A stretch of 62,197 nucleotides of DNA, counting the filler, from Jimgerdemannia flammicorona (Eukaryota): NCBI GenBank assembly GCA_003990765.1. It is 3 parts of 3 records of this genome, joined end to end, with 100 filler letters (N's around TTAATTAATTAA, not from the genome) between each part and the next. Parts side by side here need not be neighbours in the genome. Positions count along the whole stretch, not along the records: positions 20,768 to 41,433 come from RBNJ01001622.1; 2 more parts are not named here. One strand, given 5' to 3'. The notes beneath the pieces are model-generated. The model ran no database searches and was not told the DNA's origin. It saw only the letters and a program-made list of their open reading frames with translations. Positions 1-62,197 of the stretch are shown piece after piece. How positions within the stretch are numbered: position 1 is the stretch's first letter; each line of letters starts with the position of its first letter. A program made the translations under genes and the position numbers.

Positions 1-584
1 GGTTCGGTTTGTTGGCTTCCTACGGCAATGCGGTTGCTGCCAATAGCATTGGCTACTTCAGATTCTATCCAGTCAGCATCTTCGGTTGATAGGCGGGAGA
101 GGCTACCAGCTGTTACTCCTTGCAAGTATGCTATAGCCCAGGGAATATGGCGGAAGATTTGATGGACACGGAGGGCTCTCTTGATTAGCCGGCTGGTGGT
201 TAACATTTCGGCAATGAGGTCTTCCTGGTCACCTTCTTGAGTCTCATTGCGAAGGCAGTGTCCAATTTCGTAGTCATGCTAGAGGGTCATTCGTTCGGTA
301 GTGTCTTTGAGCTGTTGGGTCATTATATACCAGTAGTTGATGAAGTGTCCAAGGTCTTCAGTGTAGAAGTTCAAGTGTTCGGAAGTATCTGGGTGCCAGA
401 TGGCCTTCTTGATAGCTTCAAAGATCAGGGTCTTTGGGCCAGGCAAAGGGGTAGAGCAGCGGGAGGTCTGGTTGGTTCGGCGAATAGGAGGCATTGTGTG
501 GTGGGTACTTGGTTCTTTGGTGCTGATCCTTGAGGCAGAGTAGGGTTCCTTAAATAACGTGGTCTTCATTTTGGCTCGGGTCAT
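1..584 (-). pseudogene. Accessory ORF of unknown function inside the putative LTR; one in-frame TAG at 279-281
   Basis: The frame continues past the TAG: ...IFEAIKKAIWHP...MTL*HDYEIGHCLRNE...KRALRVHQIFRHIPWAIAYLQGVTAGSLSRLSTEDADWI... It resembles the ORFs at 39462-40559 and 12146-12607. Confidence 0.6.
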
Positions 585-710
585 CTTGTCTTCTTTTGGT
601 GAAATCACTTGACGGATTGGGCTGGTCACCAGTTATCGCACCATAATGTCATCTGATCTTGTGGTCACAGGGTACTCCGAATTTGGATAGGGTCAATTGT
701 AGACGTCACA
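1..710 (-). mobile_element. Start of a putative LTR (begins TGTGACG on minus strand) of an LTR retrotransposon inserted into a copia integrase; truncated by contig start
   Basis: Minus strand starts TGTGAC at 710. Composition switches abruptly from CpG-containing (1-710) to CpG-free copia integrase sequence (711 onward). Confidence 0.6.
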
Positions 711-2292
711 CTATATATTTCAACATACTCTGAGAAGAGGTACTTCATTATCTTTATTGATAATTATACTCACAAAGTCATATATACTTCCTTATAGTAA
801 AGAATGAGATATTTAAGAAATTTCAAAAATTTAAAACAACTGTAAAGAATAAAATAGAATATAAGATACAGATTCTATACTCAGATAATGATAAGAAATA
901 TGTCAACAATACTTCAGAGCCTTCTTAAAGAAGTATAGTATCTAACATATATAATAGCTCTCTATACATCTAAACAAAATAGTATAGTAGAATACTTTAA
1001 TCAAATAGTAGTAGAGATGGCTCAAATGATGATGAATATAGCTAGCTTACTATACTCCTTCTGGGCTAAAGCAGTGAATGCAGCAGCATATACCTAAAAT
1101 CATTATGTTTCTTAAGCTCTAAGCAAGAAATTTAGTAATAATTTGTAATTTAGAAATAATAGTGATCTTACTTCTAAAGAATTGTAGAATAGATCTAAGC
1201 CAGATATCTCATACTTACAGATATTCAGAAGTAAGGCTTATATCTTAAATAAGGGTAATAATAGAGGCAAATTTGAGTTTAAGACAGATAAGTATATATT
1301 TCTTAAATATGACAGAGTAGTATATAGATTATAGAATCTGTAGAAATATTATATTATCATCTTATAATATTTGGTTTAAAAAGTTCAAAAAATAGGAAAT
1401 TTGTATAGAAATTTCTATCTCAACCAACCTAATGATATAGTCAGTAATATCTATACTAACTTCAAAGATAAGTAAAATAGTACTTATATATATCAGTACT
1501 AGTATAACTTATATATATACTAATGAGGTTATCAGAGCTAAGAATTATAGAAATTACAGTCAAAGATAATGATAAGGATACCTTTCTGAAAGGTAAGAAA
1601 AAAATATAAATCTAGAATATAAAATAAAGTTAAAGCAGATTTAGGAGATTATTAAGATCAGCCAAAGACATCCTATTATAGATATTATGTAAACTATATC
1701 TATGAGTATACTTATATAGTAATAATCAATAAGCCAGTAAACTATAATGAAGCTATATACTTAGATGATAAAAAAGAGTAGAAAAAGACTATAAACAAGA
1801 AATATAATTTACTTATCAAGAATAATATATAAGATCTAATCTCTCTTCAAATGAATTAATAAGTAATAGAATCTCACTAGATATATAAAATTAAACATAA
1901 TAGTAATAATAATATAGAGTAGTATAAGGTCTGATTTGTAGTAAAGGAGTACTCACAAGGATATAGTATAAACTATAATGAGATATTTTCTCCAATATTC
2001 AAGCTTACTTTACTTAGAATACTTCTTGTGATTAGAGCTAAATATAATAATAAAATCTACCAAATAGATATTAAGATAGTCTTCTTAAATAGTGACATAG
2101 ATATAGAGCTATATAACTATTAATCAAAAGAATATAATCTATATAATGATGAGCAAAATGAGCTTATATATAAATTATATAAAGGTCTCTATAGTATCAA
2201 ATAAGCAGTAACACTGTAGAACTAAAAAATCAACAAATATCTCTTAGACAACAGATTTAAGTATTTCAAGGCTAATATATATTTATATATAT
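711..2292 (+). mobile_element. Degenerate Ty1/copia pol fragment (integrase to start of RT)
   Basis: Eroded motifs RYFIIFID, FWAKAVNAAAY, YKVxFVVKEYSQ, IFSPIFKL, QIDIKIVFLN and LYKGLYSIK, in copia order IN then RT. Confidence 0.85.
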
Positions 2293-3897
2293 TATAATAG
2301 TGACCTCACAATAGTGACATCATTACAAGAGACAGTCTTTCCTTATAAGTTACCAGATTGAAGTATGAAGATCATATAGCATAACTTATCCAGGCTATAA
2401 GATGAGTAATGATGACTAACCATAAGTCATCATGACTATAAGATAGACATCTCAAAGAATATAAAAGAAGGACTAAGGAACTGCAGCAGTAGCAACTCAA
2501 ACAAAACTCACAAAATTCCAAAATAGTTCGAAGACTCACTATAAATAAAATACCTACCACCCACCAAACCTCAAGGTCTAGGAACCACTAAGGCTTCTTA
2601 GTTTAAAAAAGAATATTCTAAGATATCAGGAGAGCCATGAGAATCTATACTAGAAGGACTCCTAGCCTCAACCTGGGTATTGGTGACCCTTATCACTTTA
2701 TTCTCAACTGCTATGAAATAGAAACAAGGATCACCATTGCTACTGAATACCTCTGAATGTGGCAGAAATATGAAATAGGAAATTTTCTTTACCAGGAATT
2801 CCCTCAGACCAGTCTCTAAGAGATATAAGATACTACTTCTATAGATACATACATATGAATTGAGAGTAGTCAAAAAGATCCATCAGGTCTTCAGATATAT
2901 ATCTTGGTCAATTCCCAACTTAGAGTATATTAGAGTCTCAGACTTCAAGAAATTGTCAGCCTGCTATATAGACCATAGTGGCCACAGAAGTCTACTCTAC
3001 TATCACCCTCAAAAGTGATGAGGTAGAAGAGTTCTGAAATTCCATTCTCAAGGACAATCCTGATCAATTTCTATAAAATTAATCTCAGTATTCTAAGGCT
3101 CTAGTATCTAGATTAGACCCTCTCAAGATCTCACCTTTGTCTTCTACTTTATAGAGGAGAGTCTCATAGATTGGAGAGCCCCTAATCTCCTTACTTCCAC
3201 TGCCTCTGAATGTGATGATGTCATCAGCAATGATGTCACTGACAATGATATCATCTCACTAACTGATAATATGTATAATATATGCAAAATATATAAAACA
3301 AGTAAAATGGATAAAATATTCACTTATCTCATTTTCTTTGAAGACATTCTATTTCTGATCTCTAGTCTTGATAATAGTGATGAAGATGAAGTCTCCAGAA
3401 TCCTGAACATTCTGCTCTGAGTTCTTTGTGTAACTGTTGAAATTCTTCTGGTATTCTGATCTTATATAATCAATTGTACAAATACTTGAATTTGTACTTA
3501 CAACCAAAGTTTTCTATATTCAAGTATCTCATTTATTTGGTTATTGGAATTTATATTTAGTTTTATAATTTAGTAATCATTGAATTATATTTTATATAAA
3601 TACCTCTCTTATTTCTTTTGAAATAAAGTTAGTAGTTAGTAGTAAAGTATTAAAAACACTTAAGCATTCAAGTGCCTAACTACTCAAGAAGTATAGAAGT
3701 TCTAGTCCTCTACTCAATTCTAAGTAAGTGAATCTAAGAGACAACAGAATAGTTTAAAGATAAGAAGTTTGAGGACTATAAGACCTTAGAAAGGTACTCT
3801 AATAAAACTTGCTTATAAGAAATTAGTAGTTGGTCTAAGAGATATACCTTAAAGAGAATCTGATATACTTGGAGAACTTAGTACCCACTATATAATA
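2293..3897 (+). repeat. 5' LTR of gypsy element 1
   Basis: Aligns over its length with 9584-11233. Termini TATAAT...TAATA look like G>A/C>T-eroded TG...CA; followed by the PBS. Confidence 0.88.
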
Positions 3898-4017
3898 ACT
3901 TGGTGTCTATTAACTAGTGATACCATTAGGATTCTTTACTTTCAAGCTAAAAAATGAATAACTACCACAATAACTACTCTGATTACCAGAGTTACCCCTG
4001 TAATAATTCAAGACAAG

Positions 4018-7000
4018 ATGGAAATATGTCCCCCTACATTTTATAGATTTACCACTGAAGAGTCAATCCTGACCTTCATTGAAGACTTTGAACAATTTGC
4101 TACCATACAAGCCCTTACTGTGAAAGTACAATTGACTCTTCTACTAGTTAGCCTCAGAGGACCTGCTAGAGATAAGCTCAATATAACTACTATTGCTGAT
4201 ACTGGTGTAGCCAAACATACCAATATGAAGAACTTCCTCACAATTATATACTATACTGAAGAGATCAAGCAAGCTCTCAAAGATCAACTCAATACTATCT
4301 GCCAGTGACTCAGTAAAGATCCTAACTCATTCTATATCTGAATCTGCTACCAGATTGTCTTGGCTGGTTATGATGACTACCTCAAAGAACAAATAGCTGA
4401 TTCAATCTTTCTAAAAGGAATCTACTATGAAATTGCCCTAGCAATCTAGTCTATCCTAGCTACTCTAACTCTTGATCAGAAAGTGATCTTTGTATAGAGA
4501 TATTGGACTACCAGATACTTTGCTGAACTCTTGATGGAAAGAATAACTAGTATCAAGATAGAGTCATCAAAGCTAATCAGTATCAAACTCACTACAGCCA
4601 TTAATAGACAACTATCCCCACCTACCTCCAAGATGACCAAAACTGACTTAGTGAAGAAACTCACTTGGCAGTTTGCCAAGATAACTGGATATCTTGGATA
4701 TTGTTAGAGAAGTACAAAGTGCCAACAGGAGATCAGTGTAGAATTTTGTAGCTACTACATAGAAATACATTATCATATGCTTCAAATGTAGAGAAAAAGG
4801 CCACTATATAAAGAATTTCATAACTAAAACAAGGCATAGAGTTCAACTAAGTGATACTATCAGAATTAGAGAAGTAGTCATCAAGGAGATTGGTAACACT
4901 GATGATGATGAATACTATGAGAAGTCTGAATTCTACCCCTATTACTAAAGCTACCAGAACTCAGTCCAAGCTTTATGACAAGAAGAGCAACAGAAAGCCA
5001 GTTAGAAGATCAAAAAAGACCTCAACTATTATCATTCAAAGTAAGACCCAATCTGGATAGATTGATCAAGATATAGAGTTAGAAGAAACTGCCAACTAAA
5101 TTATTAAAAGCACTACTCCAGTCTTAGGAGAAAGTGAAAATAAGAAAGAACAGAGCTGAGCAAGACTAAGATCTACTAGTATAATATCTACAAAGATCTC
5201 AAGAAATAGAAGATTAATGCTACTTTTGAACAACTAGTAGAAGTCTCTGTCTTCAGACAATAGTTGAGAGTAGAACTTATAATCACTATCAAGAACTAAG
5301 AGTACAAGATCATAGAAGCTTACAATACTCAGAAAAATAAATAAGACTCAGGTGAAGAATCTGAAGATTAGCACAAGACCTCAGCCTATACTCAATATCA
5401 GATTAAAGATTATATCTTTGATACTATCATCAATATTAGTACTGGAGAATACCTCATAAGTAAGAAGACAATTGACTACCTAGGCTGGGACATTATAGAG
5501 TCTATTAAAATAGTCTATATTATAGCAGATAGTATATAAGCTACTCCTCTAGGCAAGATCCAAGAAGTCTTCATCAAGATTAGAGGAGCCATCATCTCAG
5601 TAGATATGATTATTATAAGTATCACTAACTATGACATCCTCATTGGTAACTAATGGCTTCATAAGGTCAAGGCTATTATTGACCTCAATGTCTAGAAGAT
5701 ATAGATCAACTATAAAGAAAGAAAGGTATGAGTCTCTACCAATATCTACAAAGAGTACTACCAGACATGGAGAAAGGAGATAAAGAGAATATAGAAGTCT
5801 TTATATACTTGGTATATAAGAACAAGAACAAGAATAAGAGTAAGATAATTAAGCTTACAGATAAGTAGTAGTATATATAACAAGATTATTGATGACTATG
5901 TCCCTCAAGGAAGATACTTTCATAGTGCTAGATATACTGCTCCAAACACCTGAATGACTACTGGTCCTGTATCAGTGAAGTCAGAAAAATCCATCAATAA
6001 AGGCATGAGTAAGAAGCTGCTAAAGCAAAAAAGAAAGCCAAAGAAGATGACCAGTTTCCAGAGCTTCAAGCTGATAGTGATGATGAGGAGAAACAAGAAC
6101 TAGACATCACTCCCAAGGTTAAGAAGTTTTATCATAAAGCTAAGATCCCAGAATACAAGACTGAAGGAGCCATAGAAATAGACCTTGCTAGTATATAAGA
6201 TACTATTCTCAAACCATAGATCACTATCCTACTTGATACTGAAATTAGAGTCAAGTTATCAGAAAACTATGCTGGAATCATCAAGACTAGAAGTAGTCTG
6301 ACCAAGAGCAAAATCTCAGTTAAAAGAGGAGTCATTAATCCTGATTACACTGGTGAGATCTTCCTTATAGTTAGGAATCACAACTCCATCACTCCATTCA
6401 AAGTCAAGAAGTATAACAGGATTAACCAGATGCTGATTTATGAAGTCAAGAAGCCTAAGATCACTGAAGCCATCAAACTCATCAAGACTAAAAGAGGAGA
6501 ACAAGGCTTTGGATCTATCAGAAGAGGAGCCTATACTGCTACTAAGGTTACCAAACTTGAGTACAAGAAAGACAAGGACCAGAATAAGCATATATATACT
6601 ATTGAAAAAAACTTTTCACTAGAAGAACAACTTCTCAAGATCTTGTACTAGAATGAAGGAATACTCACCACAGACTTTAGAGACATCTACAATTAAGAAC
6701 TCAAATACTACCATAAAGTTGACACTAGTAATATGTACTAAGCCCATCTACCAGAAAGCCAGACCCATACCACTTATCTATAGAGAATGGCTGTGAGCAG
6801 AACTCAAGGAAATAGAAGAAGCTGGTATCATCAAGTAAGCTATCAGCCCCAGACTTCACCTATTGTCCTTACCCTAAAGAAAGAAAGCAAGTCTGGAGAG
6901 TTTGCTCCAAGACTCTGTATTGATTACAGAAAGCTCAATATAATCACCAAGAAGGTTAGGCAGCTCTTACCAAATATTCAAGAAATCCTTACTACTCTTA

Positions 7001-9240
7001 AAAGTAAAGCCAAATACTATACTACTTTGGATCTATTCTCATGCTTTCATCAGATTAGTCTCACTTAAGATGTCAGTGAGAAATCAGCCTTCATCATACC
7101 TGATACCACCTATGTCTACTTGTGAATGCCATTTGGAATGTACAATACCCTAGTAAGTTTTTAGCAAATGATGAATAGAGTCTTTAGCAATGAAATTAGA
7201 AAATGACTCTTTATCTATATTGATAATGTCATCATCTTCAGTAATACTATATGGGAATATATCAGCTATATATAGCTAGCCTTCAAGAAGCTCAAGGAGT
7301 ATGACCTCTATATCAAGCTCAAGAAGTATAAGTTTGTAGCTCAAGAAATCACCTACCTAGGACACATTATCAACTAGACTGGAATTCACACAGACCCCAT
7401 AAAGATTGAGGCTGTCACAGTCTATCCAAGACCCTGAACAACTATAGAAGTCTATGTCTTCTTTGGACTAACCTTCTACTATAGAAGATTCATCAAAGGA
7501 TACTCTAATATTACAGCACCTATCTATAAACTACTGAAGAAGGAGATCAAATTTGAATGGACTAAAGAATGTCAAGAAATCTTCAACAAACTCAAGACCA
7601 GATTGACCCAAGTATCCATCCTCAGAAGACTAGATTGGAACCTAGAGTTTATCTTACAGATAGATATAAGTACTATAGGATTTAGAGCCATACTAGCTCA
7701 GAAGAAAGATGGTATAAATATGTTATCTCCTATATAAGCTGAGGTATCTGTGGAGCAGAACAGAACTACAAGTCATGCAAGCTTAAATACTTAGCAGTAG
7801 TCTGGACAGTAGATAAGTTTCACTACTATCTAGCTAAACAATACTTCACCATTCAAACAGACCATTTCACTCTTACCTGACTATTCCATACTCTGAACCC
7901 CCCAAAAATATATATTAGATAGATCTACAGACTGTAAAAATATAACTATACTGTCAAACACTGCTCAGGAAGAACCAATGCTAATGCTGATGTACTTTTA
8001 AGAACATCTCTGAATACTTTTATCAAGACTATTCAATATGAATAAGGAGCTATACTATAAATTAATCAGCTATCTTGGGCAGTAGAAGATGCTCAACCAT
8101 CTTGAACCCTGGATCATTACCATCATCAACCAGACTTGGAAACAATTAAACTAGACAACACCATACTTAGAAAAAGAAGAAAGCTTGTCATACTTGAACA
8201 CAAGAAGTATCATATAATGAAAGAAGTATATGAACAAATAATTAGGAGAAATCAATATATATGATAAGGTAAGAAGAATCATATAGTGGTCTAAGATGGA
8301 AGAAGACCTGTGCCAATTTATCAAAGGGTGTGATAAGTACTAAAAACAGAAATAAGATCAGCAAGACCAGATACCTGAGTCATCAAGAATTAAGCCCATC
8401 TCCTTCTACTATATTGTAATAGATATCATTGAAACACTACCAGTAACTCTATCAGAAAACTGCTATATTATAGTTATTGTAGATCTTTTTACCAAATAAA
8501 TAAAAGCAGGAATATTACAAGAAGCCAATAATCTCTCTATTACTGACTTTCTGAACTGAGAAATCATCTGCTGCTATAAGATATCAAGGCAAATCACTAC
8601 AGATCATGATACAGAATTTGTCAATAGATTCTCTAAGATAATATATCAGAAATATAATATTCAGTATATAAAGACTACTATATATTACCCTTAAGAAAAT
8701 TGACAGACAGAAAGAACCAATAAGACCCTCAAGAACATTCTGGCCAAGACCTCAGATATATATGAGAATTGGAATAACTACCTCCCAACCACTCTCTCTA
8801 TCTTATGAGATATATGATCATAGAGTACACACTTTATCCCAAAAGAACTGCTCTTCAGAGAAGAAGATTCTGATAGAATCTCAGCTATAAATCTAGACCT
8901 AACTTAGTGATAGATTGACTCAGAAATCCAGAGACTACATCAAATTAGAAAGAAGGCAGAAGATTATATTATCAAGTCACAAGTACTAATAAGGAAGAAT
9001 GTAGAAAAGAATCACAAGACCCTAGAACTCATTCAAATTAGAGAAAAGGTTTTACTATATTGAAATATAGTAGAAACCTCATGATCATGAAAACTAGAGC
9101 TCAAATGGGAAGAACTCTTCTATATGTAAGATAATAAGAGAACTATCTTCTGGCTTAAAAAACTCTCAGAGACTATACTCTACCATAGTATACAGAAACA
9201 TACTTAAGAAGTACTATAAACCTATATAAGAGAAGTAAAA
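4018..9240 (+). pseudogene. gag-pol of gypsy element 1 (many stops and frameshifts), including a dUTPase domain at ~6120-6525
   Basis: dUTPase motifs EIDL, TRSSL, GVINPDYTGEI, NQML and RGEQGFGS; RT, RNase H and integrase remnants follow. Confidence 0.9.
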
Positions 9241-9583
9241 TATAATGACTACCTATAAGGTTCTAGTCTATGAATTATAACAGTATATTCTATAACTAGC
9301 AGACAATCTGTCTGGACTATTCTCTAAGGGATACAGTACTAGCAACTACTCATCTATGAGACTTTTGAAGTTAGAGGAGTTTGAACTGTCAACTAATTAA
9401 CCAAGATCAGAATCAGGCTCTTGCTCTATATGAAGAGAGTGATCCTTCACTATCATACCAAAATATATAAGAAAGATACTAGCCTATAAATACCTTCTGG
9501 CAGAGATTATAGGATCAGAAAAATTTTCAAACTAGATCAATGAATAAGAATGTTTAAGAAAAGATCATTATTTAGGAAGAAGA

Positions 9584-11233
9584 TATAATAGTGACCTTAG
9601 AATAGTGATATCATTATAAGAGACAGCCTTTTCTTATAAGTCACTAGATCAGAGTATAAGAAGATCATATAGTATAACTCACCCAGGCTATAAGATGAGT
9701 AATAATGACAAATTATAAGTCATCATGACTATAAGATTGACATTCTAAGAAATATAAAAGAAAGACTAAGGAATCACAGCAGTAGCAACTCAAACAAGAC
9801 TTACAAAATTCCAAAATAGTTTAAAGACTCATTATAAACAAAATGTCTACCACTCACCAAATCTTAAGGTCCAGAAACTATCAAAGCTTCTCAGTTCAAA
9901 AAAGGATATGATATTCCAAGATATCAGAAGAGCCATGAGGATCTATACTAGAAGGACTCTTTAGCCTCAACCTGAGTACTAGTAACCCTTATCACTTTAT
10001 TCTCAACTACTATGAAATGGAAACAAGGATCACTATCACTATTGAATGCCTCTAGATATGGCAGAAATATAAAATGAGAAATCTCTTTATTAGGAATTCT
10101 CTTAGACCAGTTCCTAAGAGATATAAAATACTATCTCTATAAATATATATTAATTGAGAGTAACCAAAAAAGATCTATCAGATCTTCAGACATATATCTT
10201 AGTCAATCCCCAACTTGGAGTATACATATCAGAGTCTCAGACTTAAAGAAATTATCAGCCTATCATATAGATATACTGGAGGCTACAGTGACCACAGAAG
10301 CCCAATCCACTATTACTCTCAAAAGTGATGAGATAGAAGAGTTCTGGAATCCCATTCTCAAGGATAATCCTGATCAATTTCTATGAGAATTAATCTTAGT
10401 ATTCTAAGACTCCAGTATTCAGGTTAGACTCTCTCAAGATTCTACCTTTATTCTCTACTTTATAAAGAAGAATTTCATAGATTGGAGAGCCTCTGATCTC
10501 CTTGCTCTCACTGCTCCTAAATGTAATAACATTATCAGCAATAATGTCACTGATAATGACATCATTCTACTAACTGATGACATGCATGATATATATATAT
10601 ATGTAAAATATATAAAATATATGAAATATATAAAATATGTGAAATAGATAAAATATTTGCTAATCTCATTTTCTTTGAAAACATCTTGTCTCTAATCTCA
10701 AGCCTTGATAATAGTAATGAAGATAAAGTCCCCAGAATCTTAAACATTCTGCTCTAAGTTCTTTATACAACTGTTGAAATTCTTCTGGCATTCTGATCTT
10801 ATATAACCAATTATATAGATACTCAAATTTGTACTTACAACTGAAGTTTTCTATATTCAAATATCTCATTTATTTGGTTATTGGAATTTATATTTAGTTT
10901 TATAACTTAGTAATTATTGAATTATATTTTGTATAAATACCTCTCTCATTTCTTTTAAAATAAAGTCAGTAGTCAGTAGTAAAGTATTAAAAACACTCAA
11001 GTATTCAAGTGTCCAACTACTCAAGAAGTATAGAAGTTCTAGTTCTCTACTCAATTCCAAGCAAGCAAATCCAGAAGATAATAAAACAGTTTAAAGATAA
11101 GAAGTTTGAGAACGATAAGACCTTGGGAAGGTACTCCAATAGAACTTACTTATAAGAAACTAGTAGTTGGTCTAAGAATACACCTTGAAGAGAATCTGAT
11201 ATATTTGAAGAACTTAGTACCCAATATATAATA
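9584..11233 (+). repeat. 3' LTR of gypsy element 1
   Basis: Direct repeat of 2293-3897, preceded by a polypurine tract. Confidence 0.88.
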
Positions 11234-11645
11234 ATATATATCTGATATATATCCTTAGAAATAGTATACCTCCGAATTTAGATTAATAATATATATTATT
11301 CTAGTTAGGATGGTAAGTAATATTAATGATATAAAGATAATACTATACTAGAAATTCAAGATGACAGATATAGGTAATGTATTTTATCTTCTTGGAATAT
11401 TAATTATATATAACAGATATAAATATACTACATATATATCTATTACAAACTATATATATTTAGACTATACTTAAATAATTTGGTATAAATAAATGCAATC
11501 CTATTAGAACTTTTATAGAGATATCTGTAAAGCTAAAAAAGTTCAATATTATACCCAAAGATAACAATATCTCCTATTAGCAAGCTGTGAGACCTCTTAT
11601 ATATATATCTTATACTTAAGATGAGACTTAATATATTATATATAG
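11234..11645 (+). mobile_element. Continuation of the copia RT interrupted by gypsy elements 1 and 2
   Basis: Motifs EFKMTDIG, YLLGIL, FGINKCNPIRT and QAVRPLIY resume the copia RT broken at 2292. Confidence 0.8.
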
Positions 11646-12145
11646 TATAACATAGCAGACACTTACTCTTGAAAGTATGTCAGATTTCTGTATCTTGAAA
11701 ACTTGACTGTTCTGACTCTCGCAGAGTCTCTTGAGTTGCAGGAGAGGGTGGGTAAGTTTGAAGTATATCTGCCCACAGGCTTACTAGTTCCTTTGCTATC
11801 TCTTTACTTTGAACTATTTCGATCTGAGGTTTATTCACTCTAAGATACTGGGTTATTTATATAATTTTTGCTAACTATAAGATAGCTCATCTCGCAAGTG
11901 TTGAATCTTTTAACATCTGCTAAGATTTCACTAATTGTGAAGATTCTAACATCTCCTAAATCTTTGCAAACATTAAAGTTTCTGCACTTTGTGGAATGTG
12001 GCTGCTATTTATGAGGCTAAGCTATATTGGAAATTGGATTCAGGTATCATGATCAAATGTCTAATTCCTCTGTTTCATATTATTAATTCAGATCAGCTGT
12101 CACATCTTCCTCCTGAATAGGTGATTTATCTTGGGAGCATCCTAT

Positions 12146-12607
12146 TCACTCGAATTTCCAGGCTTCTATGATTTGTATTTCCTTATACTGTATGATTTGT
12201 ATCATTATGTCCTTCCAATGTTGTCTCTTGATATATCCAAAGTCTCCTGGAGTTACTCCTTGGAAATGGGCTAAGGCTGGCTTATCATCTTTGAATAACT
12301 TGTGTACTCTTTTTGCAATTGTGATCTGAGTGTAGGAGAGCTGACATTCTCTGATCCAGTCTTCTTTTCCCATCTTCAGTCTTGAATTCAGTAGCTGTCT
12401 CAACTTGAAGTATTTCTGGAACTCAGTTCAGTTCTGGTATGTCTTAAAATATGAGATTCATGATAAGTGTGTTTGCACTGTACTCTGGATACTGTCAAAG
12501 GATTCTTTCATTGTTGGTGGCTTGGTGGAATACCACTGTCTTTCGATGGCTTGCTGGGCTGCACTAGTAATTCTGAGGGCAGCAGTATTACTTCATTGAC
12601 TAGTCAT
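12146..12607 (-). pseudogene. Accessory ORF3 (~153 aa) between integrase and PPT of gypsy element 2
   Basis: ATG at 12607 opens a 154-codon frame broken only by TGA codons (probably CGA>TGA): ...FQKYFKLRQLL...IAKRVHKLFKDDKPALAHFQGVTPGDF... Confidence 0.65.
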
Positions 12608-12611
12608 GATA

Positions 12612-15600
12612 CTTCTTGAGTCAGTTTGGTGGATGATAGTGGAGATGATTGTGCCTGAAAGTTTTCATAGCCAAAAGGTGATTCCTTTTATATCGTGCAT
12701 GAGGTAAGGTCCTTCCCACTTGGGCTCCAGTTTTCATGACTATGAGGCTTCTATCATGTTCCAATATACCAGGACTTTGTCTCCTATCTTGATAATCTCC
12801 AGAGGCTTGTGGGTTTTTTCTACATTCTTCTATTGTAGTGCCTGTGCCTTCATTATGTAATCCTCAGCCTTCTTCCTGATTTGGTGTAGTCTCCATATTT
12901 CTCCATCTACATGTCTCCATATAGCATCTCTATTAGACAATAGGGTTTCTCAAGAACTTTCTTCTCTGAACAGTATCTCCCAAGGAGTAAAGTGAGTACT
13001 TTATGATCTGATATCTTGGAGAGCAGATAATGCTATTGACAGATAGTGATCCCAGTTTTCATAGTTATCACAGATCTTGACGATAACATTCTTGAGGGTC
13101 TTGTTGGTCCTTTCTGCTTGTCTGTTTTCTTGGAGGTGATAGGCTGTGGTCCAAATGTACTGGATCTTATACTTCTTGTAGAGAACCTCAAAGAACTGGT
13201 TCATGAATTCTATTCCTCTATCTATAGTTACTTGTATTGGGATCTTGAACCAGCAGATGATTTCTTTGTGGAAGAAATTGGCAATTGACTATGTATTGGC
13301 TTCCTTGAGAGGTCCTGCTTCTATCCACTTCATAAAAAGGTCTATGATGATAATGATATATCAGTTACCAGTCAGGGTCAAGGGTAGAGGGCCAATTACA
13401 TCTATTGCTATGTGGGCAAATGGTACTGATTCTATATGTGCTGATTCTGGAGCTTTGTTTTATTGGTCTTATTTCTGTTTCTGGCATTTGTTACAGGTTT
13501 TGACAAATTGTCTGATATTGTTCTCCATTCCTGGCCACCATATTGTTCTTCTTACCTTATTGTATATATTCATTCCTCCTAGATGGCTGAGTTCATGTAC
13601 TGATTTCATTGCTTGCTCCTTCTTGTATTCTGGTATAACTAGTAGTTTTTCTTTCTTTAGTATTTGTCTGTCAGTTTTGAATTATTTCTATGTTCTGTTG
13701 ATAATCATTTGTATCCATTCTTCCAGATGTTGGGGCATCTTTCACTGTCCTAGATATGTATGTGATAATTCTGTAGTAAAGTTCCTTATTCATGATTGAT
13801 TTATTGGTTGGCGATGTTTTGGAGTATCCATGAGAGAGTATCTATATTGGAATTTATTCTTCCAGAGCAGTGTATAATGGTTACATTGTAGGCTTGTAGC
13901 TTCATTATCCATCTGGCATAGATTCCTTTGGATTGTTTGGTTGTCAGTAGCCAGGTGAGAGCTGAGTGGTCTATCTGAATGGTGAAATGTCTTCCAGCCA
14001 GATAGTAGTGGAATTTTTCCACAGCCCAGATGACTGCAAGGCATTCTAACTTGTAGGATTCATATTTTTTTTCAGCTCCTTGAGTTCCACAGCTAAGGCA
14101 TGCAATGACATACTCTTTTTTGTCTTCCTTTTGAGCTAGAACTGCTCCTAGTCCCTGTGCACTTGCATCTGTCTGCAGAATGAATTCTTGAGTCCAATTG
14201 GGTCATCTGAGGATAGGTGCCTGAGTTAGTCTGATCTTGAGTTCATTAAATACTTTTTGTTGTCTACCAGTCTACTGGAACTTGGTATCTTTCTTATTGA
14301 GTTCATAGATTAGACCTGCAATGTTGGAGAATCCTCTAATAAATCTGTGATAGTAGGAGGCAAGTCCCATGAAGGCTTGAGCTTCTGTAATAGTAATGGG
14401 CCATGGGTATGCTGCTACCACTTATATCTTGAGGGGGTCTGTATGTGTTCCATCTTGATTGATAATATGGCCAAGATAGGAGATCTCGATTTCTGCAAAC
14501 TTGCACTTCTTGGGTTTGATGTAAAGGCCATATTGTCTTAGTCTCTCCATTATCTGCTGTATATGCTGCAGATGTTCCTCAGGTGTCTTGCTATAGATAA
14601 TTATATCATTGATATAGACCATCATCCATCTTCCTATATCATAGTGGAAGATTTTATTCATCATTCACTGAAAGCTTACTGGTGTATTGCACATCCTGAA
14701 TGGCATTTGTAGGTAGATATAGGTTCTGTCTGGGGTGATGAAGGCTGACTTTTCACTTGCCATCTCTGTGAGTCCAATTTGGTGGAATCCTGAGTATAAG
14801 TCCAAGGTGCTGTAGTACTGTGCTTTGTCTCTCAGTGTTATAAGGATGTCACTGATGAGGGGCAGTAGTTGGCAATCCTTCTTGGTAACTACATTGAGCT
14901 TTCTGTAGTCAATACAGAGTCTTGGGGTGAATTCTCCAGGTTTGCTTCCTTTTTTCGGGGCTAGTACAACTGGTGAAGACCAGGGACTGCGGGCTTCTTT
15001 GATAATACCAGCTTCTTCCATCTGCTTGATTTCTTCTCTAAGCCATTCTCTGTAGGCTGGTGGGACAGGTCTTGCCTTCTGGTAAATTGGTTTGGTGTCT
15101 TCAGTATCTATCTTGTGATAGTAGTGTAGAGTCTTTCCTTTGATATCCTTGAAGTCCATGGCAAGGACATCCTTAAATTCATGGAGTATTTTCTTGAGTT
15201 CCTCCTTGAGTGGAAATTCATTTCTGATGATATAGCTGTGCTTGTTTGTGCTTTCCTCCTTCTTATGCTTTAGTTCAGTGATCTTAGTACTGATGAATAC
15301 TCCTCTTTCTATGAATCCAAATCCTTTCTTTCCTCTTTTCATTTTCTCCAGATTCTTGACTTCTATGATCCTTGGTTGTAGGATTGGAAAGATCAGCATC
15401 TGTGCCAATCAGTCCTTCTTTTTGACTGGGAATGGGATTGTAGAATTGTGATTTCTAGTAATGAGCAGGATTTCTCCAGTATAGTCAGAATCAATGACTC
15501 CTCCTTCAATCATAATTTTGCTTCTGGCCAGGCTGCTTCTTATCTTGAGGATCCTAATATGTTCTTTTGGAATAGTCATTTCCAGTCCAGTTGTGAGTAG

Positions 15601-17772
15601 GGTGGTTGTCTGGGGTTCCAGTATGACTTCTTCTACTGTGGCAATGTCTATTCCAGCTGTATTTTCTGACTTATATTCTGGCAGAACTGCATCAGGGTGG
15701 GTTCTTTGAATCTTGACATTGATTTCTTCATCATCACTATCCTCCAGGAGGGCTGGTGGTTCATCATCTTCCTCCTCCTTTTCTTCTCTGACCTGTTTTT
15801 TGAGAGCCTTCTGTCATCTTTTCTGGTAAATCTTTCTGATTCTGATGGTGCATTGATAGCAATTATTGATATGCTCCATACAGTACATCTTGATTCTGTG
15901 AGGACAGACTCCTTGTGGTACATAGCCTTCTGCAATCTTCTTGCACCATTCTTCTTCACTCATCCATCCTACTTTTCTCTTCGGAATAGTTATCATATAA
16001 GCTTCCTCCTGCTCACTCTCTTCTTCCTCTATGTCAGGCAAGACTCCTTTGTTGACATTGATGGGAATTCGTATCCTCTGTCCCCAGTAGGTGAATTGCA
16101 TCTTCTGGGCATTGAGATCAATTACTGCTCTGGCTTTGTGAAGCTATTGATTGCCGATGAGGATGTCATAGTTGGTAGCATTGGTTACAATTATGTCTAC
16201 TGGGATGGTTACTCCTCTGATCTTAATGGGGACATCTCAGATCTTTCCCAGAGGGGTGGCTCTTGTATCATCTGCTGTGACAAATACTAACTTGGTTACT
16301 TCTTCAATCTCTCAACCTAGGCAGTCTGCTGCCTTCTTGCTGAGAAGACATCCTCCTGCTCCAGTATTGATGATGGCTTCAAAGACTCTATCTTTGATTT
16401 GGCATATTACATAGGCAGAGGTTTTGAGATTGTCTTCACTTTCTTCTCCTGAGTCCTCTTGAATGTTATTGGCCTTGGTTATCTTCCATCCTTACTCCTT
16501 GGTTGTTTCAGTAAGTCTGAAACTCATTTGTTATCTAAATGTTGGGATTTCTGCGAGCTGACCAAAGGTTGCATTGACCTTTTATTGGCTAAGGTCCTTG
16601 AAGATATTGTACTTAAAAGTCTTGGTCTTGCGAAGTTTCTTTTCTTTTTCTCCTTTGCTGGCTGGGGTAGTTCCTTAGATAATATCTTAAACTGCTTGCT
16701 CCAGCTCCATATCTTGGTCCATCTCTTCAGCTTGGCTTTTGGTGGCCATTTCCATCTACTTTTCTACTGGGTTCTTCTTGGGTCTTCCTGGTGGTCACTT
16801 GTAGGGTTCCTTGTGAACATCCTTCTTAGTAGTCTGAGCAGGATAGGCCTCTCATTCTTCTTCATCAGAGTCTCCAATTTCCTTGAAGGTAATTGTATTG
16901 GCCTGCTCCTTGTTTCATGTAGCATTGCTTGGTTGAGCCTTATGCTTAGTTTTGCTCATACATTCATAGGAGTAGTGGCCTTCTTCTCTACAAGTATAGC
17001 AGGTGCCTTTCTTCTTGTCTGAGGTGGCAGCAAACTTCTGGACAGAGCAGCAGTCTCTTCCTCTGATCTTCTTTACTACATCTCCCAAGTGGGCAGTCAT
17101 TTCTACGAACCTCTTAGTAAGTTCTTTCAAAGGGTCACTGTTCTTTTGCTGCTCTGTAGCTTTGAGCTAAAGTGTGTTTTGATTGAACATTATGGTGGGG
17201 ATCATACTGGTTGACTTAGGTGCCTTGATTCTGACTTCTGTAACTCTCTCCATTGTATGGTCTTATGAGTATCTGACTATCCAGTATTGCTGAGCATAGG
17301 TGACCTTCTGTGGTAGATCCAGAATCACTGGTGATAAGCAGATGGTCATAGCTATTTCTGGGTGGACTCCTTTCATGAAGGTTGCTTCAGCTACTTGATC
17401 TCAGATAGCAGCAGCATAATCTGCAAGAATTATCTCATATCAAATTCTGGTATAGAATGTGTTTGGATCCTCACTCATTCCTTGGCATGTTGTGTTGAAC
17501 TAATCCTTTAGGGCTTGCTTGATCTCATCTGTATAGTATGTATTTCAGAGCCAGGTCTTCTGTGCTGTCAGTATAGCATCAGCATCATTTACTGCATGGG
17601 TTGTGGCTGTGAATGCTGCTCTGGCAGGACCTCATAGGCTGAAGGGCATGAGGGCTACTTGCTGTACTGCTGTCAGGGTCCTTACAGTGGCATATTGCTC
17701 GAAATCATCAATGAAGGTGATGATTGATTCATCTGAAATATATCCATGGAATACTGGTGGTCTCATATCCAT
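12612..17772 (-). pseudogene. gag-pol of gypsy element 2, with dUTPase at ~15320-15700
   Basis: ORF-track fragments 14665-15408, 14422-14664, 13801-14022 and 13001-13204 carry dUTPase C-terminus/RT, RT, RNase H and integrase motifs. Confidence 0.9.
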
Positions 17773-18050
17773 CTTATCTGGATATTGGCATGGTTGTTCA
17801 GGTAGAGACAGTTGTTTATTGTTCAGCTTGAAAGTGAGGAATTTATCTTGAATTACCAGCAAATGGGCACCAAGTTGTAATGTAGCAGATGCTTACTCTT
17901 GAAAGTATGTCAGATTTCTATATCTTGAAAACTTAACTGTTCTGACTCTCACAGAGTCTCTTGAGTTACAGGGGAGGGTAGGTGAGTTCAAAGTGTATCT
18001 GCGTATAAGCTTACTAGTTCCTTTGCTATCTCTTTGCTTTGAACTATTTC

Positions 18051-19352
18051 TGTTGTGGAATACTTGGAATGGAGGGAGCAAAAAAAAACAAACTGTTTAT
18101 TGCTAATTCTTACATGCTTTTACACATCACAATTAGTGACGTTTACATGATGACATAGTCAAGGAAGGCTGCGCCACCATATATCAAGTTGTAATCTACA
18201 TATTTCAATACTCTCGCTCAATGAGATACATATGCAAATTCCCAAACTGCAATACTAAGCTATAACCACTGCAAATCTTGCTGCAATGTTCAGACCGCTA
18301 TCTAGAAACCGAAAAACACTCGAATTGCCTGCTTAAAGCTTGATAAATAGGTTGAGAAGTAGAAATGTGAATATTTGTAGATGAGCAATGTTGGTAGAAA
18401 TCACCAATACAGGAAAAAATGTTAAAGAAGCTTGCTGTCACTCTATTATCCTATCTCATCCCGAATTGTCCTTAATTACCAGCATAGAGTCCCGTAATAC
18501 CCATTCCTTGCACGCATAAGTCAAACTTTGCCTTTGGAAGGGCTTTAGTCAATGAATCCACTGTCATATATTCTGTTAGGGTGTATTCAAGGTATATAGT
18601 GCCATTTTCCACGTATTCACATATGAAATGATGCTGTATGTCAATGTGTTTCATTCTGGCGTGATGTATAGGGTTCTTCGCCAAAGCAATCATTGATTGG
18701 TTATCTTGCTAGAGTAGCGTAGAGTGCCGTTGCTTATATCCCAGCTCCTTTAACAGTTCTCAAAGCCAGATAGCCTCCTTTGTTGCCATTGACAATGCTT
18801 GATATTCCACTTATGTAGAGGATGTTGCCACTAAAGGTTGCTTATACGTTTGCCACGAAATGGCTCTGTTGTTTACTTTAAAGATGTATCCAGTCATAGA
18901 CCTTCTGTCATCTAAGTTGCTGGCCCAATTAGCGTCACAAGAACTGAGTAGGCATATAGTACTCCCACTTTGCCCATTATCACCACCCAAACTGAGCATA
19001 TAGTCCACAGTTCCTTTGATATACCTGAAAATTCGCTTGATTGCCATCCAATGCGAATTATCATAGCATGACAAGTATTGTGCCACTTTTTTGACTGCAA
19101 ATGATATGTCAGGTCTCATCCCGAGCATAAGATACATGAGGGATCCCACAGCTTGTCGATCGGGGATGTTGTTATTTTCGAGCATAGTTCCAGACTTCTT
19201 TAACCTCACAGACATCTCCATCAGTGTTCTGACTGGCTTGCACTTGCTCATGCCAAATCGCTCAAGTATTGTTTGAATGTAGACTTCTTAGCTTAGGTAT
19301 ATAGTATGCGCACTTCTGTCACGTATAATAGATATCCCTAAAAGGAGGATGG
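18051..19352 (-). mobile_element. 3' part of a Ty1/copia element (RT end, RNase H, PPT, 160-bp 3' LTR at 18051-18210)
   Basis: Motifs QAVGSLMYLMLGMRPDI, DANWASNLDDRRSMTGY, ATSST and KHIDIQHHF. LTR T(A)TTG...CAACA preceded by a purine tract at 18220-18211. Confidence 0.92.
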
Positions 19353-20667
19353 CATCTTTCTCCGGTAACATTCAGGTTACACAACCCTTTGGCAACACTT
19401 TCGACACAGTTTCTGAAGAAAAGCTACTAGTTTCATAGAGACCAACGAGCATCCGGAGGTGCATACTGGGCAGGGTGGCCCTGGAGCATTTGGATGGCAG
19501 TATGTGGGGAGAGGTCCTGGCTTGGGGGGAAGCATGAGGGGCCTGCTGGCAGGAGGACGTGGTGGAGGAGGAGATAGGGCTGGAGGGCAAGGGTTGGCTG
19601 GCGACAATGGGGGAAGGTCTGGGCTCCTGAGCTTCGTGGACAAGGTCAAGGGGAGTGGGTGGCCGACTAGGAGTAGGGCTGGTTCTGCTGAGGGAAAGGG
19701 CAAGGTGAGCCTAGGGAGGGGGGGTAGTGCTCTGGCTGGGGGTGCAGGAGTAGGGGTTGGAGGAGCGGTGGCTGGGGGTGTGACTGCTGATGGGGGCATG
19801 ATAGGGAATCAGCAAAAAAAAAGAGATGTGATGGCTGATGGCCAGGGGGCGCAGGGGGTCCCGATGAGGAAGGGGGACCTGGCCGATGGTGTTATAGGGC
19901 TGGCGGTGGCACCATTACTCAAGAAGTCGATCTCGGAGTTTGCAGTAACTCTGTGCTTCTGAGGCTTAGGGGTGACAGCGAGGATGGTCTTGGGGCTTAT
20001 CTCAAAGCAGGTGGCTGGGGCAGCTTCAGTGAAATTTCTGAGGGGTCTGGAGGGAGTTGAGGTGGACTTTGAGGAGGCGGGCCTACTGGAAGAGGCACTG
20101 AGGGCAGGAGTGGCAGTTGGCGAGATGGTGGTCCCCATGGTACGCTGTTTGAGGTGGGACCCCAGGGTGGTGCAGCTGCTAGTGAAGGGGGTGCCCACAG
20201 TGACAAAGGAGGAGACGAGAAGGAGGATAGAGGAGGTGATGGCAGAGTATGGAGATGTGGTGGATATTGGCTTCCAGGTGTGGGAGGAGATGATGATCAG
20301 GACTGGCGATGTTGATGTCAGGATTCGTCTAGCAGGGAGGGAGGCCACAGGGAAGGCTGGTGACTGGCCCTCAGTGTTGATGTGGGGGGCCTTCATTTGT
20401 AAGGTATCGAGAGTGAAGGGGAGCGAGGAGGAGGAGGAGGATTTGTTGGAGGCATTAGAGGAGATGAGTGGTGCAGTGGAGTGGCGGGCGAAGGCCTGGA
20501 AGCTTTATGAGGAGTCGATGCACTTGGAGATTGTGGAGGGGAAGCATATCCACACTGACAAGAGGCAGTGGGAGAGGGCTCAGGGGCGCTTGAGACAGAG
20601 GGAGCTCTTGGCGAGTATGACTGGAGGGGAGAAGAGGAAGGTTGGTGGGGCTGATGGGTCTGGAGGT
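19353..20667 (+). mobile_element. 5' end and ORF1 of an L1/Tx1-like LINE inserted into copia RT; truncated by contig end
   Basis: Starts CATCTTTCTCCGGTAACATTCAGG, like the copies at ~34079, 48279 and 60069. Its Gly-rich ORF1 is homologous to the ORF1 that precedes APE-RT in contig 3. Confidence 0.85.
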
Positions 20668-20767
20668 NNNNNNNNNNNNNNNNNNNNNNNNNNNNNNNNN
20701 NNNNNNNNNNNTTAATTAATTAANNNNNNNNNNNNNNNNNNNNNNNNNNNNNNNNNNNNNNNNNNNN
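20668..20767. other. Artificial contig spacer (N44-TTAATTAATTAA-N44)
   Basis: 100-bp N block with a six-frame-stop linker; flanking contigs have near-identical, descending lengths. Confidence 0.97.
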
Positions 20768-21095
20768 TTTTACATACTGGTATAGCGCCGAAGAAACCGA
20801 GCGAATGATATTGGAAAAGAGGGGGGGGGGGAGGTGCAAGAAATGGATCATGAACAAGGTTCATTGGCCGAAGAAAAAACATCCATCAAAGAAACCTTAT
20901 ACCCACTGAAAATACGGCTCGCTTCCATCCAACAACGCCCTTAAATCGATGAATCCCCGCCGCTGCACACCGCATTTACACCTTGACGCAAGTAACGAGT
21001 CTCTACATTTCACTGCCCATCCTCATATCAAGAAAACATCCACCTAAACCACAATGTCTTGAATTTCCTTGTAGCGGTTGTTCCAAGTCCTACGC

Positions 21096-21868
21096 TTATA
21101 CAACCCCGCCATTGCCCGCCTGCTGCTTCTGCATCGCGTTGACAATGACCTGCGTAATCTCCTTCAGGGCGTTTCCGAGATCGAGTAGTGCGCCTTATTG
21201 TGATTAGGCAATGGATTGGAAAGGGTGTCGCAGGTATGAGTGGGAGGTTAGCGGGTATAAATATATGCAAGTTGATTGGAAGGAAGGAGACAGTGAAGGC
21301 GCCGTAGTTAGAAACTAGAAGGAATGACGATGCGAGGCGTACCAGTGTTAGCGTGCGCATTCGCGACCATGGTGATGATGAGCGGGGATTGGTCCAGCTG
21401 GACGACCTGGTGCAATCCGAAGATACTGACAATGCTCTTGTTCTTCTTCAAGCCGAGCTTGGATGCCTATATGCAGGGAATATCGTGATTGAGGGAGTGG
21501 AGAGGGTGAGCATGATGACTGCTTTCCAAGGTCTTGGATGACCCCGAGGTATTAGAGTGCAGATGCAGATGCATGAACCAGTATTGGTAGGGTCACTACC
21601 TGCGCGTTTGCTACGGCAAAGGTGGTGGGAAGAACCTGTTCCAGGATGCTTGGCGACGCGGTCGACGATAAGCCTATTTTGTGGAAAAAACGAATGTATG
21701 ATGAGAGGAGGGTATAACGGTTTCAAGTTGAATCGGGCCAGGATGGAGACGGTTACATTTCACTAGGGTAACGCCATCACGATCTGAGATGGCAACGGCC
21801 TTGAGACCCTGGTCGTAGTAGGGGAAGGAGAGGGTTTCCACGGCGTCCTGTACAGACATGCTACTCAT
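21096..21868 (-). CDS. LAMTOR3: Ragulator subunit LAMTOR3/MP1 homolog; 4 exons (21868-21757, 21673-21600, 21466-21343, 21193-21096)
   Basis: The spliced product ...GLKAVAISDRDGVTLVK...TTFAVANAQASKLGLKKNKSIVSIFGLHQVVQLDQSPLIITMVANAHANTGALLDL... matches LAMTOR3 signatures (SDRDGV, SKLGLxKNKSI, ANTG). GT-AG introns keep the frame. Confidence 0.92.
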
Positions 21869-22220
21869 TCAGTTTAAAACGCGTATCGGAGTTGATGCTA
21901 GATCGTGTGCGGTGGTGAGATTTAACTTTCTTTATGCGCCGTGACGTAGATCATGATCGATGGCGCAACATCTGTCATAGGGCCATTGCCCAGAGTTGCT
22001 GGCAACTCTAACACTAGCATAGTTTTAATAGCATCGCTACCCAGTGTCCCATAACTCTGGGTCGATATTGATGGCCATCAGAACTGTTTGGGTGCATATC
22101 TGTATAGTGTAAAGGGTAAACTTGGAATCTTTTGGTAATTATGCTAATTATGCATGAATTTAGTTTGTGACTGCCATTCATGCTGACATCACGAAAAGAA
22201 AAAATAAATAATTTCTTCAC

Positions 22221-22249
22221 GAGGCGGCCATTTTAAAAATGGCCGCCTC
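22221..22249. promoter_or_regulatory. Perfect 14-bp-arm palindrome 20 nt upstream of the ENP2 start codon
   Basis: GAGGCGGCCATTTT-A-AAAATGGCCGCCTC; function unknown. Confidence 0.45.
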
Positions 22250-22269
22250 AAATATCACCACCGCCCATC

Positions 22270-23688
22270 ATGGTTCTTCAAGTCTCGAATCCGAACAATG
22301 TGAAAATATACACCGTCTCCGGCGGAATTGGCTCTCGCTCAATACCAGATTGGCTGGCCCGGCGGAAGAGGAGGGCATTAAAGAATGACATTGGTCAGTC
22401 CTCATTTTGGCTTTTCTGGATTTATCCCGAGGCCGAGTTCCGGAGAGAGCCGATATGCTAATGCCGTTGACTGTAAACCATTATAGATTGGCGCTCTCGT
22501 GTCGAGTTAATTCAAGATTTCGAATTCCCGGAGGCGTCGAACAGGATTAAGACGACACGGGACGGGAAGTTTGTGGTGGCGACAGGTGAGAATTGTTGTT
22601 CAATATGTCCCTGCGACATTTTTCGTGATATGCCCTCTTTTTATGACAATGGTCTGAACCCTTTTTTAAACCTGTTGATTTCGGTTCTTCCAGGAGTTTA
22701 TAAACCACAGATGCGCGTATACGAGTACGCGGAGATGTCGATGAAGTTTGATCGGCATACGGACGCGGAGAACGTCAATTTTGAGGTGTGCTTCAATGTC
22801 GTCGTCTCAATTAAGATTTTTTATTTTTAGTTTTTATTCCAATACTTTGCTATTTCAAAATCTCTATCAGATTTTATCGGACGACTGGACAAAACAAGTA
22901 CTATTACAAAATGATAGATCGATAGAGTTCCATGCACAGGGCGGCATTCATTACAGAACTCGCATTCCAAAGGTGATTTTCCTTAATATATCAACCGCAT
23001 GTCGTTTGGGATTATCTCCCCAACTTTTATAAGTCGCGCTTATATTGACCTACTCACCGCGCCATGTATTACCTACCAAAGTTCGGCCGCGACCTCAGTT
23101 ACCACTTCTCGACATGCGACCTTCTTGTCGTTGGAGCAGGGCCTGAAGTATACCGCCTCAACCTGGATCAAGGTCGGTTCCTGAACCCGCTTATCACGGA
23201 TTCCGCCTCGGGTATCAACGTCTCGGAGATCAACCCGGCGCACCAGCTTTTCGGCTTCGGTACCGTGCAGGGGACCGTCGAGTTCTGGGATCCGCGGTCG
23301 AGGGCGCGCGTAGGCGTTCTGGTGCCCCAGGTCAACACGTTCGGGGGAGCGAGCACCGCGGAGATGGAGGTCACTGCCCTCAAGTACAGGACCGACGGGT
23401 TAAGCTTGGCAGTGGGGACGTCGACTGGGCACACGCTACTATACGATCTGAGGAGTTCGAGGCCGTGGCTGGTGAAGGATCATCAGTATGGGTTTGAAAT
23501 TAGGAGCTTGAATTGGCATGATGGCGGCGGGCAGGGTGTGGACGAGGGCGGGAAGGTCATAGTGGCGGATAAGAAAATCATCAAGATTTGGGATCGGAAT
23601 AACGTAAGTGTAGAACGGGCATCGGTTCCGTTGGCATCTGTGTAATGATGTGACTCCGAAATTTTGCCATTCTTTTCTAATTCATCAC

Positions 23689-23724
<36 letters not shown>

Positions 23725-25392
23725 CATGTATCATTACCATTGCAGGGCGAACATTTCACCTCGATTGAACCCGCCACGGACATCAATGACGTCTGCCTGG
23801 TGGAGTCCTCGGGTGTCCTGTTTGTCGCCAACGAGGGCATCCAGATTGGCTCTTACTACATCCCGCAGCTGGGACCCGCCCCCCAATGGTGCACGTTCCT
23901 CGACAACCTGACCGAGGAGATGGAGGAGAATCCGCAGCAGAACGTATATGATGACTACAAATTTGTGACGCGTAAGGAACTGGCGGCATTGGGGCTAGAG
24001 CACCTCATCGGGAGCAATGTTCTCAAAGCGTACATGCATGGCTTCTTTGTCGATTTGCGGTTGTACGAGAAAGTGCGTGTTCATTATATTTTTATTTTTT
24101 CGGTTAAAATATTTTATTTGGTGGGATCTCGCATCCGGCTTTTGTGTTGTATGTTTATCGGCACCAATATTCTATTTATACATTTCATATTATGTGCAGG
24201 CCAAGCTCATCGCGAATCCCTTCGCGTACGACGAGTATCGCGAGCGGGTCATCCGAGACAAGATAGAGAAGGAGCGCGGTTCTCGCATCAGGGCTACGAA
24301 CAAGTTGCCCAAGGTCAACAAGGCCTTAGCGAGGCAGTTACTGGAAGAGGAAGAAAAGAAGAGGCGGAAGGGCAAGTTGGAGGAGGTGAGTAGGAATCGG
24401 AGGTGTGGTTGGGAATTTAGGTTTTTGTTTCTCGTAAAAGTGTAGCGTGGGATAGCCATGCGCGAACGGTGGAAAATATGGATGGCGGATGGGATGGATT
24501 GTAGGAACGCTCAATTGGAAAATTAACCGATTTTGCATCGCAAAAATTGTCATACGTCCACTATATCACAGGGCGCCGCCAACCCGCTCAACGATTCCCG
24601 TTTCAGCGGCATGTTCATGGACAAGGACTTCGAGGTGGATGAGGAAACGGTTGAGTTCAAGCTGTTGCATCCGACCGCGGTAAGATCCTCCTTCTCGCAT
24701 TTCCATCTAATTTCAATTTCATCTGATCTTAGAAAATCCCCTCTGCCTGCAGAAGAAACGTGCAATCGCGTTCGACGAGGAAGCTGACGAGGATGAAGAA
24801 GGTGAGGACGAGCAGACCGTCTCAGGCTCTGACTCGGACCGCCTCACAGACAGCGACAGCGACGACGACCTGGTCGCCAAGATCCGCAAATCGCGCGGGG
24901 ACAAGGGCAAGAAGAAGGCGAAGGCACCGCAGGGGATTAGATCGGCGCCGGACGAGCGGTGGAAGATGAAGGAGAAGACCAAGGGATATAATAAGGAGGA
25001 GGAGAACACTAAGAAGGGGCCGAAAATGGTGGAGATGAAGGTGTGTTGGAGTTTTTGTCCTGATATTACCTTGTGCGGGATACTCAAATTTCAATTGACG
25101 CTTATTATCGTAACGTCATTACCTCCAGGTCGGTGGCTCCACGACGCCGCGTACCTCGTCCAAGACCGCGCGAAAATCGTTCGGCGAGCGTGCCTCGACC
25201 GAACTCGCTGGCTCCTCAGCGCAGGGCCTGCGCGTTTCACGGACAGCCATGGGTGGGATGGAGCTATCGTTCCAGGTGCAGCGGAAAAGGAAAGGTTGGG
25301 AGAAGGCGAAGGAGGAGAGTGGTAGTGGCGGTGGCGGCCCGATGAGGAAGGAGAGGAGGAGCGCGAGTAAGAATGTGTTTAGGAGGATGTAG
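22270..25392 (+). CDS. ENP2: Ribosome biogenesis WD40 protein Enp2/NOL10 (multi-exon)
   Basis: Motifs ELIQDFEFPEAS, GVYKPQMRVYE, LSDDWTK, RLNLDQGRFL, PQLGPAPQWCTFLDNLTEEMEE, YMHGFF, NUC153-like DSRFSGMFMDKDFEVDE and C-terminal RRSASKNVFRRM*. Confidence 0.95.
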
Positions 25393-25535
25393 GGATTGGA
25401 TGTAAGGAGAACGTGTAGAGAATAGAACATTCACCTGATTCAAATTACGCGATCGTGACTGCCCACTAATCACGTGCCAAATTCGTCAACATATAATTGC
25501 TGAGCCACTGTTCTTTCTTTACCGCAAAACCTACC

Positions 25536-26818
25536 ATGGGGAGACACTGCCAAATGGTAATGGGCCCCGCCGGCAGCGGCAAATCCACTTACTGCGCAAC
25601 AATGATGACACACTGCCAGAACGTAGGCCGGACCGTTCATCTCGTTAACTTGGACCCCGCCGCCGAGCGCTTCGAATACCAGCCCACCATTGGTGTGTAT
25701 TTGGGACCTACATGGGGAGGGAGTAATTTTGCTTGTCCCTTGTTCACGTCTCGTATTGTGCACTCATTTCTTTTCTCAATGCATTTGGAAACACGTAGAT
25801 ATCCGCGATCTAATTACCCTTGATGATGTCATGGAGGAGCTACAGTACGGGCCCAACGGTGGTTTGATATACTGTCTTGAGTGAGTATCATGCTTCTCGA
25901 GGGGTTGATTGGCGCATAGATATTGAGACATCGTAGTTCATCACCCCTCACCGTATCCCAGGTTCCTCCTCAACAACATCGACTGGCTTGAGGAGGCGCT
26001 AGGTAGCTATGAAGACGACTACCTCATCTTCGACTGCCCCGGCCAGATCGAGTTGTACACGCACTTTCCGATCATGCGCCGCATCTGCGAAAACCTGCAG
26101 CGGTGGAACTTTGCGATCTGTGGCGTTTACCTGCTCGAGTCGCAGTTTATTGAGGATAAGAGCAAGTACTTCTCCGGCGTCCTCTCCGCCATGTCCGCCA
26201 TGATCAATCTCGAGATCCCCCACGTCAACATCATGACAAAGATGGACCTTATTCAAGGAAAGGCTGGCGCTGTTGGAGTGCATGCGGGAAAGGGGAAGAA
26301 GGCTAAAGGTGGTGGAAGCGAAGGGGCTATGAGAGGAGGGATGAGGAAAAAGGAGTTGGAAAGATATTTGGATCCGGATCCGTTGTTGTTAGTCGAGGAT
26401 GTGAACTCCAAGACGAGCTCGAGATTCCATAGCTTGAATCAAGCAATTGTGCAGTTGGTATGGGTCTCTTTACCCGACTTAAGTTGTCTATTTGTTTATT
26501 TATTGGGAATATTGCGATCATTAGAGGCGGAAAAAAATGATACTTCCGTTACCCTTTCCCTCGATAGATCGAGGACTACAATATGGTGAGCTTCATCCCG
26601 TTGAACAATCAGGACGAGGACTCCGTCAACTATGTTCTCTCACACGTCGACAACGCCATGCAGTACGGCGAGGACCTCGAACCCAAGGTATTCTTTTACT
26701 TCATGCCCGCTTCCGATACCCTAACTCCCTGGTCTCATTCGATGACCCTAACGATCTGTTCCATTCGGTGGTCTTACAGGAACCCAAAAACGAGGGTGAA
26801 TTCGGGGAAGACGATTGA
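25536..26818 (+). CDS. GPN3: GPN-loop GTPase 3 (multi-exon)
   Basis: [51 protein letters not shown] and [12 protein letters not shown]. Confidence 0.93.
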
Positions 26819-27779
26819 TGGTAGTGCGTGTGGAGAAGTGACTATCATCGATCATTACCTCACATTCTCTTTTGCAAATAACGACACACACATACATGAG
26901 TAGTTAGGAAGTAGAAGGATTTGCCATATGTACAATGTTTTTTTTTAAAAATATATATATATATTTCCCGAGATAAACAATCACATATCCCGATCTCCTC
27001 CGCACTGAGATACGGAACTATCATTTTGGGCACTTGGCGGGAGCAACGTAACTTGTCAGGACCTTGGACGCTAGCTTTCCATATCCCGATTTGTCGTCTT
27101 CAAGTCCATCTGATGGGATCTCATTATTAACCATCAACCATATCTACGACCCTCCGTGATCGTGACATTGCACTCACCTAAATCGAGTATCTGCACCCTC
27201 GGATCGTACAAACTCGCACTAGATTCATCATCATAATCCCCACTGAAGGAACAAAAAGGTAAAAAAAGATTAATCAGAGCCTACAACAAAAGCCAGACAC
27301 TACGCCGTAACCGAGATGGTGTACACTTACCCAATTCTAGAAGCTCCCCTACAACCTCACTCTAGCTCAATTCTTCTTCGATATCAGGTGGTGTGCTTGA
27401 TCCAGTATCAGATGATACTTCCGAGCTATCCCGACCATCTGAAAAAAAGGTAAACAAGAGAAGCCATCAACGATCCGGCATACGACAGCCAACCGCAGCA
27501 ACACCATTCCCAACACCCGCAATCGCCATCCAACCCACCAATCCGAAGTGATACGAATTGCCCAGTGATCCGACGCAGGCTCTCCTGGGTGTGAAACTGC
27601 TTCTGATGAAGGATAGCACGGACGACCTCACCGACCCGCCGTAGGAACTGACATCGCATACGCTGCTCAACTCGTCGGACTCCAACCCCTTCCGGTACTC
27701 GATCCGTCACTCCTCAATGAACTGCAACATCTCCGCCGAGACAATCCAGTCTCCTGCCACACCGAATCCCGACAATGCT

Positions 27780-28430
27780 CCAACCACGTCAGGACCTCCT
27801 TCATCGTCGGCCGCTGCCCGGGTCAGGACTCCAGCAGTCCCGAATCACGTAGTTGTACTCGAAAGGAGCGTCGGGTATCATCCAGATGTAGCTTTATAGC
27901 CACTGGCGCCACCCCCCAGAGGGACACATGTAACGAGCTGTCATATGAGCGTGCCGAAGCAGTAGACGTCCGACGCCTGCGTGCGGGCCTGCACAGCGGT
28001 TTCAAAGACCTCGGGCGGAAGGTAGTCCAGGCGGCCGTAGACGCCGTTGTGGGGTAGGGACTCATTGACGGAAGTGCTGAGCTCCAGGTCAATGTTGTAC
28101 CCGTACGGATCCAGGCGTCGGTACATAACGTTGCCCGGGTGCAGGTCGTTGTGGGTGAAACCCAGGGTGTGAATGTTGAGCAAGTCCTGCGCCAGGGTCG
28201 CGGCGTAGTCGGAGATCGTTTCCCAGTCATACGAAGGAGGGACTTGCCTTTAGTCTAGCGAGCCGTTGTCGGCTAGATCCATTAACATTAGAATCTGGTC
28301 GCATATGTAACACGAGACTGATAGGACGGATTCCAACGGCATACGTCGTCACTAGACCTGTTAAATTGTAGAAAAGCCACCTCGACCTAAAAATTCGATC
28401 CCTTGAGTCGACTGGTTGGAATCCAACATT
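27780..28430 (-). pseudogene. Degenerate protein kinase (WIP...GRGGFST type)
   Basis: WIPTSRLK / IEFLGRGGFSTI (frameshifted), HNDLHPGNVM, YGRLDYLPPE, SDVYCFG and DCWSPDP. Has stops, and subdomains II-IV appear to be missing. Confidence 0.8.
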
Positions 28431-28586
28431 TGATTATCTGTGGCACCCGAGCTTGACACGAAGGCTTGACACGAAGAAGCGAGGAAGAATTGTGTCACCT
28501 TTATATGGAGCACATGTGCTTACGTCAAACGCGCGTCCTATAACGCCGTCCCAACTTTTCCAAAACAAATCCCGACGCGACTCGCC

Positions 28587-30226
28587 ATGACCACTGCGAA
28601 ACACCGACCGTCGGAGAACACTCCAGCCGAACAGAACGAGATACTCACCAGGTGCCTATGGCTTTGAAAATTGGAAACCCGTGTACCTACCTACACACCT
28701 TTCTTTTTCGTGATGGGGCCTTGCTGAGAAATCGTGTCCGCTTGCAGTTCGGAATCCGAGCCTGAACGCAGGCGACGCGAAAACATATCGGCGAATTTGC
28801 AAATCCTTACCGAACTCGGGCTCACGCAGGGCGGCTTGGTCGTCAAGAAGAATAGTGAAGTACGCAGGTCCTTCCTTCCGGCGGCATGGTACTAACACAC
28901 ATATCGACATTCCAAGGTGTCTTAGTTCTCATATATATATGTGTGTGTCTAGCACGAAGTCACATGGGCCAACGATAGGCCGAAGAAAAAGAAGAAAAAT
29001 GGGAGATCATATATGAAATTATCATCACGAAATCCTTCAAGAGTGTCGCGGAGGCTCAAGGGCGAGCCACCAGCCTTCACGGTATGAACCCACCGAAATT
29101 CTTGGCTTCTATCACTCCCAAGCTCGTATCTGCCTAAACCCAACCCCACCGTTATTGTCATCCTCCCCCGCGAAGTAGCACACGCTAGACGACGACTTTG
29201 TTAATAAGGATGACCAGCCCATCCCCACGACAATGACGACCGGCAAAACGCGAAGGGGCACTCGCTCTCTCTGGTGGAGCACAAAACAGACCACGGGGCT
29301 GGTGACGACCTGTGAGGTCCCAGATTGCATCGAGGTCCCGCTGACGCTGGGTGAGAACCTTAGGTTATTTTGGATATGTGGGATCATTTGTGTCTCCGTG
29401 AAGGTTTGAGATTGTCTAACGGTGATGATCTTCTTGCACGATGCACAGGCTCGATTTCCACGACAATCTGGAACGCCGGATCATTGGTGACCGGGGAAAA
29501 CAGGAAGCGGTATTGGAGCGGGAGAGCGGTAGATAATCTCCACCGAATGCCGACTGCGTGCCATCGCACGCGCCCAACATAACGTTTACCATCCCCTTCT
29601 CTCTCAATCTCATAGTGCTTGTATAAGCACCCCTACCCGGTCGGCTACCGCGCCACCAAGCGGCACTTTAACCAGACCTTTATCATGTCCATCGCCGAGG
29701 GAGAAAAAGGGCCCGTATTTTCGGTATGTTCGCGTCGTTATCTGTTACAACAGATGTTATTCAATCTTATTTGTACAATGTGCTGGTTTGCGCTGACTCG
29801 AAAACATCTCGCGGCCACCCACAGGTCACGGCGGAGAATGGTATGACCTGGGACGGTCCCACCCCGACGGCGCCTTGGACTGCGGCATGCAAGAAAAGCC
29901 CGTCGACGGGGACTAGAGTGAGCGGGCCGCTGGTAAGCATGAGGTTTTTTTGTGAAGGATACTATACGTTGCTCTTTTATATATATATATATATAAGGGG
30001 ACGGGGAGCTCCATTATTGTGCGGGATCGAACTATTAGACTATTAGTTGGCTTCTCATCGCCGGCTTGGATCCTACATGAAACGATCCTCGTTCGCTCAC
30101 CTCACGTCCCACCTTCGTCCTCTCATCCCCCTTTCCTAGTTCTTTGGCTTCTCGGATCCTATCACGTTGAAGCTGATCGAGAGCCTACCGAACTATGACC
30201 TGGCGGCAGCAGAGGTGGAGAATTGA
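28587..30226 (+). CDS. FYRN/FYRC domain protein (TBRG1-like chromatin protein), multi-exon
   Basis: Exons encode ERRRRENISANLQILTELGL, HPYPVGYRATK, GPVFSV, GPTPTAPWTAAC, RVSGPLFFGFSDP and LIESLPN, typical of FYRN-FYRC. Confidence 0.8.
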
Positions 30227-30598
30227 GAAAAAGCAGGATGGATAAGATGCACGGGTGGAAAACTCTACACCGGAACGGAGGATGTCTGTACAGAATCATT
30301 TTTCTTTCGTTCCACGGTGCTCTATCATTTGTTCTCGTTGCCAGAAATATGGGCAAGTTACATCGTGGATGGTTGGTAGATTGTAATCACTTGTATTGGG
30401 CATCTGACATCCGGAAAATAAAAGGTGTTATTGCGGTTTATTCATAGAAATTCCACTACTCGAACAATTAGTTTTGAATTGAAACTTCGTAACATGGATA
30501 ATCAAACCGCAAATCTGCTCACCAGAACCACCACCACCAACCACAATTGCTCCGTCACAAATAACTCGATATATATAACTTTATTTGCGAAGCCAAAG

Positions 30599-30631
<33 letters not shown>

Positions 30632-31062
30632 TGAATAATAAGTAGTAACAAATTGAATCGAAATTTCGCGACAAAGAGTGGGGGGTTTGAAGTGTATGGT
30701 ACAGTTGTGAGAGAAGTGGACGTGAGGAATACAGGAACTGAAATTATAAACTGAACGACAAAAGGGTAAGCGAGGAATGAGACGAGAGAGTGCGAAATGT
30801 AACATTGGAGGGCAGAAACAGGAACAAAGAAATGAACTGAACGAAATGCTATCTATATATCAATGACCAATAATGCCAAAGATGAAGAGGGGTGCATTGA
30901 GCTGGGCGAAAGGAGCCATTCGCCCGAACACACTCTACAGGAGGGGGCTGGAGGAGCAAAATAAAAACCATTGACCCAACATACTACATACAATCGATCA
31001 CACATAAACAAAAACCTTGCAACTCCCGCTCAATTACTTCTATCCACCACCACCACTACCTC

Positions 31063-31965
31063 TCATCCCTCACCCATTATGGGCGCCGAGTTCGACAGGG
31101 TCAAGGGAACCACAATCTCTCCCACATTCTCGACCTCAATCTTGTTGAGTGCTTGCTGCACGTCGTCCATGAGTTTGTAGAGCTTCGACACGTCGTCGTC
31201 GTCAAGGACGGCGCTGCGGGCGAGCACGTCCTGCGGCGCCACTGACGACGAAAGGCCCAGCGGGATTCCTGCAGAGGGGTTTCCGCCAGGGCGTGTCTTT
31301 GGGATCTGAATCTGCGCGAGGAGGTCCCTGATGCGAGGTGTGGATTTGGGGGAGATTATGAATGATGGTGAGTGGGAGAGAGCGGCCGTGTGGAGGCGGA
31401 TGTAATCGAGAAGTGGGGCTAGGATAGTCATGAGCGTACCCGTACTCTTTGGCGCGATCTTGGGCGTCCTGATGCTGGAGATGGTCGGTAGTCGCGCTAG
31501 AGATGTCGATGAGGTTCCTGGTTTGAAAGTATTTGCGATACGCGAATCAAAGGTCGTGTTAGATGTGCACTGTCAATGCACAGAACACAAGACTCCTCTC
31601 TGAGAACACCAAAGAGGCAGACACATACGCCGCGGTCCGATCAACAATCTGCTTCAACGTCTCCTGCTCTAATTGGTGGTCAATTGCCTCATACCGCGGG
31701 TAACTTCTGGGACTGTTGCGTATGTTTCAAGGAAAAAGTTGTGTGAGAAAGCCGTGCCCGTCGAGGCAATAGGTCAACGTCAAAATTCGGGAGCAGGCTT
31801 ACAAGTCTTGCTCGGTGCGGATAAGCAGAGGCTCGCCCTCATCGGGCTATTAAATACGCAATGCTGTTGTTTAGAAAAACAGGGATATTCTAGCGACTAT
31901 CAAACGGGTACCGAGTTCGCTACGCTCACCTTGGCATAATCTTCCTTGCTTCCGCAACAACCCAT
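31063..31965 (-). CDS. LAMTOR1: Ragulator anchor subunit LAMTOR1/Meh1(Ego1) homolog, 4 exons
   Basis: N-terminal MGCCGSKED acylation motif, acidic dileucine DEGEPLL, EQETLKQIVDRTAANLIDIS and C-terminal IEVENVGEIVVPL, joined by GT-AG introns. Confidence 0.85.
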
Positions 31966-32481
31966 ATGTAGAGTCCGGGAAGTGTAGAAAGGGGACGTAA
32001 AGATGAAGTGTTTTTTCCTTCCAACGGCAGCGACTGAAGTTGAAATGGTCCGGACTAGGCGAGGGTTCAAGGTGGTGCGGTCGGAGTGGGTGTATTCGCG
32101 TTCAATAGTTTGATCAGAGTATACATATCCGTCTGTCCCCCACAGGGAATGGGTGTGATGTCATCATTAATCGACCTCTGTCACTTCAGAACTCCCAAGC
32201 GCATCACGTGAACAGTGTGCAACAGCCTCGAAACTTGTGCAGGACTACATACCCGTCTTGCACGCAGAATCTTTGGAAATCCCCCAACGGCATCGACATT
32301 TTTATTTTGCCTATGGGACCATCGAGTTGCGTACTGGGCCATCTCTGGGTTGGAATGCACAAGGGTCGGGTCGGGTCGGGGGTTCGATCTAAGATTTTGG
32401 TCGCTAGGGATGGGCTAAAATGAGCGCTTATCTGTTACGTTGTCCAAACAAGTTAATGTTGACATCCTGTTTGTTTGGCGA

Positions 32482-33213
32482 TAGTGCTCCGAGCGAATCG
32501 AATCCGATTTGTCACGTGATGATCCGAATTAGTTTATATTCATGATCATCACTGTTCAAATTTTTTTTATAGGGGTATTCTGTCGCACCAGTCACATAAA
32601 CATGGCCTATAATTTAAGGATGCAGGGAAAGTTCCATCAAAAAAAATTTTAGAGGCCTGATAAATGGCCTTGAAAATTGTCTTCCAATCTGATAGCTCAC
32701 TATATAGCTTAGTGCTCTGAACAGATTCAATTTATCTTTATATTCAAATCAACTCAAATTAGTCTTATAATCTGATCTGGATAGATTCAAATTGATCTGA
32801 ATTACTTAAAATCTTTAATGATATCATCTTTTCTTTGTTTTTTTTTTTTTGTTTTTTTTTTTTTTTTTTTTTTAAATAAATAAATAGTATTTCTTTATTT
32901 TTTTTTTGTTTACTTATTTTTTTTTTTTTTTTTTTGCTTTTTTTTCTTATTGCATTATAAATAAATAAATAGTAGCTCTTAATTATATATTGGTCTACTT
33001 ATTTTTTTATTTATTCAATAATTGTCAAAAGAGAGAATATTCAAAATGGAAAAGTATTCTCTACTAATAATATTAAATTCTTTCTTATATAAGTAGTATA
33101 TAAGCTGCTTATCAAGAGCCAAAGTAGCAGTAGCAGTAGTAATAGTAATGGTAATATGATGATGATAGTGATGATGAGAATGAGAGAGAATTCTAGTAAT
33201 AACTTATAGTAAT
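32482..33213. mobile_element. Probable eroded hAT/MITE-like termini (TAGTGCTC at 32482 and 32710) and an AT-rich remnant
   Basis: Same TAGTGCTC start and GAATC/GATTC-rich subterminus as the MITE at 59674. No partner end found. Confidence 0.35.
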
Positions 33214-34078
33214 TATAAGTATATAATCTCCAAGCTACTAAAATCACACATTACCTTTCAAATAAATCTGGAAATTATATGCAAGATCATAAAGCTGAGT
33301 CAAATCAAAATCATAAAGTACAAAGCTAAGTTAACTCAAAGTTATAGAATATAAGACTTATATAAATAAAATCTTACCAATCAGGACCAAATACATATAC
33401 TAAGTTCTTAGATATATCAAAACAAAGAACTACAATAAACTAAACAAATAACTATAACTCTCAAATATATATAACTATGATCACTAAGATCTACAACTGT
33501 ATCTATACTGATATTTGGAATATTATTATTAACTGAGTTATACTTCTCCTATCTCTCATAAATATCTATAATCTAGTACCTCTCTACTTTATAAAAGCTT
33601 GATAGAATGCCCTAAATATACTTAGTGAAGCCTATTGAATTAGATAAATCTCAAGCTACTATTAAATTAGCCACCTCTTAGAAGATATGGTTGAATACTA
33701 CTATAATATAGATATTATTTAGATGTCCTAATACTAGAAACTCATTGCCTATAAATACCAAGAACTCTTCTATAAGTACAGCACCTTTATCTCTCATCTC
33801 TAAGTTATTACTACTGAAATTATTGCTACTCTGTCCTATGGCCAAATCAATGATATAGTATAAAAACTTAACTATAAGTATATTAAGTATATTTAAATTA
33901 TAGATAGAACCTTCCTATACTTTGATAACTATATCCTACAAATGTCTCAAGTTGGATATATCATAAAAGATATCTATAATATATATATATAATCTAGTTT
34001 GATAATAATAAAATAGAAGATAATAATCTCTCTAATACTGATATAATCTCTAACTAAGGATTCCTACCAACTCCAGAC
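33214..34078 (+). mobile_element. Old, heavily C>T/G>A-mutated copy of the LTR at 39174, interrupted by a LINE
   Basis: TATAAGTATATAATCTCC corresponds to TGTAAGCGCACAACCTCC; colinear with 39174 to ~40055. Confidence 0.9.
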
Positions 34079-35080
34079 CTCTTTCTAGTACCATTCAGGT
34101 TATACAACCTTTGGAAGGCACTTTCGATAATGTTTTCAGCAAAAAGAGACTAATAATATGGCAACCGACAGACAACCTGAGGTACGTACTGGGCAGGGCG
34201 GCCCTAGCGCTTTTGACTGACAGTAGGTGGGGAGGGGGCCAGGCCTGGGGGGTGGTATGAGGGGCCTGCTGGCGGGTGGACATGGAAGGGGTGGAGGAGG
34301 TGGTGGAGGATCAGGATCTGGGAGGGCAAGCTTCGTGGAGATGGTGAAGGGGAGGCAGCAGGCATCGGGGCTGGAGAGCTGGCTGAAGAAGGGTAAGGGG
34401 ACCGAGAAGGAGATGGTGCCGGGGGGTGCGGCCCTTGGAAGGGGGGGTGGTGGAGCTGCGGGAGTAGTGGCTGGGGGGGGTGTGACTGCTGATGGTGTTG
34501 GGACTGTCGATCTGGAAAAAAAATCCAGATGTGACAGCTGATGGCGAGGCTGAGCGGCTGAGGCTTAGAAGGCGAGGAGGAAGAAGGCCCAGCGGGAGCC
34601 AAGGGAGTGAACCCAGAGCTAGTGTCAAAGCGAACAGAAGATATGTGGAAGAGCATGTATAAGGGGGACGAACAAAGAACGTAACCGAAAATGCATCAGC
34701 CGTTTATTGCCATATAAAAAACGCGGTCCTTATATACAAAATATGACGTCCCAAAAGGGAGGATGCACCACAACTCGGGGCGAACCGAATTAGGAACCAC
34801 ATGACCGCCGGAGATAGGCAGAGATAAAGGGGGAGCCAATCCCAGTTGCAGGATAAAAATCACAAACAAATACAAACAAAACAAATCAAACCAAATCCAA
34901 ATCGAGATTAAAAAACATCCGCAGACCCCGAAGGGGTGAGCACGAGTGAGGGGTGAGGCCGAAATGGAGTGAGCCGCAGTGAGCCCAAGCGAAGCGAGGG
35001 GCCGAAGGCAGCAGAGGGGAGCGGAGTAAGGCCAAGACCCCGGAGCGAGCGCGAGACCCTGGAGAGGGCAAGGATGTTTT

Positions 35081-37078
35081 TTAATTCTCTCTGGCAGAAC
35101 CGGAGACACCAGAAGGTGATGAAAATGCAAAACAAGAGTGATGGATTGAAGAAGAAATAGAAGGAAGATGCGAACAAGCAATCAGAGGGCATTGGGAAAG
35201 AGATGAAAGTCCATGGCATGAAAGAGAAGAGCGCAGGACGGTATCAGGGTGTTGAGCAACCCAGCGAGCACGATCAAATGGTATGACAAGAATCAGGGGT
35301 GGGAAAGAAGAGGGGGTATGGAGAGGGTAAGGGGGGAGAGAGGGAAGGGAGGGGGGGTAAAGAGGAGAGAGGAGGGAAGCACGAACAATAGACCATTCAA
35401 CAGAAGCAAGCAGATTACAAATGATAGAAATAGGGTAGGCATGACAATGGACTACAAAGTTACCAAGAACCCGAACCGCAGATACCCAGTCAGAACGACA
35501 GGAGCAGCATAATGCAAGATAACGAGCCTCACCACGAACACATTCAAGAAGAGTGCGACGAGGATGATTGGACAAGAAGTCAGGGAACTGTTGGGAACGG
35601 GGAAAACGGGAATAAACAACAGTTCGGAAGGGAGAAAGGGAAATGGAAAGGTCCAAAAAGGGAATACTAGTCATACCGCACACCCAAGTAATAGAATGAT
35701 GGGGAGGGTAGACGCTCAGGAACACACTAGGGATATCAATGTCAGCAACAGCGAAGACAATAAAGTCATCAATGTATCAGCGAAAGAAGATATCCCCAGC
35801 CCGGAATGCAATGGAAAGAGGTGAAGTGATATCACGTAATGCATGCAATTCATGGACCAGGCCAATGAGGTTGGCAAGGGTGGGGGCACAATTCGTACCC
35901 ATGGCAATACCAGAAGTCTGGTGAAAGGAGCCAAGGGCCGACTCAAAATAATTAGAGCTGCAGACGAGGAGTGTAAGCTCAACAATGGAAGCCAGCAAAA
36001 CCGGGGAGTCCAAAGGAAAAACCAAGGAACCCAAGAAGCGAAGGCAATCATCGATCTCATCAAAATGAATAGCAGTATAGAAGGAAGAGAAGTCACCAGA
36101 GGCCAAATGGGAAAAATGGTGAACAGGCACAATGGTGGAGCAGAGAAGGGCGAGCTCCTGAGTATCACAAAGAATAGTATACTCAGGCCCAAGACGGTGT
36201 TGTAAGAGAGCCATCCAGGAGAGAAAGAAATGGGATAACCATTTCGAAATCTCGGTGGTAGGAGAACTATAAGCAGCCGTGATAGGACGCCAAGCCAAAG
36301 TAGGCTTGTGAACTTTAGGAAGAGCATAGAAAACTGGAAGAGAAATATCCGGGGAGGACAAAGAGTCCTAGAAGAAGTTAAAAATGGGGTTCGCAAATGG
36401 GGAATCCGAAAGTGATCTAGCATGAGCCAGAGAAACCCGAAGAAGAGTGAGAACCTCATCCAATCTAAGAGCACTAGGCTCATAAGCCATGGCTCGAAGG
36501 AGGGTGGAAAGGTCATCAAGGTAGAGTGACTTAGGAATAAGTGCAAAACCCTGATTCTTATCAGTGACTGTGAGCAAATGCATAGGCAATTGCTTGACCG
36601 ATTTAAGCGCGATACACATGGCACGGTCCGAAACCAAGCAAGAGCGAGCTCGTCCGGGAACGGACAGTGAGCAAGCCATGTCAAGGAATACGCAGTATGA
36701 AGAGACATTGGGAGGGGGGACCCAATCGCTAGAAACAAAATAGCGAGAGGGCATCTCACCATGATCTTGAAAGAAGATGGCAAGGTCAAGAGCATGACGA
36801 AAATGTGTTAGACGAGCCGGATCAGTGAAGGAGAATTGTGAGGGAGTCGCAGGAAAAACAAAGCGAAGACCCAAGGATAAGGCAAAGACTTGAAGGGGAG
36901 AAAGGGGGCAGTCAGCCGAAGAAAAAGGAGGAGACAAAAGTGTTCCAAGAGAAGAGTAAACCCGAAAGTTTGGGACAAGCAACTGGGAAAGGCGAAGGGG
37001 GGACAACATGAGGAACCACTCAGGATACACCAGAAGCAATGATGGAATCCGAGAAGGGATGGGGACACTGGGGGAGAA
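35081..37078 (-). pseudogene. PLE reverse transcriptase ORF2 (single frame; nonsense codons at 36368-36370 and 35777-35779)
   Basis: ORF-track segments 36368-37039, 35777-36361 and 35081-35725 share one frame. No GIY-YIG motif follows the thumb domain. Confidence 0.87.
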
Positions 37079-37095
37079 CTACACCGGGGGGAAGT

Positions 37096-38313
37096 TTAAG
37101 AGTGGGAGGCCTTCCCCTTCCCTCTGACTTTTTTTGAAGGTGGCAAACTCGACGAATGAGAGCACACCCTGTCAGAGTGCCAGACCTTGCGGCCACAGGC
37201 TTTCGTGCAACCCTTACATTCAGGGGTACGGGGAGAGGAGGTGGAGGAGGAACCGGCGGAGGAAGCTGAAGGTGAGCGAGCAGCCGAAGGGGCAGCAGCA
37301 TGAGGAACACCACCATGGGGACAGACGGACTTGGCCGGGTGCCAGTAGGCACGGTGGAGGCAACTGGAGCAGACAGCACAAGGCCAGGCCCTGACAGGGT
37401 GAGAACCAAGTTGGCGGCCATGCTTGGGGGCAGAGGGAATGGAGGAGGAAGCCTTGGTGGGGGAGGGGGACCGGGAAGAGGCCGACGAAGCCTGGTTGGG
37501 CTTGGCGGGGATCTTGGCGGGGGTCTTGGAGGGGGCCTTGGCAGCGGCAGCAGTGAAGGAACGAACCTCAGCATGAGCAGCAGCACGAGCTTCGGCGCGG
37601 ATGGCCTCGGAGACTGAAACCTCGGGGGAGGTAGGCAGAGGAGCAGTGGCGGCGGCGCGAGCAGCGGCGGCAGTACGAGATGACTCCTGCTCATGAAGGC
37701 GAGCAACAAAAGAGGTGCCGGTGAGGAGGAAGCGATGTACAGCATCGATGTCAGCGGCGACAGAAGGAACATCTTGGATGGTGAAGCCGCAGAAGGGGGC
37801 AGCATCCAAAAGGCAAGAGGAGGCGAAGGCCATGAAAGCGGCACAGGCACATTGGAAGGAGGCGGAAGCAGTGGCGGCGGAAGCAGCGGCGGCATCAGCG
37901 GCAGCGAGCTTGGCGGCGGCAGTGGCAGTACGGACCTCTTCGGAGAGGGCTTGGCGGCGGGTCTCGGGGAGAACAGAGTAGCGGATGGCAGGCGGAGTGA
38001 CGACGTCGATGTCACGGCGGAGACGAGCCTCCTTGGCGGAGAGGGCAAGAACCGACCGGAACTGAGAGAGGAGCGGATGACCAGAAGGACAAAGGTCCAG
38101 GGGGAGGGAAAGGATGGCAGAAGAGACGTAGGTCTCGAAAGAGACAGTGGCGGGGGTGAAGGCAGGGGGAGGGGGAGGAGGAAGTACCTCATCCATAAGC
38201 TCGTCGACGAGGATGGAGGCCCCGAGGGCAGGCGGTACAGCAGAGGAGAAAGAAGGCCCAGCGGGAGCCAAGGGAGCGAACCCAGAGCCAGTGTCAAAGC
38301 AAACGGAAGACAT
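37096..38313 (-). CDS. PLE ORF1, 405 aa: Ala-rich helical region plus two C-terminal Cys/His motifs
   Basis: Intact ATG-initiated ORF whose first ~24 codons are duplicated in all three pLTR copies. Confidence 0.7.
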   Translation of the reverse strand: MSSVCFDTGSGFAPLAPAGPSFSSAVPPALGASILVDELMDEVLPPPPPPAFTPATVSFETYVSSAILSLPLDLCPSGHPLLSQFRSVLALSAKEARLRRDIDVVTPPAIRYSVLPETRRQALSEEVRTATAAAKLAAADAAAASAATASASFQCACAAFMAFASSCLLDAAPFCGFTIQDVPSVAADIDAVHRFLLTGTSFVARLHEQESSRTAAAARAAATAPLPTSPEVSVSEAIRAEARAAAHAEVRSFTAAAAKAPSKTPAKIPAKPNQASSASSRSPSPTKASSSIPSAPKHGRQLGSHPVRAWPCAVCSSCLHRAYWHPAKSVCPHGGVPHAAAPSAARSPSASSAGSSSTSSPRTPECKGCTKACGRKVWHSDRVCSHSSSLPPSKKVRGKGKASHS

Positions 38314-39173
38314 GTGGAAGAGTGTGTATAAGGAGGACGAACAAAGAACGTAACCGAAAATGCATCAGCCATTTATTGCCACATAAAAAACGTGGTCCTT
38401 ATATACAAAATATGACGTCCCAAAAGGGAGGATGCGCCACAACTCGGGGCGAACCAAATTAGGAACCACATGACCGCCGGAGATAGGCGAAGATAAAGGG
38501 GGAGCCAATCCCAGTTGTAGGATAAAAATCACAAACAAACACAAATAAAACAAATTAAACCAAATCCAAATCGAGATTAAAAAACATCTGCAGACCCTAG
38601 AGGGGTGAGCGTGAGCAAGGGGTGAGGCCGAAACGGAGCGAGCTGCAGCGAGCCCGAGCAAAGCGAGGGGCCAAAGGCAGTGGAGAGGAGTGGAGTAAGG
38701 CCGAGACCCCAGAGCGAGCACGAGACCCTGGAGGGGGCAAGGATGTTTTTTAATCTCGATTTGGATTTGGTTTGATTTGTTTTGTTTGTGTTTGTTTGTG
38801 ATTTTTATCCTGCAACTAGGATTGGCTCTCCCTTTATCTCCGCCTATCTCCGGTGGTCATGTGGTTCCTAATTCGGTTCGCCCTGAGTTGTGGCGCATCC
38901 TCCCTTTTGGGACGTCATATTTTGTATATAAGGACTGCGTTTTTTACATGGCAATAAATGGCTGATGCATTTTCGGTTACGTTCTTTGTTCATCCCCCTT
39001 ATACACGCTCTTCCATATGTCTTCTGTTCGCTTTGACACTGGCTCTGGGTTTGCTTCCTTGGTTCCTGCTGGGCCTTCTTCCTCCTCGACTTGGCAGATA
39101 GTGTAATGGGTCTGGCGGTGGCTCCATTACTCAAGAAATCGATTTCGGCATTCACGGTCACACTATGCTTCTG

Positions 39174-41235
39174 TGTAAGCGCACAACCTCCAAGCCACCG
39201 AAATTACACGTCACCCTCTGAACAAGCCACTGAAATCACACGCGATCTCCAAACAAATCTAGAAATCACCTGCTTGATCATGAAGCTGAGTCAAACCAAA
39301 GTCACAGCGCACAAAGCTGAGTCAATACAAAGTCACGGAACACAAGATCTACACAAACGGAACATTACCAATCAGGACCAAATGCATATATACTGAGCAC
39401 CGAGACGCGTCAAGTCAGAGAACCAAAACAAACAACAACCACAACTTCCAAACACACAAACATGACCACTGAGATCTACAACCGCATCCGCGCTGACATT
39501 TGGAATGCCATTGTCAACCGAGCCACACCCCCTCTGCCCCTCATGAATATCCATAGCCTGGCCCCCCTCTACTTCATGGAAGCCCGATGGAATGCCCTGA
39601 ACATGCTTAGCGAGGCCCACCAAATTGGACAAATCTCAAGCTACTACCAGATCGGCCACCTCTTGGAAGACATGGTCGAACACCACCACGATACAGACAT
39701 AACCCAGATGTCTCAACACCAGAAGCTCATCACCCGCAAACATCGAGAACTCTTCTATGAGTACAACACCTTTATTCCCCACCTCCGAGTTACTACTAGT
39801 AAAATGGTTGCTACTCTGTCCTACGGCCAAATCGATGACATGATACAAGAAATCAACCACAAGTACCTTGAGTATGTCGAAACCACAGACAGAACCTTCC
39901 CGCACCCCGATGACCATATCCTGCAAATGCCTCAAGTCATATACGCCATAAAGGACGTCTACGATATAATCCACTTCGATGAAGATGAAGCAGAAGACAA
40001 CGACCCCTCTGATGCCGACATGACCTCTAGCCAAGGATCTCTGCCAACTCTGATCACTCTGCCAACCTTGCCAATGAACCTACAACAGTTCATAACTACC
40101 TACGAAACTTATTGGGACAATGACCACTGGCACGAATACCAACCCGCATTCACCCCCGATTACTTCAACTACAATGAAGAAACCGGAGAACACAACCTGT
40201 ACCTTCAGACAACCCTCGAGATCGAACCAACCACTCCACCACCCGAGTACGAGCGACTTGAACCACAGCCACCAGCTTACTACAACCCCGCGACTCATAG
40301 TGCCATAACCTATAGAAGGTACGCAGACAGCGAATCCGATGAAAGCGAAGACAGTACACCCATCCTTCGCCCAGCAACACCTTATCCAGCATACGAAACA
40401 GATGATGCTATCCTGTGGGACGGAGATGAAGTCCCAATGTATTACTACCTCAGCCAACAAGGAGAAGTAATCCGTGAACCATTATTCCTAGACGACTACT
40501 TCATCAGAGATGATGCAATCGATGGTGATGTCATCGAGGAATACCCAGATAGCGCCTAAACCTATAAATAGTCTAGCAGTTATAGTATAGATAGATTAGC
40601 CTTGTACGACATGACTGTGAACTGACTCAGCAGTCAGACGATCTCTTGACATGTTAGATCACACTTGTACTACGTGACTGCATTCCGACTCAGCAAAGCA
40701 CTTAGTGCTACATCCATATCTAGCATAGTCCAGATAGCCCCTCACTAGTATAAATACCCCCTCACCCAGACCTCAGAATCTCAGACTCAAACACATAAGA
40801 ACATTCCTGAATACTTCCCCACAATATCCCTTCACATAACTACTCCTAGTATAGCAATATCATGAATAGCGAATAAACCTATTTCATAATCCACAAACCA
40901 CTCTTAAGTAAATCCGCTCTCTGTTAGGTCTTACTCCTAACCCTGTCACGAAATTTCCTAATTGGGTATTGTCTGCAGCGATACGCCAATTCAACTAAGC
41001 TGGCCTTAGTTTCTTGAACTTCCTGAAATACGGAAAATCCTGAACATTCAGAACTAGTCCGGAAAAGGACTTTGGTTGAGACGTCAACCGGATCTTGAAA
41101 TCAATAAGCGTAGAGGACGTACTCCATACGAAATTGATCTTGACCATAAGAAAACAGTCTTCCAGAACATCCAGAATATCCAGAAAACCCTACTAGAACT
41201 ACGTAACGGTCACCCTAAAAAGTAACCCTCTTACA
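39174..41235 (+). mobile_element. 2062-bp 5' LTR of a young LTR retrotransposon; internal region truncated at 41433
   Basis: TGTAAG...CTTACA inverted termini. The left end is confirmed by the interrupted LINE and by the old copy at 33214. TATA-like TATAAATA at ~40563 and ~40750, AATAAA at 40872; the PBS follows. Confidence 0.88.
39462..40559 (+). CDS. Intact 365-aa accessory protein encoded inside the LTR (helical N-terminal domain, acidic Pro/Tyr-rich tail)
   Basis: Uninterrupted ATG-initiated ORF with C-rich third positions; homologous motifs occur in other elements of the window. Confidence 0.8.
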   Translation: MTTEIYNRIRADIWNAIVNRATPPLPLMNIHSLAPLYFMEARWNALNMLSEAHQIGQISSYYQIGHLLEDMVEHHHDTDITQMSQHQKLITRKHRELFYEYNTFIPHLRVTTSKMVATLSYGQIDDMIQEINHKYLEYVETTDRTFPHPDDHILQMPQVIYAIKDVYDIIHFDEDEAEDNDPSDADMTSSQGSLPTLITLPTLPMNLQQFITTYETYWDNDHWHEYQPAFTPDYFNYNEETGEHNLYLQTTLEIEPTTPPPEYERLEPQPPAYYNPATHSAITYRRYADSESDESEDSTPILRPATPYPAYETDDAILWDGDEVPMYYYLSQQGEVIREPLFLDDYFIRDDAIDGDVIEEYPDSA

Positions 41236-41238
41236 ACT

Positions 41239-41250
41239 TGGTAGCAGCGG
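41239..41250 (+). promoter_or_regulatory. Primer binding site TGGTAGCAGCGG (initiator tRNA-Met-like)
   Basis: Lies 3 nt after the LTR end; TGGTAGC is complementary to the 3' end of eukaryotic iMet tRNA. Confidence 0.75.
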
Positions 41251-41433
41251 TTTACAATCCAATTCCACTTCAAGACACTTCCTCACCCCGCTACAAACCC
41301 CTCTGAGAATTCCTACAAGTTGGTATAAAGCCCAACCTCTGAACTGGAATTTATCCTGAACCATCTGACAATCTGGAGAGAATTGAACCTGACGTACAAG
41401 GACAATTTGACCTCCACACCTGCAACAAGTGGG

Positions 41434-41533
41434 NNNNNNNNNNNNNNNNNNNNNNNNNNNNNNNNNNNNNNNNNNNNTTAATTAATTAANNNNNNNNNNN
41501 NNNNNNNNNNNNNNNNNNNNNNNNNNNNNNNNN
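41434..41533. other. Artificial contig spacer (N44-TTAATTAATTAA-N44)
   Basis: Identical to the spacer at 20668-20767. Confidence 0.97.
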
Positions 41534-42079
41534 CCTTTTTCTCTTGGCTTTCTGTCACCATCCGTATAGGTGCTTCATTCATTGCGAACATTGCGTGCAA
41601 AACACTTATTTATCTTTCTATTGTCACCCATATACCTTTGAGCACTGAGTGTCAAAACACTTCCCATTTATTATATATTCTTTTATTTCTTTATTTATTT
41701 GTTTATATATTGCGCTCCAAACTCCTTTTTTTTATTTTAATTTTAATTTTTCGTTTCTGCCGCCATTCACATATACCTTTGAACATTGAGTGGCGAAGCA
41801 TTTCCCTTTTATTTATTATTATTACTTTTTTATTGCGAACATTTGTGTGCGGGCACACTATGATATTTATTTTATTTTGACTTTAGCTTTTTGCCACCCT
41901 ACATATGTACCTTGGAGCATTGGGTGTCGAAACAATTTCTTTTCATTTATTTATTCATTATTCAATTATTTATTTAGTAATTTCGCCACATTTGACATGG
42001 TAAGGTTTGAGTCATTTCATCATGGTAACTTCGCATGTGACGTTTCTAGCAAATCTCACTCCATTTCCGCTATTAACAC

Positions 42080-42990
42080 AGGACGAACATCGGCTGACAG
42101 TTCTGCGGCATAGGCTAGGACATGGTGACATTCTTGTGATAGACGCCTCCCTATAGTCTCGGTTTCTTGACTCGGTGTACATCGCAGCTACAGAATTCTG
42201 CCTATTAATGCTAGGACCTCAGCACCAAATTGCGGGCGTTGCGAACGGCATAGGCTAGGCAGGAATTGGTGTGGTCATCTTTCCGACTCTGTTTCTTCCA
42301 CTCACAGTATATCACGTTGCGAATGCTGTTACAACATCTCTACCTACTGCGAGTATGGCGTCGTCGAAGCATGCATCCCTCCATGCTGGGACTAGGACGA
42401 ACCTCGGAGGACAGTTGTGATGCAGTCAACGGAATTGGCTAGGCAGGACTTTATGAGGAGGGAAATTCAAAAAGATCGATTCACGACTTTTTTTCGTCGA
42501 TTCAGTCTGCGTCCCGTAAGGCAAAAATCTACCTATTGCTTGTGTGGCGTTGCCGAAGGAACCATGTTTCCGTGTTGTGAATAGGAGGAACCGCGGCGGA
42601 CAGTTGTGACGCTGTGAACGGCATCGGCTAGACTGGACTTTGAGGTGGAGAATTCAGGACGAAGGTTCCGACTCTGTTTCCTCCGATTCAGTGTACATCA
42701 CTTAGGGAAGCAATCTCCACCTATTGCGTGTATGGCGTTGCCGAAGGATGCATCTTCGATGTTGTGACTAGGAGGAACTGCGGCAGACCGTTGTTTCGCT
42801 ACGAATGGCACAGGGTAGGAAGGACTTCGTGAGGTGGGGAATTCAGAAAGCTAGTTTCAAGGCTTTCTACGACACTATGGCATGCCTTCTGCGAGTAAAG
42901 CGTTACGTAAGCATGCTTACTTCCACGCTGTTATCAGGAAAACATCGGTGGAGAGTTGTGGACACCGTGCACGGCTTGGGCGACATCTTT
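42080..42990. repeat. Degenerate ~188-bp tandem repeat (4-5 units)
   Basis: Core GGA(C/G)GAAC..CGG...ACAGTT...GGCTAG recurs at ~42081, 42395, 42584, 42771 and 42937. Confidence 0.7.
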
Positions 42991-43589
42991 GCTGGACCGA
43001 GGCGGCCGATTACATTCGATAATATGCTCCACGGGATGAAGTTCCTCGATGAATCATATTTTGTATTGAAGATTAAAAACGAGCGGGTAGTGTTTCCCCC
43101 AAGGATGGTGCGTGGAGGCTGCTCGGAGCATCTATTTGGACAATTGTGCGTCAACATTGGTACGTAGTGTAGAAGAGTGGATTTGGGAATCGTGACGATT
43201 TTTTGGTTTTCTGTTTTTTGTTTTTTGCTTTTTTTTGGGATACATAATTAAATTGCGAGAATTTTTTTCCAGCCATTCTGACCGTGCCAATCTTTCTTCT
43301 TTATGCAGGGCACCCGCGAGCAGTTTTCTATCGCGTGATCGTCAACCCACTCCTCGCCATTACAAAGACCTTAATTTAAACGTCGCAGGGGTAACAATAG
43401 CCTCTACTTCATTTTCCCCACAAATTTTTAATATCTTCTCCCTTTTCGTGCCCACAAAGCAGACTCAACCGAACTCGTGAAAAAACTCCGTGCATTTACA
43501 ACGCGTTACAGAACCATGACGAATTTATGCTGACGGATACAAAAAGGCTTCAAGTGACACGATTTCAGCCTACGCAAACGTCCGCATTA

Positions 43590-43810
43590 AACTAGCCGCC
43601 GCCGTGGTGCTCGTTAACCTAGCCGCCGTGGAGTTTGATAACCTAGAAGCCGTGGTGCTCGATAACCTAGCCGCCGTGGCGGTCGATATCCTAGCCGCCG
43701 TGGAGTTTGATAACCTAGCCGCCGTGGTGCTCAATAACCTAGCCGCCGTGGTGTTTGATAACCTAGCAGCCGTGGTCCTTGATAACCTAACCGCCGTGGT
43801 GCTTGATGAG
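43590..43810. repeat. 24-bp minisatellite, ~9 copies (consensus GATAACCTAGCCGCCGTGGTGCTC)
   Basis: Directly visible; reads (TTAARLSS)n on the minus strand. Confidence 0.9.
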
Positions 43811-45289
43811 TCATATTGCTTAGGATTTATGATATGATCGAGGTCGCCCTTCATTATATGAAAGAACAGGAGGCCGATGGGCATTGGCATTGTTAAATAT
43901 AGGGTTGTGCGTTGAAGAATTGGGTGTGTCGGGTTTTGGGCTCGCGATTTTTTCGCGGCTCCTGCGAAGTAATTTGTATTGCGAGATAGATAGAACGAAT
44001 ACCAATGATCTATTATGGACGTTTTTTTGTGGATTTTTGCCGTCGTTTGTGTGTGGGATCATTATGCTGCAGTCTCAACATATTTGCATGTGTCGGAAAG
44101 GCAAGCTGTGAAATTTTTGACATAACAGCAGCCCATACAATTTCTCTTCCATGTATGCCTGACCTGACAGTAATCAACAAAATAGACATGTTGGGTCGAA
44201 GTTATTTTATTTTAGAAAATTTTGGCTGCAGAAGGGAAGAAGAAATTGAAGGTCAGGGGCGCAGGCGGAATTATTCAAGTGCTAGGCTATATCAACAAAT
44301 GAACAAAGAAGACAAATAATGAGGTAATTATCGGTCACAAGCAAAACGTCAACGGCAGTCTGAGCTTCGTTTCATACGAACAGTAGTCATCAAATCTTTA
44401 ACTCGAGTATATACGTGAACCCCAAAAAGCAATCACTTCGCCAATCATCAAATCACCAGATTTTGATGCTAGCAGAAGATATTCGCTGTGGAGCATTGTA
44501 TGGCTGTTGAGTTGTGGGTAAGGTCACATGAAATAAAGTATTCAATCATTGTAATGTTGAACCAGAGGTTTGCCGCCATTGCTTAGGAGGCAGAATGACT
44601 GCTTTTGCAATATGATTCGGAATAGTAGAGGTGCGAAACGAGATGTTGCTCATTCCGATGTTGCAGACACAGAGAAGGAAATGGTATTCCATCTACTAAA
44701 CACGAGTACAAAAGTTCAACCTTTAATACTTATCTCTACCTCTTTCATTTTTTTTTTAAGCCCTGATTCGACGCAATTATATTCCTGTGCCGCTTAATGT
44801 GTAATTTGACTTTAAGGTTCTGAAAGGATCGGATGGGATAGGATCTATTTAATCACGTATATATTTGGTCAGTTTATTATTTTCGGATCGGGTTGCTTCT
44901 TATCCAAATTTCGGATATCAAACAACGATCAAACGCAGAGCTACAATTAATCACCCAGCGATTATTGAGAGTAGAATGGCAATTATTCCCAAATCAACGA
45001 GAGAAAATTAACCATCATGGCCCGGAAAACAGCAAGGGGGCCTATCATTCTGAGGCAAATATGAAACAAGGAAACGGGCAGTACAACATTTTAGTGGAAG
45101 ATATACTTTGCAGGCCGTTTTTTGTGCAAGAGCATTGGAACGTGATCCCCTTGTGGCTTATAATTGGAATTACTTTCCTACCCGCCAATGACCGGCGTAG
45201 ACAATACCTAAGCCTCCTTACATAATCTAATGGATGAAGACGACTGCTCCAATATTGAAAGTGTATTCTGTAATTCAATATATACTCAT

Positions 45290-45570
45290 TTCCTCCACAA
45301 GCTGTGCAAACTCAACTCACGAAGTCTACCTCCTTACTATGGATGATGGCTCTGATGGTATCGGCCGCTTTGCTTTCCCCATCTTCCTCCGCCTCAAGAT
45401 GGAGAGCGAGGTCGCCACCTTGAGTACCACATATCAATTCTTGTGCCCAACGTGTATGCCTAGTTTCTGTCCCCGAGAACGTCGCGGGCGCCGAGTACAT
45501 GCACCTTGAGGAGGTCGTTGCATAATGTGTCTATGGGTCATAAGCAGCAAGTACTACGCCAAGTAGTCGA
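45290..45570 (+). pseudogene. N-terminal remnant of an APH/phosphotransferase-like kinase
   Basis: EVYLLTMDDGSDGIGRFAFP...LKMESEVATL resembles the fungal APH-like N-lobe (LLTMDDG...SEVAT); frameshifted downstream. Confidence 0.55.
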
Positions 45571-46009
45571 TATCGCCTAAAATATGATTTTAAACAAAAT
45601 TTTGCCGTTTAGTTCATAAGGTGGACAGCATTTACATTGGAGGACATAGTGACACTTATTGATTTATGCCAATAGAATAGATCATATGTCATTCTCGTAT
45701 TTCGATGCCTGCCGAGCGAGATTATATGACCCACGATTCTCCCTCGCCGCTAATTCACGAATATAGAGAATAAATAACGTTATAGTGATTACATGAGATA
45801 GTAAATTCCTAGATTAAACGATATATAATAGGCACTCAATAATATAGGGAAATCTATGACAATCCGTAAGAAAAGGATTTTTTAACGACCACATAACGAA
45901 AAGTAAAATTAACACCGGGATTGCCAACTGAATAACTGCAACGAGCGACTGCCGGTGACGATTGAATGGAATCGGATAATCCGAGATCCGATACGAAATA
46001 TGTGATTAC

Positions 46010-48278
46010 TGGGAGGAGGAGGAGGAGCAAGAGGTGAGGGCTGGTGCTTAGGCCAGGGAGAGTGTGGAGGATGTGGAGATGAGGGGCATGCACAGGGTAT
46101 GGTTTGGGGTGCTTGACATGGTGCAGGGGGGGCATTTGGTTGGGGTCACTGAGGAGGAGCTGCAGGATGTTCAGAAAGAGGAGTGGAACAAGTTGGCAAG
46201 TGCTGGTGCTGATGTCACAATGAGGGGGAAGGGGAGACCTGAGATCCCTGGGGGGAAGAATATCAGTAACTTGTGCTAGATGAGTATGATGGTGAATAAT
46301 ATAGCTGCAGAGGAGCTGGGGGAATTGGACTTGAGGATTGTTAGTGAGGATCACTGGGCAAGGGTACTGCAGAGTGATGGACTTGTGGAGAAGCTGAAGG
46401 AAGAGGTGTTTGCTGTATTCCTGAAGGAGGAAGATTATGAGGTTGATATAGTAAGAGAAGCTGAATTAGTGACAGCTGCTGGAGAACATACTGTCTTCTA
46501 GAGGAAGCAACAGTATAGATTACAGCTTTGGCAGGAGGTATGTGCAGAATATTGAGAGAAGATAGAGAAAAAGGATAATTAGATATAGGCCAAGATACTA
46601 GCTAGATTAGAGACTAGAAAGGTTGAGGAGGAGGAGGCTATTGCAGAATACAGTCTGAAGTTGTCTCAGAAGGAGATGAGTGTGGAACTGTGAGAGCATT
46701 GGGAATGCTATATACTATTATCTTCTTATGAATAGTATAACCAACATTTGCTTACTAAATGTAAATGGGCTGAGGGGCTCTAGAGGTATAGAAATATTTT
46801 TGCTTAGCTGAGGGAATTGGATGCAGATCTTTTTCTGTTATAGGATATATGCTGTAAGGGAGACTTAGATTGTCAGAAGTGTGGGGCTACATGGTAGTAT
46901 ATAGGGGCAAGATCAGGATTCTGGTGCAAAAGGGCTGAGAAGATCTTTGTGAGATTGGAGATTGGGGAGAATCTTTGGTTTAGAAGAAGTAGCAGAGACC
47001 TGAGTGGGAGCCAGTGATTTTCAGCTCTTGTTATTGTTCAATAGTTAGAGAGAAATGAGTAGAGTAGATGGATTGTCTTTGTAAGTATGGAGCACTTGCT
47101 AAGGCTAGTGTTGATATACTTAGTAGAGATTTCAACATAGTGCAGAATGTGCTTTAGACAGAACTGTTGAAGAGAGAAGTGCTGGAGACAGAAGTAGCAG
47201 TCAGGATATCTGGGAGAAGATAGGGTATCTAAGTTCTTTAGTAGATACTGGCAGGGTATTGTGGGGGGACAGATAGGTTTACACTTACTAGATAAATAGA
47301 CTTAGAATGAGGATTGACTAGATACTAACTGCTGACTTCTGGGGGATAGTTGTCTAAGTGGATCTGGAGGTAAAGTAGTGCCCATGATCAGATCATTGGA
47401 TCTTAATTCATCTTTACTGGTAGAGCTAGAGTTATGGGAGGCTTAAGTGGTAGACATAAGATCAAATATTGTTTACTGGAATCACAATGAGTTCTCTGTG
47501 GAGATCTGTAGAGTAAAGTTGAAGAAGACTGCTAGGGTGTCCTGAACTGAGACTGATAGGTTTTAAGAGATATAGCAAAGTTAGAGAGTGAGGTGGGCTT
47601 CTTGTAGATTAGAAAGATTACAATTATAATGAGCCAATATATTGAACCAGGCTTAGTGATATAGTGAAAATAATTCGGGAGCTTCTGATCACAAAGGTGA
47701 AAGGAGCAGTATTAGTAAAGTTTTTGAATAGACTAGAAGGAGTAGAGGTGGGCTTTGAGAAAGAGGAGTTAATATTGAGAGCATTGGAGAAAGAAGTATT
47801 AGTGAGAGGGATGGTGATATCTATATCTTGGTGCTTGTGCTGAGACCTCTAAGTAATATAGCTGATAGTAGTGAATATGCCTATAGTGAAGAAGGAGGAG
47901 GCCATGGGGCTGATTGTTAATATTATCAAGGAGTATAGAGATATAGTATATGTTGGATTCTGGGTCTAGGAAGGTATTGAGTTTAGGACTAGAGATATGG
48001 ATATTAGAGTTAGACTGACTGGTAAAAAGAATACTGAGAAAGGATGAGATGGGCTGGCTATACTTAAGTGGGAGTCAGTAGAGTGCAAGTTCTCAAGGGT
48101 ATACCAGAGGAGAAGAAGGACTTTCTGGAGATGCTGGAGAATCTGGCTAGAGTAGTGGAGAAGAGATAGTTGGTCTAGAAGGAGTTTGAGGCTAAGATGA
48201 TGGTAGAGATTGTGAATGGTAAGAGAGTATAACTGGATTGGGTGGCCTGGGAGAGGGCTCAAGGGAGGCAGCATTGGA
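46010..48278 (+). mobile_element. Two stacked degenerate LINE fragments (ORF1 end plus APE endonuclease from ATG 46728; a second ORF1 fragment from ~47640)
   Basis: NICLLNVNG, ELDADLFLL, RID and DQIIG remnants; homologous to 55450-57100 and 19900-20600. Confidence 0.8.
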
Positions 48279-49345
48279 TATCTTTCTCTGGTATAATTCA
48301 CATTATAAAAACTTTAAGCAATATTTTTCAACAAAACTTAGAGAAAAGATACTAGCAATATATTATTAAGCAAGAGTTCCAACAGGCATACTGGGTCAGA
48401 TATATCTGGAGCATTCAGCTGGCAGTATGTAGAGAGAAGTTATGGCCTGGAGATTGGTACTTTGGAGGTATGAATAGTGGAGAGGGGTCTGGAGGGCAAC
48501 TGGTGTCTGGTGGGAATTGAGATAGAGCTGGGCCCCCAAGTTTTGCTGACAAGGTAAAGGGGAGTAGATGGCCAGCAGGTGCTCAGGCTGACATACCTGA
48601 GGGGAAAGATAAGATTACTCTAGGGAGGACAGAAGGTTCTTTATCCAGGGGAGCAAGTGTAGGGGCAGTAGGAGCTGTGGCTGGGGTAGTGCTTTGCAAA
48701 CCCGACCCAATTAACCCAAAACCCAATCTGTAAAACAGCCAACCCAGAATTAGACATCACCCATCTTTAACCCAACCCAGAATTATATATCACCCATCTT
48801 TAACCTGACTCAGAATTATACATCACCTATCTTTAACCCAACTCAGAATTATATGTCACCTGTCTTTAATCTGACCTGGAAAGATATATTACCCATCTTT
48901 AACCTGACCTGAAATTAAACATAACCCATCTTTAATCTAACCTGGAAATATACATTACCTGACCTATTATTTACCCTTAACCCAAACCTGAACCTGACCC
49001 CTGAACTCGACCCTGAACCCAACCCTCTGAACTCTGCTCTGAAAAAATGATTCAGATAATATTTGGATAATATTCAGAGCAATTAGAAGTGAAAAATATC
49101 TGATGACTACTAAGAATCCAAATACATATATGCACAAATTGTATTTATATACAAGCTGTTTTGATGTTCAGTCACCAGCTCACCAGCAATAGAAAAAAAT
49201 ACATTCAGATAGAACAGATGTCACCAAAATAGCAAGATAATCATGAGCCATTTGTGAAAGATTAGGATATACTGACTGATTTCACCACTACAAATCCAGT
49301 ATATCTATACAAGAATCAGCTGGATTCTCTGACAAATAACTGAAA

Positions 49346-51390
49346 TCAAGAAATATGAGTAAAAATTAACCAAGCCAACCAAAAAACATAAAAACAACAC
49401 CCATCATTCAAGCTCATCATCCACATCAACATGCTGTTTCTTCTCATATATTGAGTTGATAAAATCATTGGCATCATAGGATATTGAGGGTATAATGATA
49501 GCATTAACAGGCTTATACTCCTTTTCTCAGATATGTTCCATCTGATTCTTCCATTCATCAATTAAGGATTTTTTCCATTATTTATAATAGAAATAATGCA
49601 TGTTGATACATAGATCTAAGGCCGAAGCTACATATGCTGATAATGGTGTCATCTTGCAGTAATACTTTAGAAGTTTCATATATATATTCTCAGCAGCAGT
49701 AAGCATTATCTATAAAAAATAAAAAATAAATAGAAATATACACATATTACTTCCCAATTACTTACTAAATTAGATCCTAAATTCACAAAAAAATTACTTT
49801 CAAAATCATATATATATCTGATTAAAATGTTCACCAGTTTGATATATATTGATGACATCTTTGAGGTGATCACATAGCCAATTAAATAGTGAGATAACAG
49901 CTGCTATTGTAGGATACTTTGAAGCTGACATCACAGTTATCACTTTGGCAAAAGGCTTGAGAAATCAGCAAATCAATTAAAATTATTACCATGCATCTTC
50001 AGATATATTGCTCATTTGCTTATCCATGGCACACAATATATCCAAGCTCTATTTGGATATAATATCAATTTATTTAGTACCAAAATACTTCCAAATCATA
50101 TTCAAAATCTTACCTTATGAATCTTTAGAGCACATACTAACATTTCATATATAGAACTCCATCTCATCATAACATCTAAGAGAGGCTTCAAAATGGGAAT
50201 TCCAGAGGATTCACAGACCTTTGCTAGTTGTGCTTATCATTGTGCTGAATTTTTGATCTTCTTTATCAACTCCCATAGCTTTCCAATAGGCTTGCTAAGA
50301 GAACCAAGAGCATCATTAATGATGAGATTCAATATATGTCTGAAACAGTATACATGAGCAAGTGGATGATGGAGATTCTCAAACAGAGTATTGTTGTTAC
50401 TGGTATTGTTACACACAATAACAATGATTTGATTGTCACTAGGCAATAAATCATCTATTACCAGCTCCAGACGTTTTACAAAATTGGTACCTGTGTGTGT
50501 TATTTCACTGATATTCACAAAGTCTAAGATAATGTCATGCATCTTCCAATCACTGTCAATCCAATAGGCTGTTATTCCAAGAAAGCCTTGATGTTAATAT
50601 CTGATGTCCAACAATTAAGTGTAAGTGACACCTTTGACTTGAGTCCTACTAGCCTTGCTTTTACTTGAGTCTGTAATAGTTCAAATTTCTTTCCAATAAC
50701 TCATGAAATCATATCAGCCAATAGAAGGGCCAGATCAGGGCATAATATGTAAAGGAGATACTTGAAGCCAGTATTTTCAATAGTGGAGAATGGCTGATAT
50801 CAAGTGACAATAAAGTTGGCAATTAACTGATGGAAATTTTCATTACTTAAAGTCTTGCTAGTATGTTCCTATTTGTAATAATAAAATTTGATGAATTATT
50901 TTTCTAATAATCTCCTAAGTACTTTCTGAATTCCATTCTATCCATACTTATAATATTATCTTTCTTAGACCAGCAAGGATTCTCAGCACACTGGAGAGGT
51001 AAGAGCATGGCATTGTAATGCTTCCAGAGATGTCATCCTTTGATAAATAGCTCCAAGTTGTGCAATGGTTGCAACTGATGAGCTTACTTTGTAAATTCTA
51101 TTTTAATAGAGAGATATGAGACTATATTAGAACCTCAACCACTTACAACTGACCACTCTTATGACTGACCTGATGAGACCAACTACCTCTATGAATGCAA
51201 CTATTAGCACAATGTATAAAACTATCTTTGTAGTATGATTTCACACCCAGCTATCACTATGTTTTGTTTTTAGTTTTATTCTCATATGGTGATAACAAAC
51301 TAGTGGAGATATCTTATATATCATCTGATATATCCTCTAATATGTCATCCAATAGTTCTGAGATTTCTCCTAAATGTACTTCTTGATCTT
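49346..51390 (-). pseudogene. Degenerate hAT transposase
   Basis: LTLNCWTS, GFLGITAYWIDSDW, ILDF...HTGTN, CNNTSNN and CFRHILNL motifs. Confidence 0.85.
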
Positions 51391-52687
51391 TAGACATTTC
51401 GAAAAGTGTTTGATGATGGTGGGGACTGAGAGCTTGAGTGGGAGGCCAAGAGCTGGAAAGTGGCTAGGAAGTGGTGAGCTAGAAAGTGGTGAACTGGGAA
51501 ACGAGCAGGGTGGGCAGTAAACTAGGGGGCAGAGAGTTGGGGGGAGGCAGTGAGTGGCGGGGAAAGCCAGGGAGCTGGGGGGCAGTGAGATGGAGAGTAA
51601 CAAGATAGTGGCATAAGATACAATAGCCAATGATCAATTGTGGACAGAGGATAGATGAATAAATATGCATGGGTAGTGAACTGGTACCCATCATACAACT
51701 GCAAACAGCAAACATACTTTGGAGATTCAGCATGTTCTGCATAAGCCCCAATTGAGCATGGTTTGTAATGACATTTGAACGAGATTTGTGGTACGTTTGA
51801 GTGAGATTTGCAGCAAGGTTTAAGCAAGATTTGCAAGTAAGATTAAAGTGAGATTTGCATAAGCCAGGCTTTGCCTTGCACTTGCAAGCCTGGACAAGCT
51901 CAGTCACAAGCTGATATGATATGTATATAAGCTGATATCATGTAATATCAGCTATTGGCTAAGCTTGTAAGCACAAGGCTTACAAAGCCTGGCTTATTCA
52001 AATCTCACTTTAATCTTACTTGCAAATCTCACTCCAACCTTGCTCCAAATCTTGCTACAAATTTCGCTCAAATGCACCACAAACCTTGTTTAAACATTAT
52101 TGCAAACCTTGCTCAATCAGGGCTTACACAGAACCAGCTGAATTATACAGAGAGAAGTGGAATGCAGTGAGGAAAGCTCTGGATTGCAAACATAAGTATA
52201 AGTATAAGTATAAGCTTTGCTCTGCTCAGTCTAATAAGCTGATAATAAGCTGATACCATGTGATATCAGCTATCAGCTGAGTGGAGCAAAGCTTGTGTGC
52301 TTATGCTTACAATCTGGAGCTTTCCTCACTGTGTTCCACTCCTCTTACATTCCACTCCTCTTGTACAACCCTCATGTATTCCTCCATCTCCCTCACCCTC
52401 ATTCTTCAGATTGCAAACAATATGCAATTTAGAAATGGGTTTTAAAAGAGATTTCAAAAAGATTCTAAAAGATTTTGAAGATATTCTGAAAGAGCTTCTG
52501 AAAGAGATTTCAGAGAGATTCTGAAAGAGCTTCTGAAAGATATTATAGCTTTTGAACATTTAAGATATTGAAAGCTTACTTTTGCCTCTCATTCTTTTTG
52601 CCTCATCCTTTGCTTCACCTCATCTTTTGCTTTACCTTGTCTTTCACTTTGCCTCATCCTTCACTTCACCTCACTTAATTCACTGCT

Positions 52688-53982
52688 ATGTTGAGAAAAC
52701 ATGGATATGACCACCTGGCCAATAAGTATTTACTTGGCCCCCCTCAAGCTCAATATACTTCAGCTCACTATCCCAAAGCTCAGTGCCCTAAAGGTGCCCA
52801 GCTTGCTGATACTCAGCCTGCTGAGCTAGCCAACACCCAGCCTGCCAAGCTTGTCAACACCCAGCCTGCTGAGCTTGCCAACACCCAGGTTTCCAAGCTT
52901 GCCAACTCCCAGCTCACTGACCCACAGCTCCCCAATCTCCAGCTTGACCACCAGCTCACCACTAGTCAGCAAGCATAAGATCTCCTACCAGATCCCAATA
53001 ACATAGCTTAAAAAAGTTAGTTTTTTTTTTAAATCAATGTCCAAATTTTTTTCCTAATAATATTTGAAATATATATATCCTCCAGCTTCTAAACCTGGGC
53101 CAAAGTGCAAATCTTGCTACAATTGCCATTTTTGCCATCAAGTTTGCCCAAGCATCATCTGGAAGCATTACCAAACCAATTTCCTGAATGCCCCAAACCT
53201 CACAGAGAAAAGGCCTTATAATTCGGACATTAGGCATGCTTTCACTGCAGCCAATAAACACATTAAGAAAGTACATGATGACCAACTGAGGCAAGAAGTC
53301 ATAAGAGCAATAAAAAACCATGCAAAAATCATAGAATATTTATCATACCACACTGGCTTCAAGGTGAATGCCAAAGTGTGGAATAAGTGAGAGTGTTCAG
53401 ATAGAATTGTCATCATGGATGAATACAAAAAACTGCTGATCATATTTGAATAAGTACTGGTGAAGAACAACAAAATACTTTATATATGACTGATGGATGG
53501 TAGGCTTGTGTATTTTGTTGAGGGGGGTGGTGGTGGAGGAGATAGAGAGGTGGGAGAGGTCAGTGCCAGTGGAGGGATTAGTGCCACTAGAGAGATCAGT
53601 GGAGAGGTTGACATGGGGGAGGTCAGTGTGGGGGAGGTTGGCGCAGAGGAACATGGGGAGGTTGGTACAGAGGAGGTCAGTGTGGGAGAGGTCAGTATGG
53701 AGGAACATGGGGAGGTCAGTGTGGGGGAGCTTGGTGTAGAGGAACATGGAGAGGTCAGTGCAGGGGAGGTTGGTGTGGAGAAATATAGGGAGGTCAGTGT
53801 GGAGGAACACAGAGAGGTCAGCATAGAGGATGAAATAGAGATTGGCACAAAGGAGGTTAGAACAGTAGAGGATATGAAGGAGGAGAATATAGAGGAAAGT
53901 GGTTTGGAATATATGGAGGAAGATGGTTTGGAATATGAGAAAGAGGAAGATCAGTTGGTTTATACATAGCAATAAAGAGTAA
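52688..53982 (+). pseudogene. Second, divergently oriented ORF within the hAT element (Cys cluster plus acidic GEVSVEEH-repeat tail)
   Basis: ORF-track segments 53064-53390 and 53493-53969 share a frame separated by a few stops; upstream (PAELANTQ)n segment at 52688-52978. Confidence 0.5.
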
Positions 53983-56900
53983 GATCTGTTTACACTGGTA
54001 AGTTCTTTATTTTTCTGATTTACTTCCTATTTATTTTCGATTTCATTTTGATTTCTGATTCCTAATTATGTTTCTGTTTGTTTATTCTAAATATATATCT
54101 TAGATGTGCAATATATTTTTTTTGGTATCTTGTAGCTTAAAGGCAGATTAAAGATGGGTCTGTGTTAGGTTAAATATGGGTCAGGGTTGGGTCATGTATA
54201 TTTCTTGGGTTGGGTTAAAGATGGATTATATACAATTCTGGGTTGGGTTAAAGATGAGTAACAAATAATTCTGAGTCAGATTAAAGATGGGTGATATATA
54301 ATTCCAGGTTAGGTTAAAGATGGGTGATATATATTTCTGGTTTGGGTTAAAGATGGGTGATCTATAATTCTGAGTTGGGTTAAATATGTACACAGGTCAG
54401 CTTGGGTTGCAATGCACTAGGCTGGGGACAGTAGTGTGACTACTGATTGAGATATAATGGGAAATCTGAAAAAAAAAAAAGATGTGATGACTGATAGTGG
54501 TAATATACAGGGGGACTATAAGGGGCAGAGAAATCTGGCTAATAGTGTGATGGGCCTGGTGGTGGCCCCATTACTCAAGAAATTGATCTCAGAGTTTGTG
54601 GTCATTTGTACTTCTGGAGCTTAGCAGTAATGGCAAAGATTGTCCTGGAACTGATCTTGAAGCAGATGGCTGAAGCTGCCTCAGTGAAGTTCCTGAAGGG
54701 GCTTGAGAGAGTAGAGGTGGGCTTTGAGAAGGCTACTCTCTTGGAGGAAGCATTGAAGGCAGGACTGACTGTAGGTGAGATAGTGGTTCCAATGACTTGC
54801 TGTCTAAGGTGAGACCTCAGAGTGGTCTAGCTACTAGTAAAGAGAGTGTCTATAGTGATGATTATTGAGACAAGGAGGCAGATAGAGGAGGTTATGATAG
54901 AGTATAGTGAGATGGTTGATATTGGTTTTCAGGTCTGGGAGAGGACTTCATTCAGGACAGAGGATGTGGATATCAGACTCAGGCTAGCTGGGAAGGAGGC
55001 TACAGGGAAGCTGTGAGACTGGCTCTCTATTTTGATGTGGGGTGCATTTATCTGCAAGATAATGAGAGTGAAGTAGAGTATAGAGGGGAGGAGGATCTGG
55101 TAGAGGCACTGGAGGAGCTCAGTGGGGTGATGGAGTGGCAGACCAAGGCTTAGCAGACATATGTAGACTTGATACACTTGGAGGTAGTGTATGAAAAGTG
55201 CATTCAGGTAGAAAAGGAGCAGTGAGAGATGGCTCAGGGGCATAAGCAGTAGAGGAAGTTGCTGGATAGTTTGTAGGAGAAGGAGAAAGAGAAAGAGAAG
55301 GATTTATTCAGTTCTGAGAGGGCTGTAGGGGTGTATGAGAGAGTGTCTGGGCAGATGAGGTGGTGGAGAGGAGTACAAAGCCTGTGAGAGGGAGTTGAGA
55401 GGTGAGAGATCAGACTCTCTATAATGATAGCATGCTGGAGATATGGAAAGAGAGTGAGGATATAGAAGGGTGATCTGGAGTTGTACAGCCAAAGACTGGT
55501 GAGGATGTGGAGATGTTGGGGACTTGCCATGTTCGATTTGGGGTGCCTGAGTTGACAAGTGGGGGACAGGTGATTGAGGTTGGAGAGAATGAGCTGGTGG
55601 ATATTTCTGAGGAGGAGTGGAATAATTCTCTGAGTGCTGGGACAGATGTGGTGATACTGGGGGCAGGCCAACCAGTGACCCCTGGGGGCAAGAAGGTTGG
55701 GGACTTACAGTAGATGTGCTGGGTGATGAATAACTTAGGAGTTGAGAAGTTGGGGGATGTAACCTTACAAGTCATCAGCAAGGAGCACTGGGCAAGAGTG
55801 CTGAGGGGAGATGGTATTGTGGAGGCCCTGGCAATTGAGGTGCTAGCAGTGTTCCTGGATGAGGTGGATGAGGCATAGAAGGCTGAGATGGCAGTGGCTA
55901 CTAGTGAGCATGCTGTCTTTTGGTTAGAGCAGAGACATGGACTGAAAATCTGGCAAGGGGCTTGCTGGAGTACTGAGAGGAGATGGAGTTGAAGAATGAT
56001 GCAGCAATAGATGAGCTTTTGGTTTGACTGAAAGCTAAGCAGATTGAGGGGATAGAGGCTGCTGCAGAACATAGATTGGACTTGGCTAGAGAGGAGATTA
56101 ATATGGAGTTGTGAAGAGAATACTTCTATTTTAATATTCTTTCCTATAAACAGGACAACTAATATTTTTTCATTGAATGTAAATGGCTTGAGGGGCACTG
56201 AGAGGAGATATAACATTTTTACTTGACTAAAGAGATTGGATGCAGATCTCTTTCTTCTATAGGATATATAATGTGAGGAGGACTTTGATCAACTAGAGTA
56301 GACTAGAGAATGGGAAGGAGCAGTAGCTTGGAATAGCAAGGTTGGGATACTGATACAGAAAGAGTAAAGTGAAATATATGATAGCAGAAATTGGGGGGAT
56401 TGGCTGGTTTGGAGTAAATGGCAGCAGCCAGGGTGGGAGATAATTGTGGTTAGATCTTGTTATTGTCCTACAGTTAGGAGTAAGCAGGTGGATTTGATTG
56501 CTGGTCTTTTGGATATTGAAGTGCTCATGGAGGCTGGATTGAATATACTTGGAGGAGACTTAAATATGGTTTGTATGCAACAGTTGGACAGGACAGATAT
56601 AGGGAGGAATATAGGGGGGAGAAGTGGCAGCTTGGAGAGTTGGGAGGAGGTGGAGCAAATTGAGTCCTTAGTGGATACTGGTCAAGCAAAGTGGTGAGAT
56701 AGGAGGCTCTATACTCATTGGGTGGGTGGTCTTGGAACTAGGATTGACTGGGTGCTGACAGCCAATTGCTGGGTTCTGAATGTCTGGAAGTCTCTAGAGA
56801 TTGAGTGGTGTCTATGATCAGATCATTATAGATTGCTGGGATATGGTACATTTGGAGAAAGTGGAGATGGGTCTGGATATTAGTGCCTCAATTCCTCTTT

Positions 56901-59673
56901 ATTGGCTGAGAAGGGGTTATGGGATACTTAGGCTGAGGACATTGGGCAGAAAGTGGATAGTTGGGTCCAGGAGGGCACTCCAGTAGATGTTAGATGGGTG
57001 AGGTTAAAGGAGACTGCTAACGTGTACTGGAGTAAGACTGTCAAGATAGCAGGAGGACAGCAGAGGAGAAGGGTGACCTGGGCCTTTGCTAGGTTGGCCT
57101 GGCTTCAGGAGAAATGGACTGGTCTTCTGGCCTTGGAGGGGGTGGAGGATTGGAGATTGAGGCAAGCTAAGTTAGAGGTAGCTGAGTTATATATAATAGG
57201 TATTAAAGAAGGAGGAGGAGACTTTTGTGAGAGATATAACTACAAGACTATATTAGCAGAGGCTTGAGAAAGAGGAGAGGCCTTCTAAGTATCTCTCAAG
57301 ACTTCTTCAGATAAGGATAGTAAGGCAGTGATGAGAAGGAGTTCTGGATACTGATGGTCTGCTGGTCTATAGTTCATAAAAAATTTTAAACTCACTGAAG
57401 GAGAGGTGGAGTGGGCTATAGAGGGTGGGGCTGATACTGATGCTATTGAACATACTTTGGATGATTGGCATCCACCCCAGGTAGATGAGCTTGACAGTTT
57501 GGTATTACCAGTCCAGAAGGAGGAGATTCATCAGATTCTTGCTGCAACTAAGCTGGGCACTGCACCAGATAAAGATGGTCTGCTATGGGACTTCTGGAAG
57601 AAGATAGTAGAAGTCCCTGGGGTGCTAGAAGAGATGATAGCACTTTGTGACTTAGTATTATAGTCAGGAAAGTGAGTTAGAGGATAGGATCTGGAGCTGG
57701 TAGCATTGCTTTATAAGGACAAGAGCAGGAGGGAGGATTGGATAATTTGGCAGCCAATTATGCTCCTAGATATAAACAGAAAGATAGTTACCAAGATAGT
57801 TCTTATAAGGCTACAGAAGGTGGCCCAGCAGCTATTGGGTGAGGAGCAATGTGTATTTGTTAGGGGCCAGCTCATTCAGGATAGCACAGCTTGGGTTTAT
57901 AGTATCATTGAAGGGGCTCAAGCCTGTGGGCTGAATAGTAGATTGGTCTTTTTGGATCAGGAGAAGGCCTATGATCATGTCCAATGGGTCTGGTTGGTGA
58001 GAGTGCTGGATAGGATTGGAGTCTCTTGGCAGTTCTATGTATTAATGATCAGTCTACTGGAAGGGAGTAGGGCAGCACTCATGTGCAATAGTTATTAGGA
58101 GGTGGTGTTCTCTCCGTGGAGGAATATTCCCCAGGGAGATCCACTTTCTCCTATTTTGTATACTCTATCTTAGGAACTATTGATGGATAGGAATTATCAC
58201 AAAGTGGTGGAGCTCTTGGTATTTGGAATTGTCTGGAAGGTTGAGGCCTTTATAGATGACATATTGGTTAGTCTTGGATCAATTTCAGATGTAAGAAAAT
58301 GTCAGGAAACAGTGGAGTAGTATGAGGCACACTCTAGGGTAAAACTCAACTAGTACAATTGTGAAATAATAGTGTTGAACAATGGTCTGGTGTGAGGAGA
58401 TGTCATTGGATCAATTTTTCCCACTAGAGATGCTGTGAGATACTTGGGCATTTCTCTTTCAGTCTATAGGTCAGTCCTAACTAGAACTTGGTGAGAGCAG
58501 TGAGTGGTTATTTAGGGTGATGCCCTGTGGAGCTGGGGTGGCTGGTACCTCTCTTTGGTGGACTATGTTTCAATTCTGAATTCTACTGGCTTCTAAAGCT
58601 GTGGTATTTGGTATATCAATTGGACTTTCCGACTTGGGTGGTGAAGAGGATTTCGAAGTTAGCCAAGGATTGGATCTGGGTTGGGAGGTAGAGTCAGGTT
58701 AGCTGGAAAATTCTGTCTTTATCAGTAGATAGAGGGGGTCTTCAGCTGGTTGGCTTTCCAAAGAGGCTGCATTGTCTGAGAGCATGGTGACTGAAGAGAG
58801 CTGTAGAACTGAGAGGTGGCAGCTGGATCTCTTTGATGCAAAAGATCTGAGAGATGAGGGTTTCTCCAAAGAGTTCCTCAGGAGATCTACTGTAATTAGT
58901 TGGTCTTAGGGGCAGTAGATACATATAATATAGGGGCTTCTAGTAGGGAGTAGTTAATAGGGCACACCATATTGGTCTTTACTAGCAGAGAGCTGAGGGA
59001 GAGATATCATGGGGCCCAGAAATATAGAGAGTGAATTAAGTATTGATAGAGGGTACTATACTAACTAACTATGATATTGGTGATGGAGTGGAGTACCAGA
59101 GAGGGTTGGGACAAGATATATGGCCTAGTTGCTGGCAGATAGCAGGTATTGGTAAAGGGTGGGACTGAGATATAGTCTTGTCCTTAATTGCTGAGATATG
59201 ATGCTGGCTGCCACCTAAGTTCTGAGTAGTATAGTGGTACCTTCTGAGGCAGAATATCATGCTTAACTTTCATTCAGATCACCTTATAGATGGCAGACAA
59301 TTTGACTGTGAGAAGTGTTATAATGTAGAGCAGAAAGGGGAGTTTGTGCAGATACCAGAACAGGCTAGGAGAGTGAGGTACTTGGAGGATTTTGGTTTGT
59401 GATTGGAGATAGATTGGGTGTTGTGAGAAGGAGAGATGATGAGAGGGGTTGCTGGGAAGATTTGAGAGATAGATTGATGGGTGGGGTTGGAAATGAGTGA
59501 CTCACTATTGGGTGGGTTTGGCTGTATGGATGGGATTGGCTGGTCACTGGTTATTTGTTTTTGAGGAGGGGCAGCAGTTGAGTTTGAGTGAGCAATTAAT
59601 GAGATGGAAAGGGCTGATGGAGGATGTTTTAATAGGTTGGTGGCTGGGGTGGAGTCTGCAAGAAGGTCATCAG

Positions 59674-60018
59674 TAGTGCTCCCAAACAAGTCGAATCAAT
59701 TCGAATCGAATCGAATTGAGGGTCTAATTTGAACCCTAATTTTCAAAATGCAATAACTCAGCATAAACTCATCCAAATCTAATGCACTTTAGCTTGTTAG
59801 AATCACATTAATACGGTGAATCTAACAAGCTAATATACATTAAATTTGGATGAGGTTTTGTCGAGTTATTACATTTTGAAAATTAAGGTTCGAATCGAAC
59901 TTCGAATTGAATTGGACCTTTGATTCGATTTGAATCAAATTGAATTGGACCCTTGATTCGATCAAATTGAATCAAGTTTGGGCCAAATTCGATTCGATTC
60001 GATTTGTTGGGAGCACTA
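59674..60018. mobile_element. 345-bp palindromic hAT-type MITE with 8-bp TSD GTCATCAG
   Basis: TIRs TAGTGCTCCCAA / TTGGGAGCACTA; TSD at 59666-59673 and 60019-60026; long internal inverted arms. Confidence 0.93.
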
Positions 60019-60068
60019 GTCATCAGTGCTACTTAGCAGAGAAGATATATGGGCCAACAGTTTAGATA

Positions 60069-62197
60069 CATCTTTCTCCAGTAACATTCAGGTTATACAA
60101 CCTTCTAGCAATACTTACAATATAGTTTTTGGAGAAAAGATACTAGTATCATAGTGACCAATGAGTATTCCAAGATGTATACTGGGCAGGATGGCCCTGG
60201 TACATTGACTGACAGTATATGAGAAGGGGCCCCAGCTTGGGGGGAAGCATGAGGGACCTGCTGGCAGGAGGATGTGGTAGGGGAGGGGGCAGTGCTGGAG
60301 GCCAGGGACAGAGGGAGAAAGCTTTGCAGATAAGGTGAAGGGGGGTCAGCAGAGAGCTAGACTGGAGGGTTGGCTTAGAAGAGGCAAGAAGACAGAAAAG
60401 ACTGCTAGGTAGGGGCCTCAAGAGAGAGTCCCTCTGAGGGGCCAGAGTGGTGGGGCTAGTGGTGTAGCAGCTGAGTGAATGACTGCTAATGGGAGTATAA
60501 TAAGCAATCTGGAAAAAAATCTAAATAGGACTGCTGATGGTGGACTGAGCTATGGGAAAGGCATGAGACCTAGTGACCCAGCTGATGGTATAATGGGCTT
60601 AGCAGTGGTGCCATTACTCAAGAAGTTGATCTCAGAGTTTGCAGTTACATTATACTTCTAGGGCTTAGTAGTGACAGTGAAAATGGCCTTGGGGCTGATT
60701 GCAAAGCAGATGGATGGAGCAGTATCAGTGAAGTTCCTGAGGGGCTTGGAAGGAGTGGAGGTGGGCTTTGATGAGACTGAGTCTTTGGAAGCTGCACTAA
60801 AGACAGGGTTGACTTTTGGAGAGATGTGTGTTCTGATGGCATAATACTTGAGGTGAGACCCCAGGGTGGTGTAACTTCTGGTAAAAGGAGTGCCCACAGT
60901 AATGGCTATAGAGATGAGGAGAAGAGTGGTTGAGGTTATGGCAGAGTATGGAGAGGTGGTTGATATTGGCTGTCAAGTCTGGGAAGAGACCTCATTCAGG
61001 ATAGGGAATATTGATATTTGACTTTAGCTGGTAGAGAGGAAGGCTACTAGGAAGACTTGTGATTGGCCATCAGTGATGGTGTGGGGGTCCTTTATGTGCA
61101 AGGTGATGAGGGTAAAGGAGAGTGAGGAGGAGGAGGAGAATTTGTTGGAGATATTGGAGGAGATGAGTGGAGTGATAGAGCAGAGGGAAAAGGCTTGAAA
61201 GGAGTTTGTAGAGTCAACACATTTGGAGATTGTGGATGGGAAGCATGTCTGCATTAACAAGAGACTAATGGAGAGGTCTCAAGGACACAAGAGGCAGAGA
61301 GAGTTGTTGGTGGGCCTGGATGAAAGGGCAAAGAAGGATGCTGGTAGCATTGAGGAGTCTGGGGGTGCAAAAGCAAGTGCCTGGAAGAGTATAGGTAGAG
61401 GGGATGTAGAGAAGGGTCTGGATGAGGCTGAGAAGGTGTTGAGCAGTGATCAATATGAGGATGGTACATTTGAAGTCTGGGAGGATACTCTCTTTCTTAT
61501 CAGATGGAGTCCTGCTGCTATAAGGGACTGGATGGTAGAGGATATATCTATATATAGTGCCCAGCAAGTGTACATTGGAGTTCCTGAGATAACAAAAGGG
61601 GGACAAGTGGTAGTAGTTGTGAGAATGAACTGGTGGATGTCCTGGGGGTGGAGTGGGATGAGACTGCAAGTATAGGGGCAGATATCTCAATGCTGAGTAC
61701 AGGTAGGCCAGCGACACCATGGGGGAAGGAAGTGGGAAACCTACTCTGGGTGTGCAGAATGATGAACAACTTTATGGCTGAAGAGTTGGGTGAAGTAGAC
61801 CTGAGAGAATGAGTGATGAGCAATGGGCACAGATCCTGCATAGTGATGGAGTGGTAGAGGTACTGAAGGCAGAGGTGCTTGTGATTTTCCTAGAGAAGGA
61901 AGGGTATGAGGTTGATAAGGAAAGGGAGGCCAAACTGGTGATTGGTGTTGGTGAGAGGGCAGCCTTCTGTTGGGCAGAGCATTATGAATTACAGCTCTGG
62001 CAGGAGGCCTGCCTAGAGTATTGTAAGAAATTTGAGGAAAAGGAGGATAGAGAGATGGCTGAACTTCTGGTTGGATTGGAGACAAAGAAGGCCAAAGAGG
62101 AGGGATTGGCTGTGGAACACAACTTGGACTTAGCATAGAAGGAGATGAATGTGGATTTGTAGAGGATGTGTATAATGCTTAACATTATTCTTTTTTT
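60069..62197 (+). mobile_element. Further LINE copy: 5' end and degenerate ORF1, truncated by contig end
   Basis: Starts CATCTTTCTCCAGTAACATTCAGG; colinear with 19353-20667 and 54420-56140. Confidence 0.88.

Follow-up and report, generated by a model that had tools for sequence, protein, structure and literature searches.

One unnamed accessory gene is common to four different retrotransposon families of Jimgerdemannia flammicorona (A, B, C, and D), mostly inside their LTRs. It was found in a stretch of 62,197 nucleotides, filler included (the window). The original prediction had described three ORFs with shared motifs as one family, and all three, with the motifs quoted for them, are present in the translated window. 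BLASTP and left-out-family profiles support the homology of A, B, and C, with C as the weakest link, in a family wider than had been noted. The proposal of an undescribed accessory family tied to Ty3 pol is likewise supported. Pfam contained no family over its cutoff for the window ORFs or for 32 members.

RESULTS

Accessory genes and their elements

The host elements are Ty3/gypsy retrotransposons, in which LTRs, PBS, PPT, and the order PR-RT-RNaseH-INT are present. Families A, B, and C each have at least 150 copies in such elements, with 2297 to 5477 first-look candidates in the genome. Family A is represented by one end of the window.

1..710, minus strand: initial 710 nt of a 5' or solo LTR of family A, about 2.4 kb when complete
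3..494, minus strand: family-A accessory gene, 5' part with the core domain; 1 stop; truncated by the contig end
550..556, minus strand: TATA-like box (TATTTAA); the family-A ATG lies 62 nt downstream

The family-A ORF, predicted at 1–584 on the minus strand, does read from 584 to 3, but a second ATG at 494 is the likelier start, both by alignment to relatives and because the first ATG, at 584, precedes the TATA-like box. Intact copies encode 328 aa with an acidic tail, and the gene occurs in both LTRs of three full A elements. No PPT was found ahead of the LTR at 1..710.

Family B is represented by the element gypsy 2.

11632..12104, minus strand: gypsy 2 3' LTR, about 470 nt, without the ORF
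12105–12119, minus strand: gypsy 2 PPT
12146..12607, minus strand: family-B accessory gene, 153 aa (core plus 23-aa tail), with 3 stops here
12686..12692, minus strand: TATAAAA within the integrase codons D-I-K; the family-B ATG lies 85 nt downstream
12608..17793, minus strand: gypsy 2 gag–protease–dUTPase–RT–RNaseH–integrase

The gene frame is separate from integrase in other family-B copies. Of 54 B loci, a set with at least one duplicated place, 53 have the integrase end no more than 150 nt upstream of the gene. The original prediction placed the LTR-embedded versions in the least eroded elements; the post-integrase form, however, is not restricted to eroded ones, and most of the 150 B-type matches listed have a stop-free gene.

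Gypsy 1 carries family D.

2293..3898, plus strand: eroded gypsy 1 5' LTR; identity to its 3' counterpart, 83%
2550..3420 (about), plus strand: family-D gene of the 5' LTR, disrupted by frameshifts and stops; TATAAAA at 2460
3961..9192, plus strand: gypsy 1 gag–protease–dUTPase–RT–RNaseH–integrase, eroded
9245..9450, plus strand: spacer from integrase to PPT
9584..11234, plus strand: gypsy 1 3' LTR with a second broken family-D gene (about 9843–10757); TATAAAA at 9753

The true fourth member is the family-D gene in both gypsy 1 LTRs, which was overlooked earlier. The remnant originally suggested at about 9245–9450 is without a profile match in the window, and none above 3 bits was found in 22 family-D loci; in the young copy L165, this frame has 6 stops in 125 codons, versus 0 in 272 for the LTR gene. 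The three ORFs had been placed in elements with no obvious DNA similarity, which is true of the ORFs themselves, but a 3-kb stretch of pol shows 67% identity between gypsy 1 and gypsy 2.

Family C occurs twice.

33231..34073, plus strand: old, AT-eroded partial family-C LTR copy, with a dead ORF from 33477
39174..41235, plus strand: family-C (chromovirus) 5' LTR, TG…CA, 2062 nt
39387..39392, plus strand: TATA-like box with an A/C-rich leader after it; the family-C ATG lies 75 nt downstream
39462..40559, plus strand: family-C accessory gene, intact, 365 aa, starting 288 nt into the LTR
40749..40877, plus strand: likely main promoter of the family-C LTR, TATAAATA (40749), and AATAAA (40872)

Both TATAAATA and AATAAA are 3' of the family-C stop, which would place the gene in U3. 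The LTR is followed by a PBS-like TGGTAGCAGCGG at 41239, and the element is interrupted by the assembly gap at 41434. The decayed copy at 33477 was absent from the original prediction. Family C is a chromovirus with a chromodomain (PF00385; E value, 1e-16) at the integrase C terminus; such an integrase precedes the C genes in three loci (C787, C2423, and C1414), and the chromodomain is absent from the A, B, and D elements mapped. The RT identity of family C to the other families is 34 to 40%.

Homology across the four families

Pairwise BLASTP E values were 2e-8 for A–B and 1e-4 for both C–A and C–B. Left-out-family profiles gave 98.1, 52.6, 33.1, and 32.5 bits for A, D, C, and B, respectively, against 12.8 bits for the best shuffle; no shuffle attained the real score (1000 were supplied per family, of which 919 to 988 received a score). 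Profile-profile comparison of shallow alignments (hhalign) speaks against the homology of some pairs: the probability reached 99% for A–D and 95% for A–B, but only 22% for B–D and 6 to 50% for the three C pairs. No divergent A or C subfamily was found among the best matches in the genome; an open and colinear C relative matches at 67 to 70% over 246 aa.

Three of 20 representative matches (P0011, P0016, and P0018) were dropped as repeat artefacts. Because A, B, and C were all in the profile that selected the other 17, their profile search is partly circular, and the left-out-family test with shuffles is the cleaner test of homology. Two environmental loci were recovered, and no genomic context was found for an environmental 156-aa group. 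Proteins with a similar motif order presumably occur in Glomeromycota, where word-limited searches returned no named protein of this kind.

Position, selection, and phylogeny

The accessory gene is tied to the 3' end of the element: after integrase in B, before the PPT in L128, and in the LTR in A, C, D, and L127. The variable position claimed originally was thus confirmed, with the B gene between integrase and the PPT and the A and C genes within LTRs; the internal site between pol and the 3' LTR is shared by B and L128.

The gene is kept in most copies of a family, and codon comparisons indicate that it is under purifying selection. Between B1 and B2, synonymous sites are saturated at a dN of about 0.2; L105 and L106 give a dN/dS of 0.15; and D and L127 differ at 64/39/94 sites by codon position. 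Within-family dN/dS values for C (0.07 to 0.18) were discounted because the copies were picked by protein similarity and because CpG decay favors third positions. The earlier argument that retention across divergent elements implies function agrees with this selection.

In the RT tree, B and D are sisters (100/100); in the gene tree, D groups with A (99/97), and C is on a long branch. With groups defined after the trees were inspected, the AU test rejected a grouping of B and D alone (P = 0.001) but not one of B with D's wider clade (P = 0.057).

A TATA-like box upstream of the gene

In six lineages (A, B, C, D, L127, and L128), the ATG is preceded at a distance of 62 to 87 nt by a TATA-like box. 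It is present in 28/28 usable A loci (of 30 given; the TATTTAA variant was added to the pattern after family A was inspected), 30/30 C loci, 23/24 B2 loci, and 21/21 D loci, the pattern having a high background in eroded D (39/210 windows). Family B carries this box within its integrase codons. The Ile of D-I-K is ATA in 47/47 B copies, 44 of which read exactly GAT ATA AAA, versus 0/18 in the sister family D, which lacks a gene at the integrase site, and a background ATA use of 13/56. Because copies of one family cannot be treated as independent, the promoter tally amounts to six lineages, and the integrase recoding to a single event. In subfamily B2, the gene ATG overlaps the last integrase codons and the pol stop, so that coupled translation is an alternative route to an internal promoter. 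Short repeats lie 3' of the gene in the A and D LTRs, and the C U3 has just one 9-mer present twice.

Predicted protein

The predicted fold is a helical core with an HTH-like helix pair, and LTR-borne versions are predicted to add an acidic, aromatic tail. The conserved all-helical core is about 140 aa long. The family-B model has a pLDDT of 90 and a pTM of 0.81; the family-C model has the same helix order in its core (residues 1–142), followed by a disordered acidic tail. The two models share most alignment rows, and their agreement is therefore not independent. One position in the second helix is Arg or Lys in 29 of 32 aligned proteins; overall, the core is not strongly basic.

The C-terminal half of both models (residues about 57–150) resembles the helix arrangement of ParB-type HTH cores (VirB, Z = 3.6 and 4.5; SopB, Z = 3.5; ParB, Z = 4.8), with an rmsd of 4.3 to 6.1 over 81 to 89 residues and 8 to 14% identity. 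The C model also aligned to the DeoR and sigmaF HTHs (Z = 3.9 and 5.1; rmsd, 2.5; 46 residues). These scores are within the background range (Z < 8), tied with unrelated helical proteins, as is the likeness to phage DUF3102, for which a viral model matched with a TMq of 0.42 and an E value of 1.4; the genome yielded 0 DUF3102 candidates. Among other searches, PHROGs gave unnamed families (best E value, 0.0025), PDB sequences a best E value of 0.11, and the ESM Atlas no usable match for C and unnamed, uninterpretable clusters for B. With Foldseek, neither PDB nor BFVD supplied a match at E ≤ 0.001. The VIA structural search peaked at Z = 4.3 and 5.3, from which neither novelty nor difference of the fold follows.

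Acidic versus basic residues (D+E versus K+R) in the tail number 49/7 in C, 37/4 in A, and 25/7 in D. This composition fits an activation domain in A, C, D, and L128. The tail is only 23 to 26 aa long in B and most environmental members, and that of P0014 is not acidic (22 versus 18); long activation tails are thus not a general trait. No transmembrane segment, an env-like trait, was predicted: the highest 19-residue hydropathy in A, B, C, and D is 0.15 to 0.77.

DISCUSSION

We tentatively favor, by analogy, a self-promoted transactivator working like foamy-virus Tas. The accessory gene would be a dedicated gene of dUTPase-bearing Ty3/gypsy elements. Its upstream TATA-like box may drive a short mRNA that is separate from the gag-pol transcript and terminates at the LTR poly(A) signal. 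The core would bind DNA through the HTH-like helix pair, probably at the short U3 repeats between the gene and the main TATA, and the acidic, aromatic tail would recruit the host transcription machinery. The protein could thereby switch on the LTRs of its own family in a feedback loop. With the gene in U3, any LTR, including a solo LTR, is a potential source of activator. Tas/Bel1, in the portions of the foamy-virus account consulted (PMC3798896), is likewise encoded by a 3' accessory gene. The internal promoter of that gene sits within env, much as the putative promoter of B sits within integrase, and Tas has the DNA-binding domain, acidic activation domain, and U3 target that are proposed here. 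It differs in belonging to an animal retrovirus, whereas the present gene often lies wholly within the LTR along with its putative promoter. No sequence or fold link to Tas emerged from the Pfam search of 32 members or the fold searches.

A post-transcriptional or protein-level helper, acting in Rev/CERV-like RNA export, in nuclear import of the integration complex, or as an acidic decoy for a host defence protein, is unlikely. RNA binding by a basic helix is conceivable, no ligand can be assigned from fold matches this weak, and such roles are among those proposed for additional ORFs in the sections available of PMC7264820; yet the recurring structural neighbors with named ligands are DNA-binding HTH cores, and the overall charge of the core also speaks against this role.

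Quite unlikely, too, is an anti-silencing factor like Arabidopsis VANC, which would bind its own repeats and remove or block methylation or heterochromatin without recruiting polymerase. The HTH-like core and U3 repeats would fit, and silencing pressure exists, since the genome's elements are CpG depleted: RT-region CpG o/e ranges from 0.06 to 0.35 among nine B elements and from 0.28 to 0.47 among five elements of A and C, compared with 0.9 to 1.1 in two host genes. VANCs of VANDAL DNA transposons, in the extracts consulted (PMC10398659, PMC5735166), bind noncoding regions of their own TEs and thus offer a parallel as TE-encoded extra proteins with a possible family-specific target in repeats; they belong to plant DNA transposons, no homology was seen, and the mutational trace at CpG sites gave no demethylation signal and showed no protection in A. 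Lasting protection in cis finds no support in paired-LTR CpG sites with a deamination-type difference, which number 172/247 in A (gene in the LTR), 54/79 in B (gene outside it), and 33/67 in C (lower, but a small sample), a comparison blind to transient or trans-acting effects. The original hint that the gene shields its element from erosion is therefore unsupported, LTR CpG decay being alike in A and B and intact copies being numerous in B; the slight A/C excess in CpG o/e over B is confounded with age and comes from few elements.

A negative regulator (copy-number control or a latency switch), in which the core would bind the LTR or integrase complex and repress it, with tail-less B as a pure repressor, is improbable. 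A putative promoter of its own and short forms without the long acidic tail accord with it, and solo LTRs would scale its dose with copy number. Against it stand the high copy numbers reached by A, B, and C, and long acidic, aromatic tails are typical of activators. Finally, a functionless hitch-hiker, or a C gene unrelated to the others with chance motifs, is highly improbable despite the low C profile-profile probabilities and long C branch, given the 33 bits of C against a best shuffle of 12.8, the open, colinear C relative, and the purifying selection; "functionless" is already largely refuted.

For the favored transactivator, an extension that we consider possible but doubtful is a portable promoter-plus-transactivator cassette in U3 that crosses the PPT both ways and has been swapped between chromoviral and non-chromoviral Ty3 lineages.

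Other known systems are also comparable. Additional ORFs (plant env-like, Grande gene23, RIRE2, Retand, and Botrytis Boty) are, in the available parts of PMC7264820, conserved extra 3' ORFs of unassigned function, and the Grande ORF has its own promoter and a nuclear protein; these ORFs lie between pol and the 3' LTR and are antisense or env-like with transmembrane segments. In contrast, the accessory gene is sense, encodes a soluble protein, moves across the PPT into the LTR, and occurs in chromoviral and non-chromoviral elements. Coding sequence in U3 is also a property of MMTV sag and lentiviral nef, to which no homology was seen; both have host-immune functions in animals, and sag is a membrane protein. 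No published description of the accessory family was found in the open-access literature, which does not establish its absence from print.

The usual view takes LTRs to be noncoding and a solo LTR to be a dead end. In this genome, three families hold a gene under selection and a promoter-like box in the LTR, and a fourth has rebuilt the box in integrase codons. The accessory core, as modeled, offers a small, well-folded, unnamed domain for structural and binding work. Should the cassette reading be true, solo LTRs, numbering in the thousands, would be regulatory units with coding capacity and self-amplification, and fungal retrotransposons would have a circuit like that of complex retroviruses. 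If the protein is an activator or an anti-silencing factor, bursts of LTR elements in this genome of 231 Mb may have a cause that can be put to the test.

An accessory gene shared by Ty3/gypsy families

Six-frame translation of the window recovered all three ORFs of the original prediction, with their quoted motifs. A decayed copy of C is listed with them.

584 to 3, minus strand: ORF A, one stop
12607 to 12146, minus strand: ORF B, three stops
39462 to 40559, plus strand: ORF C, open, 365 aa
33477: decayed C copy

Positions 1 to 20667 are a single contig and C is on a different contig, the N gaps joining separate contigs. These gaps (20668–20767 and 41434–41533) hold the TTAATTAATTAA spacer and are contig joins, not biology. 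In the 231-Mb genome itself, A, B, and C each had at least 150 scored matches, from 5477, 2297, and 4550 candidates, respectively.

The proposed kinship of the ORFs was borne out, most weakly for C. A search with a six-copy profile returned 20 representatives, of which 17 were genuine and three were repeat artifacts; the ten that were looked up were metagenomic and either unnamed or "hypothetical." Gene identity between families was 12 to 29%, and intact copies were linked by BLASTP (A–B, 2e-8; C–A and C–B, 1e-4). On the window, a profile of 12 external proteins scored 76 (B), 75 (A), and 59 (C) bits, a partly circular test; the reversed window gave 2.3 bits with this profile and 6.5 with a nine-protein profile. 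Leave-one-family-out profiles scored 98.1 (A), 52.6 (D, a fourth family), 33.1 (C), and 32.5 (B) bits, the best shuffle reaching 12.8. Whole-genome searches with single external proteins also found family copies (E values of 1.5e-6, 4e-7, and 3e-9). Against homology, hhalign put pairs with C at 6 to 50% and B–D at 22%. C counts as a member only on the pooled evidence.

A fourth remnant had been suggested at 9245–9450, after the integrase of gypsy 1, a family-D element. The profile picked it up neither in the window nor in 22 family-D loci, and a stop stood ten codons ahead of its motif in 20 of 20 loci examined and in the young copy L165, where this frame held 6 stops in 125 codons versus 0 in 272 for the LTR gene. 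The true family-D gene sits in both gypsy 1 LTRs and is intact in L165 and another genomic copy, L169. From the L165 integrase stop to the LTR (window about 9230–9620, plus strand), another frame with 1 stop in 125 codons continues through the polypurine tract (PPT) and enters the LTR; this frame does not belong to the family and may be a further small ORF or a chance product.

Position within the elements

The expected association with Ty3 pol held in the four families; A, B, C, and D are all Ty3/gypsy elements. Each family, the chromovirus included, has a dUTPase between protease and reverse transcriptase (RT), with two examples in the window.

15409–15810: dUTPase
6220–6651: dUTPase

The LTRs measure 2.4 kb in A, with the gene in both (three loci: C427, C309, and C2935), 2.06 kb in C, whose integrase bears a chromodomain, and 1.6 kb in D. 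Family B has 470-nt LTRs and carries the gene directly 3' of integrase in 53 of 54 loci. Among 30 loci each, the gene was in a 3' LTR behind the PPT in 6 (A) and 13 (C), in a 5' or solo LTR in 19 and 14, and in an unassigned class in 5 and 3. In the environmental locus L128, a PPT-like run with TGTAA next to it marks the end of the ORF, which puts the gene ahead of the LTR. In L127, a relative of L128, TATAAATA and AATAAA come 3' of the stop, like in A and D; within one subgroup, the gene thus crosses the boundary of the LTR. In A, C, D, and L127, a second TATA and AATAAA 3' of the gene would place it in U3. One cluster of nested insertions (G000:C2423) is free of A; in it, C elements, a fragment of B, and an LTR of D sit inside one another.

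RT identities were 44 to 47% (A–B), 57 to 66% (B–D), and 34 to 40% (C versus the rest). RT groups B with D, and the gene groups D with A. In the AU test, grouping B+D alone had a p value of 0.001, and grouping B with the clade of D had one of 0.057. These trees suggest swapping of the gene between element lineages.

Selection and a promoter-like box

Selection was compared in DNA for subfamilies B1/B2, loci L105/L106, and D/L127. For A and C, divergent relatives were compared as proteins only, and open ones stand at about 78% (A) and 68% (C). B1 and B2 differ by 70 to 82 silent changes at about 89 synonymous sites (saturated), with a dN of 0.20 to 0.22; L105/L106 had a dN/dS of 0.15. Differences between D and L127, both intra-LTR, were 64/39/94 by codon position (transversions alone, 44/17/35). 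Judged by these substitution patterns, the accessory ORF is a real gene under selection, and a lack of function is very improbable.

A TATA-like word lies 55 to 95 nt 5' of the ATG in 28/28 (A), 30/30 (C), 23/24 (B2), and 21/21 (D) usable loci, against 27/280, 0/300, 1/240, and 39/210 background windows, with one pattern variant added once A had been seen and copies within a family not independent. It also occurs in L127 (−65) and L128 (−80). We regard the integrase codons of B as the sharper test. There the box overlaps codons D-I-K, and Ile is ATA in 25/25 B1 and 22/22 B2 copies versus 0/18 in D, the sister family, where no gene follows integrase (6 copies unclassified; background ATA use, 13/56). 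Because ATC versus ATA is a transversion, C-to-T decay does not account for it. The recoding is one event, yet it was retained while the gene's silent sites became saturated. The B2 ATG, in addition, overlaps the stop codon of pol.

Predicted protein and possible role

The B model (pLDDT, 90; pTM, 0.81) has helices at 4–22, 40–75, 81–88, 92–105, 109–114, 120–124, and 128–151. The helix order recurs in C 1–142, where the third helix is shorter; the input alignments of the two models overlapped. The C tail is mostly below pLDDT 50. No structure search of the B and C models gave a clear fold match; ParB-type helix-turn-helix (HTH) cores recurred with both models at Z scores of 3.5 to 4.8, inside the background range. 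Arg or Lys occupies the second helix of the HTH-like pair in 29 of 32 members. Tails are acidic and aromatic in A, C, D, and L128, and that of B has 23 residues. No transmembrane segment was found in the A, B, C, and D proteins. The family is not classed as Tas (the foamy-virus transactivator), env-like, or ParB.

Beside the established gene, element linkage, selection, and promoter-like box, our tentative reading, at a little under an even chance, is a self-promoted, Tas-like DNA-binding activator of the element's own LTR. The gene would be transcribed from its own box, and the protein would bind DNA and switch on the LTR of its own family. Tas is expressed from an internal promoter in env and combines a DNA-binding domain with an acidic activation domain (PMC3798896); the proposed likeness lies in an internal promoter within an upstream coding gene, known in env there and putative in integrase in family B.

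An RNA or protein helper is unlikely, and an anti-silencing factor like VANC of VANDAL transposons follows it in our ranking. The earlier hint that the gene protects elements from erosion found no support: deamination-type differences affected 172/247 (A, 3 pairs), 33/67 (C, 2 partial pairs), and 54/79 (B, 9 pairs) CpG sites of paired LTRs, with no lasting shield in cis. RT-region CpG was depleted in 15/15 elements; most of the 150 B-type matches listed are open. A passing or trans protective effect may exist. Transitions exceeded transversions about tenfold in paired LTRs even outside CpG, suggesting a wider methylation or RIP-like process. A repressor, the opposite of the activator that we favor, is quite improbable.

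Other features of the window

22477–26903: intron-bearing host genes with normal CpG content, one NOL10/Enp2-like, the other for a GPN-loop ATP-binding protein (GTPase)
34079–39092: element with two long ORFs on the minus strand (35777–37078, which by eye resembles RT, and 37096–38364)
19356–20660, 46059–48690, 54434–56290, and 60069–62190: LINE-like family copies, strong G skew
57688–58098: RT fragment
48706–48969 and 54208–54421: 33-nt-unit arrays, inverted orientation, 5.3 kb apart
50237–50593: DUF659-like transposase fragment, flanked by the arrays
711–1500 and 18811–19287: fragments of copia-like integrase and RT, eroded, identified by eye

The host is a eukaryote, probably a fungus, and its NOL10-like and GPN-loop GTPase genes contain introns. 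The 34079–39092 element looks DIRS/Ngaro- or Penelope-like; its repeats are split, with 34574–35085 recurring at 38243–38754 (92%) and, in inverted orientation, at 38741–39092 (94%). Neither it nor the 18811–19287 fragment had a Pfam match. Together, the arrays and DUF659-like fragment probably represent a DNA transposon carrying subterminal repeats.

Relation to known accessory ORFs

The accessible part of a fungal survey mentions only chromodomains and nested inserts (PMC3248453), and titles and abstract openings yielded no report of this accessory family. LTR elements are already known to carry extra ORFs, most of which sit between pol and the 3' LTR (PMC7264820).

Follow-up and report, generated by a model that had tools for sequence, protein, structure and literature searches.

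The window, a stretch of 62,197 nucleotides from Jimgerdemannia flammicorona, consists of three contigs joined by N linkers. It contains a single complete copy of an LTR with a long open reading frame (ORF) inside it (Table 1). The segment 39174-41235 behaves as a real LTR; it is the 5' LTR of an element that breaks off in its interior where the contig ends, at 41433. Because of this contig end and the joining of three separate contigs, just 198 nt of the interior are visible, and neither a second LTR nor a target-site duplication nor gag-pol is seen. The LTR has short inverted termini of the TG...CA type. The hexamers TGTAAG and CTTACA are found at 39174-39179 and 41230-41235, the same bounds that the first-pass annotation had given.

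Table 1. Coordinates of the features in and around the LTR, counted along the window.
Feature	Position	Strand	Basis or remark
Older, RIP-mutated, truncated copy of the first ~880 nt of the LTR	33214..34073	+	Aligns with 39174-40055
5' part of the repeat interrupted by the LTR element ("LINE" of the first-pass annotation)	38741..39173	+	Inverted repeats I1, I2
LTR, 2,062 bp	39174..41235	+	Termini; stepped depth and loose contig ends on either side; end of homology in the interrupted repeat
Duplication of ~31-32 nt near the 5' end of the LTR	39191..39254	+	Direct repeat D7
Two tandem 31-nt units with TGAGTCA (39287, 39318), candidate upstream activating repeats	39283..39345	+	TRF
CCAAT (39368) and TATATA (39387), candidate ORF promoter	39368..39392	+	Motif scan; 70-95 nt upstream of the ATG
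ORF of 365 codons, acidic Cys-free orphan protein	39462..40559	+	ATG start, no internal stop; not a chance frame; apparent selection
Pair of 41-nt units spaced by 63 nt, with TGACTCA (40623) in one of them	40592..40695	+	Families D2, I1-I3
TATAAA, candidate promoter of the genomic RNA (another TATAAA at 40563)	40749..40754	+	Motif scan
AATAAA, the single one in the LTR, candidate polyadenylation signal	40872..40877	+	Motif scan
First 198 nt of the internal region, ATG-free leader	41236..41433	+	Motif scan; lower depth in other runs
Primer-binding-site-like TGGTAGCAGCGG	41239..41250	+	TGG-type; starts 3 nt past the LTR end

The edges of the LTR are marked by the repeat that it interrupts and by public sequence data. 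The interrupted repeat has further copies in the window (19876-19961, 54536-54590, and 60581-60659); homology to them stops at 39173 or one base short, and uninterrupted copies continue into unrelated sequence beyond the LTR insertion point. The left edge that had been drawn from an interrupted LINE is therefore upheld, but the LINE label is without RT-family support, as none of the eight ORFs of this repeat matched an RT family at E<=5. Public support consists of Logan contigs from four runs (X1-X4). In X1 the depth rises across 39174 from 136 to 686 and 1274, and it falls across 41235 from 1995 through 766 and 502 to 363. The same steps are seen at both edges in X2 and X4, and at the left edge only in X3. 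The depth steps in X1, X2, and X4 and the differing 5' flanks show that the LTR occurs in more copies than the internal sequence next to it and in several insertion contexts. LTR DNA is also abundant in several soil metagenomes.

Two kinds of loose contig ends are found before 39174. The first kind has unrelated flanks (X3 and X4), while the second (five X2 contigs and one X4 contig) has a common purine run ending in AAGAAGGGGAGAG, followed by T and the start of the LTR. The purine run AAGAAGGGGAGAG-T is as expected for the polypurine tract before 3' LTRs, and it is seen in other copies, outside the window. From the replication mechanism and from the contigs that pair the polypurine flank with the same LTR start, we infer that the ORF is present in both LTRs. 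At the right edge, one X3 contig diverges directly behind 41235. It is highly unlikely that 39174-41235 is instead the end of some other repeat, with the ORF as the first gene of that repeat. Such an explanation would agree with the presence of one complete copy and no paired LTR in the window. However, it does not fit the TG...CA ends with a TGG site 3 nt downstream, the polypurine flank before 39174 that is common to two runs, the contig that diverges at 41235, or the depth ratio of ~3-10 between the LTR and what comes behind 41235. Scans of metagenome, viral, and genome contigs recovered no full-length element. Two scans of metagenome contigs for related DNA gave 15 and then 339 pattern matches, and viral contigs gave 187, with none confirmed in either set. 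In genome contigs a protein scan gave 66 matches, none of them confirmed, and the LTR-end/PBS pattern had no matches.

The sequence TGGTAGCAGCGG presumably fits a tRNA with a ...CCA 3' end and an A1:U72-type initiator acceptor stem. There are no tRNA genes within the window, hence no host tRNA there with which to compare it, and a literature search with its letters returned unrelated primers only. No ATG occurs after 40862 up to the contig end. The depth of the internal region in X1 is 360-500, versus about 2,000 in the adjoining LTR, and in X4 a contig (record 32) spans 41268-41433 with five differences. Rfam had no matches at E<=1 over 38800-41433, and RNA folding of 40780-41260 showed nothing special (z = -0.64).

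The ORF begins 288 nt inside the left edge of the LTR and ends 676 nt before the right edge. The earlier report of a stop-free frame wholly within the LTR was correct: it starts with ATG, encodes 365 amino acids, and has no stop. The ORF is not a chance frame. From stop to stop (39321-40559) it has 412 codons, compared with a maximum of 250 stop-free codons in mononucleotide shuffles and 237 in first-order Markov shuffles (2,000 of each, 4,000 in total). Codon-position periodicity is also present within the ORF, with G at 105/38/49 and C at 99/88/156 for positions 1/2/3.

The pattern of substitutions suggests that the ORF is not accidental and seems to be kept by purifying selection. Among the best-supported ORF differences in the list comparing the window copy with the contigs of the four runs, 17 of 27 are synonymous and 10 are nonsynonymous, and 436 further differences lie beyond those listed. 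For the same mutation types 6.9 synonymous changes are expected (P about 1.5e-5); the test amounts to one comparison, between the window copy and the majority form. The rough dN/dS for these 27 listed differences is 0.2 and not ~1, in line with the gene proposed in the first-pass annotation.

Two metagenomic relatives of the protein (P0001 and P0002) were found among about 15 billion proteins, and both are partial. P0001 starts at a residue aligned with M115, and P0002 ends at residue 128. P0001 is 65% identical over 250 residues, its frame is open, and its only gaps are two in-frame gaps of two residues each. Neutral drift to 65% identity left the frame free of stops in 1.2% of 1,000 simulations, a figure subject to ascertainment, as P0001 and P0002 are in the protein database only because their frames are open. 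The positives in P0001 are 83%, versus 75 +/- 1.7% under neutral simulation, and none of 1,000 runs (500 at each of two transition/transversion ratios) reached 83%. P0002 has kept the start codon, and residues 1-128 of the protein match in it at 91%.

An old copy of the LTR at 33214 had been used previously to confirm the left edge, and it does so: the alignment starts exactly at the LTR edge, and the copy lies in a different flank. Most of the differences from the intact LTR (202 of 251) are C>T or G>A, which is RIP-like. The ORF of the old copy has 19 stops; its start codon is kept, and tblastn with the 365-residue protein finds 56% over residues 1-169. The differences not attributable to RIP comprise 7 synonymous and 14 nonsynonymous changes. 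The absence of a selection signal here is expected of a dead copy, so it is uninformative and adds no support either.

The protein is acidic, as had been stated earlier, with a computed pI of 4.3, 66 D+E versus 19 K+R, and no Cys. No long hydrophobic stretch is apparent by eye. No Pfam family matched at E<=1, with the retroviral families in Pfam included. The best match among PDB sequences (E 0.2, 27 residues of a kinetochore protein) was taken as noise, and the ESM Atlas had no usable match to the whole protein or to residues 1-175. No longer, fused forms of the protein were found among 1,154 candidates, and P0002 was the sole match among 34 candidates for shorter proteins. AlphaFold2 models made from a three-row alignment (pLDDT 33.1, pTM 0.23) and from residues 1-175 alone (pLDDT 45.4) were too poor for a fold search.

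Two other identities of the ORF were considered and rejected. Gag is contradicted by the lack of a Pfam match, the absence of Cys and thus of CCHC knuckles, and the low pI and acidic composition. Against a host-gene fragment, no family matched in Pfam, and no longer fused forms were found. In none of the searches run (Pfam, PDB, and protein collections) did the ORF come out as either of these. Since the protein is acidic, lineage-restricted, and apparently selected, it would be an accessory protein encoded by the element and not debris. The role first suggested for it, a transactivator or anti-silencing factor, is speculative. We consider it quite unlikely that the ORF is a passenger, captured or arisen de novo, that is open only because the copy is young and that serves neither the element nor the host. 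The excess of synonymous change, the open frame with conservative substitutions at 65% identity, and the start codon kept in P0002 and in the old copy all argue against a passenger. On the other side are its orphan status with only two relatives in so large a collection, the low confidence of both structure models, the dead copy without a selection signal, and the possibility of LTR forms lacking the ORF.

Candidate control signals are found on both sides of the ORF. The upstream tandem units have a period of 31, 2.0 copies, and 84% matches in TRF, and TGASTCA occurs three times in the LTR versus 0.23 expected (P 0.0025). The first ATG past the TATATA at 39387 is the start of the ORF itself. 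The D7 duplication is variable, being missing from the old copy (gap 39216-39246) and from one X4 contig (joint 39220>39252). The downstream 41-nt units are 71-74% complementary to the upstream 31-nt units, forming an inverted repeat that brackets the ORF. A nested TIR element was considered for the ORF module on account of these bracketing repeats, but no target-site duplication is visible by eye at their outer edges. The repeats are more probably duplicated regulatory repeats than TIRs.

The first-pass annotation had placed the ORF upstream of the TATA-like boxes and AATAAA. This is true of the signals at 40563, 40749, and 40872, but TATATA at 39387 and CCAAT at 39368 precede the ORF. These two motifs and the two 31-nt TGAGTCA repeats before the ORF had been missed. 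The CCAAT, TATA, and TGAGTCA repeats upstream and the sole AATAAA of the LTR downstream favor a self-contained transcription unit. On these motifs, it is no less plausible that the ORF is expressed from its own promoter, or even that it lies inside R, than that it is expressed from the 3' LTR portion of the genomic RNA.

The earlier interpretation was that the ORF lies in the presumed U3 and would be expressed from the 3' LTR of the genomic RNA. In its strict form the ORF has no promoter of its own and is expressed only from the 3' LTR copy, on genomic or spliced subgenomic RNA. The TATAAA at 40749 and AATAAA at 40872 are indeed downstream of the ORF, and MMTV sag and HIV nef are retroviral precedents. 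However, a promoter-like block stands directly upstream of the ORF, and a 3'-terminal ORF on unspliced, polycistronic genomic RNA is normally not translated in eukaryotes. Expression solely from the 3' LTR is thus improbable. A second alternative is that the upstream promoter is the sole promoter. U3 would then be ~250 nt long (39174 to ~39420), and the ORF would lie in R, as the cistron nearest the 5' end of the genomic RNA. Use of the poly(A) signal of the 5' LTR would give a short ORF mRNA, and read-through would give genomic RNA. This arrangement would account for the CCAAT, TATATA, and TGAGTCA repeats directly upstream, for the first ATG after the TATA being that of the ORF, and for the single AATAAA downstream. 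It is nevertheless unlikely, as the second repeat pair and TATAAA at 40592-40754 are in the typical position of a U3 promoter, and an R of about 1.45 kb would be exceptional. In addition, the 3' 0.65 kb is about twice as deep in X1 as the stretch with the ORF, a pattern consistent with a core LTR that is separable and has signals of its own.

The LTR appears to be modular. In X1 the depth of 39155-40599 is about 630-1,400, roughly half that of 40600-41194 (about 1,000-3,200), and one X3 contig bears no relation to the LTR upstream of 40505. LTR variants lacking the ORF module may exist.

Considering the evidence as a whole, the best explanation, and one that we hold to be moderately likely, is a young, un-RIPed element with a composite LTR and a selected accessory gene, in which each LTR is a self-contained unit. 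The segment 39174-41235 would be the LTR at the 5' end of this retrotransposon, which inserted into another repeat in a RIP-competent ascomycete. The 5' ~1.4 kb of the composite LTR would consist of the two 31-nt TGAGTCA repeats, CCAAT, and TATATA, followed by the 365-codon gene. The 3' ~0.65 kb would be like an ordinary fungal LTR, with the second, TGACTCA-type repeat pair, TATAAA, AATAAA, and a U5-like tail, after which comes the PBS. Each LTR, solo LTRs included, would then be a self-contained transcription unit. From the upstream promoter, an mRNA of ~1.5 kb would run from near 39420 to the poly(A) signal of the LTR itself, and genomic RNA would come from the downstream TATA. For the element, the protein would be trans-acting. 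The N-terminal half, which is predicted to be helical, and the C-terminal half, which is acidic, rich in Pro and Tyr, and has short conserved motifs, would suit a host-factor-binding or activator-like role.

A further step is to regard the LTR as a gene cassette, in which every copy, the many solo LTRs that recombination leaves behind included, is a promoter-ORF-poly(A) unit. The protein could act in trans on transcription, for example through the bZIP-type TGASTCA repeats that precede both TATA boxes, or it could blunt genome defence. We put this forward only tentatively, as a possibility with the balance of probability against it. If it is true, the case would parallel MMTV sag among retrotransposons, and the element could keep the dosage of an accessory gene high despite loss of its coding interior.

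A selected gene within an LTR would have consequences for how these repeats are viewed. LTRs are normally taken to be control modules that do not code for proteins, and they are removed by repeat maskers and gene callers. This practice may explain why only two fragmentary relatives were found in about 15 billion proteins. The dosage of such a gene would scale with the number of LTRs, solo LTRs would stay coding, and expression could become independent of gag-pol. Fungal retrotransposons would join vertebrate retroviruses on the short list of sources of LTR-encoded proteins, and there would be a concrete candidate, in a fungus with active RIP, for a regulator or counter-defence factor encoded by an element. 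Should the ORF be a passenger, the locus would still be a clean example of modular LTR growth.

Retroviruses provide the closest comparisons for an ORF within an LTR; a search for an ORF wholly inside a retrotransposon LTR found no such case in the literature collection searched. MMTV sag, whose product is a membrane glycoprotein, is a superantigen ORF in the U3 of the LTR of mouse mammary tumour virus, a retrovirus of vertebrates. As in MMTV, an ORF of >300 codons lies wholly in an unusually long LTR, so each end of the element would receive a copy, and solo LTRs would retain it. In contrast to Sag, the protein described here is acidic and has no detectable relation to the retroviral families in Pfam (no family at E<=1), and a promoter-like block precedes its ORF within the LTR. 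HIV/SIV nef and foamy-virus bel/bet overlap the U3 of the 3' LTR, but they begin in the internal region and depend on spliced RNAs for their expression. They are similar in having accessory coding sequence in the LTR. However, they merely overlap U3, while here the whole ORF plus 288 nt upstream of it lies in the LTR.

Among LTR retrotransposons, additional ORFs (aORFs) are known from Grande, RIRE2, and Retand of plants and from brtn of the fungal element Boty (Vicient & Casacuberta 2020, PMC7264820; Porquier et al. 2021, PMC8365987). According to the first of these accounts, aORFs belong to the internal region, where most lie between pol and the 3' LTR, and they are often antisense (PMC7264820). 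Like the aORFs so described, of which Boty is an ascomycete case, the ORF at this locus is an extra, family-conserved ORF without a cellular homologue that is carried by an LTR retrotransposon. It differs from those in the internal region in being inside the LTR and in the sense orientation, so that it would occur twice per element and also in solo LTRs. The crapaud LTRs of Podospora are modular, with a variable 5' half and a conserved 3' half, in a RIP-active genome (PMC10787394). In the available portions of that account gag and pol ORFs are described for crapaud and no coding frame is reported in its LTR (PMC10787394), in contrast to the LTR analyzed here. The modularity described there resembles the depth step at about 40600 in this LTR.

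The terminal sequences, homology breaks and contig depth indicate that positions 39174-41235 (2,062 bp) are very likely a retrotransposon's long terminal repeat (LTR). The segment begins with TGTAAG (39174-39179) and ends with CTTACA (41230-41235). Logan contigs from four public runs (X1-X4), placed on 38900-41433 with an 80% threshold, change depth at both edges (X3 clearly only at the left one). The boundaries proposed in the first-pass annotation stand. Three independent lines support the left edge. Other copies of the repeat that the element interrupts, at 19876-19961, 54536-54590 and 60581-60659, can be aligned to its 5' part (38741-39173); these alignments stop at 39173 or one base earlier, and the uninterrupted copies run into unrelated sequence. 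An old, RIP-mutated copy of the first ~880 nt of the LTR starts with TATAAG at 33214, in a flank quite different from that at 39174. Both lines had been cited for this edge, and both agree with it. In the public runs, depth rises over 39174 from 136 through 686 to 1274 in X1, from 5 through 56 to 80 in X2, from 3 through 5 to 32 in X3 and from 3 through 8 to 98 in X4, and contigs break exactly at 39174 with differing flanks. One flank recurs in five contigs of X2 and in one of X4; it ends in a run of 13 purines and a T before the LTR start, and it looks like the polypurine tract that precedes 3' LTRs.

The right edge is followed by a candidate primer site and a short stretch that fits an internal leader. 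Past 41235 depth drops from 1995 through 766 and 502 to 363 in X1, from 92 through 52 and 20 to 8 in X2, and from 229 through 48 and 20 to 17 in X4; X3 has no clear fall, and one X3 contig diverges immediately behind 41235. The primer-site candidate TGGTAGCAGCGG lies after a 3-nt spacer and is presumably of the initiator-tRNA type, judged from general features of eukaryotic initiator tRNAs; no tRNA genes were found within the window. The middle contig ends 198 nt to the right of the LTR. The other runs also contain these 198 nt, at lower depth and with only five differences in X4 record 32, as would suit an internal leader better than a chance flank. In the middle contig the element is represented by this LTR and these 198 nt, and no second LTR, target-site duplication or gag-pol is seen there.

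The open reading frame inside the LTR (39462-40559, plus strand, 365 codons) is likely to be a selected protein-coding gene. It starts with ATG and is stop-free, as had been reported, and its stop-to-stop frame of 412 codons exceeds the longest frame in shuffled LTRs (250 codons in 2,000 mononucleotide shuffles, 237 in 2,000 Markov shuffles). Base use at codon positions 1/2/3 is of the coding type (G 105/38/49, C 99/88/156). Just two relatives occur among ~15 billion predicted proteins, and neither is full length: P0001 (247 aa, on a 998-nt metagenome contig) has 65% identity to residues 115-364, and P0002 (128 aa, on a 1,180-nt contig) has 91% identity to residues 1-128.

Three lines of sequence evidence point to purifying selection on the ORF. 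In one comparison of the window copy with the majority form in the four runs, 27 of the 40 best-supported differences (436 further ones exist) fall within the ORF; 17 are synonymous and 10 nonsynonymous, against 6.9 synonymous expected if the same mutation types were randomly placed on the ORF (P about 1.5e-5), and these 27 give a rough dN/dS of 0.2. When codons 115-364 drift neutrally to 65% protein identity, the frame stays open in 1.2% of 1,000 simulations. BLOSUM-positive positions against P0001 number 208 of 250 (83%), compared with 75 +/- 1.7% under neutral drift; this level was reached in none of 1,000 simulations (500 for each of two transition/transversion ratios), and the test is unaffected by database bias toward open frames. 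The case is weakened by the scope of the difference comparison, by the fragmentary relatives, by the old copy (33214-34073), whose non-RIP differences (7 synonymous, 14 nonsynonymous) carry no selection signal, and by the depth pattern in X1 and X3. Summed contig depth in X1 over the ORF part (39155-40599) is about half of that over 40600-41194, and an X3 contig has unrelated sequence upstream of 40505. Related LTRs may exist without the ORF module. Either the 3' 0.65 kb is common to ORF-less LTR variants, or, being better conserved, it draws in copies of greater divergence at the 80% threshold.

Two further junctions were noted. A low-depth X2 contig runs from 40865, directly ahead of the AATAAA, into a RIP-type form of the first bases of the LTR (39174); a nested insertion, a tandem LTR or an artefact of assembly could explain it. 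The old copy ends abruptly at ~34073 (LTR position ~900), where it abuts an interrupted-repeat copy that is cut short at the end usually intact in LINE-like elements; this junction is odd and was probably left by a deletion or by recombination.

The ORF product is a very acidic orphan (pI 4.3, 66 D+E and 19 K+R) with no cysteine and eight glycines, a composition incompatible with a nucleocapsid-like Gag. Pfam gives no family for it at E<=1, PDB sequences give no match better than E 0.2, and the ESM Atlas gives no lead (whole protein or residues 1-175). The protein collection searched for relatives yielded no longer fused form. AlphaFold2 gives helices to about residue 175 and little order beyond, in models whose confidence is too low for use (pLDDT 33.1 over the full length, 45.4 for residues 1-175). 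Residues 176-365 contain 21 Pro and 18 Tyr (pI 4.05), and the best conservation with P0001 is in short motifs of this C-terminal half. Two PPxY-like motifs in the window copy are not kept in P0001 and were given no weight.

The arrangement of signals suggests that each LTR may carry two transcription units. The first-pass annotation placed the ORF in U3 because the TATA-like boxes and the sole AATAAA of the LTR are downstream of it. These positions hold, but the LTR's 288 nt upstream of the ORF resemble a promoter as well, and the first ATG after the upstream TATATA is the start of the ORF itself. TGASTCA, the core of bZIP (Gcn4/AP-1-type) sites and a candidate site here, has three occurrences in the LTR where 0.23 would be expected (P 0.0025). 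In the preferred reading, the upstream promoter would give a ~1.5 kb ORF mRNA from any LTR copy that stops at the poly(A) signal of the LTR itself, and the downstream promoter would give the genomic RNA. The upstream signals would also suit a single promoter with the ORF in a very long R region, and the downstream signals would suit the annotation's model of expression from the 3' LTR only.

Features of the LTR and of the surrounding sequence
Feature	Position	Remarks
Two tandem 31-nt units	39283-39345	each with TGAGTCA; upstream of ORF
CCAAT	39368	upstream of ORF
TATATA	39387	upstream of ORF
TATA-like boxes	40563, 40749	
Second pair of related units	40592-40695	one with TGACTCA; 71-74% complementary to first pair; just before TATAAA
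AATAAA	40872	
Primer-site candidate	41239-41250	
Linkers N44-TTAATTAATTAA-N44	20668-20767, 41434-41533	join three contigs; all-frame stop linker
NOL10-like beta-propeller frames	23049-24390	Pfam match; ordinary fungal gene, middle contig
GPN-type (GPN-loop) ATP_bind_1 frame	25927-26586	Pfam match
Interrupted repeat, head-to-head pair	34074-39173	inverted arms 38243-38588 / 38742-39087, 93%
Further interrupted-repeat copies	19356-20511, 34079-34920, 54208-55166, 60072-61210	
Ty3/gypsy-type element, RIP-degraded	2364-10903	direct repeats 2364-3566 / 9657-10903, ~7.3 kb apart; dUTPase 6220-6648, plus strand
Ty3/gypsy-type element, RIP-degraded	11648-18050	minus strand; direct repeats 11648-11820 / 17878-18050, 6.2 kb apart; dUTPase 15412-15813, minus strand

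The LTR belongs to a repeat cluster that adjoins ordinary housekeeping genes. When 78 ORFs with a length of 110 codons or more were compared with Pfam, 8 matched a family, and intron-bearing host genes (23049-26586) lie ~13 kb from the LTR. Since the window is joined by linkers, features across them are not necessarily neighbours in the genome. Several AT-rich stretches show transition-type decay, a pattern suggesting that the host would be a RIP-competent ascomycete. The LINE label of the interrupted repeat is unverified, since none of eight long frames in 34699-38856 matches a reverse transcriptase or other Pfam family at the cut-off. A minus-strand frame at 35780-36367 has RT-like motifs by eye. 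The direct repeats of the first gypsy-type element indicate LTRs of at least 1.2 kb. Both gypsy-type elements have a dUTPase domain, RT and RNase H matches are confined to the second, and neither resembles the ORF-bearing LTR.

Overall, both the LTR and the gene are real, and selection on the gene is probable; the observation in the first-pass annotation is borne out and its interpretation in part. One survey of additional ORFs of LTR retrotransposons assigns them to the internal region, in most cases between pol and the 3' LTR, and antisense brtn of the ascomycete element Boty is listed among them (PMC7264820). The pertinent text of Porquier et al. gives brtn the same internal placement in BcGypsy1 (PMC8365987). 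For crapaud of Podospora, the passages on the element report a variable 5' half of the LTR and describe gag and pol ORFs alone (PMC10787394). In the literature searched, no retrotransposon came up whose LTR wholly contains a conserved ORF, and matching phrases concerned MMTV. We take the nearest analogues to be MMTV sag together with nef and bel/bet, which overlap U3; the ORF protein has no detectable relation to any of them by Pfam. The ORF is thus classed with the accessory genes of LTR retroelements, a known kind, and is located here within a fungal retrotransposon's LTR.
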